A stretch of 64,000 nucleotides of DNA from assembly GCA_035288225.1 (NCBI GenBank), contig DATEAT010000007.1, positions 4,828-68,827 of the forward strand. Reading direction: 5' to 3'. Positions 1-64,000 of the stretch are shown here, one piece after another (position 1 is the first letter of the stretch; the number at the start of each line of letters is the position of its first letter). The notes below the pieces were generated by a model, which saw nothing but the letters and a program-made list of their open reading frames with translations, was not told where the DNA came from and ran no database searches. Position numbers and translations under genes: made by a program. This stretch comes from Anaerolineales bacterium. Its GTDB lineage: Bacteria > Chloroflexota > Anaerolineae > Anaerolineales > RBG-16-64-43.

Positions 1-382
1 GCCTACTCTCGGGTTGCCCTATCTCACTCTGGCCCAGGGCGATCGCATGCTCGAACACTATTACACCCGCCGCTGGTACAACGTCTTCGAGATCTACGCC
101 GGCGAGTCATCGCTGCTCAAAGGCTGGTACTGCAATATCGCCCGTCCGGCGCACATGCACGGAAGCCTGATCGAGAGCGAGGATTTGGCGCTTGACCTCT
201 TCGTCTCGCCCGAAGGCAAGACACTTCTTCTCGACGAGGAGGAGTTCGCCGGGCTGGCGCTCTCCCCCGACGATCGCGCCCAGGCCACCGCCGGCCTCGC
301 GGACCTGCAGACCCTCGTTCGCGAACATCGCCCGCCGTTCGAGGCTCTGGCGCAGCAGGGGCGACCGCTCGACAGGGGTTAG
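1..382 (+). CDS. DUF402-family protein, C-terminal part (gene probably starts upstream of the window)
   Basis: Frame of ORF 14..382 stays open back to nt 2. Pattern WYNVFEIY..GWYCNIARP..EDLALDLFVSPEG..LDEEEF is typical of DUF402. Confidence 0.6.
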   Translation, partial: PTLGLPYLTLAQGDRMLEHYYTRRWYNVFEIYAGESSLLKGWYCNIARPAHMHGSLIESEDLALDLFVSPEGKTLLLDEEEFAGLALSPDDRAQATAGLADLQTLVREHRPPFEALAQQGRPLDRG

Positions 383-420
383 CCGCCACCGCGAGCCCTG
401 CCTCGCCGCGTGGGAACGGC

Positions 421-452
421 AAGGGCCTGGCGTGAGCCAGGCCCTTTGGTTT
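421..452. terminator. Hairpin between convergent genes (11-bp stem AAGGGCCTGGC / GCCAGGCCCTT, loop GTGA, then TGGTTT)
   Basis: Perfect inverted repeat 421-431 / 436-446 read directly. It sits between the end of the + gene (382) and the end of the - gene (475). Confidence 0.6.
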
Positions 453-474
453 CATCGACCGATGGTATTCGAAC

Positions 475-747
475 TCAGACTGCCGGAGGAATTTCCGCGG
501 TCTTCTTCTTGCGCAGCGTCAGGATGCCGACGATAACCGGGATGGCGATCAGAATCAGACCGCCGCAGATGCCCGCTACGCCATACCACGTCGGTGTAGC
601 ACCGCTGGAGCTGGTGCCCATCAATTCACTGGTGTACGTGCCCAGCCCCACCGCCGTCAGCACGCCGCCCAAGCACACGAACAGACCCGGGCAGCCGCAC
701 AACAGCGCTGTGGCAACGGTCAGGATGATTGCTGTCGTTCGATTCAT
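475..747 (-). CDS. Small membrane protein (two hydrophobic helices, basic C-terminus), unknown function
   Basis: ORF track 90 aa with two long hydrophobic stretches. GGAG-type purine tract lies upstream of the ATG (revcomp of 748-760). Confidence 0.5.
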   Translation of the reverse strand: MNRTTAIILTVATALLCGCPGLFVCLGGVLTAVGLGTYTSELMGTSSSGATPTWYGVAGICGGLILIAIPVIVGILTLRKKKTAEIPPAV

Positions 748-889
748 CGCATCTCCTCCGAAGAATGAATTACCGCTCGTCGAGTATTGTCGGCCTTTGC
801 CTGCGGCCCGCGACTCTCACCCCGCCCGGCGCCAACCGAGGGAAATTGTAATCCCGACTCGTCGAATCTGCTATGGCCGATTCACGAGC

Positions 890-920
890 GAGTGCCGCCG
901 CGGTTGACGCGGCGGCACTC
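890..920 (-). terminator. 13-bp perfect hairpin downstream of the DUF4126 gene
   Basis: GAGTGCCGCCGCG gttga CGCGGCGGCACTC. It lies 30 nt past the stop at 951. No clear U-run. Confidence 0.4.
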
Positions 921-950
921 AATGGACTCGCAAGCCACGATCAGGCGTGG

Positions 951-1526
951 TTAGGCAGCTTCGAGGGCCTCGCGGTTGGCGCGCCGCCAAATGCGCCAGA
1001 TGACCCAGGCAGCGACCACGCACAGGAGCGCCCCCAGGAAGACCGGGATGACCACGGCCAATACCGACATCACCGTAGCCAGGATGTCTTCGCCGGCGCT
1101 GACAATCGGGTTCGCCGTGCCGCCCGTGGCGATGGTCACAGCCGGGCGGACCGCCAGCGCCTTGACCGCATGCACGCCTCCAGCCACCAGCAACCCGGCG
1201 ACGATGGCCACAACCGGATGGACATCGGTGATGACATGGGCGCTGGCCGCAAAGACCACTGCCCCGGCGGCCGGCCGCACAAAGGACTGAATGATGTCGT
1301 TGATGTGGTTGACCGCCGGCACCTTATCGGCGAAGATCTCGATCAGCAGCAGCACGCCGAGTATGCCGATCACCCACCAACTGGTCAGCGTATCCCACGG
1401 CGCCGAGAGCTTGATCCACGGCGTGAGCTTGGCCATGAGCGCCACGACCAGCAAGGGGATGTAGGCGTTCAACCCAGCGCTGGCCGAAAGGCCAAAGGCC
1501 GAGAGAACCCCAAGCAAAGATTCCAT
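951..1526 (-). CDS. DUF4126-family integral membrane protein
   Basis: I chose the internal ATG at 1526 (MESLLGVLSAFGLSASAGLNAYIPLLVVALMA..), which is preceded by GGAGGAGAAAG. The ORF-track extension to 1622 has no membrane-protein character. Confidence 0.6.
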   Translation of the reverse strand: MESLLGVLSAFGLSASAGLNAYIPLLVVALMAKLTPWIKLSAPWDTLTSWWVIGILGVLLLIEIFADKVPAVNHINDIIQSFVRPAAGAVVFAASAHVITDVHPVVAIVAGLLVAGGVHAVKALAVRPAVTIATGGTANPIVSAGEDILATVMSVLAVVIPVFLGALLCVVAAWVIWRIWRRANREALEAA

Positions 1527-1752
1527 CTTTCTCCTCCGCAAGCCATTGTGCATCCAAGTGATGCACCGCGGCCCATTGCGTGCTTTGCATCCTACCACAC
1601 TCGCTGTCGACCTCGAGCGCAACAGCCGCTAACCACCCCAGCGTCCGGCGCGATTCGCGCCGAACGGTGGCCGGGTTTCATGATTCATCTACGCAGGAGG
1701 TGCTCAGTGAGTTGCAGGCGGGGGCACGGACCAAGATGTTGCGGAAGGAACA

Positions 1753-1800
1753 CTCCACCTCACCCCCTGCCTTCGGAACGAAGGTGGGGGCCAGGGCCGG
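1753..1800. repeat. REP-like structured element, copy A (CTCCACCTCACCCCC + hairpin CCCCTGCCTTCG gaa CGAAGGTGGGG)
   Basis: About 30/35 nt identical to 17145-17179, and the C-rich 5' arm recurs at 17071-17092. One stem difference is compensated (T-A versus C-G). Confidence 0.5.
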
Positions 1801-1821
1801 TCGTCCTTCTTCCGCAGGCTC

Positions 1822-2676
1822 CTAAGCGCCCAGGCGCAGCCCGCCCCACGTGCCGGTAAGGCTAAAACGCAACATGTCAATGGCCGCGATGTGAAGCAGC
1901 GCCAGTGTGAGAGCCGCGAGGACGTGCGGCCAGGCCTCGATCAGGCGGACAAATCGATTCTCGCTGCGCAGGATGACCAGCCACAGCACCAGGTAGACGC
2001 CGCACAGCGTCGCCAGTACGCCGACGACGCTGAACAGCGCCAGCGGATAGAGCACAAGCGCGTTCTCGGGCAGCACCAGGCCGATGAGAATTGGAGCTGC
2101 AGCGAGATAGAGCGCCATCTCGCCAAAGCTGTCAAGAACCGGCCGGGTGTCCTGCTCGCGCCAGAGAGTCTGGTTCACGGCGGGCAGAAGGAAGATCGGG
2201 ACGATCAGCCCGACCAATGTGCCGGTGGTGAGACGCAGCCAGTTGTGGGGTGTGTACAGTGTGGGCAGCCTACCGAAAAGTGCGGCGTACGAATTGGTCC
2301 CGTCCACAACCCACGGCACGACGAGCGCGGCCAGCACGAGAACGAGGGCGATGCGCGGCCAGCCGGATCGTCTGCCTCGGCCCGTGGCGATGAACAGCGC
2401 CGTCCCCGTGAAGACGCCCAGGAACGTGCCGGTGCATCGCGCACACAGCGGCAGCGCCCGCTCGCCCAGATGGAACGAACGCAGCTCGATGCGGTGGCAC
2501 ACAGCGTAGCCCACGCCGTCGGCGGCGCCCAGCAGGCCCTGGGGCGCAAGGTAGAGCGCCCCGGCCGCGACGAAGATGAAGGCCAGGACGACGATGCGCC
2601 GCAGCCAACGTGCGGAAAGCCCCGGCGGTTGCTCCCCCGCGTTGGAGAGTGGCTTGGCCTTAGGCGATGTCGTCAT
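1822..2676 (-). CDS. DUF2085-family membrane protein
   Basis: CHRIELRSFHLGERALPLCARCTG motif followed by several TM helices. Start is uncertain: ATG at 2676, or TTG at 2715 as in the ORF track. Confidence 0.6.
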   Translation of the reverse strand: MTTSPKAKPLSNAGEQPPGLSARWLRRIVVLAFIFVAAGALYLAPQGLLGAADGVGYAVCHRIELRSFHLGERALPLCARCTGTFLGVFTGTALFIATGRGRRSGWPRIALVLVLAALVVPWVVDGTNSYAALFGRLPTLYTPHNWLRLTTGTLVGLIVPIFLLPAVNQTLWREQDTRPVLDSFGEMALYLAAAPILIGLVLPENALVLYPLALFSVVGVLATLCGVYLVLWLVILRSENRFVRLIEAWPHVLAALTLALLHIAAIDMLRFSLTGTWGGLRLGA

Positions 2677-2724
2677 GGGGAAGCCGGGCGGTTCGATGTC
2701 CGTCGGTGCGTGCAACTATGCACT

Positions 2725-3345
2725 TCACGCAGCCAGCAGCTTGTCGAGCTCGCCGCGCGAGGCTTTCTCGATCTCGGTGTGCAGGCTTTGCCCGTGCGAA
2801 TCCATCGTCACCACGGCCGGGAAGTCCACCACCTCAATGACCCACATGGCCTCGGGCACGCCAAACTCCAGCTTGAGCACACCTTGAACGCTCTTCACTG
2901 TCTCGGCAATGAGCGTGGCTGCCCCGCCAATGGCGTGCAGGTAGACTCCCGGGATCTCGCCGCAGGCTGCCAGCGTGCGCGGGCCCATACCGCCCTTGCC
3001 GATCACGGCCCGCACTCCGAAATGCCGCATGACCTCACCCTGATACGGCTCTTCGCGGATCGAGGTCGTTGGTCCGGCGGCTTTGAAAACGTACTGCTTC
3101 GTCTGCAACCCGGCCACCACCGGCCCGCAATGGTAGATCGCCCCGCCTCGCAATAGGTCCCGCAGCGCGGCATAGGTCTGTTCATCGTCACCGCTGGGCG
3201 GGCGCGTGCGGCGAATGTAGGTGTCGATCATCCACTTGTGCGCCGTATCGCGGGCGGTAATCATGACTCCCGAGAGCAGCACCGAGTCCCCCAGGTGCAA
3301 GGCGCGGATGGCTTCTTCGGAGAGCGGCATGTGCAGCGGTATCAT
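2725..3345 (-). CDS. Class I (Fe-S) fumarate hydratase / tartrate dehydratase, beta subunit
   Basis: LHLGDSVLLSGVMITARDTAHKW.. and GKGGMG motifs of the Fumerase_C domain. It lies directly downstream of the alpha subunit. Confidence 0.8.
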   Translation of the reverse strand: MIPLHMPLSEEAIRALHLGDSVLLSGVMITARDTAHKWMIDTYIRRTRPPSGDDEQTYAALRDLLRGGAIYHCGPVVAGLQTKQYVFKAAGPTTSIREEPYQGEVMRHFGVRAVIGKGGMGPRTLAACGEIPGVYLHAIGGAATLIAETVKSVQGVLKLEFGVPEAMWVIEVVDFPAVVTMDSHGQSLHTEIEKASRGELDKLLAA

Positions 3346-3360
3346 GCGGTCCTCCTGCCC

Positions 3361-4233
3361 TTACTCGATGGCCTGAGAGTCGCCGCGGACAGTCAGCCGC
3401 CGCCGGCGGTCGGCCCAGCACATATACGACACCGTGACAAAGTAGGAGGCCGGCAGGCGGTGTTGGCTGGTCATCTTGACCCCCAGCACCGTCGTCGCGC
3501 CGCCAAAACCCATCGGCCCCACGCCCAGCCGGTTGGCCTCCTGCGTCAGCTGGGCTTCCATGCGCGCCAGGTCCGGGTTGGGGTTGGTGTCGTCCAGTCG
3601 GCGCAACAGTTGTTGCTTGGAGCGGGCATACGAGGTGCCGCGGTCGCCGCCGATGGAGACGCCCAACACGCCCGGTGCGCATCCCAGTCCCTGAGCTTGG
3701 TGGACAGCATCCAACACCGCCCGGCGGACGCCTTGCAGGTCGCGGTCCGCCCCCAGGCGGTCATCGGGCAGCGAGTACTGCGCGCCCACGTTTTCGCACC
3801 CGCCGCCCTTGAGCAACAAATCGACCGTCAGGGTGTCGCCTTCGACCTCTTCGAAGTGCAGGCTGGGAAAGGCTTCGTCGCCCAGGTTGTTGCCGCTGTT
3901 TTTTCCACTCAGGCTGTCGACCGCGTTCGGCCGCAGGTAGGCGTCTTCCGTGGCGCGGGCGATCGCCGCACGCATTTGCTCACGCAGGGCGCGGCTGCTC
4001 CATCCGGCGGGGTAGCGCACAAAGAAGATCGGGGTGCCCGTATCCTGGCAAATGGGCGAAATCTTCTCACGCGCCAGTTCAACGTTCTGCAAAATGCTCT
4101 CGAGGGCGCCGCGAGCCGCCGAACCGGGTGCCTCACGATCGCGTGCCTCGGTAAGCGCGCGGCGCACGTCGGCCGGAAGGTCGGTGGACGTGCGCCGGAT
4201 GAGTTCCACGAACTGCTCAGTCAGGTCCTGCAT
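3361..4233 (-). CDS. Class I (Fe-S) fumarate hydratase / tartrate dehydratase, alpha subunit
   Basis: ICQDTGTPIFFV, LLLKGGGCEN and VSIGGDRG motifs. Start set at ATG 4233 (MQDLTEQF..), which is preceded by GGAGGGAGAG. The ORF-track N-terminal extension was rejected. Confidence 0.8.
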   Translation of the reverse strand: MQDLTEQFVELIRRTSTDLPADVRRALTEARDREAPGSAARGALESILQNVELAREKISPICQDTGTPIFFVRYPAGWSSRALREQMRAAIARATEDAYLRPNAVDSLSGKNSGNNLGDEAFPSLHFEEVEGDTLTVDLLLKGGGCENVGAQYSLPDDRLGADRDLQGVRRAVLDAVHQAQGLGCAPGVLGVSIGGDRGTSYARSKQQLLRRLDDTNPNPDLARMEAQLTQEANRLGVGPMGFGGATTVLGVKMTSQHRLPASYFVTVSYMCWADRRRRLTVRGDSQAIE

Positions 4234-4354
4234 GCTCTCCCTCCGCACGCGCACATGAAGGCGTGCCCAGATTGTGAGCAGGGACACTCTCCCGGGGGAG
4301 TGACAAACGACAGCGCCCAGCCAATGACCGACGTCCTGATTGTCGAGTTCGGCA

Positions 4355-5821
4355 CTAGGATGCCGGCACGCTCCAGTCCCCGCCAAGAATCAACTGCACG
4401 TCGATGCCTTGCTCGAGGCTGACCTGGCTGAGATTGTTGCCGGAAGCAATGCCCATAAGTTCCACCAGGAAGCGCACGGTGTAAGGCATGCCGCTGAAAT
4501 CGATCACCTGGGTGGAGGGGTAGTATCCGGCGGCATCGCCGACGGAAATGTTGGCATCGGGAAGCCCCATGCGCACCAGGTATTCCTTCGTGGCGCCGGC
4601 CAGCCCCGGTATGCCGGAGCCATTGAGGATTTCGATCTTCGCGCCCTCTTTGGGTGCCAACTCGGCCGGATTGGCCACCGGGGTCAGCGGCCCCGGCGAG
4701 CCGGCGGAGGTGAAGATGTCATCCCGCAGCGCGCGCACCTTCTCCAAGTTGGGGATGAGCACGTCCAGGTCGTCGATTCGTTGCATCGACTGCAACTGGT
4801 CCGGCCCGATCGTGCCGGAGCGAATGTTGTCGCGCGAGACATCCTTGGCCGACCAGCCCAGCGAGAGCATCTGGTCGATGGTCAGGTTGGTCCGGACACC
4901 GCCCATGGCCGTGTTCCACAGATTTGGCGCGCGCGCGATGAGCAGCGGCAAGGACTCCAGGCTGAGCAATTTGTCGCGAACCGCGTAGATCACTTCTTGC
5001 TGTCGGCGGGCGCGGTCGAAGTCGCCGCCCTCCGAGCTGCGCGCGCGTGCGTAAGCCAGCGCGGCCGAACCGTTGAGGTGGTGCCGGCCGCGATGCAGGC
5101 GAATGGTGTTACCCGGTCCGATCGGGTCGATGCGTAGCTCCTCTTCTGGGACGTCGACGTCGATGCCGCCGATCTCATCGATGAACGTCATAAACGAGCC
5201 GAAGTCGATCACCGCGTAGTAATCGATCGGCACACCCAACAGAGTTTGCACTGTTTGCATCGCCAGTGCCGGCCCGCCTCCGGGAAGGCGGTAGGCTTCG
5301 GCATCGAAGTAGGCCTTGTTGATCTTGTCGTAGCCGAAGCCGGGGATTTCCACCCACAGATCGCGCGGGATCGAGAGCATACCGACGTTGAGCCCGACCG
5401 GATCGAAGCTGATGAGCATCATCGTATCGGTGCGCGGCGGGCCGTCGCTAGTCACCGTGTCGCGATAGTCGAGGCCCATGACCAACACCGTGACCCGTTC
5501 GACGCTGTTCCACGGTTTGGGGGTGGGCCCGGCCATCAGGCCCGGCGGCGGGGTAATCCCCGGCGCCGAACTCGTGCTCTGCGCCGAGGGAGAGAAAATG
5601 CCCGCCAGCCCGCCGCTGCCCGCGGCGACGATGTTGCGCACCAGCGTGAAGGCAAAATAGGTCGAGGCCGCCAGGGCCACCACGAAGGCTGCGCTCAGCC
5701 CCCACAATCCCCAGTTGACCGATTTCATTCTCTCGGTCGGGATCTTCGGCACGCGCGGCGGCCGGACCTTCGGCAGTTTTGGCTCACGTTGTTTCGGCGT
5801 TGGTAGATACGACATTCCCAA
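4355..5821 (-). CDS. LytR-CpsA-Psr (LCP) family cell-envelope phosphotransferase with C-terminal LytR_C-like domain
   Basis: N-terminal TM anchor, then VLVMGLDYRD..RTDTMMLISFDP..SIPRDLWV..KINKAYF. The first codon is TTG at 5821, and an ATG follows 2 codons later. Confidence 0.75.
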   Translation of the reverse strand: MGMSYLPTPKQREPKLPKVRPPRVPKIPTERMKSVNWGLWGLSAAFVVALAASTYFAFTLVRNIVAAGSGGLAGIFSPSAQSTSSAPGITPPPGLMAGPTPKPWNSVERVTVLVMGLDYRDTVTSDGPPRTDTMMLISFDPVGLNVGMLSIPRDLWVEIPGFGYDKINKAYFDAEAYRLPGGGPALAMQTVQTLLGVPIDYYAVIDFGSFMTFIDEIGGIDVDVPEEELRIDPIGPGNTIRLHRGRHHLNGSAALAYARARSSEGGDFDRARRQQEVIYAVRDKLLSLESLPLLIARAPNLWNTAMGGVRTNLTIDQMLSLGWSAKDVSRDNIRSGTIGPDQLQSMQRIDDLDVLIPNLEKVRALRDDIFTSAGSPGPLTPVANPAELAPKEGAKIEILNGSGIPGLAGATKEYLVRMGLPDANISVGDAAGYYPSTQVIDFSGMPYTVRFLVELMGIASGNNLSQVSLEQGIDVQLILGGDWSVPAS

Positions 5822-5984
5822 ATCCCGTTGATCTCGTGCGGTTGTGCGTTCTGGTATGCTTCGGACGGTCGATTATAACACCCGCACTTTGGCCAACACT
5901 GCAGTGCGTGGCAAGACCGGGCACCACAGCGGAGGCAGCTGCACGTGCCTTCGTTCGGTTGGAGAGCAGGAGAGTATACCGACG

Positions 5985-6605
5985 GTGGTCTGGCCGCATC
6001 CGCTCGAGCCGTTGACCCTCGAAGGCCGGTTCATCCGGCTGCTCCCCTTGGCAGCAGCCCATGCTCAAGCGCTATTCGACATTGGGCGCGATGAAGACAT
6101 CTGGCGATTCATGCCTTACGGACGGATGGACTCACTGGCCGATATGGAAGCCTGGATGACCCTCTTGCTCGAGCACCGGGCCCGCGGCAGCGATTTGCCT
6201 TTCGTCGTCTTCCATCGTGGTCAGGCCAAGGTTGTGGGTGCCACCCGTTTCATGAACGCAGATGCGCCCAATCGGGCCGTCGAAATCGGCGGCACCTGGT
6301 ACGCCGCAGGATATCGCGGAACGATCGTCAACCCTGAAGCCAAACTGCTCTTGCTGCAGCACGCGTTCGAGCACTTGGCCTGCGTTCGCGTCCAATTCCG
6401 GACCGACCTGCGCAACCTGCGCTCGCAGCGCGCATTGGAGCGGCTGGGCGCCGTGCGCGAGGGCGTGTGGCGCGAACACATGTTGCTCCCCGACGGCCAC
6501 CGCCGCAGTTCGGTCGTCTACAGTATTCTCGAAAAGGAATGGCCCGCCGTCAAGGCGGGCCTGATGCAACGCGTGGCCAAGGACGCGGCGAAGCCAGCTA
6601 CTTGA
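5985..6605 (+). CDS. GNAT-family N-acetyltransferase (RimJ/RimL-like)
   Basis: LEGRFIRLLPL..DIWRFMPYG..VGATRFM..IEIGGTWY..GYRGT. Start guessed at GTG 5985 after AGGAGAG. The ORF track allows 5844. Confidence 0.6.
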   Translation: MVWPHPLEPLTLEGRFIRLLPLAAAHAQALFDIGRDEDIWRFMPYGRMDSLADMEAWMTLLLEHRARGSDLPFVVFHRGQAKVVGATRFMNADAPNRAVEIGGTWYAAGYRGTIVNPEAKLLLLQHAFEHLACVRVQFRTDLRNLRSQRALERLGAVREGVWREHMLLPDGHRRSSVVYSILEKEWPAVKAGLMQRVAKDAAKPAT

Positions 6606-6741
6606 GAACGAAGGAGAGCACGATCATCACCACCACGAACGAACCGGCGATCAGCGCGATGCGCCGTAGGTCCTTCTTGATGTGTGAATAGTTCGGGTTA
6701 AAGGTTTCCGGGCGAGTCGGGCGCACCATCTTTCGGCTCAT
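6598..6741 (-). CDS. Unlisted 47-aa single-pass membrane protein (MSRKMVRPTRPETFNPNYSHIKKDLRRIALIAGSFVVVMIVLSFVLK)
   Basis: My own translation, because it is below the ORF-track size cut-off. ATG at 6741 is preceded by GGAG. Charged N-terminus plus one TM helix. The 3' end overlaps the GNAT stop by 8 nt. Confidence 0.4.
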   Translation of the reverse strand: MSRKMVRPTRPETFNPNYSHIKKDLRRIALIAGSFVVVMIVLSFVLK

Positions 6742-6775
6742 ACACTGTCTCCTCGGACCGAATTATACCGCGGTC

Positions 6776-7663
6776 TCAGTTCCCCACGAGTTCGGCAGTC
6801 ACCACGATGCGCTGAGAGTCAATCATGTACGGATAGCACGAGATGAGCGTCAGCGTCGCCCGCGGGCTGGCGGCCATCACCTCAACCTCCGTCGGCGTCA
6901 CCAAGCGCCACCCCACCACGCGATAGGTGTACACCTGGCGGGACGTCGAAACGCGCACCTCGTCGCCGGGTGCCAACCTGTCCAAATCGCGGAACACCTC
7001 TCCATAAATGTCGTTGTGCCCGGAAAGCACCATGTTGCCCAGGCGCCCCGGATCGGCCGACCCAATGTGATGGGCGACACCTTGCTTGAGCTGCTCCCAG
7101 CCGTCGCCTTCCACCACCGGAATGGCCAGCTTGCCAATCGCCGGCACGTCCAACAGCAATGCCTGTTCCGGCCCGCTGGTGGGTACCGCTGGCGCCGGCA
7201 TCGATTGCACGAGGGCGCGCAGATTGGCAGGAATCTCATCTTGGTTGGGTTGCGCGCCGCCGGGCGAATTGGGAGGGGTGTGTCCTGAGGGCAACACCAC
7301 GGCTGAAATCAGCGGGGTGGGCGTTGTGCGCCCAAGGGCCGAAGAGACTTCGCGGTTGAGCCTGTCGAGCACCCCGGCCCCGTTGATCAGGACCAGCGCC
7401 AAGCCAATGGCTGCCCCGACCTCGACAAACAACAGCAGCCGGTCCAACACGCGCCGCGAACGGGAAGCCGGTGGGCTGGTATGCGTGGTCTGGCCTTCGT
7501 CCGCAGGCGAGGAGGGCAGCGGGTGAAGCGTGCGTCCAGTGCGGCGGAACTGCGCAAGCCGGTCGCGTCGCTCGGCCAGGCGTTTGGCCGCGAGCAGCCG
7601 TTCAAGTTCCCGGACCGAAAGATTCTTGGGATCTTTGGATGCCATGCGTGTCCCGCTCTGCAC
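6776..7663 (-). CDS. Sortase-family transpeptidase (membrane anchored)
   Basis: LSGHNDIYGEVF (His), TLTLISCYPY (TLxTC-type Cys) and RIVVTAEL (Arg), with an N-terminal TM segment. Confidence 0.75.
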   Translation of the reverse strand: MQSGTRMASKDPKNLSVRELERLLAAKRLAERRDRLAQFRRTGRTLHPLPSSPADEGQTTHTSPPASRSRRVLDRLLLFVEVGAAIGLALVLINGAGVLDRLNREVSSALGRTTPTPLISAVVLPSGHTPPNSPGGAQPNQDEIPANLRALVQSMPAPAVPTSGPEQALLLDVPAIGKLAIPVVEGDGWEQLKQGVAHHIGSADPGRLGNMVLSGHNDIYGEVFRDLDRLAPGDEVRVSTSRQVYTYRVVGWRLVTPTEVEVMAASPRATLTLISCYPYMIDSQRIVVTAELVGN

Positions 7664-7767
7664 ACGATCGATGCGCAGAGTGCCTTAACCCCTGGGGTGC
7701 ACAGATTGTGCCTGCGGTTTTTGGGCCGAATCCAGAAGTTTGTGCGTTGGGGCGCAGGTCCGCCCGG

Positions 7768-8460
7768 TCAATGGGCCGGCTTGGGCACTTCGTCCCGGCT
7801 CGGTGGAGCCAACCGAGCGCGCGCCTGCGCAACCGGGTGGTACGAGAGGCGGTGCAGCGGCGTCGGGCCCAGCCGCTCAAGTGCCCGACGGTGTTCAGGT
7901 GTGCCGTAGCCCTTGTTGCGAGCCAAACCAAACTCGGGGAAGTTCTCGTCGTACATCATCATCACTCGATCGCGCCACACCTTGGCCACCACCGAAGCGG
8001 CGGCCACCGAAAGCATGCGCGCATCGCCACGCGGCAGGGCCGTCTGCGGGAGCGGGCACTCGGGCAATCGCAGGTAGTCGATCAGCAGGTGATCGGGAGG
8101 CACGGCCAGCGCGTCGAGGGCCCGCTGCATTGCCAGGCGCGTCGCGCCCAGCGGCCCGAGGTCATCCACCTCCCCCGGCGCCGCGCTGCCCACGGCCCAG
8201 GCGAGGGCCACAGCCAGTATGGCCTCCGCCCAACGATCCCGGCCGGCGGGTGTCATGACTTTGGAATCACGAACCCCGCGCAGCATGCGCGCCAGGTTAT
8301 CACGCCCGGCCGGGAGCACCACGGCGGCCGCGACGAGCGGCCCGGCCCACGCACCTCGCCCCACCTCGTCCAGCCCGGCGACGTGCATGCAGCCGCGGCG
8401 CCACAGCCCGGCTTCATAGCGCAGACTGGGGCGGCGAGGGCCGTGAGGTGTCATACACAC
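7768..8460 (-). CDS. rnhB: Ribonuclease HII
   Basis: VAGLDEVGRGAWAGPLVAAAV, DSK and SVAAASVVAKVWRD motifs. The 5' end overlaps the upstream GT2 gene. Confidence 0.85.
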   Translation of the reverse strand: MCMTPHGPRRPSLRYEAGLWRRGCMHVAGLDEVGRGAWAGPLVAAAVVLPAGRDNLARMLRGVRDSKVMTPAGRDRWAEAILAVALAWAVGSAAPGEVDDLGPLGATRLAMQRALDALAVPPDHLLIDYLRLPECPLPQTALPRGDARMLSVAAASVVAKVWRDRVMMMYDENFPEFGLARNKGYGTPEHRRALERLGPTPLHRLSYHPVAQARARLAPPSRDEVPKPAH

Positions 8461-9169
8461 CGCGCATCCAGTTCACCCGGATGCGCACCAAGTCCGCCAA
8501 CATGCGTAGCGAATCGGCCGCCACCTGCACCCGGCTTTCGGCCTGGTAGGTCCAGGGGATCGGCACATCGACGACAGAGTATCCCAGCCGGCGGGCGAGG
8601 AAGAGATCCTCGACGTCGAAGGTCCATCCCTGGAGCACCTGGCGCGAGAAGACATCCTGCGCAGCCCGCGCGCGGTAGCACTTGAAGCCGCACTGCGTGT
8701 CTTCGAAACCGCGCAGCACGATCAGTTTGACGGCTTGGGCGAAGACCCGGCCCATCAGATGCCGGTAGGCCGGCTCGCCAAAGCGGCGCGCACCCTGGGC
8801 CTCGCGCGACCCGATGGCCACCTCCGCTTCGACCCGCGGCGGCAGAAAGCGGCCCACCTCTTCGATGGGCATCGACAGATCCGCATCGCACATGAAGCGG
8901 AATGCGCCGCGCGCCGCCAGCATGCCCGCGCGCACCGCGCCGCCCTTGCCGGCCCGCGGCACCGAAAGCAACCGCAGCTGGGCGAAGCCGGGTCGTGCGC
9001 GCTCGACCACAGCTCGCGTGCCGTCGCGGCTTCCGTTTTCCACAATGATGACTTCGAATGTATAGCCCTGGGTGGGAAGGAACTCTTGCAGGCGGCGCAG
9101 CGTGGAGGGCAAGCGGTGTTCTTCGTTGTGCGCCGGGATGACGACCGAGAGGAAAATCTCTTCCGCCAT
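8414..9169 (-). CDS. Family 2 glycosyltransferase (dolichyl/polyprenyl-phosphate glycosyltransferase-like)
   Basis: LSVVIPAHNEE..VIIVENGSRDGT..CDADLSMP (DxD) motifs. Confidence 0.75.
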   Translation of the reverse strand: MAEEIFLSVVIPAHNEEHRLPSTLRRLQEFLPTQGYTFEVIIVENGSRDGTRAVVERARPGFAQLRLLSVPRAGKGGAVRAGMLAARGAFRFMCDADLSMPIEEVGRFLPPRVEAEVAIGSREAQGARRFGEPAYRHLMGRVFAQAVKLIVLRGFEDTQCGFKCYRARAAQDVFSRQVLQGWTFDVEDLFLARRLGYSVVDVPIPWTYQAESRVQVAADSLRMLADLVRIRVNWMRGVYDTSRPSPPQSAL

Positions 9170-9337
9170 GTCGGCCGGATTGTATCAGAAAGGCGGTCCA
9201 CAATCGGCTATCGAGGCGAGGCGCCGACGAAGCGCGCGACGAGATGATGTCCCCAGTTCTCTGCCTGAGGATGAAGACGGAGATCATCGATCGAGGAGTG
9301 TCAATGCCGGGCGCGGGTGCCGCGGACGTGCAGGAAG

Positions 9338-10195
9338 TCAGCTGCCGACCAGCGAGTTGGTGACCACCACCACGACCAGCGCACCCAAGACACACAGGTT
9401 GGCCAGCCCCAACAACACCAGCAGCACCGCCTGCTTGCGGGTCAGGCGTCGGCGGCGTTCGGCCGGGCCGGCCGGCGAGGCAGGCATCTCGCGGCTGTCG
9501 GGGTCCGCTGCGGCGACGAGTGCGGCGGGCACGGTCGGAGCAGAGGAGCGAGGCAGCACGGCCACCGCGGCCTGCACCGCTTCGGCCTCAATCGGTGCCT
9601 CGTCCTTCGGCCCGCCTAGCGCCCGTGTGATATCTTCGACGACGGCCGGCGAAAGGATCGGCCGCAATTGCATCAGGCTGGTCGCAAAGTTCTCGACCCC
9701 GTCGGCCAGCACCACGCGCAGCGAGGTCTTGATGTTCTCGACGTAGGTCTCGGGCCGGGCCACGATGAGCACCGGCTCACCCTCGGGAAGGTTGATGCCT
9801 TTGCTGGTAACGAAGCGGCGCACGGCATCTTCAAACAGGCGCAGGCGCGAAGCCAGGTTGGGGTGCGAGGACTTGAACGTCCCGCTGCCCCCCAGCGACA
9901 TCCACTGGCCGGCTTTGGCGCGGTAGGTTCCGCGCAACGAGGTTGTCATCATGACCCGCACGCCGATCGGGCCGATGAGGATGAGCGGCACCGGCTCATG
10001 GCTGGTCGGCATGGGGCAATTGCGCACGAGGACATAGTCGTCGCCGAAGACTTTCGCCAGGCGGCGCGTGATGTCCTCCTGGGCCTGCACCTCGGCTTGC
10101 CAGCCGAGGCCTTCCTTAAAGACGGCCTGCAAGCGAGTGGAGAAGGAAATCTGGCCGCCGGCATTGCGAAACGTCGACCGGTCGATAGTTCGCAT
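9338..10195 (-). CDS. NERD-like domain protein with C-terminal TM anchor (catalytic residues apparently degenerate)
   Basis: DDYVLVRNCPMP..PLILIGPIGVRVMMTTSLRGTY..GQW resembles the NERD core but lacks the usual D/E..K signature. A hydrophobic tail sits at the C-terminus. Confidence 0.4.
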   Translation of the reverse strand: MRTIDRSTFRNAGGQISFSTRLQAVFKEGLGWQAEVQAQEDITRRLAKVFGDDYVLVRNCPMPTSHEPVPLILIGPIGVRVMMTTSLRGTYRAKAGQWMSLGGSGTFKSSHPNLASRLRLFEDAVRRFVTSKGINLPEGEPVLIVARPETYVENIKTSLRVVLADGVENFATSLMQLRPILSPAVVEDITRALGGPKDEAPIEAEAVQAAVAVLPRSSAPTVPAALVAAADPDSREMPASPAGPAERRRRLTRKQAVLLVLLGLANLCVLGALVVVVVTNSLVGS

Positions 10196-10249
10196 GACAG
10201 CCTTCTGGTGGGCGGATCAACCGCGATTATACGTCCGCGCCATCAAACC

Positions 10250-10291
10250 CGCCAGAAACAAGAGGCCGCCCGCGCGCATCGCGGGCGGCCT
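10250..10291 (-). terminator. Rho-independent terminator of lexA
   Basis: 12-bp stem AGGCCGCCCGCG / CGCGGGCGGCCT (10263-10274 / 10280-10291), followed on the minus strand by CTTGTTTCTGG. Confidence 0.65.
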
Positions 10292-10314
10292 GGCGGTTTG
10301 TGCGATCGGGCAGG

Positions 10315-10968
10315 CTAGTGTTTGACGCCCCCGCGCTTCTCGAGCTGGCGGACAACCATGACCACTCGCCCGCGAATCTCCACCTGCTCCAGATTGTCGA
10401 CGAATATCGGGTTCATCTGGGGGTTGGCCGGCTGCAGGCGCACCCGCCCGTCCTCGTAGAAGAAGTACTTGAGCGTCGTTTCGTCGCGGTCCTTCAACCA
10501 CACGGCCACCATCTCGCCGTTGCGGGCCTGCTGCTGGGGTTTGAGGATGACGTAGTCCCCGTCGTGGACCATGGCGTCGATCATCGAATCGCCTCGCACG
10601 ATCAGCGCGAACAAATCCCGGTCGCGCGGCAGCAGGTCGCGCGAGATGGCCAACGCTTCGTCGGCGCCAAACAGCGGCTCGGTCACGCCGGGGACGGGCA
10701 TCGGCTCGCCGGCGGCAATGTAGCCCCATACGCGGATCGAGCGCAGTTGCGCCATATGCGGGCGAATGCCACGGGCCACCCGCGGATCCCGATCCAGAAT
10801 GCCCTCGCGTTGCAGGCGATCCAGGTTATAGCGCACCACCGAGAGCGAGGGGATGCCGACCTGCTTCATGATCTCGCGGTACGAGGGGGCATACCCGTGC
10901 TCGGCGAAGTATTCCTCGATGTACTTCTTCATCTCGGCCTGGCGGGCCGTCAGATTGCCCTCGCCCAT
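10315..10968 (-). CDS. lexA: LexA SOS repressor
   Basis: N-terminal wHTH (APSYREIMKQVGIPSLSVVRYNLDRL), cleavage-site region (AAGEP) and S24 peptidase motifs (VRGDSMIDA .. TLKYF). ATG 10968 is preceded by GAGGAGG. Confidence 0.9.
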   Translation of the reverse strand: MGEGNLTARQAEMKKYIEEYFAEHGYAPSYREIMKQVGIPSLSVVRYNLDRLQREGILDRDPRVARGIRPHMAQLRSIRVWGYIAAGEPMPVPGVTEPLFGADEALAISRDLLPRDRDLFALIVRGDSMIDAMVHDGDYVILKPQQQARNGEMVAVWLKDRDETTLKYFFYEDGRVRLQPANPQMNPIFVDNLEQVEIRGRVVMVVRQLEKRGGVKH

Positions 10969-11103
10969 GGTGACCTCCTCAGGCGCCTGGCCCCTCCACG
11001 TTCCTGGAGGCGGAACCGGACGCTTCGCGAACTGCCCCCCGCTTTCCACCCGGCTGGCAAGCGGCTGCAACCCGGATGTCGGCAGGTTTTCCACATGCTA
11101 CAC

Positions 11104-11115
11104 GAACATCTGTTC
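11104..11115. promoter_or_regulatory. Candidate LexA operator (SOS box) GAACATCTGTTC
   Basis: Perfect GAAC-N4-GTTC palindrome in the 74-nt gap upstream of lexA, 136 nt from the ATG. Confidence 0.6.
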
Positions 11116-11168
11116 TGTGTCAAGGGAGAAGTCGTTCGCCCGGCAAGAGGGCCGGATTCAGCACACGC

Positions 11169-12242
11169 CTACTGTTCTTCGCCTGTTTCGGGGTTGACGC
11201 CGATCTGCAGGTCACCCGCGGCCAGCCGCCCCATCATCTCCTGCAGGTTGGCCTGCAACCCGGGAGTGATCCACGGCGTGGAGAAGGGAGCGTAGCCTAG
11301 CCCCCCGTTTTCAATCTCGTAGACGAGCGGCTCACCAAACACCTCTCCCGCCAGGAAGCGCGGCAGCGCCTCGGCCAGGAGCAGCGCAGGATGCACCTGA
11401 AGCTCGCCCAACAGGTTACCCGCCGCGTCCGGCTGGCTGCTCAGCGCTTGTGCGCCGAAGCCCGCTCGCGAACCCGCCACACGCACTGCTCGAGTGGCGA
11501 GCGCCAGAAGCGCGCCATCGCCTGCCGGGCTCGGGAATGCGCCTGCGGTATCAACATAGCGCACCAGCAGCAACTCCGCCAAGGCCGTTCCAGTTTCGAC
11601 GCTTGCCCCCTCGGCCGCGCCCTCTTCGAACACCCAGCACAACGGGCAGGTGAAGCGCACACCATGAATGAAAGCGTTACGGACCAACGTGCCGCGCACG
11701 CTGCCCGGCTCGCCGATCCACCCCACGCGATTGTTGGAATTGGCGACGCCCACCAGCGCCCCGGCCAGGAACGCCGCCTCATCTTCGCGCACGCGCGGAC
11801 CGATCACCAGCAGGTTGGTGCTCGGGAGCACATCGGCTTCGTCGATTGCTACCCAACGCAGATCCGGGTGTGCCGCGGCGGCCTGCGTGATGGATGCGCC
11901 CAACCCGGTCGCGACACTGACCAACAGCATCGGCTCCTCAGCCAGCGCCTCGTCCAGGGTATCCGCGCCCGCGGCCAGCCGCCTCAGGCTCCAACCCTTC
12001 TCGCGAGCCATCGCCTCCAGCACCGCCTGCGCCGCAAGGTGGGCCGGGGCCACGTCATCGGAGGAGGTCAGGAGGAGGACGCGTGGTGCGGCGGGTGCGG
12101 TGGGAGCCGGGGTGACACTCGGTACGCTGGCTATTTCGGGCGAGGGCGAGGCCGCGGGCTCGCGTCCGGTCGCCGTGCACGCCGTGAGGGCAAATGCGAC
12201 CGCAACCCCGGCCAGCGCGGCCGCGCGCCTACTCCTCGTCAT
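11169..12242 (-). CDS. BMP-family (Med/PnrA-like) lipoprotein, probable ABC-transporter substrate-binding protein
   Basis: Lipobox LTAC after the signal peptide. EDEAAFLAGALVGVANSNNRVGWIG resembles the Bmp fold. Confidence 0.5.
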   Translation of the reverse strand: MTRSRRAAALAGVAVAFALTACTATGREPAASPSPEIASVPSVTPAPTAPAAPRVLLLTSSDDVAPAHLAAQAVLEAMAREKGWSLRRLAAGADTLDEALAEEPMLLVSVATGLGASITQAAAAHPDLRWVAIDEADVLPSTNLLVIGPRVREDEAAFLAGALVGVANSNNRVGWIGEPGSVRGTLVRNAFIHGVRFTCPLCWVFEEGAAEGASVETGTALAELLLVRYVDTAGAFPSPAGDGALLALATRAVRVAGSRAGFGAQALSSQPDAAGNLLGELQVHPALLLAEALPRFLAGEVFGEPLVYEIENGGLGYAPFSTPWITPGLQANLQEMMGRLAAGDLQIGVNPETGEEQ

Positions 12243-14613
12243 GCTCGTCCTCGGAGCCCTGGTTGCCCTCGTCGCCGTAATCGATCACCTCGCGCGGCTG
12301 GGCCCCCGGCTGGGGCGGGCCGATGATGCCACGCTCCTCGAGCGCATCCATCATACGCGCCGCGCGCGTGTAGCCGATGCGGAAGTGGCGCTGCAAGCGC
12401 GTGGTGGAGGCCTTGCGCCACTGGCGCACGATGTGGATGGCCTTTTCCAGCAGCGCGTCCTCGCCCTCGCCCCGGGCGGGTGTCTCATCCCACAAGGGCG
12501 CCTGCTCCAGATGCGCGTCCGGGGGGAAGGCGCTCGGCGCGCGATCGACCGCCGGACCATCTTCCGCCTCGGGCGCGAATTCGCGCCGCGCTTCGGCCAG
12601 CTGCGCCTGTCGCGCCTGGTTGGATGAGCGCCAATAGTTGACCAGGTGAACCAGCTCGGCCTCCGAAACGTACGCGCCTTGCAGGCGCACCGGCGCCGGC
12701 GAGTCGGGCGACTGGAACAGCATGTCGCCACGACCGAGCAGCCGCTCAGCACCCGGCTGGTCGAGCACCACCCGGCTGTCGACCATCGAGGCCACGGCGA
12801 ATGAGATGCGCGCCGGGAAGTTGGCTTTGATCAGGCCGGTCAGCACGTCCACCGACGGGCGCTGGGTTGCAATGACCAGATGAATGCCGGTCGCGCGCGA
12901 AAGTTGTGCCAGGCGGGTGAGGATGCGCTCGGTTTCATCCGGCGCCATCAGCATCAGGTCGGCCAACTCATCGATCACCACCACCCAGGAGGGCAAGCGC
13001 CTCTCGCCCAGGTCGGCGGCTTTCGAGTTGAAGTCGTCCAGGTTGCGCGCGCCCACTTTCGCGAAGCGCCGGTAGCGTTCGTCCATCTCGCGCGTGACCC
13101 ATTGCAGCGCCGCCACCACCCGTTCGAGTTCGACGATCACCGGCGCGAGCAGATGCGGGATGCCGTTGTAGGAGGTCAGTTCCACGCGCTTCGGGTCGAC
13201 CATCAGGAAGCGCAGTGTATCGGGCGTGTTATGCAATAGGAAGCAGCTGATGAGCGCGTTGACACACACCGACTTCCCCGACCCGGTCGTGCCGGCGATC
13301 AGCAGGTGCGGCATGGTCGCTAAGTCGCCCACCACCGGATGTCCCGACACGTCCTGACCGAGAGCAAAGCGCAGCGGCGAGCTCTTCTTGTGAAAAGCCT
13401 CCGATTCGACAACGTCGCGCAGGCTCACCAGCGAGATCTCGTTGTTGGGTACCTCGATCCCGACGTATCCCTTGCCCGGCACCGGAGTCTGCAGGCGGAT
13501 GGAAGGCGCGGCCAGCGCCAGCGCCAAGTCGTCGGCCAGCGCCCCGATCTTGCTCACCTTCACCCGAGTGCGTTTGCCGCCGCGCACCTCGACAAAATCG
13601 GGTTCGACGCCGAATTCGGTGATGGTCGGGCCGCGATTGACCTCGACCACGCGCACCGGCGCGCCGAAGGAAGCCAGCGTTTCCTCGATCAGCCGGGCGC
13701 GTTGGCGGTCGAAATCGTCGCTGGCGGAAGCCTCCACGCCCGGATTGAGCATCTGCGTCACGTCCGGTAGATTCCACGGAGGTAATTCCGGCACGCCGAT
13801 GATGCGTGAGGGGAGGTCGGGCGCAGACGGCTGGGCCGGTCGGGCTTCGGGTGGTTTGGCGGCAGACTCCTCCGCCCGGGCCGTCGCCGCAAGCGAAGGG
13901 TGTAGCGCAGGAGTTGCCGCACGCGTTGCGCGCGACGGCGCCGACGGCGAGGGCAGGGACGACGAGGGCTGCGGCATTCGCTCGCGCAATCCGGAAGTGC
14001 GTGCCCCAATCCAGCGGCCTGCTCGAGCCAGGGCGCGCAAAATATCCGTCAGCGAAATACGCAGCGCGAGGATCAGCCCGACCAGGAACCAGGCCACCAA
14101 GACGAAGATCGTCCCCGGCCAATCGAAGAGCCGCAGCAACGCCACCAGCAGCAATGCGCCGGCGTATCCGCCGCCTCGCCCGGCCTCGGCGTGCTCCAGG
14201 AAAGTCGCGGTGCCGAACGCATCGAGCACGGCGTGGAAGACCGTCAGGAGATTGAAGTAGAGCAGGAACGCACCCAGCACACGGCCCGTTCCCGGATGCG
14301 GCAGGGAGTCGCGGAACTGGCGCAGGATGAGCCACGCGCCGAGCGCCACGACAACCAGCGGGACGACGTAGGCCCCCCAACCGAAGCCCTGACGGATGAG
14401 AAAGGTCAGCTTGTAGGTGAGCGACCCCGGCGCGGCGGCAATCAGCCCGAGCAGTGCGAAGCCGCCCAGTGCGGCCAGGACGAAACCGAGGATGTCCAGG
14501 CGGCGGTCGAGAGCCGACACGCTGCCGGGTGAGTTGCCTCGCGATGGTGAAGCGCCTCGGCGCGAGGGCGCCGAGGTGCGCTTGGCCTTGCCACGATTGG
14601 ATGATGTGCCCAC
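12229..14613 (-). CDS. ftsK: DNA translocase FtsK/SpoIIIE
   Basis: N-terminal TM domain, Walker A (AGTTGSGKS), VVIDELADLM, and a C-terminal gamma winged helix (LQRHFRIGYTRAARMMDALEERGI). Confidence 0.9.
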   Translation of the reverse strand: MGTSSNRGKAKRTSAPSRRGASPSRGNSPGSVSALDRRLDILGFVLAALGGFALLGLIAAAPGSLTYKLTFLIRQGFGWGAYVVPLVVVALGAWLILRQFRDSLPHPGTGRVLGAFLLYFNLLTVFHAVLDAFGTATFLEHAEAGRGGGYAGALLLVALLRLFDWPGTIFVLVAWFLVGLILALRISLTDILRALARAGRWIGARTSGLRERMPQPSSSLPSPSAPSRATRAATPALHPSLAATARAEESAAKPPEARPAQPSAPDLPSRIIGVPELPPWNLPDVTQMLNPGVEASASDDFDRQRARLIEETLASFGAPVRVVEVNRGPTITEFGVEPDFVEVRGGKRTRVKVSKIGALADDLALALAAPSIRLQTPVPGKGYVGIEVPNNEISLVSLRDVVESEAFHKKSSPLRFALGQDVSGHPVVGDLATMPHLLIAGTTGSGKSVCVNALISCFLLHNTPDTLRFLMVDPKRVELTSYNGIPHLLAPVIVELERVVAALQWVTREMDERYRRFAKVGARNLDDFNSKAADLGERRLPSWVVVIDELADLMLMAPDETERILTRLAQLSRATGIHLVIATQRPSVDVLTGLIKANFPARISFAVASMVDSRVVLDQPGAERLLGRGDMLFQSPDSPAPVRLQGAYVSEAELVHLVNYWRSSNQARQAQLAEARREFAPEAEDGPAVDRAPSAFPPDAHLEQAPLWDETPARGEGEDALLEKAIHIVRQWRKASTTRLQRHFRIGYTRAARMMDALEERGIIGPPQPGAQPREVIDYGDEGNQGSEDEHDEE

Positions 14614-14755
14614 TGGGGGTCAGGGTCCGAAGGACGTCTCGTGCATCTTGAGGCGGCAGATTATAGCACAGCGATCGTGCCCATCCGTGGCATGCGCTGG
14701 CGAAGCTGCGCAGGCTGCGCGGGAAGGCCGCGTTCTCTCTTCGCGCGAGTCGCCA

Positions 14756-14764
14756 TGCTACAAT
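14756..14764 (+). promoter_or_regulatory. Extended -10 promoter element TGCTACAAT
   Basis: TGn + TACAAT lies 15 nt upstream of the ATG at 14779, implying a very short leader. Confidence 0.35.
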
Positions 14765-14778
14765 AATCGCGTCGCCGG

Positions 14779-16476
14779 ATGAGCAGCGCGCCGCGGGCAT
14801 CGCCCCCTCGGCTCTTCGAACTTGCGCCGGCGATGGATGCCCGACCTCACAGATTGGCCACGCTCATGATGCCGCAACTCTCTCCGTCCACGCTCATCGA
14901 CACCGCTTACCTCTTGCGCGCGCTGAGCCCGCAAGAGCGCGCGGAGGTTGGCCGCTTCTTCGTTGAAGAACACGTGGCGGGCGGCGAGATCATTCTCGAG
15001 GCGGGGCAGCCGGGCGTAGGCCTGTGCCTGATCGCCAGCGGTGCGGTGCGCGTGTTGGGGCCGCCGCGCAAAGCTCGCCGCAGCATGTTGCTCGGCGAGG
15101 GCGACCACTTGGGCGAGGCGGCGCTCGTGCGCCAGGCAGAACCTTTCACGGCCGTTGCCGAATCGCCGGTGACGCTGCTGCGTCTGCCCACGGCCCACAC
15201 TGCCTCACTGCTCACGCGCGCGGCGCACTTGCGGCCCAGCGTGCGGCTGGCCTTGGCCAGCCGCCGGCTGGCGCTCAGCCAGGATTGGGAATGGCGTGGC
15301 GCCGAAGAGGCCATCCACCTGGTCACACGCCGGTCGAAGACCGTGCTGGCCCTCTCGCTCATCTTGCCCATGGCGATCGCTGTGCTCAGCCTGGGCGCGC
15401 TGGCTATGATGTTGGTTTGGCAAGATGCTCCGGCGTTGTTGCCGCTGCCGCTGGCCGGGCTGGGTGTAGCCCTGCTCAGCGGCGGCTGGGCGGTGTGGGA
15501 TTGGCTCAACGATCTCTTCCTGGCGACCAATCAGCGCCTGATCGTCATCGAGCGCCTGCCGCTTATATATGAAGACCGCACCGAAGCCCCGCTGCGCACG
15601 CTGCTCTCGGTCGAGGTGGACTCCTCGGCCATCAAGCACTGGCTGGGTTTTGGCAGCGTGGTGGCGCGCACCTTTACCCGGCCTGTCATCCTGCCCGACG
15701 TGCCGGAACCTTACCGTCTGGCGCAATGGATCGAGGCGCTGGGCGATCAATTGCGCGCACGCCAGGAGCGAATGCAGCGGGCGGAGATCGAATCGGCCAT
15801 CGGCCAGCGCTTGGATCCTTCGCTTTCCGAAAGCGAGGCCGCCGGGCACGCTGCTGCGGCTGGCAAATCCGGCGCGAAGGGGTTGGGCATGCGGGTCGAG
15901 ATAGGCGATCGCATCATCTACCGCAAGGACGCGTACTTCCTGGTCAACGATTTGGCCATGCCGCTCGCGGTGCTGGTGATGGGCGGCGTGCTGCTCGTGC
16001 TCGAGGCCTCCGGCTCGCTGCCCTTTGCGGGCTGGATTCCGTGGCTGGTCGCCGGCGCGCTTCTGGCGGCGGGCCTCGGCTGGGGCGCCTACGAAGTGAT
16101 CGACTGGGCCAACGATCTCTATATGGTCACGCCCGATCAGATCATCGCCCTGCATCGCACGCCCCTCGGCCGCGAAGACCGCCGCGCCGCCTCGCTCGGA
16201 AATATCCTCAGCCTGGAGTATGACCGCCCCGGCCTGATGGCGCGCCTGATGAACTTCGGAAACGTGATCGTCACCGTGGGCAACGTTTCGTTCGTCTTCG
16301 ACCGAGTGCACGATCCGGTCGGGGTCCAAGAGGATATCTACCGCCGCATGGAGTCGCATCGCGCACGGCGCGAACAGAAGGACCGCCAGACGCGCGGCGA
16401 AGAAATCGCCGAGTGGCTGGATGCGTATCATCACGTGACGCAGAAGAAGCCGAACCCACCGGGTGGGAGAGAATAG
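14779..16476 (+). CDS. Cyclic-nucleotide-binding domain protein with two membrane-embedded bPH (YdbT-like) modules
   Basis: cNMP-binding pattern (FFVEEHVAGGEIILEAGQPG..LIASGAVRV..GEGDHLGE), then two TM-pair plus PH-like repeats (NDLFLATNQRLIVIE.. / NDLYMVTPDQIIALH..). Confidence 0.55.
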   Translation: MSSAPRASPPRLFELAPAMDARPHRLATLMMPQLSPSTLIDTAYLLRALSPQERAEVGRFFVEEHVAGGEIILEAGQPGVGLCLIASGAVRVLGPPRKARRSMLLGEGDHLGEAALVRQAEPFTAVAESPVTLLRLPTAHTASLLTRAAHLRPSVRLALASRRLALSQDWEWRGAEEAIHLVTRRSKTVLALSLILPMAIAVLSLGALAMMLVWQDAPALLPLPLAGLGVALLSGGWAVWDWLNDLFLATNQRLIVIERLPLIYEDRTEAPLRTLLSVEVDSSAIKHWLGFGSVVARTFTRPVILPDVPEPYRLAQWIEALGDQLRARQERMQRAEIESAIGQRLDPSLSESEAAGHAAAAGKSGAKGLGMRVEIGDRIIYRKDAYFLVNDLAMPLAVLVMGGVLLVLEASGSLPFAGWIPWLVAGALLAAGLGWGAYEVIDWANDLYMVTPDQIIALHRTPLGREDRRAASLGNILSLEYDRPGLMARLMNFGNVIVTVGNVSFVFDRVHDPVGVQEDIYRRMESHRARREQKDRQTRGEEIAEWLDAYHHVTQKKPNPPGGRE

Positions 16477-16478
16477 GT

Positions 16479-17012
16479 ATGGCTGTGCGCGAAATCCTGA
16501 CCGCGGCCCACCCCGCACTGCGCAAGAAGGCGCGCCGCGTGGGCGAGCTGACGCCGGCGCTCGACAAGCTCATCGACGACATGATCGAGACCATGCGCGA
16601 GGCGCCCGGGGTCGGCCTGGCCGCGCCGCAGGTGGGCGTAAGCCAGCGCGTGATTGTGGTCGAGTATGCCGAGAACGAGGAACAGGAGCAGCCAGCCTCA
16701 GGCGATAAGGCTCCTGCGCCGCGCAAACTGTTCGTCGTGATCAACCCAGAACTCGTGCGGCCAAGCATCGAAACGGTGACGGCCACCGAGGGCTGCCTTT
16801 CGGTGCCCGGTTACGCCGGCGAGGTGGAGCGCTTTGCCGAGGTCTCGGTGAAGGGCCTCAACCGCCGCGGCTCGCCGTTGCGCCTGCGTGCCCGCGGCTG
16901 GCTAGCGCGCATCTTCCAGCACGAAGTGGACCATCTCGACGGCGTGCTGTACACCGACCGCGCGCAGCGGGTGTGGGCGCTGGAAAAAGAAGAGACACTC
17001 GATAACGTGTGA
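16479..17012 (+). CDS. def: Peptide deformylase
   Basis: GVGLAAPQVG, EGCLSVPG and QHEVDHLDG motifs. ATG 16479 lies 2 nt after the upstream stop. Confidence 0.9.
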   Translation: MAVREILTAAHPALRKKARRVGELTPALDKLIDDMIETMREAPGVGLAAPQVGVSQRVIVVEYAENEEQEQPASGDKAPAPRKLFVVINPELVRPSIETVTATEGCLSVPGYAGEVERFAEVSVKGLNRRGSPLRLRARGWLARIFQHEVDHLDGVLYTDRAQRVWALEKEETLDNV

Positions 17013-17070
17013 GGCCAGGGCAATCCGGTCCGGTTCGTCGCCCCCGCGTGCTCTGGCAAGTTGTGGCCGC

Positions 17071-17179
17071 CTCCACCTCCCCCCTCACCCCCGCATCGAT
17101 TCCTTCATGGCGAGGACCTTGCTCGTCGGGGGAGGGGTTGGGGGCCTGCCCTCGGAAGGAGGGTGGGGGCGAAAGCCGG
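17071..17179. repeat. REP-like structured element, copy B (expanded by about 52 nt relative to copy A)
   Basis: CTCCACCTCCCCCCTCACCCCC ... CCTGCCCTCGGAAGGAGGGTGGGGGCGAAAGCCGG. See copy A at 1753-1800. Confidence 0.5.
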
Positions 17180-17358
17180 TCGCCCCTCTTTCGCTTGGTC
17201 CCAGACGGGGACCCACGTCTGTTCTGGACACTGGAGGATACGCTCGCATGCGCGCGGCGCAGGACATGCGTGACGCTGCCTTGGATTCCCGCTACGAACA
17301 CGCGGAAATATCGATCAAGGACCATCCACGGAGGGATGACGGGGTTATCCGAACGCGA

Positions 17359-17384
17359 GAGGGCTTCCCTGGCGGGAAGCCCTC
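17359..17384 (-). terminator. 11-bp perfect hairpin 30 nt downstream of rpoD
   Basis: GAGGGCTTCCC tggc GGGAAGCCCTC. Weak U-run. Confidence 0.45.
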
Positions 17385-17414
17385 GATGATTTGCGACCGA
17401 CGAGGCACGACGGC

Positions 17415-19064
<1,650 letters not shown>

Positions 19065-21044
19065 TCAGAATGCCTCCAGCCCACCCTCACGGGATGCGGG
19101 CCGCGTCGTGGGCAGCGCGGGCAGGCCTCGAGCCAGGGCGACATCGATGCGCAGGATGTTTTCGCTAATTGCATTCATACGTTCCAGCGGCGCCTCACCC
19201 GGCTCCGCTACGGCCGCCGGCACACCGCTCTCTTCCGGCTGGGCTTCCTTCTCGAGGATGTAGAAACGCAACTCGCCCAGCTTGCGCTCCAGCGCCTGCC
19301 GTCGCAGGCGCAGGAGACCTCCCAGCACATCATCCGCATCCGCCTCTTCGCCGGCCTGGAAGCGCTCGAGACTCGCGCGGGCAGCGGCCAGCGCCTCAGG
19401 CGCTTCTTGGGCGGCATGCGTTTCGATGAAGATGGCCGGGTCGGTTTCCTCCTGAGAGAGCGAGCGCTGGATGATCTCAAGCAGCCACTGACTCTCGGAG
19501 GTGGTGAGATCCTCTGGCCCGGGCCGCGCCAGCCCCAGTTCACCGAAGATGCGGTTGGCGCGAAACAGCAGCAGCGGTTGGCGCACAAGCGCTCCCAGGC
19601 AGAAGGCCTCGCGGCTGGAGGCCTTGGCCGCCAGCCCCGCAGCCGGTGCGGCGGGCGCCGAGGGTGCCTCGCCGCGGCCGCCGCGCATCGCACTGCGGCG
19701 AGCCGGGCGCCGCCCGGGCGTAGCCTGCAACGACGCCAACTCCACCCGCAGCAATCGCGCCAACTGCTGCCGATAGGCATCCCGCTCCACTGGGTCGGCG
19801 ACGTCTTCAATGAGTGGCAGGATGCGCGCCGCAACCTCCGCCTTGACCTTGGCCTCGTTCAGGTTTCTGCCCTGGGTAATGACTCCCAGCACGTGCTCCA
19901 CGACCGGCCGCGCCTCGGCAATGCGCTGGCGCCAGGCCTCACGGTCTTGCAGGATGAGTTCATCCGGATCGAGCCCGGCAGGCAAAGTCGCCACGCGCAG
20001 GTCGGCTTGCAGCCTTCCTTCGAAACGGACCAATCCGCGCGCATCGAAGACGGGCTCGCCTTCGCGCTCGAGCGTCTCGCGCGCCAGGTCCAGCCCGCGC
20101 AGGGCGGCCGCGTCGCCAGCCGAATCGGCGTCCAGTGCCAGGACAATGCGTCGCGCATGGCGCTTGAGCATGCGCAGCTGGGCTTCGGTGAGGGCCGTGC
20201 CCATCGGCGAGACCACGTTAAGGAAGCCGGCCTGATGCGCAGTCATCACGTCGAGATAGCCCTCGACAATGACCGCCTCCTCTTGGGCGCGGATGGCGCG
20301 CGCGGCGCGATCCAGCCCGTACAACAGGTGGCCCTTATCGAAGATCGGCGACTGGGGTGAATTGAGAAACTTGGGCACGTCGTTGGGGTCGACGATACGT
20401 GCACCGAAACCGCACATCCGCCCGCGGTTATCACGGATGGGGATGGTGATACGGTTGTGGAAGCGGTCGCGCAGCCCGCCACCCTCGGGCGTGACCACCA
20501 CCCCGGCCTGCTGGAGATCGTCGTCGGTGTAGCCCTTGCCGCGAAAATAGGACAGACCGTGGTCGCGCCCGGCCGGGGCCAGCCCAACCTGGAAGGCTTC
20601 CAGGGTCTCGTCTGCGAGACCGCGCCCGTGCAGGTAGTCCCTCACCGTGGCACCGGCGGTGGAAGTAAGCAAGTAGTTGCGGTAGTAGGTGGCGGCCAGT
20701 TCCAAGAGGCCGCGAAGATGCTCGTAGGTTTCCTCCGCCCGCTGCTCATCGGCCGAGCGCGGATGAAGTTCGATGCCGGCGCGGGCCGCAAGCTGGCGCA
20801 GCGCCTCGGGGAAATCCCAGCCCTCTTTCTTCATGACGAACTTGAAGAGGTCGCCGCCCTCGTTGCACGCGCCGAAGCAGCGCCAGGTGCCACTGTCGGG
20901 GAAGACCACAAAGGCCGGGGTGTGAACGTTGGGGTGAAAGGGACAGAAGCCGATGTAGTTCTTGCCGGTGCGCCGCAGTCGGACGCTCTCGCTCACCAGC
21001 TCGACGATGTCGAGGCGTGCCTTGATGTCATCAACGGCGGTCAT
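19065..21044 (-). CDS. dnaG: DNA primase
   Basis: Zinc finger CPFHPNVHTPAFVV..WRCFGAC and Toprim (VIVEGYLDV .. LALDADSAGD). The TGA abuts the rpoD ATG (TGAATG). Start chosen at ATG 21044. Confidence 0.88.
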   Translation of the reverse strand: MTAVDDIKARLDIVELVSESVRLRRTGKNYIGFCPFHPNVHTPAFVVFPDSGTWRCFGACNEGGDLFKFVMKKEGWDFPEALRQLAARAGIELHPRSADEQRAEETYEHLRGLLELAATYYRNYLLTSTAGATVRDYLHGRGLADETLEAFQVGLAPAGRDHGLSYFRGKGYTDDDLQQAGVVVTPEGGGLRDRFHNRITIPIRDNRGRMCGFGARIVDPNDVPKFLNSPQSPIFDKGHLLYGLDRAARAIRAQEEAVIVEGYLDVMTAHQAGFLNVVSPMGTALTEAQLRMLKRHARRIVLALDADSAGDAAALRGLDLARETLEREGEPVFDARGLVRFEGRLQADLRVATLPAGLDPDELILQDREAWRQRIAEARPVVEHVLGVITQGRNLNEAKVKAEVAARILPLIEDVADPVERDAYRQQLARLLRVELASLQATPGRRPARRSAMRGGRGEAPSAPAAPAAGLAAKASSREAFCLGALVRQPLLLFRANRIFGELGLARPGPEDLTTSESQWLLEIIQRSLSQEETDPAIFIETHAAQEAPEALAAARASLERFQAGEEADADDVLGGLLRLRRQALERKLGELRFYILEKEAQPEESGVPAAVAEPGEAPLERMNAISENILRIDVALARGLPALPTTRPASREGGLEAF

Positions 21045-21191
21045 CAGCTCTCTCTTGGGTGATGCCCGAGGGATTATACCCGCATCGCCAGCCGTATCGT
21101 GCACACCAGCGAATTCCATCTGCGCACGGAATGCCAGCGGCGGCGCGCGAGGCGCCGCCGCTGGCATTGCTGCTCCACAGCCGAGGCATCT

Positions 21192-21872
21192 TCAGGGAAC
21201 AAAGATGCTTCCGCGCAGTGGCTTGTCGCCACGCTCGCCCACTCCGAATTTGCTGCCATCCGGCGCCTGCAGCATCCAGTAGCTGGTATGGGTCCCGCCC
21301 TCGTAGGGAGCGATCATGATCGCGCCGATAAACATGTGATCGCCGGGCGGTACCTCTTTAGGGAAGGCCACCCAGTTGGCGCCGCTCATGTGCTCGCCGC
21401 CGAAGAAGATCAGGCGGTAGTCCCGAGTCCAGGTGCAGGTGCCGATGTTGCGCACGTCCCACACTTTCTTAAAAGTTTCCGCCACACCCACCGGCGCACC
21501 ATCGCCCAGACCCACATAGCCGACGAAGTAGGCCGCGTTGCAGAGTTGCTCGAGCGGTGCGGCAGGGTTCGTTCCCGGCGTGCCGTAGGGTGCCCGCGTC
21601 AGCGAATAGGTGGCGGAACCCTGCGGCGTTTCGCTGGGTGCAGTCGCCGAGGCCGACGGCTCGCTCACCCCGGGCGTCATCCCCGCAAGCGCAGTGGGCA
21701 GCGCGGCCGGCGTGCCTGCCTCCGAGCGCGTCGGTGCCGCCGCGGGTGGAGGCGTGGCCTGCGAAGCCGGCGCGCGCTGCAGTACGCCGGCCAAGTTGCA
21801 TGCCAGCAGCGCGGCCGCGGCCACGGTCAATGGGAGGAGAATGCGAGTTCGATGATGGAATGGCATCGGCAT
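21192..21872 (-). CDS. Secreted protein with NBR1-type Ig-like (N_BRCA1_IG-like) domain, paralog 1
   Basis: Signal peptide plus Ala/Pro-rich linker plus FVGYVGLGDGAPV..TFKKVWDVRNIGTCTW..YRLIFFGGEHM..YWMLQAPDGSKFG. Confidence 0.6.
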   Translation of the reverse strand: MPMPFHHRTRILLPLTVAAAALLACNLAGVLQRAPASQATPPPAAAPTRSEAGTPAALPTALAGMTPGVSEPSASATAPSETPQGSATYSLTRAPYGTPGTNPAAPLEQLCNAAYFVGYVGLGDGAPVGVAETFKKVWDVRNIGTCTWTRDYRLIFFGGEHMSGANWVAFPKEVPPGDHMFIGAIMIAPYEGGTHTSYWMLQAPDGSKFGVGERGDKPLRGSIFVP

Positions 21873-22257
21873 GAGCCTCGACGCAGCACAAAGTGTGTGT
21901 GCGATTATACCCAGCCGCGAGCGACTTCCCGGCGCCGGTTCAGCGCGGCTCGTCTGATCCGCGGGCAGGTTGCCTCCTCCATCGTGATCGGCAGGGCTTA
22001 ATCGGGATATCGCACACGCGTTGCACCCTCATGCGCTACGCCACGGTATTCGCTGTGGAATGGATCATCGCATTCCATGGCCCGCCTCGCACGTCTTCCA
22101 CCCACACCGCGCGCTCTCGCCTTCGGCAGCTATTCGAATGTGCGCCAGACGTGCCGGGGTCTCCTCTGCCGCACGCCACGAGGCCCCTTCGCGGACCATC
22201 AGGCAAGGCATGACCGCACCGCACGCTCGCAGCGGTCATGCCCCGCCGCCCCTCCTC

Positions 22258-22294
22258 CAAAAGAAATCCCTCCCGCGGTGGTCATCGGGAGGGA
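22258..22294 (-). terminator. Rho-independent terminator of NBR1-like paralog 2
   Basis: Stem TCCCTCCCG / CGGGAGGGA (22267-22275 / 22286-22294), followed on the minus strand by TTTCTTTTGG. Confidence 0.6.
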
Positions 22295-22322
22295 TGGAAA
22301 GGCAAAGGCTGTGCGCCGTGGC

Positions 22323-22994
22323 TCAGGGGACCACGATCTTCACCGTGAGCGGCGTGAGGCCGTTATCGCCCACGCCGAACTTGCTGCCGTCGGGCGCCTG
22401 CAACATCCAGTAGCCGATGTAGGTGCCCGACTTGGCCGGGGTGATCATCGTCACTGAGAGGAACAGATGGTCGCCGGGTTCGACGATCTCCGGGAAGCGC
22501 GCGGAGTTCGGGCCGTCCATGTGTTTGCCGCCGTTAAAGACCAGGCGGTACTCGCGGCTCCAGGTGCAGGTGCCGATGTTGCGCACGTCCCACGTCTTGC
22601 GGAAGGTTTCGCCGGCGGGGAGCAGCGCGCCGTCCTTGAGCCCGATATCGCCGACGAAGAAGGCTGCGTTGCAGAATGTGGTCAGGGTCGGGTGCACACC
22701 GGGCGTGCCGTAGAAGGCCGGGGTGAAGATGAGCGAGGCCGTGGCACTCGGCAGCAGCGGCACGAGCAGGGTGGCGGTGGGCGGCGGAAGGGTTGCGGTG
22801 GGCAGCGGCAGCGCCACGGTTGCAGTGGAGGTGGCGGCCAGCGACACCTGGGTGAGCATGGCCTGAACTGTTTGCGCAGCCTGAGTGGCCAGCGGCACCT
22901 CGGTGACAGCAGGCGCGCCCGTGCTGCAGCCGGCCAGCACGAGCGACGCAGCCAGCACAGTCAACGCCAGGGTGCGCAAGGTGTGGGATGTCAT
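22323..22994 (-). CDS. Lipoprotein with NBR1-type Ig-like domain, paralog 2
   Basis: ATG 22994 after GGAGGA. Lipobox LAGC. The C-terminal domain is collinear with paralog 1 (FVGDIGLKDGALL..TFRKTWDVRNIGTCTW..YWMLQAPDGSKFG). Confidence 0.6.
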   Translation of the reverse strand: MTSHTLRTLALTVLAASLVLAGCSTGAPAVTEVPLATQAAQTVQAMLTQVSLAATSTATVALPLPTATLPPPTATLLVPLLPSATASLIFTPAFYGTPGVHPTLTTFCNAAFFVGDIGLKDGALLPAGETFRKTWDVRNIGTCTWSREYRLVFNGGKHMDGPNSARFPEIVEPGDHLFLSVTMITPAKSGTYIGYWMLQAPDGSKFGVGDNGLTPLTVKIVVP

Positions 22995-23045
22995 TGGGTC
23001 CTCCTCGTGCCAGGGTGTGCGGCGCATGGGCCGTTGCGGCCCGCC

Positions 23046-25550
23046 TCACGCCGCACCGAGCGCCTCCGGCTCGCCCTCCTGTTGCGGCGAGGGCTCACTC
23101 TCGGCCGCCTGAGGCTCGATCATCAGTTTGTCGTCGCGCAGCGCGATGGTCACCGTCTGATCGTCGTGGATGCGGCCTTCGAGCATGGCCTCCGAGAGCA
23201 TATCCTCCACTTCGGTCTGGATGACGCGCCGCAGCGGGCGGGCGCCCATCTCCGGGTTGTAGCCCAGATCCGCCAGACGTGCCTGGGCCTCGGGCGTCGC
23301 GCTCAAGGTGATGTGATGCTCCACCAGGCGCTGTGCCACTTTGGCGATCTCCAGGTTGACGATCTGGGTGATGTCGTCCTTGTTCAGCGCGCGGAACACG
23401 ATCACCGCATCGACCCGGTTGAGGAACTCGGGGCGGAAGGCGCGGCGCAGCTCCTCGAGCAGCTTCTTGCGCATCTCGTCGTAGGGTGCCACCTCGCCGC
23501 GGGTCTCATCGCGCTGGATGGCAAAGCCCAGCCCGGCCTGGCGGCGGATGGTCTCGGCGCCCACGTTGGAGGTCATGACGATCATCGCGTTCTGGAAGTT
23601 GACCTTGTGGCCGCGTGCATCCGAGAGGTGCCCCTCTTCCATGATCTGCAGGAGCATGTTGTGCGCCTCGGGGTGCGCCTTCTCGATCTCGTCGAAGACG
23701 ATGATCGAATACGGCCTCCGGCGCAGGGCTTCGGTGAGCTGCCCAGCATCGTCGTAGCCCACGTAGCCCGGGGGCGCGCCGACCAGGCGGCTCACCGTGT
23801 GGCGCTCCATGAACTCCGACATGTCGAGCTGCACCAGCGCGTCTTCCGAACCGAACATGAAGGCGGCCAGGGCCTTGGTGAGTTCGGTCTTGCCTACGCC
23901 GGTCGGCCCGAGGAAGATGAACGAGCCGATCGGGCGGCGCGGGTCCTTGAGCCCGGCGCGCGCCCGGCGTACAGCCTTGGAGATAGCCAGGATGGCTTCA
24001 TCCTGCCCAATGATGCGGCCGCGCAGCGTTTCTTCCATCTTCATCAGGCGTGCCGACTCGGCTTCCGCGAGCTGCATCACCGGGATGCCGGTCCACATCG
24101 AGACCACTTCGGCGATATCTTCGGGCACCACGCGCGGGCCCTTATCGCGGTCGGCCATGACCACCTGCAGTTCCTGTCGAGAACGCTCTAGCTCGTTCTC
24201 CCGGTCCTGGATTTCCTCGGCGGCCTCGTAACGTCCTTCTTCGGCGGCTGTGGCACGTTCGGCCCGCAGGCGGCGCAGCTCGCCCATGATCTCCTTCAGG
24301 CGTTTGGCCTCCGGGCTCTTGTACATGCGCACGCGCGAAGCCGTTTCGTCAATCAGGTCGATAGCCTTATCCGGCAGGAAGCGATCGGGCACGTAGCGCC
24401 CGGAGAGGCGGGCGGCGGCTTCGAGCGCCTCGTCCGTGATCCGCAGGCGGTGGTGGTCCTCGTAATTGCGGCGCACGCCGCGCAGGATCTGGATCGATTC
24501 CTCCACCGAGGGCTCCTCGACCATCACCGGCTGGAAGCGGCGCTCGAGGGCCGCATCGCTCTCGATGTGCTTGCGGTATTCGGTGAGGGTGGTCGCGCCG
24601 ATCACCTGCAGCTCGCCGCGCGAGAGGGCCGGCTTGAGAATGTTGGCCGCATCCACCGACGAGCCGGCTGCGCCGGCGCCCACCAGCATGTGGACCTCAT
24701 CGATGAAGAGGATTGCGCCCGAGGCTTTCAGCTCGTCGATGACGCGCTTCAGGCGTTCCTCGAATTGGCCGCGGTACATGGTGCCGGCCACCAGCGAACC
24801 CACGTCGAGCTGCAAGAGGCGCTTGCCCATGAGCGGCGCGGGCACATCGTTGGTGACAATGCGCTGTGCCAGGCCTTCCACGATGGCCGTCTTGCCCACC
24901 CCGGGCTCGCCGATGAGGGCCGGGTTGTTCTTGGTGCGGCGGGCGAGGATCTGAATGACCCGTTCGATTTCGGTTTCGCGTCCGACGACCGGGTCGAGCT
25001 TGTTCTCCTCAGCCAGCGTGGTCAGGTCGGTGGCCAGTTGATCGACGAGGGGTGTCTTGGCTTTGTCGGCCTTGGCGCCGGCCGCGGCCGGCTGGCGTGC
25101 CTGGGCCGGGGCTTCCTGCAGCAGGCGGCGCGTCTGGCGGCGAACCTGTTCCGGGCTGACGCCCAGGCGGCGCAGCACGTCGATGGCCACGCCCTCCGGC
25201 TGGCGCACAATGCCCAGCAACAGGTGTTCGGTGCCGATGTAGTGATGGCCGAGGCGGCGCGCCTCGTCGATGGCCAGTTGCAGCACCTGTTCGGTATCGG
25301 GCGAGAGATCGATGCGTTCGGGGGTCGTGCGGCCCGGCGCGGATTGGCGCTCGACCATTTCCTGGACGCGCTCGGGCTCCAACCCCAGCTCGCGCAGCAC
25401 GCGTCCGGCCACACCGCCTTCCTCGCGGATGAGGCCGAGCAACAGGTGCTCGGTGCCGATGGTCGGGTGATGCAATCGCTCAGCCTCTTGATGGGCCAGG
25501 CTGAGCACACGTCGTGCGCGCTGAGTAAAGCGTTCTAAGTTGTCGGCCAC
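23046..25550 (-). CDS. clpC: ATP-dependent Clp protease ATP-binding subunit ClpC-type (class I AAA+)
   Basis: Double Clp_N repeat, two Walker A sites ([16 protein letters not shown]), and a short UVR-like middle domain ([16 protein letters not shown]). GTG start after GGAGAGGAAGG. Confidence 0.88.
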
Positions 25551-25801
25551 GCGGGCCTTCCTCTCCTGGATTCAGGCTCCACAGCCCGAATCGTATACCT
25601 CGCCAGGGATTCTACCAAATCCGCCTAGGGCAATCCAGAAAGGCGGGCGATTCCCCGGGGGGACAGTATCGGGTCACGGGCCGAAGGGGACCTTTGTCGG
25701 GTGCGTCGCAGCCGGATTCTCCATACAATCAGAGCGGTCCAGGCACTTGGTGCCCGAGTTGGCATCCGTGCCGTTTTGTGCACGAATTGCAGGAGGGGGA
25801 T

Positions 25802-26236
25802 GTGGCCGAAGCCATTCTGACCCGATGCGGCTATCGCTGCGACCTCTGCCTGGCGTATGCCCCCAATATTGCGCACACTCCCTCGAACCAACAGAAACTG
25901 AGCGACGGCTGGCACGCGTACTTCGGTTTCCGCATTCTCCCGGACGAAATTCACTGCGACGGCTGCCTGAACGAGAATTCGCGGCTGATCGATACGGCTT
26001 GTCCGGTGCGCCCATGTGTCATCGAGAGAGGGCTTGAGAACTGCGCCCAATGCGCCGAGTATGTCTGCGCGCGCCTGAGCCAGCGGCTCGTCTCGTACGA
26101 CCAGCTTCTGGAGAAGACCGGCCGGCCGGTCCCGAACGACGATTACGAGTGTTTCATTCGCCCGTATGAGAACAAGCGACGCCTCGCCGCCCTGAGGGCG
26201 GCGGCGCCCGCGGGTGCACGCCGGCAACGGGAGTGA
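25802..26236 (+). CDS. Cys-rich DUF3795-like protein
   Basis: CGYRCDLC..CDGC..CPVRPC..CAQCAEYVC pattern. GTG 25802 lies 6 nt after AGGAGG. The ORF-track N-terminal extension was rejected. Confidence 0.45.
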   Translation: MAEAILTRCGYRCDLCLAYAPNIAHTPSNQQKLSDGWHAYFGFRILPDEIHCDGCLNENSRLIDTACPVRPCVIERGLENCAQCAEYVCARLSQRLVSYDQLLEKTGRPVPNDDYECFIRPYENKRRLAALRAAAPAGARRQRE

Positions 26237-26379
26237 CCTCCTTGCGCCCTGCGGCCAGGGACATTCGGGGCGGCCCGCCTGGCGGCCGCCGCGGCCAGTG
26301 TCCGCGCGTTGGCGCAGCGCGGGCCACTGCCTGCCGAAGGCATTCGAACTACAGGCTCCATCATACGGGAGGGGGGCCG

Positions 26380-29121
26380 ATGAAACATGGAACCCGCCTG
26401 CTGCCCGTCGGCGTTCTATTGATCTCCAGTCTCCTTCTCTTCACGTCTCGCGACCTCCCTGCGGCTGGTGCCGCGCCCGACCTGCTTGACTTGGAGGAGG
26501 TCTGGACGACAGGACTCGTCTATTGGGCGGCACCGGGTCAAATCGAAATCGGAGATTTCGATTTGGATGGCGCGACCGACATGGTCACATGCGCCCACGA
26601 CCAGATCCTCGTACTCAACCACACGTCGCTCGACACCTACGAACCCGTCTGGTACAGCCGACCGACGAAGTGCAGTCGGGTCGCAGCCGGAAATCGCGAC
26701 GGCACAGGAGTCGGCGAGTTTTACGTCGCAACCACCGACGGCCACGTCCAGGTCGTCGACGCAGACACGCACGCCACGCTTGGAACGATCAGCCTGCCCT
26801 ACGGGGCGGCGCCCGCCGACCTCTTGGTGGCCGACGCCGACGGTGACACCATACCCGAAGTAATCGTGACGCGAGCCGAAGACACGCTTTTCTACGACGC
26901 GGTGTCACTGGCGCTGGAGTGGCAAGCCTCCGGGCTCGGCGGGAACCTCCTGGTTGTCGCCAATATCGACGGTGACCCTGACCCCGAAACCCTCGTCAAC
27001 GGCAACCCGGCCCACATCCTCAACGCCTCGCTTCAGGTTCAAGAATGGGAACGGGCCGGTGGCTTTGGGCCGCACCTGGCCGCCGGCGACGTGGATGGCG
27101 ACGCGATGGCGGAGATCGCCTTCCTGGTGAATTGGGACTACGACATCGTCGTCTATGACGCCGATGTCCAGGCCATCAAGTGGCAACGACACGAAACCTC
27201 CAGGGCCACCGAAGTGCTGGTGACCGATCTCCAACACGATGGGCTGGCAGACGTCATTGCGGGGCCAATTGGCCTTGACGGGGCGCGTGGCTACAACGGC
27301 CAGGACGGGACACCCTTGTGGGCAATCCACAACTCCACTCATGGCCTGGCGGGGTTGACCTTCGGCGATGTGGACGACGACGGCACCATCGAAATCGTGT
27401 GGGGTTCCAGCTCATCGGCACACGCCATGGTCGTGGGCGATTGGCAGGCCCAAGCTGTCGAGTGGGTCAGCCCTGAGTGGGAGGAATACACGGCGGTCGA
27501 GGTAGGAGATGTCGATCTGGATGGCTCGGAGGAGATCGTCTCCGCGACCCGGTCCCGCGGCATCACCGTCTACGACGGCCAGACCCACCAGGTCGAGTGG
27601 ACGACCTCGTCGTCGGGACTCGGTGCCTATCTGGAATCCATGGAGTTGGGGGAATTCGATGGCGACCCCGAGCTCGAAGTCCTTGCTGCATTTGGAAGCG
27701 ACCCAACCCTGCGCACCTACGATGGCCTCACCGGCGCGCTGGAATGGCAGGGCCCCGATCTGGGCTCCGGCGGGACGCTTGGCCTGGAGGTTGCCAATCT
27801 CGACGGCGACCCGGCACAGGAAATAGTGCTGGGCCTTTCCAGCGGGTCACATATCATCGTGCTCAACGGAGCCACGCCCTTCATCCAGTGGGATAGTGGG
27901 TTATTGGATGGCGGCATCGAAGACTTCGACGTGGGCGAGCTTGATGGCGACGGTGTTCTGGAGCTTGCCGTTCTCACCAACTTGGCCGTCCACGTCTTTG
28001 AGACGGCGACCTGGCAGGAAAGGCTGGACCAGCCGGTTGCGTCCGGGCGGGAAGTGGCCATCGCCGGCGATGCTTCGGGCGGCCCGGGCCAGTTGCTGGT
28101 GGCCCGTTGGACCTCTCCCTCCAGCTACATCGTCGAGTCGTGGAGAGGAGACAATTTTGCCAAAGCCTGGGACCGCCCGCTGGCGATCGCCGCTCTGGAT
28201 GACATCCTTACCGCCGATCTGGATGGCGACGACATGCAGGAATTCCTGCTCAATGGGACCCTGGCCTGGGGCCCGCCGAAAACCCCTCTACTGTGGATCG
28301 GCGGGCAAGTGCTTCCTCCACTCTGGAACTACAAGATGGCGGACGTCTGGGGATCTATCACGAGCACGACCGTTTCGGACGTTGATAGTGACGGTTCGCA
28401 GGAGGTGGTCTGGACCAGCGCCACGACGCTGCAGGTGATGGACGCGGTCAGTCACCCGCTGCAGCGCGTATATCTGCCCCTGGCCGTGAATGCAGAGAGC
28501 GAAGTATGGACCACGATCTTCGAGGAAGGATTCGAGGGAACTTTCCCCGGTGCATGGTTGGTATTCGACAACTATCCGCAGAACGGGATCCACTATTGGG
28601 GGAAGCGCAACTGCCGGGCGTTCTCCGGGACCTACAGCGGGTGGAGTATCGGCGCGGGCTCCCAGGGCGGGAGCCTTCCGTGCGGTGCCGAATATACGAA
28701 CAATGCCGAGTCGTGGATGATGCGCGGCCCGATGAGCCTGGCCGATGCCACAGCCGCGGAACTGAGATTCAAGATGTGGCTCAATAGCGAGCCCAATGAC
28801 GGCCTGTGCCGTATGGCCTCCATCGATGGGTACAACTTCTATGGATACTGCACCTCTGGCGTGACCTCGGGATGGGTGGATCAGGTGCTTGATCTGGAAG
28901 ATGTGTACACGCTTGGAGATTTGACGGGGGAGCCGAAGGTCTGGGTCGCGCTGATCTTCATCAGCGACGGAGCCATCTACTACCAGGAGGGGGCCCACGT
29001 GGACGACATCCTGATGCGCAAGTGCGTGTGGTCGCGCTGCACGCTCTCGCTCGACGGCGAGGCGCAACCCGGCCCGCTCGATCTCCGCGAGTGGGGCACC
29101 GAGATGATGGTTCCGGAATGA
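26380..29121 (+). CDS. Secreted FG-GAP/VCBS-type repeat protein (14 DxDxDG-type blades) with C-terminal beta-sandwich domain
   Basis: ATG 26380 after GGGAGGGGGG. Signal peptide. I counted 14 repeats such as GDFDLDGATD, ADADGDTIPE and ANIDGDPDPE. The C-terminal about 200 aa starts with FEEGFEGTFPGAW. Confidence 0.7.
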   Translation: MKHGTRLLPVGVLLISSLLLFTSRDLPAAGAAPDLLDLEEVWTTGLVYWAAPGQIEIGDFDLDGATDMVTCAHDQILVLNHTSLDTYEPVWYSRPTKCSRVAAGNRDGTGVGEFYVATTDGHVQVVDADTHATLGTISLPYGAAPADLLVADADGDTIPEVIVTRAEDTLFYDAVSLALEWQASGLGGNLLVVANIDGDPDPETLVNGNPAHILNASLQVQEWERAGGFGPHLAAGDVDGDAMAEIAFLVNWDYDIVVYDADVQAIKWQRHETSRATEVLVTDLQHDGLADVIAGPIGLDGARGYNGQDGTPLWAIHNSTHGLAGLTFGDVDDDGTIEIVWGSSSSAHAMVVGDWQAQAVEWVSPEWEEYTAVEVGDVDLDGSEEIVSATRSRGITVYDGQTHQVEWTTSSSGLGAYLESMELGEFDGDPELEVLAAFGSDPTLRTYDGLTGALEWQGPDLGSGGTLGLEVANLDGDPAQEIVLGLSSGSHIIVLNGATPFIQWDSGLLDGGIEDFDVGELDGDGVLELAVLTNLAVHVFETATWQERLDQPVASGREVAIAGDASGGPGQLLVARWTSPSSYIVESWRGDNFAKAWDRPLAIAALDDILTADLDGDDMQEFLLNGTLAWGPPKTPLLWIGGQVLPPLWNYKMADVWGSITSTTVSDVDSDGSQEVVWTSATTLQVMDAVSHPLQRVYLPLAVNAESEVWTTIFEEGFEGTFPGAWLVFDNYPQNGIHYWGKRNCRAFSGTYSGWSIGAGSQGGSLPCGAEYTNNAESWMMRGPMSLADATAAELRFKMWLNSEPNDGLCRMASIDGYNFYGYCTSGVTSGWVDQVLDLEDVYTLGDLTGEPKVWVALIFISDGAIYYQEGAHVDDILMRKCVWSRCTLSLDGEAQPGPLDLREWGTEMMVPE

Positions 29122-29278
29122 GTATTCATGCGGGTCGTAGCCTGCGTCCTTTCAATCGAAAGAGGATAGCCCGCAGGCGCATGCCACTCTACATCGAGTC
29201 GGCAACGTACGCCGGCCTGGCTCGCCATGGCCAGTAGGCGCTCATGATGCGTTTGGGGCGGACTGGCAAGGGGGGTGA

Positions 29279-31393
29279 ATGAACCTCATCCGGCGCCGCC
29301 TGCTGATGTGCAGCCTCCTCGCGGCGGGCTTCTTGCTTCCGCCGGCGCTGCCGTCCCCTGCCGCCGACAAGCGCGAGATGCGCTCTGACCTGATATGGGA
29401 GTGGGCGACGGGATCGATCAAGACCAGGTTGCCGGAACGCTCGATCGAAGTCACCGATCTGGATGGGGATGGCGCCACCGACATGGTTGTGTGCCAGCAG
29501 GGTTACGTCACCAATTTGAACTTTGTCCCTCCCGCGGCCTATGCACCTGCCTGGTTCAGTGTTTACATGCGATGCACCGCGATCGCTACCGGCGACCGGA
29601 ATGGGGACGGCGCACGGGAGATCTACGCCCTGGTAGACCCCGGACGTGTCGTCATCCTGGATGCGAGCGGCCGCGCCGAACTGGGCGCATTCGACCTGCC
29701 CGCCGGCGTCGTCTCATATGATCTCGCCGTTGCCGATGTCGACGGTGACACCCATTCGGAGATCGTGGTCTCCCTCCGCGATCGCACGCTCGTCTATGAC
29801 GCGGCAACCTTTGCGCTGGAGTGGAGCGCGATCGGCCACGGTGCCGGTTCTGCCCACAACGGCGGAGTCCTTATCGCCAACATCGATGGCGATGCTTTGC
29901 TGGAAATTGTTGTCAACGGCGATGCCGGCCACATTCTGAACGCCGCTCTCCAGACGGAGGAATTCGGCATTGCCGGCGGATTGGGAAAGGACTTCGATCT
30001 GAGCGACGTCGACTCCGACGGCATGGCGGAAATCGTGTATGGCGAGAGTACCCAACTATACATCCTGGACGCTGATACGCTTTCGGTCAAGTGGCAACGC
30101 GGCGATCTGCCGATGGCGTACAGTGTGGTCGCCGTCGACCTGGACGGCAACGGCGAAACCGAAATCGTGCATGGAGATGGGAATGTGGTCCGTGGTCTCA
30201 ACGGGGCTAACGGCGCAACCCTGTGGACCTGGGACACTCCGCGCAACGAAACCGAGGGCCTTGTTGCCGGGGACCTCGACAGTGATGGCCTGGTGGAGTT
30301 GGGATGGGCGGCTCCCAGTGTCGGCGCCCTGTACATCGGGGACTGGCAATCGCAGACCGTCGACTGGGAGAGTTGGGACTATACGGGCACCTTCCTGGCA
30401 GAGACAGGTGATGTTGATGCCGATGGGGAAGGCGAGATTCTCGTCGCCCCGCGGTCGGGGGACTTGCTGGCTTACGCCGGGTCGTCGCACGATTTGCTCT
30501 GGTCGAAGGTGGACGACCCGGGGCTTTACCACACCTCCTTTCTCGAGCTGGGCCAGGTGGATGACGACTCCGCCCTAGAGATCCTTACCGCCAACTATTC
30601 GACATTGAGCGCGTTCGATGGGGCTACGGGGATGCGCGAGTGGGCGTATCACGTCTTCTCCTCGTCCGACCCCGCAGGGCTCGCTGTCGCCAATCTGGAT
30701 TCCGATCCGCAAGACGAGATCGTCATCGGCACCACGGCTGGCCACGTGCTTGTTCTGGACTCGGATGGAAGCACGGTATTGTGGGACAGCGGCGCCCAGC
30801 CTGGTTCGATCATTGATTTCTCCCTGGGCGACCTGAATGGTGACGGGGTCCTGGACCTGGCCGTCCTGACCGCTCAGGTCCTACGAGTGTTCACGACGGA
30901 CACATGGGAGCTGACCCAGGATGTTCCCTTCACGGATGGCGTTGCCATTGCCGTCGCCAACGGTGACGGGCGCAATGCGGGCGAACTGATCACCGCACGC
31001 TACGCCGGCTCCTACCTGCACACCCTCCAGGCCTGGAATGGCATCGACCTTCAACCCATCTGGCAGGAGTCACTATCCGTTGGCAGCGTTGAAGAGATCG
31101 ATGTCGCGGACCTGGATTCGGACGGCGTGCAGGAATTTCTCGTCATGGGCGTCTTTCGATACGACGTGATCGCGCATCCGAGCAGCTACCTGCGCATCGG
31201 CGCGCTGTATCACGACCCGGTGTGGGAGTATCAACTTCCCGACAATTGGGAGACGGTGTACGGAAGTGCGGCCTTCGACCTCGATAACGACTCGCGTCTG
31301 GAGCTTGTCCTGGGCGCCCATGCCACAGTCCAGGTGTATGAGGTCACGGGCTGGCCGGTGTATTACCTGTTTACTCCATTCGTGACACGCTGA
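29279..31393 (+). CDS. Secreted FG-GAP/VCBS-type repeat protein (14 blades), paralog lacking the C-terminal domain
   Basis: Signal peptide. 14 DxDxDG-type loops in the same blade order as the upstream gene (for example blade 4 ANIDGD and blade 10 ANLDSDP). Confidence 0.7.
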   Translation: MNLIRRRLLMCSLLAAGFLLPPALPSPAADKREMRSDLIWEWATGSIKTRLPERSIEVTDLDGDGATDMVVCQQGYVTNLNFVPPAAYAPAWFSVYMRCTAIATGDRNGDGAREIYALVDPGRVVILDASGRAELGAFDLPAGVVSYDLAVADVDGDTHSEIVVSLRDRTLVYDAATFALEWSAIGHGAGSAHNGGVLIANIDGDALLEIVVNGDAGHILNAALQTEEFGIAGGLGKDFDLSDVDSDGMAEIVYGESTQLYILDADTLSVKWQRGDLPMAYSVVAVDLDGNGETEIVHGDGNVVRGLNGANGATLWTWDTPRNETEGLVAGDLDSDGLVELGWAAPSVGALYIGDWQSQTVDWESWDYTGTFLAETGDVDADGEGEILVAPRSGDLLAYAGSSHDLLWSKVDDPGLYHTSFLELGQVDDDSALEILTANYSTLSAFDGATGMREWAYHVFSSSDPAGLAVANLDSDPQDEIVIGTTAGHVLVLDSDGSTVLWDSGAQPGSIIDFSLGDLNGDGVLDLAVLTAQVLRVFTTDTWELTQDVPFTDGVAIAVANGDGRNAGELITARYAGSYLHTLQAWNGIDLQPIWQESLSVGSVEEIDVADLDSDGVQEFLVMGVFRYDVIAHPSSYLRIGALYHDPVWEYQLPDNWETVYGSAAFDLDNDSRLELVLGAHATVQVYEVTGWPVYYLFTPFVTR

Positions 31394-31545
31394 CAACACG
31401 TGTAGCGCCTTAGAGCATACTTGAGTCTCAATCCATGCACCCTCGGTTCGCGGGCCAGCCGACGCGGCGTCCCGCGCGGGATGCATTCCCCTTACAATAG
31501 ATCCACCATCATCCGCAGGCGATCACAGCACTCGGAGGGTCCGTG

Positions 31546-33156
31546 ATGACATATGCCTGGTGGCAGGAAGGCGTCATCTACCAGATCTACCCACGCTCGT
31601 TCGCCGACGACGACGGCGACGGCGTGGGCGACCTGCGCGGGATCATCGCCCATTTGGATCACCTCAACGACGGCACCCCCAACTCCCTGGGCGTGGACGC
31701 GATCTGGCTCTCGCCGGTCTATCCCTCGCCGGGCTACGACTTCGGCTACGACGTGGCCGACTACTGTGACATCGCCCCGCTCTTCGGCACGCTCGCCGAC
31801 TTCAACCGCCTGATCGCCGAGGCCCACCGCCGCGGTATGCGCGTTCTCATGGACATGGTGGTCAATCACACCTCGCACCAGCATCCGTGGTTCGTTGAAT
31901 CGCGCGCCGCGCGCGAGAATCCCAAGCGGGATTGGTACATCTGGCGCGATGCACGCGCCGGCGGCGGCAGACCCAACAAGTGGGAATCGGTTTTCGGGGG
32001 ACGCGCCTGGGAGTGGGATGAGGCGACCCAGCAGTACTACTACCACATGTTCCTCAAGGAACAGCCGGATCTCAACTGGCGTAATCCCGACGTGCGCCGT
32101 GCGGTGATGCAGGTCTTCCGCTTCTGGCTGGAGCGTGGGGTGGATGGCTTCCGCCTGGACGTGGTCAACGCTTATTTCAAGGACGCCGACCTGCGCGACA
32201 ACCCGTCCAAGCTCGGCATCCGCGGCTACGATCGCCAGGCGCATGTCTATGATATGGACCGCCCCGAGCTGATTGGGGTCTACCGCGAGCTGAACACGCT
32301 GCTCGCCGAGTACGGCGAGCGCATGGCGGTGGGCGAGATCATGGAGGCCACGCACGCGAAGGTCGCGCGCTACAGCGGGCCGGGGCGGCTGCCGCTCGCA
32401 TTCAACTTCGAGTTCACGCGCCAGCCGTGGCAGGCGCGAGCGTTTGCGCGAGCGGTTGCCCGCTGCGAGGCCTCCCTGGGCGAAGCGGGCTGGCCCTGCT
32501 ACGTGCTCTCCAACCACGATGTGCCGCGCCACGCCTCGCGCTACGGCGGGCGCTTCGCGGTCGAGCGGGCCAAGGTGGCGGCGGCGATGCTGCTCACGCT
32601 GCGCGGTACACCCTTCCTTTATTACGGCGAGGAGATCGGCATGCGCGACGGCCGCATCCCGCGCGCGCAGATCCAGGACCCGCCGGGGAAGCACTACTGG
32701 CCTCTGTACGGCGGTCGCGACCCCGAGCGCACGCCGATGCCGTGGAGCGCGGAAGAAGGCGCCGGCTTCAGCCGCGGCCGGCCGTGGCTGCCGATCAACC
32801 GGGACTATCGCGAGGTGAACGTTGCGGCGCAGCGCGATGATCCGCACTCGGTGTTCTCGTTCTACCGACAGCTGATCTGGCTGCGCAAGGCGAGCGTGGC
32901 GCTGCGCCAGGGGAGTTACCGCCCGCTCATTCAAGCGCCGCGGCACGCGCAGGCTTACCTGCGCGATGCGCCAGGCCAGCGGATGCTGGTGGCGCTCAAC
33001 TTCTCCGCCCAACCGCTGGTGGCCCCGTTCAACGAGCCGCTGCCGCGTGCGGCCTGGCGCCTGCGCCTCAGCACGCACGCCGCGGCGCATGAGCCCATGC
33101 AGGGCGGTAGCATACATCTGCGGCCATACGAGGCGTGCATCTTCGAGGCCGAGTAA
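31546..33156 (+). CDS. GH13 alpha-glucosidase / oligo-1,6-glucosidase-like
   Basis: WWQEGVIYQIYPRSF.DDDGDGVGDLRGI, GVDAIWLSPVY, DMVVNHTS, GFRLDVVN, GEIME and SNHD conserved regions. Confidence 0.85.
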   Translation: MTYAWWQEGVIYQIYPRSFADDDGDGVGDLRGIIAHLDHLNDGTPNSLGVDAIWLSPVYPSPGYDFGYDVADYCDIAPLFGTLADFNRLIAEAHRRGMRVLMDMVVNHTSHQHPWFVESRAARENPKRDWYIWRDARAGGGRPNKWESVFGGRAWEWDEATQQYYYHMFLKEQPDLNWRNPDVRRAVMQVFRFWLERGVDGFRLDVVNAYFKDADLRDNPSKLGIRGYDRQAHVYDMDRPELIGVYRELNTLLAEYGERMAVGEIMEATHAKVARYSGPGRLPLAFNFEFTRQPWQARAFARAVARCEASLGEAGWPCYVLSNHDVPRHASRYGGRFAVERAKVAAAMLLTLRGTPFLYYGEEIGMRDGRIPRAQIQDPPGKHYWPLYGGRDPERTPMPWSAEEGAGFSRGRPWLPINRDYREVNVAAQRDDPHSVFSFYRQLIWLRKASVALRQGSYRPLIQAPRHAQAYLRDAPGQRMLVALNFSAQPLVAPFNEPLPRAAWRLRLSTHAAAHEPMQGGSIHLRPYEACIFEAE

Positions 33157-33181
33157 CCCGCGACGCTGCGTGCATGAATAG

Positions 33182-33216
33182 AAGCGCCGGCCCACCATAT
33201 GGTGGGCCGGCGCTTT
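33182..33216. terminator. Bidirectional terminator hairpin (13-bp perfect stem GCGCCGGCCCACC / GGTGGGCCGGCGC, loop ATAT, flanked by AA / TTT)
   Basis: Read directly. Lies between convergent genes. Confidence 0.65.
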
Positions 33217-33237
33217 GCCTGCGGGCCGCAGTGCGCG

Positions 33238-33477
33238 CTAGAACAGCCCGCGAAGCAAGAGCAAGAAGCCGACAATGATTAGCGGGATCCCGATGATCGC
33301 GCCCACCACGGTGATCGTGAGCACCACGCCCACCACCATCAGCACGAAGCCGAGAATCACCGCCACCAGCCGCCCGGTGAATCCTAGGATCCACGTGAGC
33401 AACTGCCAGATGGCCCAGAACGGCCACAGATACCACGCCACACGCTTGCTGCTCGTCATCCTTGCCTCCTTACCCAT
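33238..33477 (-). CDS. Small two-TM membrane protein, unknown function
   Basis: ORF track 79 aa, strongly hydrophobic. Downstream of the PspC-domain gene on the same strand. Confidence 0.45.
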   Translation of the reverse strand: MGKEARMTSSKRVAWYLWPFWAIWQLLTWILGFTGRLVAVILGFVLMVVGVVLTITVVGAIIGIPLIIVGFLLLLRGLF

Positions 33478-33504
33478 CGCCTCACACGGATCCGGCGCTG
33501 TGGG

Positions 33505-33702
33505 TCACGCGCCAGGAATGATGATCCAGCACAAGAGGTACATGGCCAAACCGGGCACGCCGCCTGGGATGCAGGCCACGAGGAACCCCAAGCGGAACCA
33601 GGTTGGGCTGATTCCGAAGAATTCACCCAGGCCGCCGCACACGCCTGCCAGCACCCGGCTGGAGGGTGAACGACGCAGCGGCGCGCGGGTTGTCTCATTC
33701 AT
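33505..33702 (-). CDS. PspC-domain protein
   Basis: LRRSPSSRVLAGVCGGLGEFFGISPTWFRLGFLV plus a TM helix. Start set at the internal ATG 33702 (MNETT..). Confidence 0.7.
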   Translation of the reverse strand: MNETTRAPLRRSPSSRVLAGVCGGLGEFFGISPTWFRLGFLVACIPGGVPGLAMYLLCWIIIPGA

Positions 33703-33893
33703 TCTAGCCTCCGTCGATACATGTTCGTTCAAACTGGATATACGCACGTCCGCGGTGGCAGTTGCCGGTTTCGTTGCGGGTTTGGCTGGGGTCCGGCCGG
33801 GATGGGGAGGCTACGGCCGCTTGACACGCCAATAATGGCTGTAGACGCCTCCCAGGGGTGGCTGGAGGGCTTTGATGTGCCCAAGACTGGGGC

Positions 33894-33911
33894 TTGCGTA
33901 ATCTTTCACAA
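33894..33911. promoter_or_regulatory. Rex-like operator TTGCGTAATCTTTCACAA
   Basis: 12 of 14 specified positions match TTGTGAA-N4-TTCACAA, and the right half is perfect. It ends 3 nt upstream of the TG of the putative extended -10 element (33915-33923). Confidence 0.4.
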
Positions 33912-33914
33912 CTA

Positions 33915-33923
33915 TGCTATAGT
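33915..33923 (+). promoter_or_regulatory. Extended -10 promoter element TGCTATAGT (with TTGCGT 18 nt upstream)
   Basis: Only sigma-70-like signal I see in the 600-nt gap upstream of hdrA. It implies a leader of about 375 nt. Confidence 0.35.
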
Positions 33924-34306
33924 CTTCACTATCGGGAGAGGAACCTGACAATTTCGCACCACGGCGCTCGCTCCTGACTCTCTCGGAACTTACGTGGTTG
34001 TCATTGAGCCTTTTGGGGAGGGCTCACCGCCGCAGTTCCCAGTTGCGATGGACGGGGTTTCATGGCCCGAATTGGCGTGAACCCATGCCGCCGAACGCGC
34101 GGGCATCCGGGTGGCTCCCAGCCACCCCAGGTCAACTGTTGCCTGCCTCTGAATCCTCCCGTCTCCATCCGATTTCCAGCGAACGCCTCCCACGCGTCTG
34201 GCTCGGCCATCCCCTTTGAGCGTGTTGGCCCGCCGGCGCGCCATTCGATCCCGCCCGCTGCCCGTGGCGGGCCTTCGCCAACACCGCGCACAAGGAGGAG
34301 CACCGC

Positions 34307-36343
34307 ATGAGTGCCAACCGTAGCGCAGGCATCTCGCCGGGCGAGTACTCGGCCGCGCCTCCAGGCGAGAAGATCGGCGTGTACATCTGCCACTGCGGCA
34401 CCAACATCGCCGCCATGGTGGATGTTGCCGAGGTGGCCGAGTACGCCGGGGCGCTGCAGGGAGTGGCCGTCGCGCGCCACTACACCTACATGTGCTCCGA
34501 CCCGGGCCAAGCGATGATCCAGGAGGATATTCGCTCGCTCGGCTTGGACCGGGTGGTGGTGGCCTCCTGCTCGCCGCTCATGCACGAGCCCACCTTCCGT
34601 GCGGCGTGCGCCCAGGCCGGTCTCAACCCGTTTCTCTTCCAGATGACAAACATCCGCGAGCACGTCTCGTGGGTGAGCGACGACCGCAGCAGCGCAACGC
34701 AGAAGGCGCTGGCGTTGGTGACGGCAGCCGTGCGCCGGGTGTCATTGCAGCAGCCGCTCGAGACCCGCCAACTGGGAGTCACCCAGTCGGCGCTGGTGGT
34801 GGGCGGCGGTATTGCCGGCATCGAGGCCGCGCTACGCCTGGCCGATGCCGGCAAGCGAGTGTATCTGGTAGAGCGTGAGCCGTCGATCGGCGGGCACATG
34901 GCCCAACTCTACAAGACCTTTCCCACTCTCGACTGTGCGGCCTGAATTCTCACCCCCAAGATGGTGTCCGTGGGACGCCATGAGAACATCACACTCCTCA
35001 GCTACAGCGAGGTGGAAGCTGTATCCGGTTTCGTGGGGTCCTTCCAGGTGCGCGTGCGCCGCAAGGCGCGCCATGTGAAAGAAGATTTGTGCACCGGCTG
35101 CGGCACCTGCGTGCAGAAGTGTCCCTGGCGCAAGATCCCCTCCGAGTTCGACCTGGGCCTGGGCACCCGCCCGGCGATCTACTTCCCCTTCGGCCAGGCC
35201 GTGCCGCGCGTGCCGGTCATCGACACCGAGCACTGTGCCTACTTCGCCAAGGGCACCTGCCGCGCCTGCGCCAAATTTTGCCCGCGTGAAGCCATCGACT
35301 TCGAACAGACCGACCAGCAGCTCGAGCTCGAGGTCGGCACGATCATCCTGGCCACCGGCTTCCAGAACTACGACCCGCGCCGCGACTCGCGCTTCGGGTA
35401 CGGGGAACTGCCGGACGTGGTCACCGGGCCGGAGTTCGAACGGCTGGTGAATTCGGGCGGGCCCACATTGGGGCAGGTGCTGCGCGCCGACGGCACCCCA
35501 CCCAAGAAGGTGGCCCTCATCCATTGTGTGGGCAGCCGCGGCGAGGCACACGAATACTGCTCGCGCGTGTGCTGCATGTATTCGCTCAAGCTGGCGCACC
35601 TCGTCCACGATGCGACCGGGGCCGAGGTGACCGAGTTCTACCGCGACATGCGCACCTTCGGCAAGGACTACGAATCGTTCTACCGCCGAGTGGTTGCGGA
35701 GGGCATCCATACCTTCCGCTATGAGGGTGATGTGCAGGTGACCCAGGCCGATGGCCACTTGCGGGTGACCGCCACCGATGTGTTCACGGGAAAGCCGGCC
35801 GAGATCGAAAGTGACATGGTGATCCTGGCCACCGGCCTGGAGCCGCAGGCCGATCAACGGCAGGTGGCCCGCCGTTTCGGAGTGAGCCTCAGCCCGGACG
35901 GTTTCTTCATGGAGCGCCACCCCAAACTGGCGCCGGTGGAAACGGCCAGCGACGGCATCTTCCTGGCCGGCACCTGCCAGGGGCCCAAGGATATCCCCGA
36001 CAGCGTTGCCCAGGGGGGCGCCGCGGCGGCGGCCGCGCTCTCGCTGATGGATGCGGGCTACGTCTATCTCGAGCCCTTCACGGTGCACGTGCTGTCCGAG
36101 CGCTGCAGCGGCTGCCGCACCTGTCAGAACCTGTGCCCCTTCAGCGCGATCCAGATGACCGAGCACGACGGACGAACGGTCTCCACGATCAACGAAGTGC
36201 TGTGCAAGGGCTGCGGCACGTGCGCCGCCGCCTGCCCGGCCGGCGCCATATACCAGAACAACTTCTCCAACGATCAGGTCATCGCCGAAATCCTCGGGGC
36301 GCTGTCGATCGACCGCGCCGTTCCTCAGGAGGCCTTCCCATGA
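34307..36343 (+). CDS. hdrA: HdrA-like flavoprotein (heterodisulfide reductase subunit A family), selenocysteine-containing (TGA 34943-34945 read as Sec)
   Basis: ORFs 34307..34945 and 34961..36343 are in the same frame, separated only by TGA. Joined sequence: ..YKTFPTLDCAA-U-ILTPKMVSVGR... Other HdrA hallmarks: VYICHCGTNIA, GGGIAGIEAAL, CTGCGTC, CVGSRGEAHEYCSRVCCMYSLK, FLAGTCQGPKDIP, and a C-terminal 2x[4Fe-4S] ferredoxin. ATG follows AAGGAGGAG. Confidence 0.8.
34961..34981 (+). other. Putative bacterial SECIS-like hairpin (AUGGUGUCC gug GGACGCCAU)
   Basis: 9-bp stem including one G-U pair, starting 15 nt after the UGA. An equivalent hairpin follows the second UGA. Confidence 0.4.
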
Positions 36344-39300
36344 ACCGCTCCTCCCCCCGGACGGGCGTCTACGTCTGCCAGTGTGGGACCAATATTGCCG
36401 CGACGGTGGAGGTGCAGCAGGTAGCCGAGTTCGCGCGCGACCTGCCGGGCGTGGTGGCCGCCCGCAGTTACAGCTATATGTGCTCCGAGCCCGGCCAGGC
36501 GCTGATCAAGCAAGACATCCAGGACCACGGCCTCAACCGCGTGGTGGTGGCCTCCTGTTCGCCGCTCATGCACGAGCCCACATTCCGGCGCGCATGTGCC
36601 GAGGCCGGCCTCAACCCCTTCTGCATGCAGATGGCCAACATCCGCGAGCACTGTGCCTGGGTCATCGACGACCGTCAGCAGGCCACCGCCAAGGCCAAGC
36701 ATCTGGTGGCGGCCGCGGTCCGCCGGGTGGCTCAGCACCGCCCGCTGGAGATGCGCCAGGTGCATGTGGAGCCAGCCGCGCTGGTGGTGGGCGCGGGCAT
36801 CGCCGGCATCGAGGCGGCGCTGCGCCTGGCGGAGGCGGGCAAGCAGGTCTATCTGGTGGAGCGCGAGCCGTCGATCGGCGGCCACATGGCCCAGCTCTAC
36901 AAGACCTTTCCCACCCTCGACTGTGCGGCTTGAATACTCACACCCAAAATGGTGTCCGTTGGACGCCAAAAGAACATCAAGCTGCTGAGCTACAGCGAAA
37001 TCGAATCGGTTTCAGGCTATGTGGGCAACTTCGAGGTGCGCGTGCGGCGCAAGCCGCGCTACATCGATGAGAGCAAGTGCACCGGCTGCGGCAATTGCGC
37101 CACCGTCTGCCCGATCGAGGTGACCAACGTCTTCGACCTGGGGCTGAGCACGCGCCGCGCGGTGTACCGCCACTCGCCGCAAGCCGTGCCCGGCGCGTTT
37201 ACGATTGAGAAGCGCGGCATCGCCCCGTGCCGCAATGCCTGCCCAACCGACCAGCGCGCCCAGGGTTACATCGCCCTGGTTCGCCAGCGGCGTTTCGCCG
37301 ATGCCTACTGGGCCATCCGCCGCGAGCATCCCTTCCCCTCGGTGTGCGGGCGCGTGTGCAACCATCGCTGCGAAGATGCATGCAGCCGGGGCAGTTACGA
37401 TCAGCCGGTCAATATCATGGCCCTCAAGCGATTCGTCGCAGATTGGGCCTTCGACCATCGCGACCAGCTCCCGGCCCAGCGCGCCAAGTCGCTCACCGGC
37501 ACGCCCTTTGCCGTGCACCCGACGGCCAGCGGCAAGAAAATTGCGATCATCGGCGCCGGGCCGGCCGGGCTGACCACCGCCCTCGACCTGGTGCGCCTCG
37601 GCCACCAAACCACGGTATTCGATTCACTGCCGGTGGCCGGCGGGATGATGCGCGTGGGCATCCCGCCCCATCGCATGCCGCTGGAACTCATCGAATGGGA
37701 GATTCAGCAGATTCTGGACGAGGGCGTGCAATTGCGCCTGAACACGTGGGTTGACGACATCCCGGCGCTGCTCGACCAGGGCTACCATGCGGTGCTCATC
37801 GCCACCGGTGCCCACCAGGCCAAGAAGATTCCCATCCGCAACTCGAACCATCCCGACAACTGGCTCAGCCTGAACCTGTTGCGGCGTGTGGCGCAGGGCG
37901 AGGCGATCGACCTGCGCGAGCGCAGCGTGATCGTGATGGGCGGCGGCAACGTGGCCCTCGACACGGCGCGCACGGTAGTGCGCCTGGGCGCGCGCCAAGT
38001 GAGCATCGTGTGCCTCGAACCGCGCGGCGAGATGCCGGGCTTCGCCTGGGAAGTGGGGGTGGCCGAGCAGGAGGGCATCCACGTGCTGCCCGGGCGGACC
38101 TTTAAGGAAGTGGTGGTCAAGGGCAGCCGCATCAGCGGGCTGCGCTGCACCGAGGTTGTCTTCCGTGGCTTCAAGCGCGGGCGGCCCGATATCAGCGAGA
38201 TTCCCGGCACCGAGCACGTTGTGCCCGGCGATCTGGTGATCTGGGCCATCGGCCAGGGGCCGGATTTCTCCTTCCTGCCCGGCGACGGCAGCATCAACAC
38301 GTGTTATCCGGTGGGTATCCAGACCAACAGCGAGATGATGACCACCACCCCGGGCGTGTTCTGCGCGGGTGATGTGCGCCGCGGGCAGACCTTCTTTGTG
38401 GTCGACGCCATCGGCGAGGGCCACCACGCCGCGCGCTGCATCGACCGTTACCTGCGCGGCGAGCAGGGTGTGCAAGAAACGCATCGGCCGCCGGTGGTGG
38501 AATTGCGCCGCGAGGAGATCGAGCACAAATTGGAGCTGGGGGAAGCCGCGCGCCATCCGCGCGCGGTGATCCGCAACATCGGCGTGGAAGCGCGCCGGCT
38601 CAACTTCCGCGAAGTGGATCTCACGCTGACCGAAGCCGAGGCTGTGGCCGAGGCCGAGCGCTGCCTGCGCTGCGGAGTATGTTCCGAGTGCTTGGAGTGC
38701 GTCTCGGCATGCGAGCGAGGGGCGATCAACCACGACATGCAGGCCGAGATCTTGGATCTCAAGGTGGGGACGCTGGTGCTGGCCACCGGCTTCCGCGATT
38801 TCGACCCGCGAGTTGCCCCTGAGCTGGGTTACGGGCGCCTGCCAAATGTGCTGAGCGCTATGGAGTTTGAGCGGCTGATCAACACCGGCGGCCCGACGCT
38901 GGGCAAGGTGCTGCTCGCCAACGGTCAGCCGCCCAAGCGGGTGGCCATCGTGCACTGTGTGGGCAGCCGCGACGACCGCTACCACGAGTATTGCTCGCGC
39001 GCCTGTTGCATGTACTCACTCAAGATCGCCCAACTGGCACACGAGTACCTGCAGGCGGAGGTGTTCGAGATCTACCGCGACATGCGCTCCTTCGGCAAAG
39101 GCTACGAGGAGTTCTACAACCGCACGCGCGCGAGCGGCGTTAACTTCTTCCACGGCCGGGTGCGCGAGGTGACGGCGGTTGATGGACACCTGCGCGTGCA
39201 GTGGGAAGAGAGTTTCCACAACGAGCCCGACCAGGTGGACGTGGACCTCGTGATTCTCGCCACGGGCATGGAACCGCAAGGCGATACGGCACGCATGGCG

Positions 39301-39762
39301 AAGCTTTTCGGTCTCTCGCGCAGCCGGGATGGGTTCTTCCTCGAGCGCCATCCCAAGCTCGCCCCAGTGGAGACCTCCTCGCAGGGCATCTTCCTTGCCG
39401 GAGCGTGCCAGAGTCCCAAAGACATCCCCGACACGGTGGCGCAGGCCTCTGCCGCTGCAGCCGGCGCGCTGGCCCTCATCGACCAGCACACCATCAGCCT
39501 GGATCCCTCCATTGCCGAGGTGGAGGCGGCACGCTGCCTAGGCTGCGGCCAGTGTGCAGCCGCCTGCCCGTATGGGGCCATCGAACTGGCGCGCGGCAAG
39601 GCCGCGGTCAACGCCTACTTGTGCAAAGGCTGCGGCACGTGCGCCGGGGCGTGCCCGAACAAGGCCATGAGCCTCATCCATTTCGACGACCGCGAGTTGA
39701 TTGCCGAACTGGACGGTGCCCTGGCGTGGATCGATGCCGCCGAAGAGGTGGGCCATGTATGA
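36340..39762 (+). CDS. Chimeric HdrA-like flavoprotein with inserted GltD/NfnB-like NAD(P)H-binding module, selenocysteine-containing (TGA 36931-36933 read as Sec)
   Basis: ATG 36340 overlaps the hdrA stop (ATGA). ORFs ..36933 and 36949.. share a frame across TGA, in the identical TLDCAA-U-ILTPKMVSVGR context. The middle about 430 aa has CRNACP..VCGRVCNHRCEDAC, GKKIAIIGAGPAGL, VIVMGGGNVALD and GVFCAGD. The flanks are collinear with HdrA. Confidence 0.75.
36950..36968 (+). other. Putative SECIS-like hairpin (UGGUGUCC guu GGACGCCA)
   Basis: 8-bp stem starting 16 nt after the UGA at 36931. Confidence 0.4.
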
Positions 39763-40243
39763 ACCCAAGGTGATCGGATTCCTGTGTACCTGGTGCAGCT
39801 ACACCGGCGCCGACTCGGCCGGCACCTCGCGCCTGAAAACCCCGTGGAACCTGCGCGCCGTGCGCGTGCCGTGCTCCGGGCGCGTGGCGCCGGAGCTCAT
39901 CCTGCGCGCCTTCGACCAAGGGGCCGACGGCGTTCTGGTGCTCGGCTGCCACATCGGCGAATGCCACTACGACAGCGGCAACCATCGCGCCGCTAAGCGC
40001 ATCCCGCTGCTGCTCTCCATCCTGGAGTTTGCCGGGATGCAGCCCGAGCGGCTGCGTTTGGATTGGGTGTCGGCCTCGGAGGGCGATCGCTACGCGCGGA
40101 TCGTGAGCGAGTTTGTCGACGCGCTGCGCCCACTTGGGCCCGACACCTGGCGTATCAGCGGCGCCGCCCCGAGGGCCGACGCGGCGATCGGCGTGCCGCT
40201 GGCGGCGTCGTCGGAGCTGAGCGGAGGCGCACCATGTCCATAA
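39755..40243 (+). CDS. mvhD: MvhD/FlpD-like protein (methyl-viologen-reducing hydrogenase delta subunit family)
   Basis: GFLCTWCSYTGADSAG..VPCSGRV..GADGVLVLGCHIGECHY. The start overlaps the upstream stop by 8 nt. Confidence 0.8.
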   Translation: MYEPKVIGFLCTWCSYTGADSAGTSRLKTPWNLRAVRVPCSGRVAPELILRAFDQGADGVLVLGCHIGECHYDSGNHRAAKRIPLLLSILEFAGMQPERLRLDWVSASEGDRYARIVSEFVDALRPLGPDTWRISGAAPRADAAIGVPLAASSELSGGAPCP

Positions 40244-41127
40244 GCGAAGCCATGCAATCCGCGGCGCGCGATGTGCTGGCCTCCGGCCAAGTACAACGGG
40301 TCATCGGCTACGAGGTAGGCCCGCACGGCCGCGTTCGCCCGGCGATCATCGACCGGCCGGAGGAGGCCGGGCGCCTGGTGTGGAGCGCGGACTGCACACA
40401 TAACCTGACTGTCTACCTGCAGCGCGCCTTGAACGGCGAGAACGGCCGCGCCTCGCACGAGGCCGCGACCCCGCCGACGCGCGTCGCCATCGTCGTCAAG
40501 CCGTGCGACAGCCGCGCGATCAATGTGCTGCTCGCCGAGCACCAGTTCTCACGCGAGCAGGTTTTCGCCATCGGCATGGCCTGCGAGGGGATACGCCAGG
40601 GCGCGCCGGCCAGTGTGCCGGAGGCGACGCTGCAGGCACGCTGCCTGCGCTGCCGCGAGCGGGTGCCGGTAGTCCAGGATGTGCTGCTCGGCGAGCCGCC
40701 GAGCGCGCTGCCGGAGGCGCTGCCGGACGAGGCGCTGGCGCACGTGCGCGGCATGCCGCCGGCCGAGCGGGCCGCCTTCTGGCTCAGCCAGTTCGATCGG
40801 TGCATTCGCTGCTACGCCTGTCGCCAGGCCTGTCCGATGTGCAATTGCCCGACCTGTCTCTTCGAACAAGAGGATGCACTGTGGGTGGGCATGCGCATCG
40901 CGCCCTCCGAGAAGCGCACCTTCCACTTGGGGCGCGCGCTGCACCTCGCCGGGCGCTGCGTCGGCTGTAACGAGTGCGAACGAGTGTGCCCGATGGGCAT
41001 TCCGATCGGGCTGCTCAACCGCCATCTGGCGGAGACCGTCGAGAGCCTGTACGGTCATCGGGCCGGGATGCAGCCGGTGCTCTCACCGGTGACGGGCATG
41101 CTCAGCGCGGAGGAGAGTGCCCCATGA
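40234..41127 (+). CDS. Iron-sulfur protein, 4Fe-4S dicluster type (FlxC / HydB / AsrA-related)
   Basis: VKPCDSRAINVL, CIRCYACRQACPMCNC and CVGCNECERVCPMGIP. Overlaps mvhD by 10 nt. Confidence 0.6.
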   Translation: MSISEAMQSAARDVLASGQVQRVIGYEVGPHGRVRPAIIDRPEEAGRLVWSADCTHNLTVYLQRALNGENGRASHEAATPPTRVAIVVKPCDSRAINVLLAEHQFSREQVFAIGMACEGIRQGAPASVPEATLQARCLRCRERVPVVQDVLLGEPPSALPEALPDEALAHVRGMPPAERAAFWLSQFDRCIRCYACRQACPMCNCPTCLFEQEDALWVGMRIAPSEKRTFHLGRALHLAGRCVGCNECERVCPMGIPIGLLNRHLAETVESLYGHRAGMQPVLSPVTGMLSAEESAP

Positions 41128-42122
41128 AGACTCTCTCGCGAGAGAATCTCAACCTCTGGCTGGATGGGCTGGCGGCGCAGCAGGTGCTCATCGCCCCGCA
41201 CCTCGAGGCGCAAGGCGTGTTCTATCGCCCGGTGCAGCGGGCCCAGGAGATTGCCTGGGAGGCAGGCCGCCCGGTGCTCTCGGCCAAGGAATTCCTGTTT
41301 CCCCCCAGCGAACGCCTGCTCAAGGTGGAGAAGCGCGGGCCGGACATCCGTCTCGAGGCCAGCCCTTCCGCCGCGCCACAAGTGATCTTTGGCCTACGCC
41401 CGTGCGATGCGCGCGGCATCCGCGTGTTGGACGCGGCCTTCGTCGATACACCGCCGATTGACCCCCAGTATGCGAGCCGCCGTGAGAACACGCTGCTCGT
41501 GGGGCTGGCCTGTCGCAGCATGGGCGCCTCCTGCTTCTGTACCGCCGTGGGCCTGGCACCGGATGACCCGCGCGACATGGACGTGATGTTCAGCGATCGC
41601 GGGGCGACGCTGGCCGTGCAGGCCCTGACCCCGCGCGGCGAGGCGCTCATCGCCAACCTGGCGCTGGTCGAGGAGCCAGGGGAAGTGGCGCCCGCCTCGC
41701 GACGAGAGGTGAGCGGCCTGCCAACGGCCGAGGCTTGGAAAGAGAGTTACAGCGACGCGCGATGGGCCAAGCACGGCGAGCGCTGCCTGAGCTGCCGCCT
41801 GTGCGCTTACGTCTGCCCCACCTGCCGCTGTTACGACGTACGCGATGAGGCGCTGCCCTCCCCGCCGGGCGAGGCACACTTCGAGCGGTTGCGCACATGG
41901 GATAGCTGCACGCGGGAAGGCTACCGGCGCACGGCCGGCGGGCACAACCCGCGCGCGGCTTCGGGCAGCCGCCTGCGCAACCGGCTGCTGTGCAAGTTCG
42001 TCTACTACCCGCATCAGTATGGCCCTGCCGCCTGCACCGGTTGCGGTCGCTGCCTCGACGCATGCCCGGTGAACCTCGACCTGCTCGAGATTGGCGGCGC
42101 GCTTCAGGAGGCTGCCCAATGA
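41124..42122 (+). CDS. Iron-sulfur protein, anaerobic sulfite reductase subunit A / sulfhydrogenase beta (HydB) / FlxB-like
   Basis: LRPCDARGIRVLD, CFCTAVG, CLSCRLCAYVCPTCRCYD and CTGCGRCLDACPVNL. ATGA overlap with the upstream gene. Confidence 0.65.
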   Translation: MKTLSRENLNLWLDGLAAQQVLIAPHLEAQGVFYRPVQRAQEIAWEAGRPVLSAKEFLFPPSERLLKVEKRGPDIRLEASPSAAPQVIFGLRPCDARGIRVLDAAFVDTPPIDPQYASRRENTLLVGLACRSMGASCFCTAVGLAPDDPRDMDVMFSDRGATLAVQALTPRGEALIANLALVEEPGEVAPASRREVSGLPTAEAWKESYSDARWAKHGERCLSCRLCAYVCPTCRCYDVRDEALPSPPGEAHFERLRTWDSCTREGYRRTAGGHNPRAASGSRLRNRLLCKFVYYPHQYGPAACTGCGRCLDACPVNLDLLEIGGALQEAAQ

Positions 42123-42964
42123 GCACAGCCGACGGCACCGATCCGATGTATCCACTCCTGGGGCGATTGGTTTCCAGCCGCGACATGGGGCGCGAGATCA
42201 AACTGCTCGGGGTGAAGCTGCTCAATGGAACACAGCCCCGCTTTCCAGCCTATGCGCCGGGTCAGTTCGCCTTCCTTTCGGCGTTCGGAATCGGCGAGGC
42301 GCCCTTCGGGCTGGCCTCCACCACCGAACGAGGCGAAGTGCTTGAGTTCGCCGTGCAGCGCCTGGGCTCCGTGACGACCGGCCTGCACGAGCTGGCCGAG
42401 GGCGATGCGCTGGGGGTGCGCGGCCCCCTGGGCAACACCTTCCCGATGGAGGCCTTCCAGCACAAGAACTTGCTCGTGCTCGGCGGCGGCATCGGCGGCG
42501 CGCCGTTGCGCCCGCTGATTCACAGCGTACTCGACCACCGCCAGGATTATGGTCAATTGACCATTCTGTGGGCAGCCCGCCACCCCTCGCTGCTCATATT
42601 CCGCGACGAATACGAAAGTTGGCGCGCCGCGCCGCACACCGAGCTGCACCTGACCGTGGATGAGGCGGATGCCGCGTGGGATCATCACGTGGGCCTGATG
42701 ACCGATCTTGTGCGGCAGGTGGCGCCCTCAGCCGCCAACACCATCGCCATCACCTGCGGGCCGCCGATTATGATCTATCACGTCGACAAGCTGCTCAGCG
42801 AACTGGGCTTCGCGCCCGAGCAGCGCTACGTCACGCTCGAGGCGCGCATGCACTGCGGCCTGGGCAAGTGCGGACGATGTAATATGGGCGAGCTCTTGGT
42901 GTGCCGCGACGGGCCGGTCTTTTCTATGGCCCAGGTCGGCAACTTCTTGGAGAGTTACCTGTAG
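42119..42964 (+). CDS. FAD/NAD(P)-binding oxidoreductase with C-terminal [2Fe-2S] (AsrB / HydG / PyrK / NfnA / FlxA-like)
   Basis: PGQFAFLS, LLVLGGGIGGAPLRPL and the C-terminal CGLGKCGRCNMG...VCRDGPVF. ATGA overlap with the upstream gene. Confidence 0.7.
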   Translation: MSTADGTDPMYPLLGRLVSSRDMGREIKLLGVKLLNGTQPRFPAYAPGQFAFLSAFGIGEAPFGLASTTERGEVLEFAVQRLGSVTTGLHELAEGDALGVRGPLGNTFPMEAFQHKNLLVLGGGIGGAPLRPLIHSVLDHRQDYGQLTILWAARHPSLLIFRDEYESWRAAPHTELHLTVDEADAAWDHHVGLMTDLVRQVAPSAANTIAITCGPPIMIYHVDKLLSELGFAPEQRYVTLEARMHCGLGKCGRCNMGELLVCRDGPVFSMAQVGNFLESYL

Positions 42965-43000
42965 AGGGAAACCGCCACGCGCGGGAGAGGGCGGGGCACA

Positions 43001-43030
43001 TATGCGGGTCGCCATCTGGCGACCCGCATA
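43001..43030. terminator. 13-bp perfect hairpin between convergent operons (TATGCGGGTCGCC atct GGCGACCCGCATA)
   Basis: Read directly. It lies 37 nt after the stop at 42964 and 30 nt from the kinase stop at 43060. Confidence 0.6.
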
Positions 43031-43059
43031 CGATTCGTGCTGCACAGGGGCCGTCCGGG

Positions 43060-44946
43060 TCAGGCAGCCCGCGCGGGTTCCGGGGCTGCAGTCTCCAGGG
43101 GAAGCACAACAGTGAAAGTGGTGCCGCGTCCTTCCTCGCTTTGCACGCTGATCAACCCCCCAAAGGAATCCACCAGACGCTTGACGATGCTCAGGCCCAG
43201 GCCGGTGCCCACGATCCCGGAGTGGCGCGCATTGGAGGCGCGGAAGAATTCTTCCCACAGGCGCGGCATCTCGTCCCGCGGAATGCCCATGCCGGTATCG
43301 GCGATCACCACCTCGGCCGAGGTGGCGCGCAGACCGACGCGCACCTCCACCTGCCCGTCGGCCGGGGTGTATTTGACCGCGTTGCCAATCAGATTCTCAA
43401 GGACGCCCGCCAACCCGTCGTGTGTCGCGCGCACGTCCACCTTCCCCGGCGGCAAGCGCACGCGCAGCCCCACCCGTTTGACCTTGGCGGCCGCTGCGTG
43501 CTGCTCGACCGCCCACTGCACCACCGCCTTGAGCTCCACCGCCTCGGTGCGCTCCTCAAAGCCCATCGTCTTGGTGGCGGCCAGGGCCAGCAGGTCGCCG
43601 ATGAGTGCCATCAACCGGTCGAGGCGGCCGAGCACGCGAGCGACGATATCCTTCTGTTTGTCGCTCATCTCGCCCGACATCCCACCCAGCATGACCCGCA
43701 GCAGGCTTTGCGCGCCGCCCACCGGCGAGCGCAATTCGTGGGTCACCGTGCGCACGAACTCCGCGCGGGCCTGGTCGGCACGCTGCAGCGCCTCGTGCGC
43801 CTGGGCGTTTTCGATGGCCACCGCTCCCTCGCGTGCGATGGCCGTGACATAGTCAGCGTCGGCCGGAGTGAAGCGCCGCGGCTGATCGGCGTACACGCGC
43901 AGCACCCCCAGCGGGCGCGTGCGGCCCATGATCGGGACCACCAGGATACTGAGAATACCCTCCTGAATGACCTCGTCGGGATACTGCAAGCGGTCGTCGG
44001 CCAGCACATCATTGACGATGACCGGAGTCCCCGAGAGCACCTCGCGATCCATGGGACTGCGCGAAAGATCCACCGGCCCTTTGCGCTGGTATTCCGCACG
44101 CAGCCCATAGGAGGCCGCCAGGATGAGCCTCTCGCCCGTTTCATCCAGCAGGCGGATGGAGGCGCGCTCCGTGGAGAGCACGTGTGCGGCGTTGCGCGCC
44201 AGGCGTTCGAGCACCTGCGGCAAGCTGAGCGTCGACGAAACGGCTTGCGTCGCCTGCAGCAAGCCCACCACTTGTCGTTCGCGTTCGCGCAGGCGGTCCA
44301 TAATCGAGGCACTCAGCACGACGGTCCCCGCGGCCGCGATCCCGAAGAACCCGATTTGGGCCAGGATGAAGAGCGGCTGCCGGTAGAGGTCGGGTGGCAG
44401 GAAGGGCAGCGCCGGCAGGTTGGGCAGCACTCCGGTGGCTTCGGCGAGGGCCAGCACGATGAGCGCGCCCAGACCGATGCTCACGGTGAGCAATGGGTGC
44501 GTTCCGGGGAACAGGATGGCCCCGATCAGCATGTGGATGAGGAAGAAAGGAATTGCCGGGCTGGTCAGGCCGCCGGTCAGATGCAGGAAGATGGCCATTG
44601 CCATCCAGTCGAGCGCCACCTGGAGAAGTACCAAGCGCCGGATGCCCCGCGAATACAGCGCCGCATCGTCCGAGAAGATCCGCCCGGTGAGCCACAAGAG
44701 AACCAGATTGTAGAAGAGAATCGTGAGACCGAGCGCGACAAGCGGCGTTTCGGGGATCGGCAGACCCAGCAGTCGAACGCAAGCCAGCGCCCCGATGAGC
44801 ACGCCGGTGCCGGCCAGCCAGCGGATCTGAATCAGACGCGCACTGGTGCTGGCCACATCGCCCGGCAGCAGCCCATCGTGCCGGCTGGCGGGGATGTCGT
44901 TCTCGGGCGGGACCGCGGACAAGTCCACCTCAGGTGGTTCGGTCAC
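43060..44946 (-). CDS. Sensor histidine kinase (polytopic N-terminus, GAF, HisKA, HATPase_c); no cognate regulator adjacent
   Basis: TVTHELRSP (H-box), NLIGNAVKYT (N-box), DTGMGIP and GTGLGLSIV. GTG start. Confidence 0.8.
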   Translation of the reverse strand: MTEPPEVDLSAVPPENDIPASRHDGLLPGDVASTSARLIQIRWLAGTGVLIGALACVRLLGLPIPETPLVALGLTILFYNLVLLWLTGRIFSDDAALYSRGIRRLVLLQVALDWMAMAIFLHLTGGLTSPAIPFFLIHMLIGAILFPGTHPLLTVSIGLGALIVLALAEATGVLPNLPALPFLPPDLYRQPLFILAQIGFFGIAAAGTVVLSASIMDRLRERERQVVGLLQATQAVSSTLSLPQVLERLARNAAHVLSTERASIRLLDETGERLILAASYGLRAEYQRKGPVDLSRSPMDREVLSGTPVIVNDVLADDRLQYPDEVIQEGILSILVVPIMGRTRPLGVLRVYADQPRRFTPADADYVTAIAREGAVAIENAQAHEALQRADQARAEFVRTVTHELRSPVGGAQSLLRVMLGGMSGEMSDKQKDIVARVLGRLDRLMALIGDLLALAATKTMGFEERTEAVELKAVVQWAVEQHAAAAKVKRVGLRVRLPPGKVDVRATHDGLAGVLENLIGNAVKYTPADGQVEVRVGLRATSAEVVIADTGMGIPRDEMPRLWEEFFRASNARHSGIVGTGLGLSIVKRLVDSFGGLISVQSEEGRGTTFTVVLPLETAAPEPARAA

Positions 44947-45138
44947 TTATCGACCTCTCGCGTGCGGCCATTATCGCCAGGCCCCCTCGCGTGCGTTGCC
45001 AGCCCGGGCGACGCCGATGGTGCGGACTACGCTGCCTGCCGATTCTAGCCCAAACGGCCCACCCGCGGTGTGCGCGGCGGAACACCGCGCCGGCCACAGG
45101 CGTCTTAATCGGCAGACCCAGCAACCGGGAGGTGCCCT

Positions 45139-47526
45139 ATGCTACGCCGACCTGTGCTCTTCACCCTGCTCGCTGCGTTTTGCCTGCTCGCCCTGCCATC
45201 TGCGGTTCACGCGGATGGCATCATCATCCCCGATCCTCCGCCGCCCGACTGTCTGCCCTTCATGACTCCTTCCGAGGCGATGCCGGCCTGGCCGACACCC
45301 GTCCGCATCACGATTTGCCCTCCCCGGCCGGAATTGGCCATCGTCTATCACCGGGTGACGGTCACCATCCAGGATCAGGTGGCCGTGACGCGCGTCGACC
45401 AGGCTTTTCGCAACGACAGCGGCATCACCGTGGAGGGAATGTACGTCTTCCCGCTCCCGCCGGAGTCCTCCGTGACCCGCTTCTCGTTGTGGGTCGGCGG
45501 CGAGAAGGTGGAGGGCAAGGTGTTGACGGCCGAAGAGGCGCGGGCCATCTATGAAGATATCGTCCGCCGCCAGCGCGACCCGGCGCTGCTCGAGTACATT
45601 GACCGCGGCGCGGTGCAGGCACGCATCTTCCCCATCGCCCCAGGCGAGACGCGCCAGATTCAACTCGAGTACACCCAGACTTTGCCGATGACGAGCGGCC
45701 TGGTGCACTACCGCTACCCGCTCAACACCGAGAAGTTTTCGTCGCAACCACTGGAGCAGGTGAGCATCACGGTAAGCGCACGCTCGACGCAGGCGCTGCG
45801 CGCCATCTACTCCCCGTCGCATCCCATCTCTGTCACCCGCGACGGCGAACACAACTTCCGCGCCGGGTACGAAGCCTCCGGCGTGCGGCCCGACACCGAC
45901 TTCGATCTGTATTACTCCACGGCCCAGAACGGCATCGGCCTTAACCTGATGACCTTTCACGACCCGGCTGGCGGCGAGGCGGATGGCTTCTTCCTCATGC
46001 TCGTCTCGCCCGGGTTGGACACCGGCGACTCGCAGGTTGCCAAAGACGTTATCTTCGTCCTCGACCGCTCGGGCAGCATGGACGGCGAGAAGTTCGATCA
46101 GGCGCAGCAGGCGGCGCAGTACGTGCTCGAGCATCTCAATTCGGAGGATCGCTTCGGCCTGATCGCCTTCAGCACGGGCATGGAACCTTTTGCCAGTGAA
46201 CTCGTGCCCGCCAGCCGGCGCAGCGAGGCGGAGCGGTGGATCGCCACACTCTCGGCGGAAGGCTCAACCGACATTCACCGCGCATTGCTCGAGGCGGCGG
46301 CCATGGTGCGCCCCGGACGACCAACCTACCTGATCTTCCTCACCGACGGGTTGCCGACGGAGGGGGTCATCGATCGCGAACAGATACTGCAGGCCTTTGC
46401 CTCGGCCGCCCCTTCGACGGTGCGTTTGTTTGCCTTCGGCGTAGGTTACGACGTGGACACGGTGCTGCTCGACAGCCTGGCCCAGGCGCACCATGGCGCG
46501 ACGACCTACGTCGCCCCGGGCGAGAGCCTCGAGGAGGCCGTCTCGGCGTTCTACGCGCGCATCACCAGCCCGGTGCTCACCGACCTGCAACTCGATTTCG
46601 GGCGGATCACGGCCTACGACTACTATCCGCAGGAGCTGCCCGATCTGTTTGGCGGAAGTCAGTTGGTGGTGGCCGGGCGCTACCGCGGCAACGGCAGCAG
46701 CACCATCACGCTCACCGGCCGGGTGAACAACGAATCGCGGTCGTTCAGCTACCCGGGGCAGACCTTCTCCGCGAGCGGGGGCTTGAGTGCACTCTCGCGC
46801 CTGTGGGCCACGCGCAAGATCGGCCATCTGCTCAACGAGATCCGGCTGCACGGCGCGGAGCGCGAAATGGTGGATGCGGTGGTGGCACTCAGCGTGCGTT
46901 ACGGCATCGTCACACCCTACACCTCCTACTTGGTGACCGAGCCGGAGGCCTTGAGCGCCGACAGCCGGCAACAGATCACCGATCAGGCGCTGCGCGAGCT
47001 TCAGGCGATGCCCACCCAGGTGGCGGGGGCACCGGCGGTGCAGAAGGCACAGGAACAATCCCAGTTGGCCGGCGCGCAGAGTGTACCCGCCCCGAGCCTG
47101 CCCGAAGCGCAGGATGTGGTGCGCAACGCGGGCTCGCACAGCTTCCTGCTGCGTGGCGAGGTGTGGATCGACACCACCTTCGATGCAGGACGCATGCAGG
47201 CTGCACCCATCGCGTTCGGTTCGGCCGACTACTTCAAGCTGGCCGGGGTCTCGCCCGAGGTGGGCGCGGCGCTGGCTCTCGGCCCGCGGGTGATCGTCGT
47301 CTGGCAGGGCGCCGCGTACGAGATCGTGGCCGAGGGCGAACCCGTGGCGGCAGTGGACGTGCCGGAGCCGATCGAGCCCGGACCGATCGACCCCTCGAAC
47401 CCGCCGCTGCTGCCCGACCCGGCTCAACCCGTGTCCGCTGCTCCGCTGTCATTGCCGTGTGCCTCGGCGTTGCTGCCGTTGGGGATGGTTGTGGCGCTTG
47501 GTATGGCCAATTCGCGAAAGAGGTAG
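45139..47526 (+). CDS. Secreted VIT + von Willebrand factor A domain protein with C-terminal hydrophobic anchor
   Basis: Signal peptide. VIT pattern (VTVTIQDQVAVTRVDQAFRN..YVFPLP..F.LWVGGEKVEGKV). MIDAS VLDRSGSMDG. C-terminal LLPLGMVVALGMANSRKR. Confidence 0.75.
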   Translation: MLRRPVLFTLLAAFCLLALPSAVHADGIIIPDPPPPDCLPFMTPSEAMPAWPTPVRITICPPRPELAIVYHRVTVTIQDQVAVTRVDQAFRNDSGITVEGMYVFPLPPESSVTRFSLWVGGEKVEGKVLTAEEARAIYEDIVRRQRDPALLEYIDRGAVQARIFPIAPGETRQIQLEYTQTLPMTSGLVHYRYPLNTEKFSSQPLEQVSITVSARSTQALRAIYSPSHPISVTRDGEHNFRAGYEASGVRPDTDFDLYYSTAQNGIGLNLMTFHDPAGGEADGFFLMLVSPGLDTGDSQVAKDVIFVLDRSGSMDGEKFDQAQQAAQYVLEHLNSEDRFGLIAFSTGMEPFASELVPASRRSEAERWIATLSAEGSTDIHRALLEAAAMVRPGRPTYLIFLTDGLPTEGVIDREQILQAFASAAPSTVRLFAFGVGYDVDTVLLDSLAQAHHGATTYVAPGESLEEAVSAFYARITSPVLTDLQLDFGRITAYDYYPQELPDLFGGSQLVVAGRYRGNGSSTITLTGRVNNESRSFSYPGQTFSASGGLSALSRLWATRKIGHLLNEIRLHGAEREMVDAVVALSVRYGIVTPYTSYLVTEPEALSADSRQQITDQALRELQAMPTQVAGAPAVQKAQEQSQLAGAQSVPAPSLPEAQDVVRNAGSHSFLLRGEVWIDTTFDAGRMQAAPIAFGSADYFKLAGVSPEVGAALALGPRVIVVWQGAAYEIVAEGEPVAAVDVPEPIEPGPIDPSNPPLLPDPAQPVSAAPLSLPCASALLPLGMVVALGMANSRKR

Positions 47527-47536
47527 AGCCATCACC

Positions 47537-47563
47537 ACGGAGTCCACAGAGAACACAGAGCAC
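47537..47563. repeat. 3 x 9-bp tandem repeat (ACGGAGTCC ACAGAGAAC ACAGAGCAC)
   Basis: Read directly. A related triplet lies at 48328-48354 on the other side of the GNAT gene, in the same orientation. Confidence 0.55.
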
Positions 47564-47588
47564 ATCTGTGGAAACCCCTTATCTCCAG

Positions 47589-47626
47589 AAAGGCCTTGGC
47601 CCTGCACATGCAGGGCCAAGGCCTTT
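47589..47626. terminator. 17-bp perfect hairpin (AAAGGCCTTGGCCCTGC acat GCAGGGCCAAGGCCTTT)
   Basis: Read directly, 63 nt downstream of the VWA gene stop. The A-run/T-run flanks allow function in both directions. Confidence 0.6.
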
Positions 47627-47721
47627 AGACTGGGGTGATTGACATGGCTTGCGTCGGATTGTAGAGTTGACGCACTGGCCAGCCGCCATCGCGCACAGCT
47701 CATGGCCGGCAAGGAGGCACA

Positions 47722-48309
47722 ATGAGCGCCCCACGCAAACAACTGGGAACGCTGACCTTTCGCCCGGTTACCCCATCGCGCTGGAAGGATTTGGAGACCT
47801 TGTTCGGCACGCATGGCGCCTGCGCTGGATGCTGGTGCATGTGGTGGCGCCTGCCGCGCGCTGAGTTCAACGCTAAGCGTGGCGCGGGGACCAAACGCGG
47901 TCTCAAGCGATTGGTGAGCGAGGGCAAGGTCCCCGGCGTTCTGGCCTACGTGGAGGGCGTGCCCGCCGCCTGGTGCAGCATCGCTCCGCGCCGCCAGTTC
48001 CCCGGGCTCGAGCGATCGCGCATCCTCGCGCCGGTGGATAGCACGCCGGTGTGGTCCGTGGTGTGCTTCTTCGTCGCGCGCCCCTTTCGCCGCCAGGGGC
48101 TGACCGCCAAAGTGCTTGCGGCCTCCACCGAGTACGCGCACCGCCGGGGCGCACGCATCGTCGAGGGTTACCCGGTGGATATGCGCGGCAAGGTTTCCCC
48201 GGACCCGTGGGTCTATACCGGCCTGCTCTCCGCGTTCGTCCAAGCCGGGTTTGTGGAGGTGGCGCGCCGCTCGCCCACCCGGCCCATCATGAGGCACACC
48301 GCCACGTAA
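47722..48309 (+). CDS. GNAT-family N-acetyltransferase
   Basis: FVARPFRRQGLTAKVLAAS (acetyl-CoA loop Q/RxxGxG/A-like) and CAGCWCMWWR near the N-terminus. Confidence 0.65.
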   Translation: MSAPRKQLGTLTFRPVTPSRWKDLETLFGTHGACAGCWCMWWRLPRAEFNAKRGAGTKRGLKRLVSEGKVPGVLAYVEGVPAAWCSIAPRRQFPGLERSRILAPVDSTPVWSVVCFFVARPFRRQGLTAKVLAASTEYAHRRGARIVEGYPVDMRGKVSPDPWVYTGLLSAFVQAGFVEVARRSPTRPIMRHTAT

Positions 48310-48327
48310 AGCCCAAGAGCTCTCACC

Positions 48328-48354
48328 GCCGAGAACGCAGAGACCGCAGAGAAT
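48328..48354. repeat. 3 x 9-bp tandem repeat (GCCGAGAAC GCAGAGACC GCAGAGAAT)
   Basis: Same RCNGAGNNC periodicity and orientation as 47537-47563. Confidence 0.55.
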
Positions 48355-48608
48355 CTTGAGGCTGGGTGCTCCATGCAGCGGTGGCGGCACGGCCATCGAT
48401 CCCGAACCTCGTGAGTTCGAGGCGGCGGTTTGGGATTTTATGCGCGCCGGAGTCTGTCCGCGGGGGAAATGCGTGCGCGCGCCGGGCTAGCGCGGGGCGA
48501 GTGTTTGCCGGGCGCACCGATTCGTGATGCATGGGAGGGAGGGTAGCGCCCGCATCACGAGGGCCGCGCCCCCCTCTCCCAAGGTCTGGTCGTTCTGGCC
48601 GAACTCAC

Positions 48609-50183
48609 TCAGTCAATAAACGGCGAGTAGCACTCCCGTTTCTGGCCGTTGACCTCGACGGAATACAGTCCTTTGCGCTCGGACACGCGGTATGGCGTGA
48701 GCGCCTGCGCCTCCGATTGCATCAGTCGCTGGGCTCGCCAGGTCGCGACCGTGAATGATGGCCAGGGCCGCACGCGTTGATCACGGGCATCGAATGCAGC
48801 CCGGCAAGCGAGAACTCCGCCGACCTCCGCCTGCACCCAACCCGATAGGCTGCGGTGCAGAGAAACAAGCGCGGGAACAGAATCCTCCGAGAGGCTGGCC
48901 AGATAGCCTGTATCGAGCTTCTGCCCGGCCAGCGCGCGTGCGACGTTCTGGCGAACGATGAATCCATCCACGTTGAGCGCCGCCAGCGAGAGGGCAAAGC
49001 CCAACGAGGCCACGAGGGTCACCATGGCAAACATCCTCAGTCGCTGCATGAGGTCGAGCGCCAGCAGCGCGATCAACCACCCCCCAAGCCAGAAGATGAA
49101 GACGTGGGTGTACGTGCGCAGGCGCGAGAAACCGTAAGCCGTTTCGTAAAGCTGCAGGCGCAAGTATGCCGAAACCAGGATGGCGATGACCAGCAGCACC
49201 AGCCCGGCGCCGAAAGCCGAGAACAAGCGCTGCTCGCGCCGCTCGCCGCGCCGCGTGAGGCTGGTCAGGCCGAGGAACAGGAGCTGGCTGAGCACCGCCA
49301 CCGCCACGAGCTCGCCAAAGCCACGCCGCGCATACTCCGAGTAGGTGAATCCCTCCACTGTGATGTTGGCCTGGCCGCCGAATAGGTAGCGGAACTGAAT
49401 CGCAACGAAAGCCGCGAAGAGCAAGTCGACGCTGGCGAGAATAATGCCGGCCTCGGTGAAACCGAGGAAGCGCGGCAGCCACGGCTTCTCGAGCCCGATC
49501 AGTTTGTGCTCGCGGCTCGAGAAGAGAGCGTAGGCGAACACGCCGACGAGCAGGAAGGTGCCGACCAGGATGTAGGCCAGGCGGAAGATGTACTCGGGCA
49601 GGTTCTCGATGCGTAGGAATTTGAGCACCTGTTCCAGCCGGTTCGAAAACACCGGGTCCGCCGATGCCAAGAGAGCCGCGAACACGGCCAGGATAGGCAG
49701 CGCGAGCAACACACCTCGCACCACGGCCCAGCCGCGCGGCGCACCGCGGCGAGGCTCGCCCGCGCTCACCGGCTGGGCCGGGCCTGCCTGCCAAAAGCGA
49801 ATCGGCCCGGCCAGCGTGTCGAGTGCAAGGCGCACGGCCCCCACCACGTAGTCGCTGACGCTGAAGCGCCACCAGGATCCGGCGATGAAAGAGTAAGCCA
49901 GCACGGCCATCAACCCTACGCAGGTGGCCGTGCTCAGGAAGAGGGTCATCGACTCGGCTCTTAGGAAGGTCAGCGAGGTAAAGACCAGGATCAGCGCGAG
50001 CAGCACCAGGTTGACGGGCGCCATGCGCACCCGCTCGCGCCACGCCAGGAACAATCCACCGCCCAGGCAGAGCAGGACAAAGACAGCGAACGAAACGCCT
50101 GGGGCCTTCTTCCAGAAGAGCAGGTCGAAAGACCAGGCCACGACCAGAGCGGTGATCCAAAAGCGGTTGGGCGATGTGCTCAT
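48609..50183 (-). CDS. Polytopic membrane protein (DUF4153/DUF4173-like)
   Basis: About 10-12 predicted TM helices. N-terminus FWITALVVAWSFDLLFWKKAPG. ATG follows GAGGAGG. Confidence 0.45.
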   Translation of the reverse strand: MSTSPNRFWITALVVAWSFDLLFWKKAPGVSFAVFVLLCLGGGLFLAWRERVRMAPVNLVLLALILVFTSLTFLRAESMTLFLSTATCVGLMAVLAYSFIAGSWWRFSVSDYVVGAVRLALDTLAGPIRFWQAGPAQPVSAGEPRRGAPRGWAVVRGVLLALPILAVFAALLASADPVFSNRLEQVLKFLRIENLPEYIFRLAYILVGTFLLVGVFAYALFSSREHKLIGLEKPWLPRFLGFTEAGIILASVDLLFAAFVAIQFRYLFGGQANITVEGFTYSEYARRGFGELVAVAVLSQLLFLGLTSLTRRGERREQRLFSAFGAGLVLLVIAILVSAYLRLQLYETAYGFSRLRTYTHVFIFWLGGWLIALLALDLMQRLRMFAMVTLVASLGFALSLAALNVDGFIVRQNVARALAGQKLDTGYLASLSEDSVPALVSLHRSLSGWVQAEVGGVLACRAAFDARDQRVRPWPSFTVATWRAQRLMQSEAQALTPYRVSERKGLYSVEVNGQKRECYSPFID

Positions 50184-50439
50184 CCGAGCCTCCTCGACAA
50201 TGGGGCACCGTGCCGACAGGCACGGCGGCGCGCACGCCCCCGATCCCGGGCGTGCTAGATCATTCTAGGGCAGCCCCAGCTCCCAAGCCAGCCCTCGGCG
50301 CACACGGTTGGAGCACCCAAGTGCTTGACGAGGGTCCCGGCCGGGGGCATCGTGTAAAATCCAGGCATCCCGCGACAATCGCTGGCGAATTGCACACCCC
50401 CCGGCCAGTGTGAGTGCTCCTTGGGCCGGCGGAGGCCGC

Positions 50440-51183
50440 ATGGAAAACCTGCTGCTCGTTGAAGACAGCCCCAACCTGCGCTCGGCGCTGCGTGAGGGGC
50501 TGGAACAAACCGGCGAAGTGCACGTCGTCCACGACGGGCCCAGCGGCGAAGAGGCACTCGAGTACTGTTTGAGCCACGAGCCGCCCTCGGCCGTGCTCAT
50601 GGACGTGCAACTGGCCGGCCCCATGAACGGCATCGAAGCCGCGGTTTCGTTGCGGCGCGAGTTTCCCCGCCTGCCGGTTGTCTTCTATTCCATTCAGGAC
50701 GACGAGACCTACTATCGCGCCTTCCGCACCGCCGGCATCCTCAGCCACTATGCCTATGTGCGCAAGTCGAACTACCTCCTGCCGGCGATGATCGTTCCTC
50801 TTCTGCGCGATGCGATCGCCGGCCGAAGCTTCATCGACCCGGAGATCGAGAGCCGGGTGGAAGAGGTTCGCCACAAGGATGCGAACTCGCCGATGGCGCT
50901 GCTCGAACCGACCGAACAGGTGGTGGCGCGCATGCTGGCCGAGGGGCTGAGCAACGAGCAGATTGCGGCGCGGTTGGGCTTCCGGGATAAGCGCACCATT
51001 AGCCGCATGAACGGGCAGATCTACGCCGCCTGGGGGCTCAGCCAGACGCCCGTCGATGAGAAGGTGGCCCGCACACGCGCCGCGCTCATTGTGCGCGAGG
51101 GGCGGCTGCTCACCTGGGATGAGGACGGCACGCCTCGCGCGATGGATGCACAGGGACGATGGGTGATGCACAAATCCTCATGA
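50440..51183 (+). CDS. Response regulator, receiver + LuxR/GerE-type HTH, with about 45-aa C-terminal extension
   Basis: LLVEDSP..VLMDVQLAG (phospho-acceptor Asp) and LAEGLSNEQIAARLGFRDKRTISRM. ATG 50440 follows GGAGG. Confidence 0.75.
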   Translation: MENLLLVEDSPNLRSALREGLEQTGEVHVVHDGPSGEEALEYCLSHEPPSAVLMDVQLAGPMNGIEAAVSLRREFPRLPVVFYSIQDDETYYRAFRTAGILSHYAYVRKSNYLLPAMIVPLLRDAIAGRSFIDPEIESRVEEVRHKDANSPMALLEPTEQVVARMLAEGLSNEQIAARLGFRDKRTISRMNGQIYAAWGLSQTPVDEKVARTRAALIVREGRLLTWDEDGTPRAMDAQGRWVMHKSS

Positions 51184-53321
51184 GCGGCAACTGGCTCCTC
51201 GACGGAGCGATACTCTCCATCTCGCTCTTCAACACCATCACGCTTCTGTGGCTGGCGTTCACCGTGCTGCTCAATGCGCAGCGCCGCACCTGGGGCGTGT
51301 GGCTGATCGGCCTGGGCCTGGCAGCCGGCGCGTTCTTCTTCGTGAGCCACGGGGTCATCGCCAGCCGCGGGCTGGAAGGCGATCTGGCCGCGCGTGATAC
51401 GTGGTGGCATCTGGGCTGGGCGCCGGTGGCCGTCGCCCCCCTCTCGTGGTACGTCGCCATGCTGTGGTACTCCGGCTTGTGGGAGAAGCCCGCCGAGGCC
51501 CTGGCCGCCTGGCGTGGGTTGCGCCGCTGGCACAGCCTCGGCCTGCTGCTGGCGGGTGTGGGCTGCGCCCTTGTCCTGGTGCTGCTCGTGCGCTCCAACC
51601 CGCTGCCCAACTACGCCGGGCTGAGCCAAGTGCATCTCTTGCCCGCGCTCTCACTGGCCGGCGTGCCGCTCCTGGTATGGACCTACGCCGCCTACATGGC
51701 CGCCTGCATTCTGCTTGCCCTGGATGCGCTGCGCCGGCCGGGGCCCACCCGGCGCGTGATGGGCCAGCAGGCACGCCACCGCGCACGACCATGGCTGGTG
51801 GCCACCTCGCTCACGCTGCTCTCGGTGAGCCTGCTGGTCACCTGGGCCATGCTCGCCATCGTGCGCCACGTCGAAACGCCCGGCGGCCCGCCCGAGGGGC
51901 TGGCCCTGCTCGTTGCTCGCTTCGACCTGGGCATAGCCTTTCTGCTCGGCTACGCTGTGACGCTGCTCGGCCAGGCCATCACCTCTTACGAAGTGTTCAC
52001 CGGCAAAGCCCTGCCGCGCAACGTCATGCGCCGTCAGTGGTACCTCTTGCTCATGATGGGCGCCGTGTTTGCGCTCACGCTGGGTTTTGCCGTCGCCTTA
52101 AGGTTGCCTTCCATCTACACAGCTCTCGCCGGGGCCGCGCTCGCGGTGGTTTTGTACGCGCTGCTCACCTGGCGCACCTTCGTCGAGCGCGAGGCACTCA
52201 TCCACCGCCTGCGTCCTTTCCTCTCCAGCCCGCGGGTTATCGAGCGCCTGCTGCATGAGGGCGCCGCCGGCTCGGCACAGCGCGAACTGGCCGAACCATT
52301 CCGCGCGCTGTGCCAGGAAGTGCTCGACACGCGGCAAGCCTATCTCTTCGCCGCCGGGCCGTTGGCAAACTTCGCCGGCGAGATGTTCACCTTTCCGCCG
52401 GCCGCCACAGCATTGCCGGCCGGCACCACACGCCAACTCGAAGCGCAGGCGGCTGCGTTGGGGTCGAGCGCGCTATACCTGCCGCTCGACCCGTTGCGTG
52501 CCTCCGGTTGCGAGTGGGCCATCCCTTTGTGGAGCGAGGGCGGCCTGGCCGGGCTGCTGGTGCTGGGGGCGAGGACGAATGGCGCACCCTACACGCAGGA
52601 GGAATTCGAGGCGGCGCGCGCGGCGGCCGAGCGCCTGCTCGACACGCGGGCCACGGCCACGATGGCCGAGCGCCTGATGGCCCTGCAACGTGAACGCCTT
52701 GCGGAAGTGCAGGTGATCGATCAGCGCACGCGCCAGGCACTCCACGACGACGTCTTGCCGGAGTTGCACACCGCCATCCTGTTGCTCAGCGCACCCGCGG
52801 CCGCCTCGCCGGCCTCGGCCGAGGTGGTGCGGCTTCTGGGTGATACTCACCGCCGCCTGTCGCAAGTCATCCGCGAGATTCCCGTGTCGAGCATGGTGGA
52901 AGTGCGCCGCCTAGGGCTGTTCGGCGCGCTGCGCAGAGCGGCCGAGCTCGAACTGGGCGATTCATTTGCCGGGATTGAATGGGCCATCAGCAGGGAGGCC
53001 GAAGCGCGCAGCCGTGAGCTGGCGCCGGTGGTGACCGAGGTGCTCTTCCTGGCGGCGCGCGAGGCCATGCGTAACGCGGCCCATCACGGTCGCGGCCGCG
53101 ATGCCGTGCGCCCGCTCACCCTGCGTATGGCCGCCGAAGCAGGGCCAGGCCTGACTTTGAGCGTTGCCGATGACGGCGTGGGGCTGGAGGGCGCAGCGCA
53201 TCCCCCCGACGCGGGCCATGGGTTGGCGCTGCACTCAACCCTTATGGCCATCGTCGGCGGAACGCTCGACGTTGACTCCTCCGCGGCCGGCACGTCCGTA
53301 CGGTTGCACCTTCCCCGCTGA
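51180..53321 (+). CDS. Sensor histidine kinase (polytopic N-terminus, GAF-like, HisKA_3, HATPase_c)
   Basis: ATGA overlap with the regulator. ALHDDVLPELHTAIL (HisKA_3 His), REAMRNAAHHG and VADDGVGL. Confidence 0.75.
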   Translation: MSGNWLLDGAILSISLFNTITLLWLAFTVLLNAQRRTWGVWLIGLGLAAGAFFFVSHGVIASRGLEGDLAARDTWWHLGWAPVAVAPLSWYVAMLWYSGLWEKPAEALAAWRGLRRWHSLGLLLAGVGCALVLVLLVRSNPLPNYAGLSQVHLLPALSLAGVPLLVWTYAAYMAACILLALDALRRPGPTRRVMGQQARHRARPWLVATSLTLLSVSLLVTWAMLAIVRHVETPGGPPEGLALLVARFDLGIAFLLGYAVTLLGQAITSYEVFTGKALPRNVMRRQWYLLLMMGAVFALTLGFAVALRLPSIYTALAGAALAVVLYALLTWRTFVEREALIHRLRPFLSSPRVIERLLHEGAAGSAQRELAEPFRALCQEVLDTRQAYLFAAGPLANFAGEMFTFPPAATALPAGTTRQLEAQAAALGSSALYLPLDPLRASGCEWAIPLWSEGGLAGLLVLGARTNGAPYTQEEFEAARAAAERLLDTRATATMAERLMALQRERLAEVQVIDQRTRQALHDDVLPELHTAILLLSAPAAASPASAEVVRLLGDTHRRLSQVIREIPVSSMVEVRRLGLFGALRRAAELELGDSFAGIEWAISREAEARSRELAPVVTEVLFLAAREAMRNAAHHGRGRDAVRPLTLRMAAEAGPGLTLSVADDGVGLEGAAHPPDAGHGLALHSTLMAIVGGTLDVDSSAAGTSVRLHLPR

Positions 53322-53386
53322 AGCGCAGCCCGCCCGTTTCGTGCGCCGCTTTTCACTGCCCCGACGCGCGCTTCCGATGAGGGCAC

Positions 53387-53395
53387 TGCTATAAT
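53387..53395 (+). promoter_or_regulatory. Extended -10 promoter element TGCTATAAT, 6 nt upstream of the ATG (leaderless or near-leaderless transcript)
   Basis: TGnTATAAT read directly. The ATG is at 53402 and no Shine-Dalgarno sequence fits in between. Confidence 0.45.
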
Positions 53396-53401
53396 CACGG
53401 C

Positions 53402-53947
53402 ATGAGCCAGCCCACGCCTTCCACCTCACCCGGCGGCACCCCGGCTTATCGTGATCTGCTGACAAGCTCGTTGTTGATGGGTCTGGGGGGCTGGGCGCTC
53501 ATTGCCGCGCTCGTCTTTCTCGTCTCGCCCACCCTCGGCCCGCGCTGGGCGTTCTTCTTCGCACTCTTCATCGCCCTGGTGGGCACCTCCACTCCGCTGC
53601 TGTGGTACCTCAATCGCCGTTTCTCGCCCGATCCATTCCCAAGCCCAGGCGTGCTATGGCGCGAGGCCGTGGAAGTCGGCGTCTGGGGGTTGTTCCTTGT
53701 TTGGCTGCGCGTCGGGCGCCTGCTCACCCCCTTTGCCGCATGGACGCTGACTGGCGCTGTCTTCGCCGTGGAGCTCCTGCTGCGGCTGTACGAGCGCAGC
53801 CGATGGGCGCCATCGACCTCCGTGCGTTCGCCCGCGGCCCCTGTGGAGGCAACGCCCCCGGCCGAGGCAGCCGAGCCGCCGACGGCATCGCTCGTCACGC
53901 CTCCTTTCATCGATGATGAGTTGGATTCGGACGATCCGCCCGCATGA
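53402..53947 (+). CDS. Membrane protein (4 TM helices, acidic Pro/Ala-rich tail), unknown function; translationally coupled to selA
   Basis: Hydrophobic profile of the ORF. The stop overlaps the selA start (ATGA at 53944). Confidence 0.5.
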   Translation: MSQPTPSTSPGGTPAYRDLLTSSLLMGLGGWALIAALVFLVSPTLGPRWAFFFALFIALVGTSTPLLWYLNRRFSPDPFPSPGVLWREAVEVGVWGLFLVWLRVGRLLTPFAAWTLTGAVFAVELLLRLYERSRWAPSTSVRSPAAPVEATPPAEAAEPPTASLVTPPFIDDELDSDDPPA

Positions 53948-55323
53948 GCCTGCGCGAGCTTCCCTCGGTTGATGTGCTTCTACAGCAGCCCCACACGCGC
54001 CGCCTGACCGAGGCCTACGGGCGCGATCTCACCCTGGATGCGTTGCGCAGCGCGCTGCAAGGCGCGCGGGATGCCGTACGCGCCGGGCAACCCGTTCCAT
54101 CGGCCGAGGTGCTCCTCGAAAGCGCACAGCGGAACCTGGCCGAGTGGACCGCTCCCAGCCTGGTGCCGGTGATCAATGCCACCGGCGTCATCCTGCACAC
54201 CAACCTCGGCCGCGCGCCGCTCAGCGCCTCCGCCCTGCGCGCCATGCTGCAGGTGGCACAGGGCTACGCCACCCTCGAATACGACCTGCCCTCCGGCCAG
54301 CGCGGCACGCGCACGGCGCATGCCGAACGATTGCTCACCCGCCTCACCGGCGCTGAAGCCGCACTGGTCGTCAACAACAATGCCGGGGCCGTCCTGCTCG
54401 CGCTCACTGCCCTCGCCAAGGGGCGCGAGGTGATCATTGCCCGCTCGCAGCTGGTCGAGGTTGGCGGGGGGTTCCGCATCCCGGACGTCATGCGCCAGTC
54501 GGGCGCGCGCCTGGTCGAGGTGGGTACAAGCAATCGCACGCACCCGGCCGACTTCAAAGAAGCACTCGGCGCGCGCACAGCAATGCTGCTGCGTGCGCAC
54601 CATTCGAACTTCCGCCTGGTCGGGTTCACGAGTGAGCCGACACTGGCCGAGATGGCGGAGGTGGCGGCGGCACATCAGGTGCCTGTGGTGGACGACCTGG
54701 GCTCGGGTGCGCTGCTCGATACCGCGGCCTTCGGATTGGGCCACGAACCCATGGTCCAGGAATCGCTCGCGGCGGGCGCGGCGCTGGTGATGTTCTCGGG
54801 CGATAAACTGCTGGGCGGCCCGCAAGCTGGAATCCTGGTCGGGCACGAGGCGTTGATGGCACGCCTGCGCAAGCATCCGCTGGCGCGCGCGCTGCGCGCC
54901 GACAAGTTGTGCCTGGCGGCGCTGGAAGCCACGCTGCTCCACTATGCCCGCGGCGAGGCCCTTCAGGCGCTGCCCGTGTGGCAGATGATCGCCGCGCCGC
55001 TCACCACGCTGCGCGTGCGCGCCGAGCGCTGGGCGGCCGAGCTCGGACAGGGACAGGCGATCGAGAGCCGCTCCACCGTGGGCGGTGGCAGCCTGCCCGA
55101 AGAAACGCTGCCCACCTGGGCGCTGGCCCTTACGCTGCCCAAGCCGCAGACGGTGCTCGCGCGCCTTCGCCAGGCGAGCCCGCCGATCATCGCCCGCGTG
55201 GAGGAGCAGCGCGTGCTGCTCGACCCGCGCACCGTTTTGCCGGATCAGGATGAGATGCTCCTGCGCCAGCTGGCCGAGGTGCTCGCGGCCTCCACGACTA
55301 CACAGACAGGGAAGGCGTCATGA
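53944..55323 (+). CDS. selA: L-seryl-tRNA(Sec) selenium transferase
   Basis: VINATGVILHTNLGRAPL, LEYDL..G.RG.R, ALVVNNNAGAVLLAL and FSGDKLLGGPQAGILVG (PLP lysine). Confidence 0.88.
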   Translation: MSLRELPSVDVLLQQPHTRRLTEAYGRDLTLDALRSALQGARDAVRAGQPVPSAEVLLESAQRNLAEWTAPSLVPVINATGVILHTNLGRAPLSASALRAMLQVAQGYATLEYDLPSGQRGTRTAHAERLLTRLTGAEAALVVNNNAGAVLLALTALAKGREVIIARSQLVEVGGGFRIPDVMRQSGARLVEVGTSNRTHPADFKEALGARTAMLLRAHHSNFRLVGFTSEPTLAEMAEVAAAHQVPVVDDLGSGALLDTAAFGLGHEPMVQESLAAGAALVMFSGDKLLGGPQAGILVGHEALMARLRKHPLARALRADKLCLAALEATLLHYARGEALQALPVWQMIAAPLTTLRVRAERWAAELGQGQAIESRSTVGGGSLPEETLPTWALALTLPKPQTVLARLRQASPPIIARVEEQRVLLDPRTVLPDQDEMLLRQLAEVLAASTTTQTGKAS

Positions 55324-56657
55324 AATCGGACCTCGATCGGTTGATGGGCGAACGCAACCTCGACGGCCTGTGGGTCACCGGCCCGGGATTGCACAACCCG
55401 GCCATGAGCTATTTCACCGGCCTCGCGCATCTCACCCGCGCCGACCTGGTGAAGCCGCGCGGGCAGGAACCCGTGCTCTACTACTTCGCGATGGAACGCG
55501 ACAACGCGATAGCCACCGGGCTGCGCACCAAGAATATCAACGACTACGACCCGCTGCGCCTGCTGCGCGAGGCGCGCGGCAACCGGGCGCGCGCCATGGC
55601 CGCTCGACTTAAGCTCAGTTTTGAAGATCTCGGCTTGCGCGGGCGGGTCGGCGTCTACGGCACGGTGGATGCTGCGCTGCCATTGGCCGTGGCGAAGGAA
55701 TTACATTCGCACATGCCCGAGGTGACGCTGGTCGGCGAGGGTGAAGACACGCTGCTCATCGCCGCGCGCGCCACCAAGGACGAGGCGGAGATCGAGCGCA
55801 TCCGCCAGGTGGGGCGCGCCACAACCGCCGTCATGGCGCGCACCGCCGAATACCTCACCACGCGCCGCGTGCGCGGGGATATGCTCCTTCGCGAAGACGG
55901 CCAGGTGCTGGCCGTGCGCGATGTCAAGGCGCGCATCAAGGCCTGGTGTATGGAACTCGGTCTGGAAGACAGCGAAGGAGTCATTTTCGCCATCGGGCGC
56001 GACGGCGGCGTACCACACTCCAGCGGCAAGCCGGACGATCCGATTCGCACCGGCCAGCCGATCGTGTTCGACTTCTTCCCGCAGGAGAGTGGCGGGGGCT
56101 ACTTCTACGACATCACCCGCACCTGGTGCCTGGATCATGCGCCGCAGGAGGTCGAAGAACTCTACCGGCAGGTGCAGGGCGCCTATCAACTGGCACTCGA
56201 CAGCTTCACACCCGGCATGCTGTGCCGGTTTGCCCAGCGCCGTGTGTGCGAGTACTTCGAAGCCCTGGGACACCCGACCTTGCTCAGCAACACGACGACC
56301 GAGGTGGGTTATGTGCATACACTGGGGCACGGGGTCGGGCTGAACATTCACGAGAGCCCGGCCTTCGCCGACATCGAGCAGAACAACGACCGGCTCGAGC
56401 CGGGTATGGTTTTCACCCTCGAGCCAGGGTTGTACTACCCGGAGCGTGGAATGGGCGTGCGCCTGGAGGACACTTTGGTCATCGGACGCGACGCGCAGAT
56501 CGAGGTGCTGGCGGAGTATCCGATGGACTTGGTGCTGCCGATGCGCAAAGCTGTGCGGGCGGGCGCCTCGCGCGCCAAGCCTGCCAAGCCTCCCTCGGCC
56601 AAGCCCGCCCGCACGATCAAACGCGCAACCGGGCGCGCCAAACCACGCCGCCGCTGA
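55320..56657 (+). CDS. M24-family Xaa-Pro peptidase / aminopeptidase P-like
   Basis: DFF..GGYFYDITRT, GHGVGLNIHE, VFTLEPGLY and RLEDT metal-ligand pattern. ATGA overlap with selA. Confidence 0.8.
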   Translation: MKSDLDRLMGERNLDGLWVTGPGLHNPAMSYFTGLAHLTRADLVKPRGQEPVLYYFAMERDNAIATGLRTKNINDYDPLRLLREARGNRARAMAARLKLSFEDLGLRGRVGVYGTVDAALPLAVAKELHSHMPEVTLVGEGEDTLLIAARATKDEAEIERIRQVGRATTAVMARTAEYLTTRRVRGDMLLREDGQVLAVRDVKARIKAWCMELGLEDSEGVIFAIGRDGGVPHSSGKPDDPIRTGQPIVFDFFPQESGGGYFYDITRTWCLDHAPQEVEELYRQVQGAYQLALDSFTPGMLCRFAQRRVCEYFEALGHPTLLSNTTTEVGYVHTLGHGVGLNIHESPAFADIEQNNDRLEPGMVFTLEPGLYYPERGMGVRLEDTLVIGRDAQIEVLAEYPMDLVLPMRKAVRAGASRAKPAKPPSAKPARTIKRATGRAKPRRR

Positions 56658-56683
56658 TCCCCTGCGCCGAATGAGTGCCGCCG

Positions 56684-57754
56684 ATGCCTGAGAAGAAGAG
56701 CAAAGGAAGACCTGACCCCGTCCGTGTGCTGGGCATCGAAACCTCGTGCGACGAGACCGCGGCTGCGGTCGTCGAGGACGGTCGCATCATCCATTCCAAC
56801 ATCATCGCCTCCCAGGTTGAACTGCACGCGCCCTACGGAGGCGTCTTCCCCGAAGTCGCTGCGCGCCGTCACATCGAGGTCATCGGGCCGGTCATCACAC
56901 AGGCGCTGAGCCAGGCCCACATTGGCGTGAGCGACCTGGATGCCATTGCCGCCACGCGCGGCCCGGGCCTGGCCGGGTCGTTGGTCATCGGGCTGAACGC
57001 GGCCAAAGGCCTGGCGCTGGCCGCCGGGCTGCCGCTGATCGGAGTCAACCATCTCGAGGCGCATCTCTATTCGCTCTTGCTCCTCGACGACACCCATCCG
57101 GTGACCTTCCCGGTGGTGTGCCTGATCGTGTCGGGCGGGCATACCGAGATCATCCTCATGCTCGATCACGGCCGCTACCGCCGATTGGGCGCGACCCTGG
57201 ATGATGCGGCCGGAGAGGCTTTCGACAAGGTGGCTCGCCTGCTGGGCCTGCCTTATCCCGGCGGCCCGGTCATCGAACAGGTGGCGCGCAACGGGCGGGC
57301 CGAAGCCTACCGCTTCCCGCGCGCCTGGTTGGAGGGAACTTATGACTTCAGCTTCAGCGGCCTAAAGACCGCCGTGCTGCGTGTGGTGCGCAAGCTGCAA
57401 CCCGAACTGAAGGCAGGCCTCGAGCCGCCGCGGGCCGGGTTGCCCATCCCCGATCTGGCGGCGTCCTTCCAGGCCGCCGTGGTGGACGTGCTGGTGACCA
57501 AGGCGGTGCAAGCGGTGAAAGAGTTCGAAGCGACGCAGCTCTTCGTGGCGGGCGGGGTCTCGGCCAACGTCGCCTTGCGCGAGGCGCTGCGCGCCGCTTC
57601 GCCTTGCCCGGTGCGCACTCCCACGCCCGATCTGTGCACCGACAATGCCGCGATGATTGCCGCCGCCGGCACAGCGCGCTTCCTCGCCGGGCAACGCGAT
57701 TCCATGGATATCGACGTTTTGCCTGGGTGGACGCTGGAGACTCTCAGTGGGTAA
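56684..57754 (+). CDS. tsaD: tRNA N6-adenosine threonylcarbamoyltransferase
   Basis: VLGIETSCDETAAAVV, GGVFPEVAARRH, SGGHTE and VAGGVSAN. Start is either ATG 56684 or GTG 56675. Confidence 0.88.
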   Translation: MPEKKSKGRPDPVRVLGIETSCDETAAAVVEDGRIIHSNIIASQVELHAPYGGVFPEVAARRHIEVIGPVITQALSQAHIGVSDLDAIAATRGPGLAGSLVIGLNAAKGLALAAGLPLIGVNHLEAHLYSLLLLDDTHPVTFPVVCLIVSGGHTEIILMLDHGRYRRLGATLDDAAGEAFDKVARLLGLPYPGGPVIEQVARNGRAEAYRFPRAWLEGTYDFSFSGLKTAVLRVVRKLQPELKAGLEPPRAGLPIPDLAASFQAAVVDVLVTKAVQAVKEFEATQLFVAGGVSANVALREALRAASPCPVRTPTPDLCTDNAAMIAAAGTARFLAGQRDSMDIDVLPGWTLETLSG

Positions 57755-57772
57755 GACGTAGGGCGATCGGCA

Positions 57773-57801
57773 TTGACACGCCCTGCGCGAGGTTTTATAC
57801 T
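57773..57801 (+). promoter_or_regulatory. Near-consensus sigma-70 promoter TTGACA-17 nt-TATACT
   Basis: Read directly. It lies 19 nt downstream of the tsaD stop. Confidence 0.6.
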
Positions 57802-57835
57802 TGAGAGGCAAGCTGGAACGAGGAGGAAAACCGCC

Positions 57836-57874
57836 ATGAGCGGTCTGGCACACGGCACGAGGCTCACCGGCTGA
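57836..57874 (+). CDS. Possible 12-codon leader ORF (MSGLAHGTRLTG)
   Basis: ATG lies 9 nt after GAGGAGG. It ends 3 nt before the terminator-like hairpin. No homology evidence. Confidence 0.25.
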   Translation: MSGLAHGTRLTG

Positions 57875-57877
57875 CGA

Positions 57878-57905
57878 GGCACCGGGTCTCCCCGCGTGCC
57901 TTTTT
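57878..57905 (+). terminator. Terminator/attenuator-like hairpin GGCACCGGG tctc CCCGCGTGCC + TTTTTGTTT
   Basis: Read directly. GTGCC can alternatively pair with two upstream GGCAC copies (57847-57851 and 57854-57858). Confidence 0.5.
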
Positions 57906-57935
57906 GTTTCTTATCACCTTCCAAGGAGCCCGCGA

Positions 57936-58178
57936 ATGGACTATGGGATGATCGGCAAGATCGACAAGGCCAAGCGTTACGCCCAGGAGCCAGAGCGGTT
58001 CCACTTCGACGCCTTTGCACTAGTATTCCACGGCGATAACAACGATCACAAGCTGAGCTATGCGCAGGGCAAATGGGATTGCGATTGTGAGTTCTTCAAA
58101 CGGCGCGGCGTGTGCAGCCACACCATGGCGCTGGAACGCATGCTGGAGAAGATGCTGGCGGTGAAGGAAGCCGTTTAG
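57936..58178 (+). CDS. Small SWIM zinc-finger protein
   Basis: CDCEFFKRRGVCSHTMA fits the CxCxnCxH SWIM signature. ATG follows AAGGAG. Confidence 0.6.
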   Translation: MDYGMIGKIDKAKRYAQEPERFHFDAFALVFHGDNNDHKLSYAQGKWDCDCEFFKRRGVCSHTMALERMLEKMLAVKEAV

Positions 58179-58268
58179 CCGCGGCACTCGCGGGGCCGCC
58201 GACCTCGGTGCGCCTGCGCGCCGCTTGCGGGCGGCGTGTGCCTACGAACGTAAAGCATTCGTGAATCA

Positions 58269-58305
58269 AAGGACGAACGCCGACGGCGTTCGTCCTTCTT
58301 CTTTG
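58269..58305. terminator. Rho-independent terminator (13-bp stem AAGGACGAACGCC / GGCGTTCGTCCTT + CTTCTTTG)
   Basis: Read directly. Lies between the convergent SWIM gene and ccmD. Confidence 0.7.
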
Positions 58306-58336
58306 TGGATGTGCTGCACGCCGATCCCGGCGCGGG

Positions 58337-58498
58337 CTACTTCTTCTCCCCCCGTTCGACCTCAGCCAGCCAACGTTCCTCGCGCGCCAGCGCGCGCCAG
58401 CGCACCATCAGGCTGATCACATACAGCAGCAGCCCGCCCAGGATGACGGTGTAGCCCGCAATCAAGTAGGCTCGGGTGTCGGGAATCGTTTCAATCAT
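58337..58498 (-). CDS. ccmD: Heme exporter protein D (53 aa; not in the ORF track)
   Basis: My translation: MIETIPDTRAYLIAGYTVILGGLLLYVISLMVRWRALAREERWLAEVERGEKK. Single TM helix. ATG lies 2 nt after GAGGAGGCG, directly downstream of ccmC. Confidence 0.6.
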   Translation of the reverse strand: MIETIPDTRAYLIAGYTVILGGLLLYVISLMVRWRALAREERWLAEVERGEKK

Positions 58499-58507
58499 TG
58501 CGCCTCC

Positions 58508-59215
58508 TCAGGCCGCGGCCAGTTCCGCGCGGCGCATCTCGAGCGCTTCCGCGCGACGCGCCAGGCGCACCCGATGCAGGAGCAGCGCGAAGTACAGCAC
58601 CGAGAACGCCAGCAAGCTGATCATGAAGGTCTGCAGCATGGGCGGGGTCATGTCGAAGGCGCCTTGCGCCGCGGCATCGCCCGAGCCGATGACCACCGGA
58701 TGGATTGTGCGCAGAAAGCGGATCGAGAGAAAAGTGATCGGCACGGTGAGCACGCCGACGATGGCATACACCGCACCGAAGCGCGCTCGGCGCTCGGGGT
58801 CTTCGACCCCCTGGCGCAGGAGCACGTAGGCGGCGTAGACCAGCTCCATGATGGTGGTCGTCACCAGGCGCGGATCCCAGGTCCACCAAGTGTTCCACAC
58901 CGGGCGCGCCCAGATCGACCCGCTGAGAATGGCGATCAGGCCAAACACCATGCCGATCTCCACCGACGACACGCCGACCAAATCCCAGGTGCGGGTGCGC
59001 CGCATGAGGTAGGTCACGCCGGCCACGGCCGCCACCACAAATGACAACATGCCCACCCAGGCTGAGGCCACGTGGAAATAGAACACGCGCTGCACCTCGC
59101 CCATCACGCGCTCGCGCGGGGCGTAAAGAAAGACCAGGCAACCCGCGGCCAGCACGAGCAGGATGGCGGCTGCGGTCAGGATCTTCAGCCCGAGCGACAT
59201 CTTCTGATCAGTCAT
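58508..59215 (-). CDS. ccmC: Heme exporter protein C
   Basis: WARPVWNTWWTWDPRL (WGxxWxWD-type tryptophan-rich motif) and conserved His in FYFHV. Start set at ATG 59215 (MTDQK..). Confidence 0.85.
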   Translation of the reverse strand: MTDQKMSLGLKILTAAAILLVLAAGCLVFLYAPRERVMGEVQRVFYFHVASAWVGMLSFVVAAVAGVTYLMRRTRTWDLVGVSSVEIGMVFGLIAILSGSIWARPVWNTWWTWDPRLVTTTIMELVYAAYVLLRQGVEDPERRARFGAVYAIVGVLTVPITFLSIRFLRTIHPVVIGSGDAAAQGAFDMTPPMLQTFMISLLAFSVLYFALLLHRVRLARRAEALEMRRAELAAA

Positions 59216-59261
59216 CCTCGCCTCCCTTGACCCGTCGATCGCCCTCCACGCGGCGATCGTC

Positions 59262-59978
59262 CTATTCCTCCACCACGAAGTCGAACACCATATAGCCCGC
59301 CGCAACGAAGATCACATCGCAGGCAATGAGCAGGTTGAGCCACGGCCAGATCTCCTCCATGGGCACGCCCTGGAGCACGCCGGTGCTTGCCTTGACGGCA
59401 GAGATGATTACCGGCAGCACGACCGGGAAAAGCAGGATCGGCAGCAGCACGTCGCGCGTGCGTGCCTGCACGGCCATCGCAGAAAGCAGCGTGCCCAGTG
59501 CGACGTAGCCGACCGAGCCAAGTGCCACCACCAGAAGCAACAGAGGCTGGAACAGGTTGACGTTGTACAGCGCGCTGTAGACCGGCAGGACGAGAATCTC
59601 CATGATGGCCATGAAGACCAGGTTGCCCAGCGCCTTGCCGAAATAGATGGCGCTGCGGTCGACCGGCGCCAGCAGCAGTCCCTCCAGGCAGCCCCCGTCG
59701 CGCTCGAGGGCCAGCGAGCGGTTGAGGCCGAGCGTTCCGGCGAAAGCAAAGGTGACCCACAACACGCCGGCGGTCACGCTCTGGCGCGCGCGCACATCCA
59801 GCTCGAGGGCGAAGTTGAATACCAGCACGACCAGCAGCGCGAATACCAGCATGCCGCTGATCAGCTCTTTGCTGCGCAACTCGGCGGCCAGATCTTTCCA
59901 CACAATGGCGGCCACGGCGCGCACGAACCCGCCGCGCGCAGTGCGCGCTATGGGCAGGGCGCGCTCACCGGCGGGCAT
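59262..59978 (-). CDS. ccmB: Heme exporter protein B
   Basis: Six-TM ABC permease pattern between ccmA and ccmC. Start chosen at ATG 59978, overlapping the ccmA stop by 14 nt. Confidence 0.7.
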   Translation of the reverse strand: MPAGERALPIARTARGGFVRAVAAIVWKDLAAELRSKELISGMLVFALLVVLVFNFALELDVRARQSVTAGVLWVTFAFAGTLGLNRSLALERDGGCLEGLLLAPVDRSAIYFGKALGNLVFMAIMEILVLPVYSALYNVNLFQPLLLLVVALGSVGYVALGTLLSAMAVQARTRDVLLPILLFPVVLPVIISAVKASTGVLQGVPMEEIWPWLNLLIACDVIFVAAGYMVFDFVVEE

Positions 59979-60672
59979 TGACCGCCTCCTGGTAGAGCGA
60001 GGGCAGCCGGTCGAGGGCGAACTCGCCGCGCCGCCAACTGGCGGCAATCGCGCCGCGCGAGAGCACATCCACGCGATCCCCGAGCGCGGCGGCACGCAGC
60101 AAATCGTGCGAGGTCATCACGATCGTGCGCCCGGCGGCAGAGGTGGCCCGCAGCAGATCATCCAGCAGCTCGCCGGCCTGCTGATCGAGGCCGGTGTAGG
60201 GCTCGTCGAAGAGCAGTACCTGCGGTTCGTGCAACAGGGCGCGCGCCAGCGAGAGACGCTGCTGCATCCCCCGCGAGAAGGAACGAACCGGGTCGCGCCG
60301 GCGCGCCGCCAGACCCACCTGGTCGAGGGCTTTCTCCACACGCGCCTCGAGATCAACGAGCCCGTACATTCGCCCGTAGAAGCGCAGATTCTGTTCGGCC
60401 GAGAGGTCGCCGTACAGCAAAGGCTGGTGCGACAGCACGCCGATGCGCCGGCGCACCTCGGCGGCCTCCTGCGGCAGGCGGCACCCGGCCACGCGCACTT
60501 CGCCGAAGGCGGGGCGCACCAGGGAGGCCAAGATGCGAATGAGGGTCGTCTTGCCGGCCCCATTCGGTCCGAGCAAAACGACGAACTCGCCCGCCGCGAC
60601 CCGGAAGTTGAGCTTGCGCAGCACCACGCGCGGGCCGAAGGCCTTGGTAAGGTTGCGCACCTCGATGGTCAT
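59965..60672 (-). CDS. ccmA: Heme ABC exporter ATP-binding protein
   Basis: Walker A (LLGPNGAGKTT), signature (FSRGMQQRLSLARAL) and Walker B (LLFDEP). ATGA overlap with the upstream cytochrome gene. Confidence 0.8.
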   Translation of the reverse strand: MTIEVRNLTKAFGPRVVLRKLNFRVAAGEFVVLLGPNGAGKTTLIRILASLVRPAFGEVRVAGCRLPQEAAEVRRRIGVLSHQPLLYGDLSAEQNLRFYGRMYGLVDLEARVEKALDQVGLAARRRDPVRSFSRGMQQRLSLARALLHEPQVLLFDEPYTGLDQQAGELLDDLLRATSAAGRTIVMTSHDLLRAAALGDRVDVLSRGAIAASWRRGEFALDRLPSLYQEAVNARR

Positions 60673-62555
60673 GGCGTCTTGCCATCCTCGAGTTCCATCA
60701 GCCGTTCCTTGAGGGCTGCGCGGCGGGTTGTGTACTCGCTCTCCTTCACCCGGCCGGCCTGATTGTCGTCATCCAGATCGGCGAGAGATTGGAGCAGCTT
60801 CTCGCGTTCCTCGTGTGGCCCGGCCTCATCATCCGCCCCAGCGTCATCATCGCGGCGCGAGCGCCACCAGCCCCACAGGCCGGCGCCGATCAGCACCCCA
60901 CCTAGCACCACGGCTGCGATGATTAGTTCGTTGCCCTCCGCGCCCGCGGCGTTCGAGGCAGCCGCCGGTTTGCCCGCGAGCGTGAGGGTCAGCGTCTGTC
61001 CTGCGGCCAGCGCGCCGCCGGAATACGTGCGGTAGGCCACGCCCTCGATCTGGCGCACCCCGGAGTCCTGCAGTGCCTCGCTCTCCACGCGCATCCCGTC
61101 GGGCACGACGATGATTTCGCCCGAGACCGGATAGCGAACCGGGAACTCCAACTTAGCGCTGCGCGTGTAAGGAATATCAAACGAGAACACGACCTGGTGC
61201 GAGCCCTGGCCGGGGATCACCGCCAGCGTATCGGCAAACCCTGTCTCAGTCTGGATGTAGCGTCCGCCCAGTTCACCCTCTTGCATCTGCAGGTTGACCG
61301 CGGCCTTAGGCAAATCGAAGAACAGTGTGCCCTCGCCTGTGCCGGCGGCCGCCAGCGCGTGCGAATCTGAATTCGAAAGGAGCGCCAGTGCGCCGACGCG
61401 CACCACATCCTGGCCAGCCACGGGCTCGAGGAAGAGGTGTAGGCGGTCGATGCTGATACCCGTCGCGTCGCGGGTGGTGTCGTAGAGGGTGACGTTCAAC
61501 TCGAGCGTGCTCTCGCCAGCAAGGGCTTGCGCCACCTCCGAGAAGTACGACACGCCGAGGTAGTCTGCTTCGATGATCACCGCACGCTGCGGCGAGAATT
61601 CCACGCCATCGAATTGGAAGCGGCCTTGGCTGTCGGTCTGCCCGGTGAGAGGATCCAATTCCTGCGTCCCCTCAAAGCGGCGCAGCGAGATCGCGAGATT
61701 CGCCATGGGCTGCTGGGTGGTGCCGTTGAGCACCTTCCCGCTGACCTCAGCCACGGCTGAGATGCCCTCCGGCAATGTGGCGGCCGGCGTCTCGCTGCCA
61801 GCCAGGTCCGTCGCGATCGCGACGACCGAGCCGGGTGTGTAGCTCAGGCTGCGTACAAAGCTCACCAGGCTCCACCGTTCATCATCGCTGAGGGTCGTGC
61901 CAAGGGCGGGCATGCCTTGTACGTTGCCCTCGCCGATCAGGGTGAAGATGTCTTGCGCGCTGCGTTCGACCAAGGTCTGCGGCTGGCGCAAATCGCGCAG
62001 AGGAACTGTAACCGTGCCGGGCTGTGCACTATCGCCGGCGCCCTCGGGCCCATGGCACTCGGCGCAGCGGGCCTCGAAAAGTGCACGCGCTGGTTGGAGA
62101 TCATTCGCACCTTGTGAGAGCGACATTGCATAGTAGGTCACGTTCCAGCGTTCAGCTGCGGTCAGGGCATTGCCGAAGGGCGGCATGAAGCGCGGCATAT
62201 TGCCGACGGTGATCATGCTGAACCATTCGAGGGGCACAGCCGTGCGCCCAAGCTCGATGCTGCCGATCGCCGCGGGCGGATTCGAAAGCTGTGTGGCAAG
62301 CTCACCGTCGCCCAGGCCGCGCTCGCCATGGCATGCTGCGCAGCGGTCGAGAAAGATCGCGCGGCCTGCCTGCAGGTCGATCGATGGCGGCGGCTCAACC
62401 GGCTCGGGCGTGGCAGAGGGCCCAGGTGTGGGAGGTATTTCCGTCGCGGACGAGGCCGTCGCGGCGGCGGGCCGGGCGAGCCCGGGCGGCGGCGTGATGT
62501 CTTCCGAGAGCGAGCATCCCGCCAGCCCAAGAGGAAGGAGGATGGCCAAGGCCAT
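60669..62555 (-). CDS. Diheme c-type cytochrome lipoprotein with beta-sandwich region, C-terminal TM helix and cytoplasmic coiled tail
   Basis: Lipobox LAGC. Two CxxCH sites (CAACH, CAECH). TM helix LIIAAVVLGGVLIGAGLWGWW. Start is uncertain: ATG at 62555, while the ORF track extends to 62765. Confidence 0.65.
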   Translation of the reverse strand: MALAILLPLGLAGCSLSEDITPPPGLARPAAATASSATEIPPTPGPSATPEPVEPPPSIDLQAGRAIFLDRCAACHGERGLGDGELATQLSNPPAAIGSIELGRTAVPLEWFSMITVGNMPRFMPPFGNALTAAERWNVTYYAMSLSQGANDLQPARALFEARCAECHGPEGAGDSAQPGTVTVPLRDLRQPQTLVERSAQDIFTLIGEGNVQGMPALGTTLSDDERWSLVSFVRSLSYTPGSVVAIATDLAGSETPAATLPEGISAVAEVSGKVLNGTTQQPMANLAISLRRFEGTQELDPLTGQTDSQGRFQFDGVEFSPQRAVIIEADYLGVSYFSEVAQALAGESTLELNVTLYDTTRDATGISIDRLHLFLEPVAGQDVVRVGALALLSNSDSHALAAAGTGEGTLFFDLPKAAVNLQMQEGELGGRYIQTETGFADTLAVIPGQGSHQVVFSFDIPYTRSAKLEFPVRYPVSGEIIVVPDGMRVESEALQDSGVRQIEGVAYRTYSGGALAAGQTLTLTLAGKPAAASNAAGAEGNELIIAAVVLGGVLIGAGLWGWWRSRRDDDAGADDEAGPHEEREKLLQSLADLDDDNQAGRVKESEYTTRRAALKERLMELEDGKTP

Positions 62556-62677
62556 AACGGCGAGAGGTCTACCGCGCGGCAGCGCCCGCTCGCGGCGCGG
62601 GCCGCCGGATCGGTCGTGTGCAGAGGGATGGCTTTGATGAAGGAAAGGCACGGGAAACCTCGCTCGAGAGCGTTCGA

Positions 62678-63199
62678 TCAGGTCGTCTTTTCGTGACGCA
62701 ACGCGGTGCCGCAACTCGGGCAGAATTTGTCGCCCACTTGAACCCGCGTGCCGCAGGCGGGGCAAAAGCCCGTTTTGCGCTTCGCCCCGTTCGGGGCGGG
62801 CTGAGCGCGGCGGGACGTTATTTCGGCTTCAAGCGCGGCGTCACGCTCCGCGCGGGGCACGCGGAGCGCCGTGATTTCGCGCTCAAGTGCCTGCTCTCGC
62901 CCGCCGGGTGCGCCGCCAGTCGTGCCGCGGGCCTCATCCAGCCGCCGCAGTTGATCGGCACCCTGGGCCACCAACTCTTGCCGACGCAGCGGGTATTCGT
63001 CCTCGGGAATCTTGCCCAGGGCGTGGTCGAAATCCAATTCGCGCAGCGTTTCGACCGTGCGGTCAACCTCGGCCTCCCACGAGGAAACCCCAACTGCGCG
63101 CCGTCCCGCGCCAGCCCTCTGCCCGAGCAGCGGCTGGGCCAGGAAGATGACAACCAGGATGAGGACGGCCAGCGCCGTCAGCAGAGCGGCAACGTCCAT
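62678..63199 (-). CDS. Single-pass membrane protein with C-terminal zinc ribbon
   Basis: N-terminal TM helix, the ELDFDHALGKIPEDEY motif, and C-terminal CPACG..(11 aa)..CPSCG. Confidence 0.55.
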   Translation of the reverse strand: MDVAALLTALAVLILVVIFLAQPLLGQRAGAGRRAVGVSSWEAEVDRTVETLRELDFDHALGKIPEDEYPLRRQELVAQGADQLRRLDEARGTTGGAPGGREQALEREITALRVPRAERDAALEAEITSRRAQPAPNGAKRKTGFCPACGTRVQVGDKFCPSCGTALRHEKTT

Positions 63200-63750
63200 T
63201 AGGGTTTCACCAGCGGATCGAGGATGGATTGGAGTTCATTCATTTCGATCGGGCCGATCTTCACGCGCACGAGCATGCCCTGACGATCGATGAAGTAAGT
63301 TTCCGGAACGCCGCGGATACGGAAGGCCTGCGAAATGCGGGTGCCCAGATCGGGTCCGTTGGGATAGGTAATGCCGAAGCGTTCGAGGTAGGCCCGCGCC
63401 TCGGGTTCCGTGTCTACGTAATCGACACCCAGGAAAGATACGCCCTGATCGCGGTACTTCTGCCAGCCGGCCTCCAGGGTGGCGGCTTCCTCCTCACACG
63501 GCTTGCACCAAGAGGCCCAGAAGTTAACGACCACCACCTGACCTTTAAGATCGGCCAGGCGGATGGTTCCTCCGTCAAAGGTGGTCAGGGTGAAATCGGG
63601 GGCCGGTCCACTTGAGACCGGGCCGGCTTGGGTGCGGTACAGGCCAAAACCCATCAATGCGAGCAAGGCGGCCAACCCGCCCCATAGCAGGAGGCGTCCG
63701 AAATTCCGCGCAGGCGGCGCGGGCGGTGGAGGAGCGGGCGTATCAGACAT
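63199..63750 (-). CDS. ccmG: Thiol:disulfide oxidoreductase, TlpA/DsbE/CcmG family
   Basis: VVVNFWASWCKPCEEE thioredoxin motif and N-terminal TM anchor. The stop overlaps the downstream start by 1 nt (TAATG). Confidence 0.8.
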   Translation of the reverse strand: MSDTPAPPPPAPPARNFGRLLLWGGLAALLALMGFGLYRTQAGPVSSGPAPDFTLTTFDGGTIRLADLKGQVVVVNFWASWCKPCEEEAATLEAGWQKYRDQGVSFLGVDYVDTEPEARAYLERFGITYPNGPDLGTRISQAFRIRGVPETYFIDRQGMLVRVKIGPIEMNELQSILDPLVKP

Positions 63751-63753
63751 GTC

Positions 63754-64000
63754 TCATTCTCGTCGGCGGAGTTCTTCTTCGATGCGGCGGGTGTAGTCGT
63801 CTTCGGCCGTGGGCGGCGGAGAGGCTACGGGCCTCGCAACGCGCCGCCAGGTGCGAACGGCGCGATAAACAATGTACGCCCCGACCACGAAGGCCAGCGG
63901 CGGTAACAGGTAGACCAGCAGGCTGAGCCCGCGGGCCGGCGGCGCGGCGAGTACGCGCGCCCCATATTGCTCGACAAAGTAGTTCTTGATCTCTTGCTCG
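63754..64000 (-). CDS. ccmH: Cytochrome c-type biogenesis protein CcmH/NrfF family, C-terminal part (5' end beyond the window)
   Basis: My translation: ..EQEIKNYFVEQYGARVLAAPPARGLSLLVYLLPPLAFVVGAYIVY.. This fits the CcmH C-terminal region plus TM helix. The CxxC motif would lie outside the window. Confidence 0.55.
   Translation of the reverse strand, partial: EQEIKNYFVEQYGARVLAAPPARGLSLLVYLLPPLAFVVGAYIVYRAVRTWRRVARPVASPPPTAEDDYTRRIEEELRRRE

Follow-up and report, generated by a model that had tools for sequence, protein, structure and literature searches.

An in-frame UGA followed by a recoding hairpin is very probably a selenocysteine codon in an HdrA–GltD fusion gene of uncultured Anaerolineae

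The UGA codon at positions 36,931–36,933 (forward strand) of the 64-kb stretch of Anaerolineales DNA analyzed here (the window) is very probably a selenocysteine (Sec) codon with its own recoding hairpin. It interrupts a single 1140-codon frame (36,340–39,762) encoding an HdrA with an inserted GltD/NfnB-like module (gene 2), and a twin site lies in the preceding hdrA gene (gene 1). This gene is a new, mis-annotated Anaerolineae member of a long-known bacterial selenoprotein type rather than a new kind of selenoprotein.

Results

Reading frame and domain architecture of gene 2

An earlier sequence-only reading had reported a TGA interrupting an HdrA–GltD chimera and an in-frame continuation downstream. 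The position of the TGA proved exact to the base, and the open reading frame (ORF) at 36,949–39,762 shares its frame with the preceding ORF, which the TGA terminates. Read-through from the ATG at 36,340, which overlaps the stop codon of gene 1 as ATGA, yields a product of 1140 residues. Public gene calls split gene 2 into proteins of 197 and 937 aa and gene 1 into proteins of 212 and 460 aa. TGA serves as the stop codon of 19 of the 29 genes in the window, which led us to reject a reassignment of UGA throughout the genome; as an ordinary stop codon is otherwise what TGA is here, the recoding would be site-specific.

Profile searches matched gene 2 to HdrA at residues 7–304 and 773–1129 and to GltD/NAD(P)-binding (GltD/gltA) families at residues 291–802, with Fer4_20 and Pyr_redox_2 at residues 295–694 and PRK12771 at 2.6e-142. 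Gene 1 matched solved HdrA structures, including 8rvu and 5odc, over residues 21–667 (E = 7e-213 to 5e-185), in agreement with its Pfam and NCBIfam matches. HdrA homology is therefore full-length in both products, taking in the N-terminal Fe-S domain, the TrxR-like FAD domain and the inserted and C-terminal ferredoxin domains, over one span in gene 1 and in two blocks in gene 2 (Table 1). The UGA site falls in a CxxU motif, as listed in the literature for the HdrA selenoprotein family, and corresponds to Cys/Sec197 of solved HdrA (Sec197 of Methanococcus maripaludis HdrA). Cys occupies the aligned position in each of the 119 full-length homologues with the motif. The codon table further confirmed the shared context described for the two TGAs, as the residues ..HMAQLYKTFPTLDCAA-U-ILTPKMVSVGR.. 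are identical at both sites from codon −16 to codon +11.

Table 1. Coordinates of the features in the window; Sec codons and SECIS hairpins are predicted.
Feature	Position	Strand	Details
hdrA (gene 1)	34307..36343	+	678 codons including one predicted in-frame Sec codon
Predicted Sec-UGA of gene 1, CxxU motif	34943..34945	+	Counterpart of the second Cys in TLDC-xx-C-IL of solved HdrA
Putative SECIS hairpin of gene 1, UGGUGUCC-GUG-GGACGCCA	34962..34980	+	Folds at −11.3 kcal/mol
hdrA with inserted GltD/NfnB-like module (HdrL-like; gene 2)	36340..39762	+	1140 codons including one predicted in-frame Sec codon
Putative SECIS hairpin of gene 2, UGGUGUCC-GUU-GGACGCCA	36950..36968	+	8-bp stem, GUU loop
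mvhD/flpD, Cys form C-T-W-C	39755..40243	+	PF02662 FlpD, E = 8e-48; VhuD and HdrA2 C-terminal matches
Fe-S protein, 4Fe-4S dicluster motifs	40234..41127	+	Pfam Fer4 families; gene call
HydB/ShyB/AsrA-like Fe-S subunit	41124..42122	+	PF17179 Fer4_22, E = 2e-29
HydG/AsrB-like FAD/NAD(P)-binding subunit with Fe-S site	42119..42964	+	NAD_binding_1, DHODB_Fe-S_bind
selA, L-seryl-tRNA(Sec) selenium transferase	53944..55323	+	PF03841, E = 4e-132

The hairpin downstream of the UGA

The hairpin proposed for gene 2 was recovered at exactly its predicted position as the minimum-free-energy (MFE) structure of the region. It lies 16–34 nt downstream of the UGA, and 24 nt (36,934–36,957) separate the UGA from the loop. 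The bacterial SECIS (bSECIS) model of Zhang & Gladyshev, as far as it is quoted in PMC13188914, describes an apical loop of 3–9 nt, an upper stem of 4–16 bp, a G in loop position 1 or 2 or both, mostly with G or U after it, a UGA–loop spacing of 16–37 nt and an MFE of −7.5 kcal/mol or lower. Within these quoted ranges, the gene 2 hairpin has a 3-nt loop, 8 uninterrupted pairs, the loop sequence G-U-U (G-U-G at the twin site), the 24-nt spacing and an energy of −11.3 kcal/mol for its 19 nt alone. With the bSECISearch model, whose prototype is Escherichia coli fdhF, it shares a stem-loop inside the ORF directly after the UGA and an apical loop that is small and begins with G and U, but it differs in its minimal 3-nt loop, closed by C-G, and in having no bulged U.

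A lower helix in which the UGA itself is paired (36,925–33 with 36,977–85) was rejected as part of the element, its median pairing probability across Sec sites being 0.05. Rfam searches of the whole window at the gathering threshold, and with permissive E-values at both sites and upstream of selA, returned noise only. To our knowledge, no Rfam model covers bacterial SECIS elements of this kind. In its 60-nt context, the gene 2 hairpin reached a z-score of only −1.5 against shuffled sequences, so that a structure beyond chance is not demonstrable from the single sequence; it is the comparative data that demonstrate it.

Comparative evidence for the UGA and the hairpin

With each species represented by one genome, a pattern scan gave at least 119 loci with TGA at this HdrA codon; nearly all are flanked by long open frames, and one is a chance match. 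Altogether, we found at least 130 distinct TGA-type HdrA genes. They fall into four clades, and the hairpin, though specific to each clade, sits at a constant offset. The loci represent Anaerolineae, Dehalococcoidia, Syntrophomonadaceae/Pelotomaculum/Moorella and Thermodesulfobacteriota and include lineages whose Sec-HdrA was reported in 2006.

Among 52 distinct Anaerolineae-type sites, the stem codons (+7 GTG, +8 TCC, +10 GGA and +11 CGC) had an entropy of 0–0.18 bit, against 1.22 bit for loop codon +9 and 0.72–2.14 bit for the remaining 15 codons of four- or six-fold degeneracy from −10 to +25. The stem codons are thus the four lowest of 20 in entropy (about 2e-4 by rank), and the other three clades show the same synonymous freeze around different stems. 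A hairpin region conserved only as far as its amino acids require had been named as an observation that would speak against recoding; this orthologue comparison was decisive and revealed the opposite. Loop-anchored covariation analysis showed two to six pair types across clades at each of stem positions 1–7, with a UGA–loop spacing of 19–26 nt.

As a matched control, we collected 116 Cys-codon homologues using the same pattern with TGY replacing TGA and compared them with the 130 distinct TGA sites. At equal G+C, the downstream MFE was −10.5 kcal/mol at TGA sites versus −6.7 kcal/mol at Cys-codon sites (p = 2.6e-20), and the mean uninterrupted stem was 6.7 versus 3.9 bp. Stems of at least 6 bp occurred at 84% of TGA sites and 9% of Cys-codon sites, and a loop beginning with G at 95% and 28%, respectively.

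The comparison of the two paralogues that had been suggested as a check gave a result in the same direction which is weakly informative alone. The 14 codons after the TGA show 86% nucleotide identity in the paralogue alignment, above the mean of 67%, and rank 57th of 643 windows of that alignment; the paralogues share all four degenerate stem codons, with a background same-codon fraction of 0.61 (p ~0.14, underpowered).

Sec machinery and the identity of the inserted residue

A selA gene lies 17 kb downstream of the Sec site and scores 547.6 bits against the TIGR00474 equivalog model (cut-off 267.9). ARAGORN detected no tRNA-Sec, or any other tRNA, in the 64-kb window, and the Pfam scan of about 45 long window ORFs that identified selA revealed no selB or selD; one of the four machinery genes (selA, selB, selC and selD) is therefore seen within the window. 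A screen for other in-frame TGA selenoproteins in the window, based on GC3 on either side, was not discriminating at 66% G+C, and its strongest candidates were adjacent separate genes, for example clpB/Ig-like and dnaG/sigma-70.

As neither tRNA-Sec nor selD was seen in the window, the inserted residue is identified indirectly, and recoding of the UGA might yield a residue other than Sec, always or at times. Cys could be inserted through a tRNA(Sec)-like Cys-tRNA and SelB, or Cys or Trp by near-cognate read-through when selenium is scarce. SelB-dependent UGA-to-Cys recoding is on record for some bacteria and provides a precedent. However, the high-scoring selA equivalog would have no role unless Sec-tRNA is made, and HdrA is a classical selenoprotein family in which Sec classically occupies this site. 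We therefore give this alternative little credence, although it survives better than those that dispense with recoding altogether.

Inheritance of the UGA and integrity of the genes

Genes 1 and 2 are paralogues with 61% protein identity, and both contain the TGA and the hairpin, in line with the proposal that the operon requires two Sec insertions. Anaerolineae and related Chloroflexota include at least 11 other genomes that have tandem orthologous loci with both TGAs (67–93% nucleotide identity), and at least 15 other Chloroflexota genomes contain the same Sec-containing fusion and likewise keep the TGAs. Retention of both TGAs in orthologous tandem loci indicates that an old gene duplication handed the Sec codon, together with its hairpin, down to both genes. 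The sequence-only reading had argued for recoding from the improbability of two independent stop mutations; its conclusion stands, but the two TGAs are not independent events.

Public annotation shows two genes, and an ATG at 36,949 follows the TGA by five codons, which would suit a genuinely split gene whose 197-aa and 937-aa proteins assemble non-covalently after termination and restart. That ATG, however, encodes the conserved Met of ..TPKM.., which is found in Cys-type homologues as well, and the ILTPK codons between the TGA and the ATG are kept in frame at all sites. A split would also remove the conserved Cys197-equivalent residue and leave unexplained a G-loop hairpin that accompanies TGA but not TGY. 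Such an arrangement appears less likely still than insertion of a residue other than Sec.

Both TGAs are retained in three other assemblies (99.7–99.9% identity) that differ from the window at 17–24 other positions, with no TGC or TGT variant of the kind that would have pointed to polymorphism or error, and the TGA is also present in a metagenome-assembled genome (MAG) of 93% identity. Gene callers do end both genes at the TGA, which is frequent as a stop codon in this genome. Nevertheless, a pseudogene whose TGA arose by nonsense mutation or through faulty assembly or sequencing is practically negligible as an explanation, given the recurrence of the TGA in these assemblies, in the MAG and at ~130 distinct homologous sites, the still open flanks of 200 and 940 codons with intact domains, and orthologous downstream ORFs free of frameshifts or relaxed selection. 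Recoding rather than decay, as originally proposed, is strongly supported by the comparative codon and hairpin data.

The surrounding operon

The mvhD/flpD gene overlaps the stop codon of gene 2 and is followed by three genes for Fe-S and FAD/NAD(P)-binding proteins. The product of 41,124–42,122 matched ShyB, HydB and AsrA (E = 3e-44 to 4e-40), all under the curated cut-offs, and that of 42,119–42,964 matched hydrogenase gamma, AsrB and HydG (E = 1e-55 to 2e-44). HdrB/HdrC (CCG domain, non-cubane cluster) were found neither in the four downstream genes nor among the window ORFs scanned. As the operon has no CCG-domain subunits, its product would not be a heterodisulfide reductase in the strict sense.

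Discussion

Proposed mechanism and complex

During translation of the hdrA–gltD fusion mRNA, the hairpin at 36,950–36,968 would act as a bacterial SECIS, recruiting a putative SelB-GTP-Sec-tRNA(Sec) complex to the ribosome. Sec would then be inserted in place of termination, giving one predicted selenium-containing protein of 1140 residues, and the same insertion would take place at 34,943–34,945 in the upstream hdrA. The synonymous freeze of the stem and the exclusive association of the hairpin with TGA lend indirect support to such SelB-directed insertion. The inserted Sec would replace the second Cys of a C-x-x-C motif in the thioredoxin-reductase-like domain. In the literature, Cys/Sec197 is described either as coordinating the partner protomer's N-terminal [4Fe-4S] cluster or as part of a Cys-Sec redox pair beside the bifurcating FAD; a 2026 structure paper lists its role in HdrA as unresolved.

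The two Sec proteins probably assemble with MvhD and the three HydB/HydG-like Fe-S/FAD subunits into a complex that is soluble, NAD(P)H-linked and active in flavin-based electron bifurcation. A more specific and rather doubtful model is that Sec-HdrA and Sec-HdrA/NfnB form an obligate heterodimer in which each Sec provides the N-terminal [4Fe-4S] cluster of the other protomer with its fourth ligand, or undergoes Cys-Sec selenylsulfide cycling by the FAD, in an HdrBC-less system running from NAD(P)H to ferredoxin. If this model were true, one complex of Anaerolineae would combine two flavin bifurcation sites with two Se-tuned clusters, and a Chloroflexota lineage with Sec conserved in both partners would offer a natural system for studying the role of Sec197 in HdrA.

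Relation to known selenoproteins

Recognition of HdrA as a selenoprotein family dates back to the 1990s. Sec-HdrA is on record in the archaea Methanococcus and Methanocaldococcus (Sec197) and in the bacteria Syntrophobacter, Syntrophus, Syntrophomonas, Moorella, Carboxydothermus and Desulfotomaculum. The genes described here share with them the family itself (E ~1e-210 to solved HdrA), the CxxU motif, the residue Cys/Sec197 and mvhD directly next; with the bacterial members they also share a SECIS in the coding region right after the UGA, and tandem hdrA–hdrA genes are already on record. They differ in their host, an uncultured Anaerolineae (Chloroflexota) with 66% G+C, and in an operon without hydrogenase genes (frhA/frhG/mvhAG), glpC or hdrBC.

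A close described counterpart of the fusion is HdrL of Desulfobacterium autotrophicum HRM2, a heterodisulfide reductase/glutamate synthase fusion reported in 2009, of which HdrL1 and HdrL3 are selenoproteins; one HRM2 locus has hdrL and hdrA in tandem, and HdrL was then regarded as unique to that organism (PMC2702500). Compared by description (PMC2702500), both have HdrA joined to an NAD(P)H-binding module like the glutamate synthase small subunit, Sec, mvhD next and a plain hdrA in tandem. The phylum differs, the Sec fusions found here residing in at least 15 Chloroflexota genomes.

The ~500-aa NfnB-like module (here ~291–802) interrupts HdrA past the first ferredoxin motif, an architecture shared with HdrA9-11 of ANME-1, whose insertion lies in the inserted-ferredoxin domain, and in both cases NAD(P)H is the predicted electron carrier. 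Methanophagales proteins are among the top database homologues; the archaeal proteins found have Cys at the site, whereas the window protein is bacterial and has a predicted Sec. As in the FlxABCD-HdrABC NADH dehydrogenase/heterodisulfide reductase of Desulfovibrio vulgaris, MvhD (FlxD-like) is followed by Fe-S subunits and an FAD/NAD(P)-binding subunit beside hdrA, but here HdrB/HdrC do not accompany them and the subunits match HydB/HydG/AsrAB-type profiles under the cut-offs. The pairing of a large NADH-binding HdrA with an ordinary HdrA also occurs in Desulfotomaculum reducens (Dred_1325-30).

Implications

These results leave the current understanding of recoding unchanged. Their value for annotation is that both genes stand as two truncated ORFs each in public assemblies, and the same mis-splitting probably affects most of the at least 130 TGA-containing HdrA genes. 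The four clades, with different peptides but the same C-[GNN]-G hairpin, constitute a natural experiment useful for SECIS models. For the biology of the group, an uncultured Anaerolineae lineage would join the users of Sec in flavin-based electron-bifurcating enzymes, and Sec-bearing HdrA/GltD (HdrL-type) fusions, earlier thought unique to one sulfate reducer, appear to be widespread in Chloroflexota.

Sequence context of the UGA codon in the hdrA/GltD fusion

Two adjacent genes in the window (66% G+C) contain an in-frame TGA: a plain hdrA (gene 1, site 1) and an hdrA/GltD fusion (gene 2, site 2). The plausible start codon of gene 2, ATG 36340, overlaps the TGA stop of gene 1 as ATGA, and from this start the upstream ORF, the TGA and the downstream ORF (36949-39762) share a common frame; assuming this start, the read-through product comprises 1140 residues. 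The codon lies in the context ..HMAQLYKTFPTLDCAA-U-ILTPKMVSVGR.., and a codon table showed identical residues at both sites from codon −16 to codon +11, counted from the TGA. Every element described in the sequence-only reading, namely the TGA, the shared residue context, the in-frame downstream ORF and the hairpin, was confirmed. Relative to shuffled sequences, the gene 2 hairpin taken as a single sequence was statistically unremarkable (z = −1.5), and the question therefore needed comparison with other sequences.

Positions of the UGA codons, hairpins and associated genes
Feature	Positions	Strand	Remarks
hdrA (gene 1)	34307-36343		
TGA of gene 1	34943-34945		site 1
Hairpin of gene 1	34962-34980	+	UGGUGUCC-GUG-GGACGCCA
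hdrA/GltD fusion (gene 2)	36340-39762		
In-frame TGA of gene 2	36931-36933	+	site 2
Hairpin of gene 2	36950-36968	+	UGGUGUCC-GUU-GGACGCCA; predicted minimum-free-energy structure
mvhD/flpD	39755-40243	+	E = 8e-48
4Fe-4S protein gene	40234-41127	+	
HydB/AsrA-like Fer4_22 protein gene	41124-42122	+	
HydG/AsrB-like FAD/NAD(P)-binding protein gene	42119-42964	+	
selA equivalog	53944-55323	+	TIGR00474, 547.6 bits (cut-off 267.9)

Occurrence of TGA-containing hdrA genes

Of the best 120 database homologues covering the site, 119 contain the motif FPTLDC-xx-C-I-x-TP, and each of these has Cys at the aligned position. The TGA aligns to the second Cys of TLDCSMCIL in solved HdrA, residue 205 of 8rvu, which we infer from alignment offsets to be residue 197 in 5ODC numbering. 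Scanning one genome per species (185,579 species) with the DNA pattern F-P-T-x-D-C-x-x-TGA-x-x-T-P returned at least 119 loci with TGA, or 136 sites together with the window; one match was rejected as a chance match. Nearly all sites listed have long open frames on both sides of the TGA; typical lengths are ~200 codons before it and 455-470 or 920-960 after it, except where a contig ends. The hosts among the matches listed are Anaerolineae and other Chloroflexota, Dehalococcoidia, Syntrophomonadaceae/Pelotomaculum/Moorella-type Firmicutes, Thermodesulfobacteriota and Thermodesulfovibrio.

Sec-HdrA with a Firmicutes-type or Dehalococcoidia-type coding-region hairpin was also observed in MAGs assigned to Bathyarchaeota (L025), Methylocystaceae (L074), Solirubrobacterales (L011) and Planctomycetota (L094). 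The bacterial-style SECIS (Sec-insertion hairpin) of the archaeal bin and the Firmicutes-like sequence of the aerobic lineages suggest mis-binned contigs or lateral transfer. In some Anaerolineae loci (L049, L077, L088 and L093), two Sec-HdrA sites lie 3.3-3.6 kb apart, compared to ~2 kb in the window; in L049, L077 and L093 each of the two downstream ORFs is as long as in a plain HdrA, a tandem unlike the hdrA and fusion pair of the window.

Conservation of the hairpin

The hairpin occurs at the same place in every clade, although the peptide following ..TPK/R-M differs between clades. It reads GGUGUCC-GUN-GGACGCC in Anaerolineae, GCUGC-GGC-GCAGC (extended) in Firmicutes, GGAUGAC-GGA-GUCAUCC in Thermodesulfobacteriota and UGGCCUC-GGU-GAGGUCA in Dehalococcoidia. 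Loop-anchored comparison revealed covariation, with two to six pair types at each of stem positions 1-7 (at position 2: C-G 52, G-C 46, U-A 13, A-U 9, G-U 9 and U-G 1). Across these four clades with unrelated stems, the apex is near-universal, with a loop of three bases of which the first is G (GUN, GGC, GGA or GGU). A C-G pair closes the loop in 97 of 130 Sec sites (HdrA sites with TGA), and this compact C-[GNN]-G motif is a possible contact site for SelB in the HdrA gene family.

Synonymous variation was analyzed at 52 distinct Anaerolineae-type sites over codons −10 to +25. The stem codons are near-invariant (Val +7 GTG in 50/50, Ser +8 TCC in 51/52, Gly +10 GGA in 51/52 and Arg +11 CGC in 37/38), with entropies of 0-0.18 bit; the loop codon Val +9 varies (GTG/GTT/GTC at 33/15/4 sites, 1.22 bit), and the remaining 15 codons with four- or six-fold degeneracy span 0.72-2.14 bit. 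The four stem codons are thus the lowest 4 of 20 in entropy (~2e-4 by rank), and the hairpin is conserved beyond what the amino-acid sequence requires. The other three clades show the same synonymous pattern around their own stems. The sequence-only reading had predicted that, under a SECIS constraint, the two paralogues would show elevated nucleotide conservation after both UGAs. This held in direction, as the four stem codons are the same and the sole hairpin difference falls in the loop (GTG/GTT), but the comparison is underpowered, with the 14-codon window after the UGA ranking 57th of 643. Residue identity between the paralogues is 61%, and where a degenerate residue is identical, its codon is the same in 61% of cases.

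As a control, metagenome contigs were scanned with TGY in place of TGA, yielding 116 distinct Cys-type sites; stem and loop figures were obtained by one identical search procedure on both sets. The hairpin is stronger at TGA than at matched TGY sites (Mann-Whitney p = 2.6e-20 for MFE), and therefore tracks the TGA, not the protein family.

Properties of the 42-nt downstream segment and its hairpin at Sec and Cys-type sites
Property	Sec	Cys
G+C, 42-nt segment	0.52	0.53
Mean MFE, 42-nt segment (kcal/mol)	-10.5	-6.7
Sites with MFE -8 or lower	92%	37%
Best uninterrupted stem (bp)	6.7	3.9
Sites with stem of at least 6 bp	84%	9%
Loops starting with G	95%	28%

A 2026 review quotes four criteria for bacterial SECIS elements: a stem of 4-16 bp capped by a 3-9 nt loop, a G within the first two loop bases, a UGA-loop distance of 16-37 nt and an MFE of −7.5 kcal/mol or lower (PMC13188914). 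The gene 2 hairpin agrees with all four (3 nt on 8 bp, GUU, 24 nt, and −11.3 kcal/mol when folded alone). No Rfam match was found for the window or the hairpins. At site 2, a 9-bp lower helix (GCGGCUUGA/UCAAGCUGC, 36925-36933 with 36977-36985) that pairs the UGA itself was predicted, and the lower helix of site 1 differs; we rejected it as a conserved feature, its median probability being 0.05 across 130 Sec sites.

Probable recoding of the gene 2 UGA

The sequence-only reading preferred recoding to decay because independent stop mutations at the homologous codon of two paralogs would be very unlikely. The two TGAs are in fact not independent: an old duplication passed on the TGA along with its SECIS. 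Recoding is supported by the Cys shared by all 119 motif-bearing homologues, by a G-loop hairpin that lies 16 nt after this Cys197-equivalent codon and is conserved, covarying and specific to the UGA, by the retention of TGA in other assemblies and by the presence of selA in the window. Sequencing error or TGC/TGT polymorphism was checked in three more metagenome assemblies (99.7-99.9% identity, 17-24 differences each), which carry TGA at every covered site (one contig spans site 2 only); gene order and both TGAs are also preserved in an Anaerolineae MAG at 93% identity (L102) and in loci at 67-74% identity. As TGA is the ordinary terminator for 19 of 29 window genes, the two hdrA genes among them, the genetic code has not been reassigned.

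The UGA of gene 2 is thus very probably recoded as selenocysteine. By analogy with established bacterial Sec insertion, SelB-GTP-Sec-tRNA(Sec) would bind the apical loop of the hairpin and deliver Sec to the A-site UGA, giving a single protein. The selA gene, 17 kb further downstream than the two Sec genes, is followed by an M24 peptidase gene and tsaD, not selB. We found no tRNA-Sec within the 64-kb window, including the 620-bp gap upstream of selA, and no selB or selD among about 45 long ORFs of the window scanned for Pfam domains.

Gene cluster and surrounding genes

Gene 1 encodes a full-length HdrA, matching the solved chains 8rvu, 5odc, 9sfi and 7bkb over residues 21-667 (E = 7e-213 to 5e-185). 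In gene 2, the inserted-ferredoxin region of HdrA is interrupted by a ~500-residue module resembling the glutamate-synthase small subunit or NfnB (Fer4_20 and Pyr_redox_2; PRK12771 at 2.6e-142), with HdrA profiles matching residues 7-304 and 773-1129. The cluster is bounded at its end by an opposite-strand histidine kinase gene, and no HdrB/HdrC-type gene was found within it. Stop/start overlaps (ATGA or longer) link all six genes (36340-36343, 39755-39762, 40234-40243, 41124-41127 and 42119-42122), suggesting one translationally coupled operon that starts at a strong AAGGAGG site before 34307. MvhD/FrhD is a common CxxU selenoprotein among Sec-using anaerobes; the window MvhD is the Cys form (..FLC-TW-C..), and Sec occurs only in the two HdrA-type proteins of the operon. 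In the ENA gene calls of the three metagenome assemblies, each selenoprotein gene is cut in two at its TGA (212+460 aa and 197+937 aa), and most of the at least 130 TGA-containing HdrA genes likely share this mis-annotation.

Elsewhere in the window, two adjacent genes (26233-29121 and 29279-31393, +) encode large, secreted-looking repeat proteins of 962 and 704 aa with abundant D-x-D-G-D motifs and only faint FG-GAP/beta-propeller matches in the public record. Two paralogous small proteins (21192-21872 and 22323-23027, −) both carry an Ig-like domain of the N_BRCA1_IG type (E = 4e-17 and 2e-22); their genes have dnaG on one side and that of a ClpB/ClpC-type AAA+ chaperone on the other. At 58508-62765 (−), cytochrome c maturation genes (CcmC-like, CcmB) adjoin a gene whose 698-aa product contains two cytochrome c domains; the co-occurrence of these genes with an Hdr module of strictly anaerobic type may point to a facultative or respiratory host lifestyle.

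Relation to known systems and implications for the HdrA complex

HdrA is among the original archaeal selenoproteins. As a bacterial selenoprotein family it has been listed since at least 2006, then with 16 bacterial members, in Syntrophobacter, Syntrophus, Syntrophomonas, Moorella, Carboxydothermus and Desulfotomaculum, and tandem hdrA-hdrA arrangements were already noted (PMC1794560); its motif is catalogued as CxxU (PMC13188914). HdrL, the HdrA/glutamate-synthase fusion of Desulfobacterium autotrophicum HRM2, contains Sec in two of three copies, with mvhD after each and one tandem hdrL/hdrA locus (PMC2702500). ANME-1 HdrA9-11 carry the same kind of NfnB insertion as gene 2 (PMC9012536), and in D. 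reducens a large NADH-binding HdrA adjoins a second HdrA in a locus related to FlxABCD-HdrABC (PMC4759654). Given these precedents for Sec-HdrA, HdrL and the NfnB insertion, the window locus is a new instance of a described architecture. Its novelty is modest: an uncultured Anaerolineae host, a Sec-bearing fusion widespread in Chloroflexota (15 orthologues among the matches listed, nine complete and the others truncated) and split public gene calls.

In a crystal structure, Cys197 of one HdrA protomer ligates the N-terminal [4Fe-4S] cluster of the other, making the dimer obligate, and tandem hdrA genes have been proposed to yield heterodimers (PMC9012536). In a 2026 cryo-EM study of M. maripaludis, density at Sec197 and a Cys suggested a selenylsulfide between cluster A3 and FAD, and the authors declared the role of Sec197 unresolved (PMC13518236). 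The N-terminal domain and the CxxU motif are retained in both window proteins, which makes a gene 1/gene 2 heterodimer with two Sec residues plausible. NAD(P)H is suggested as a substrate by the NfnB-like insert and by the FAD/NAD(P) subunit of HydG type.
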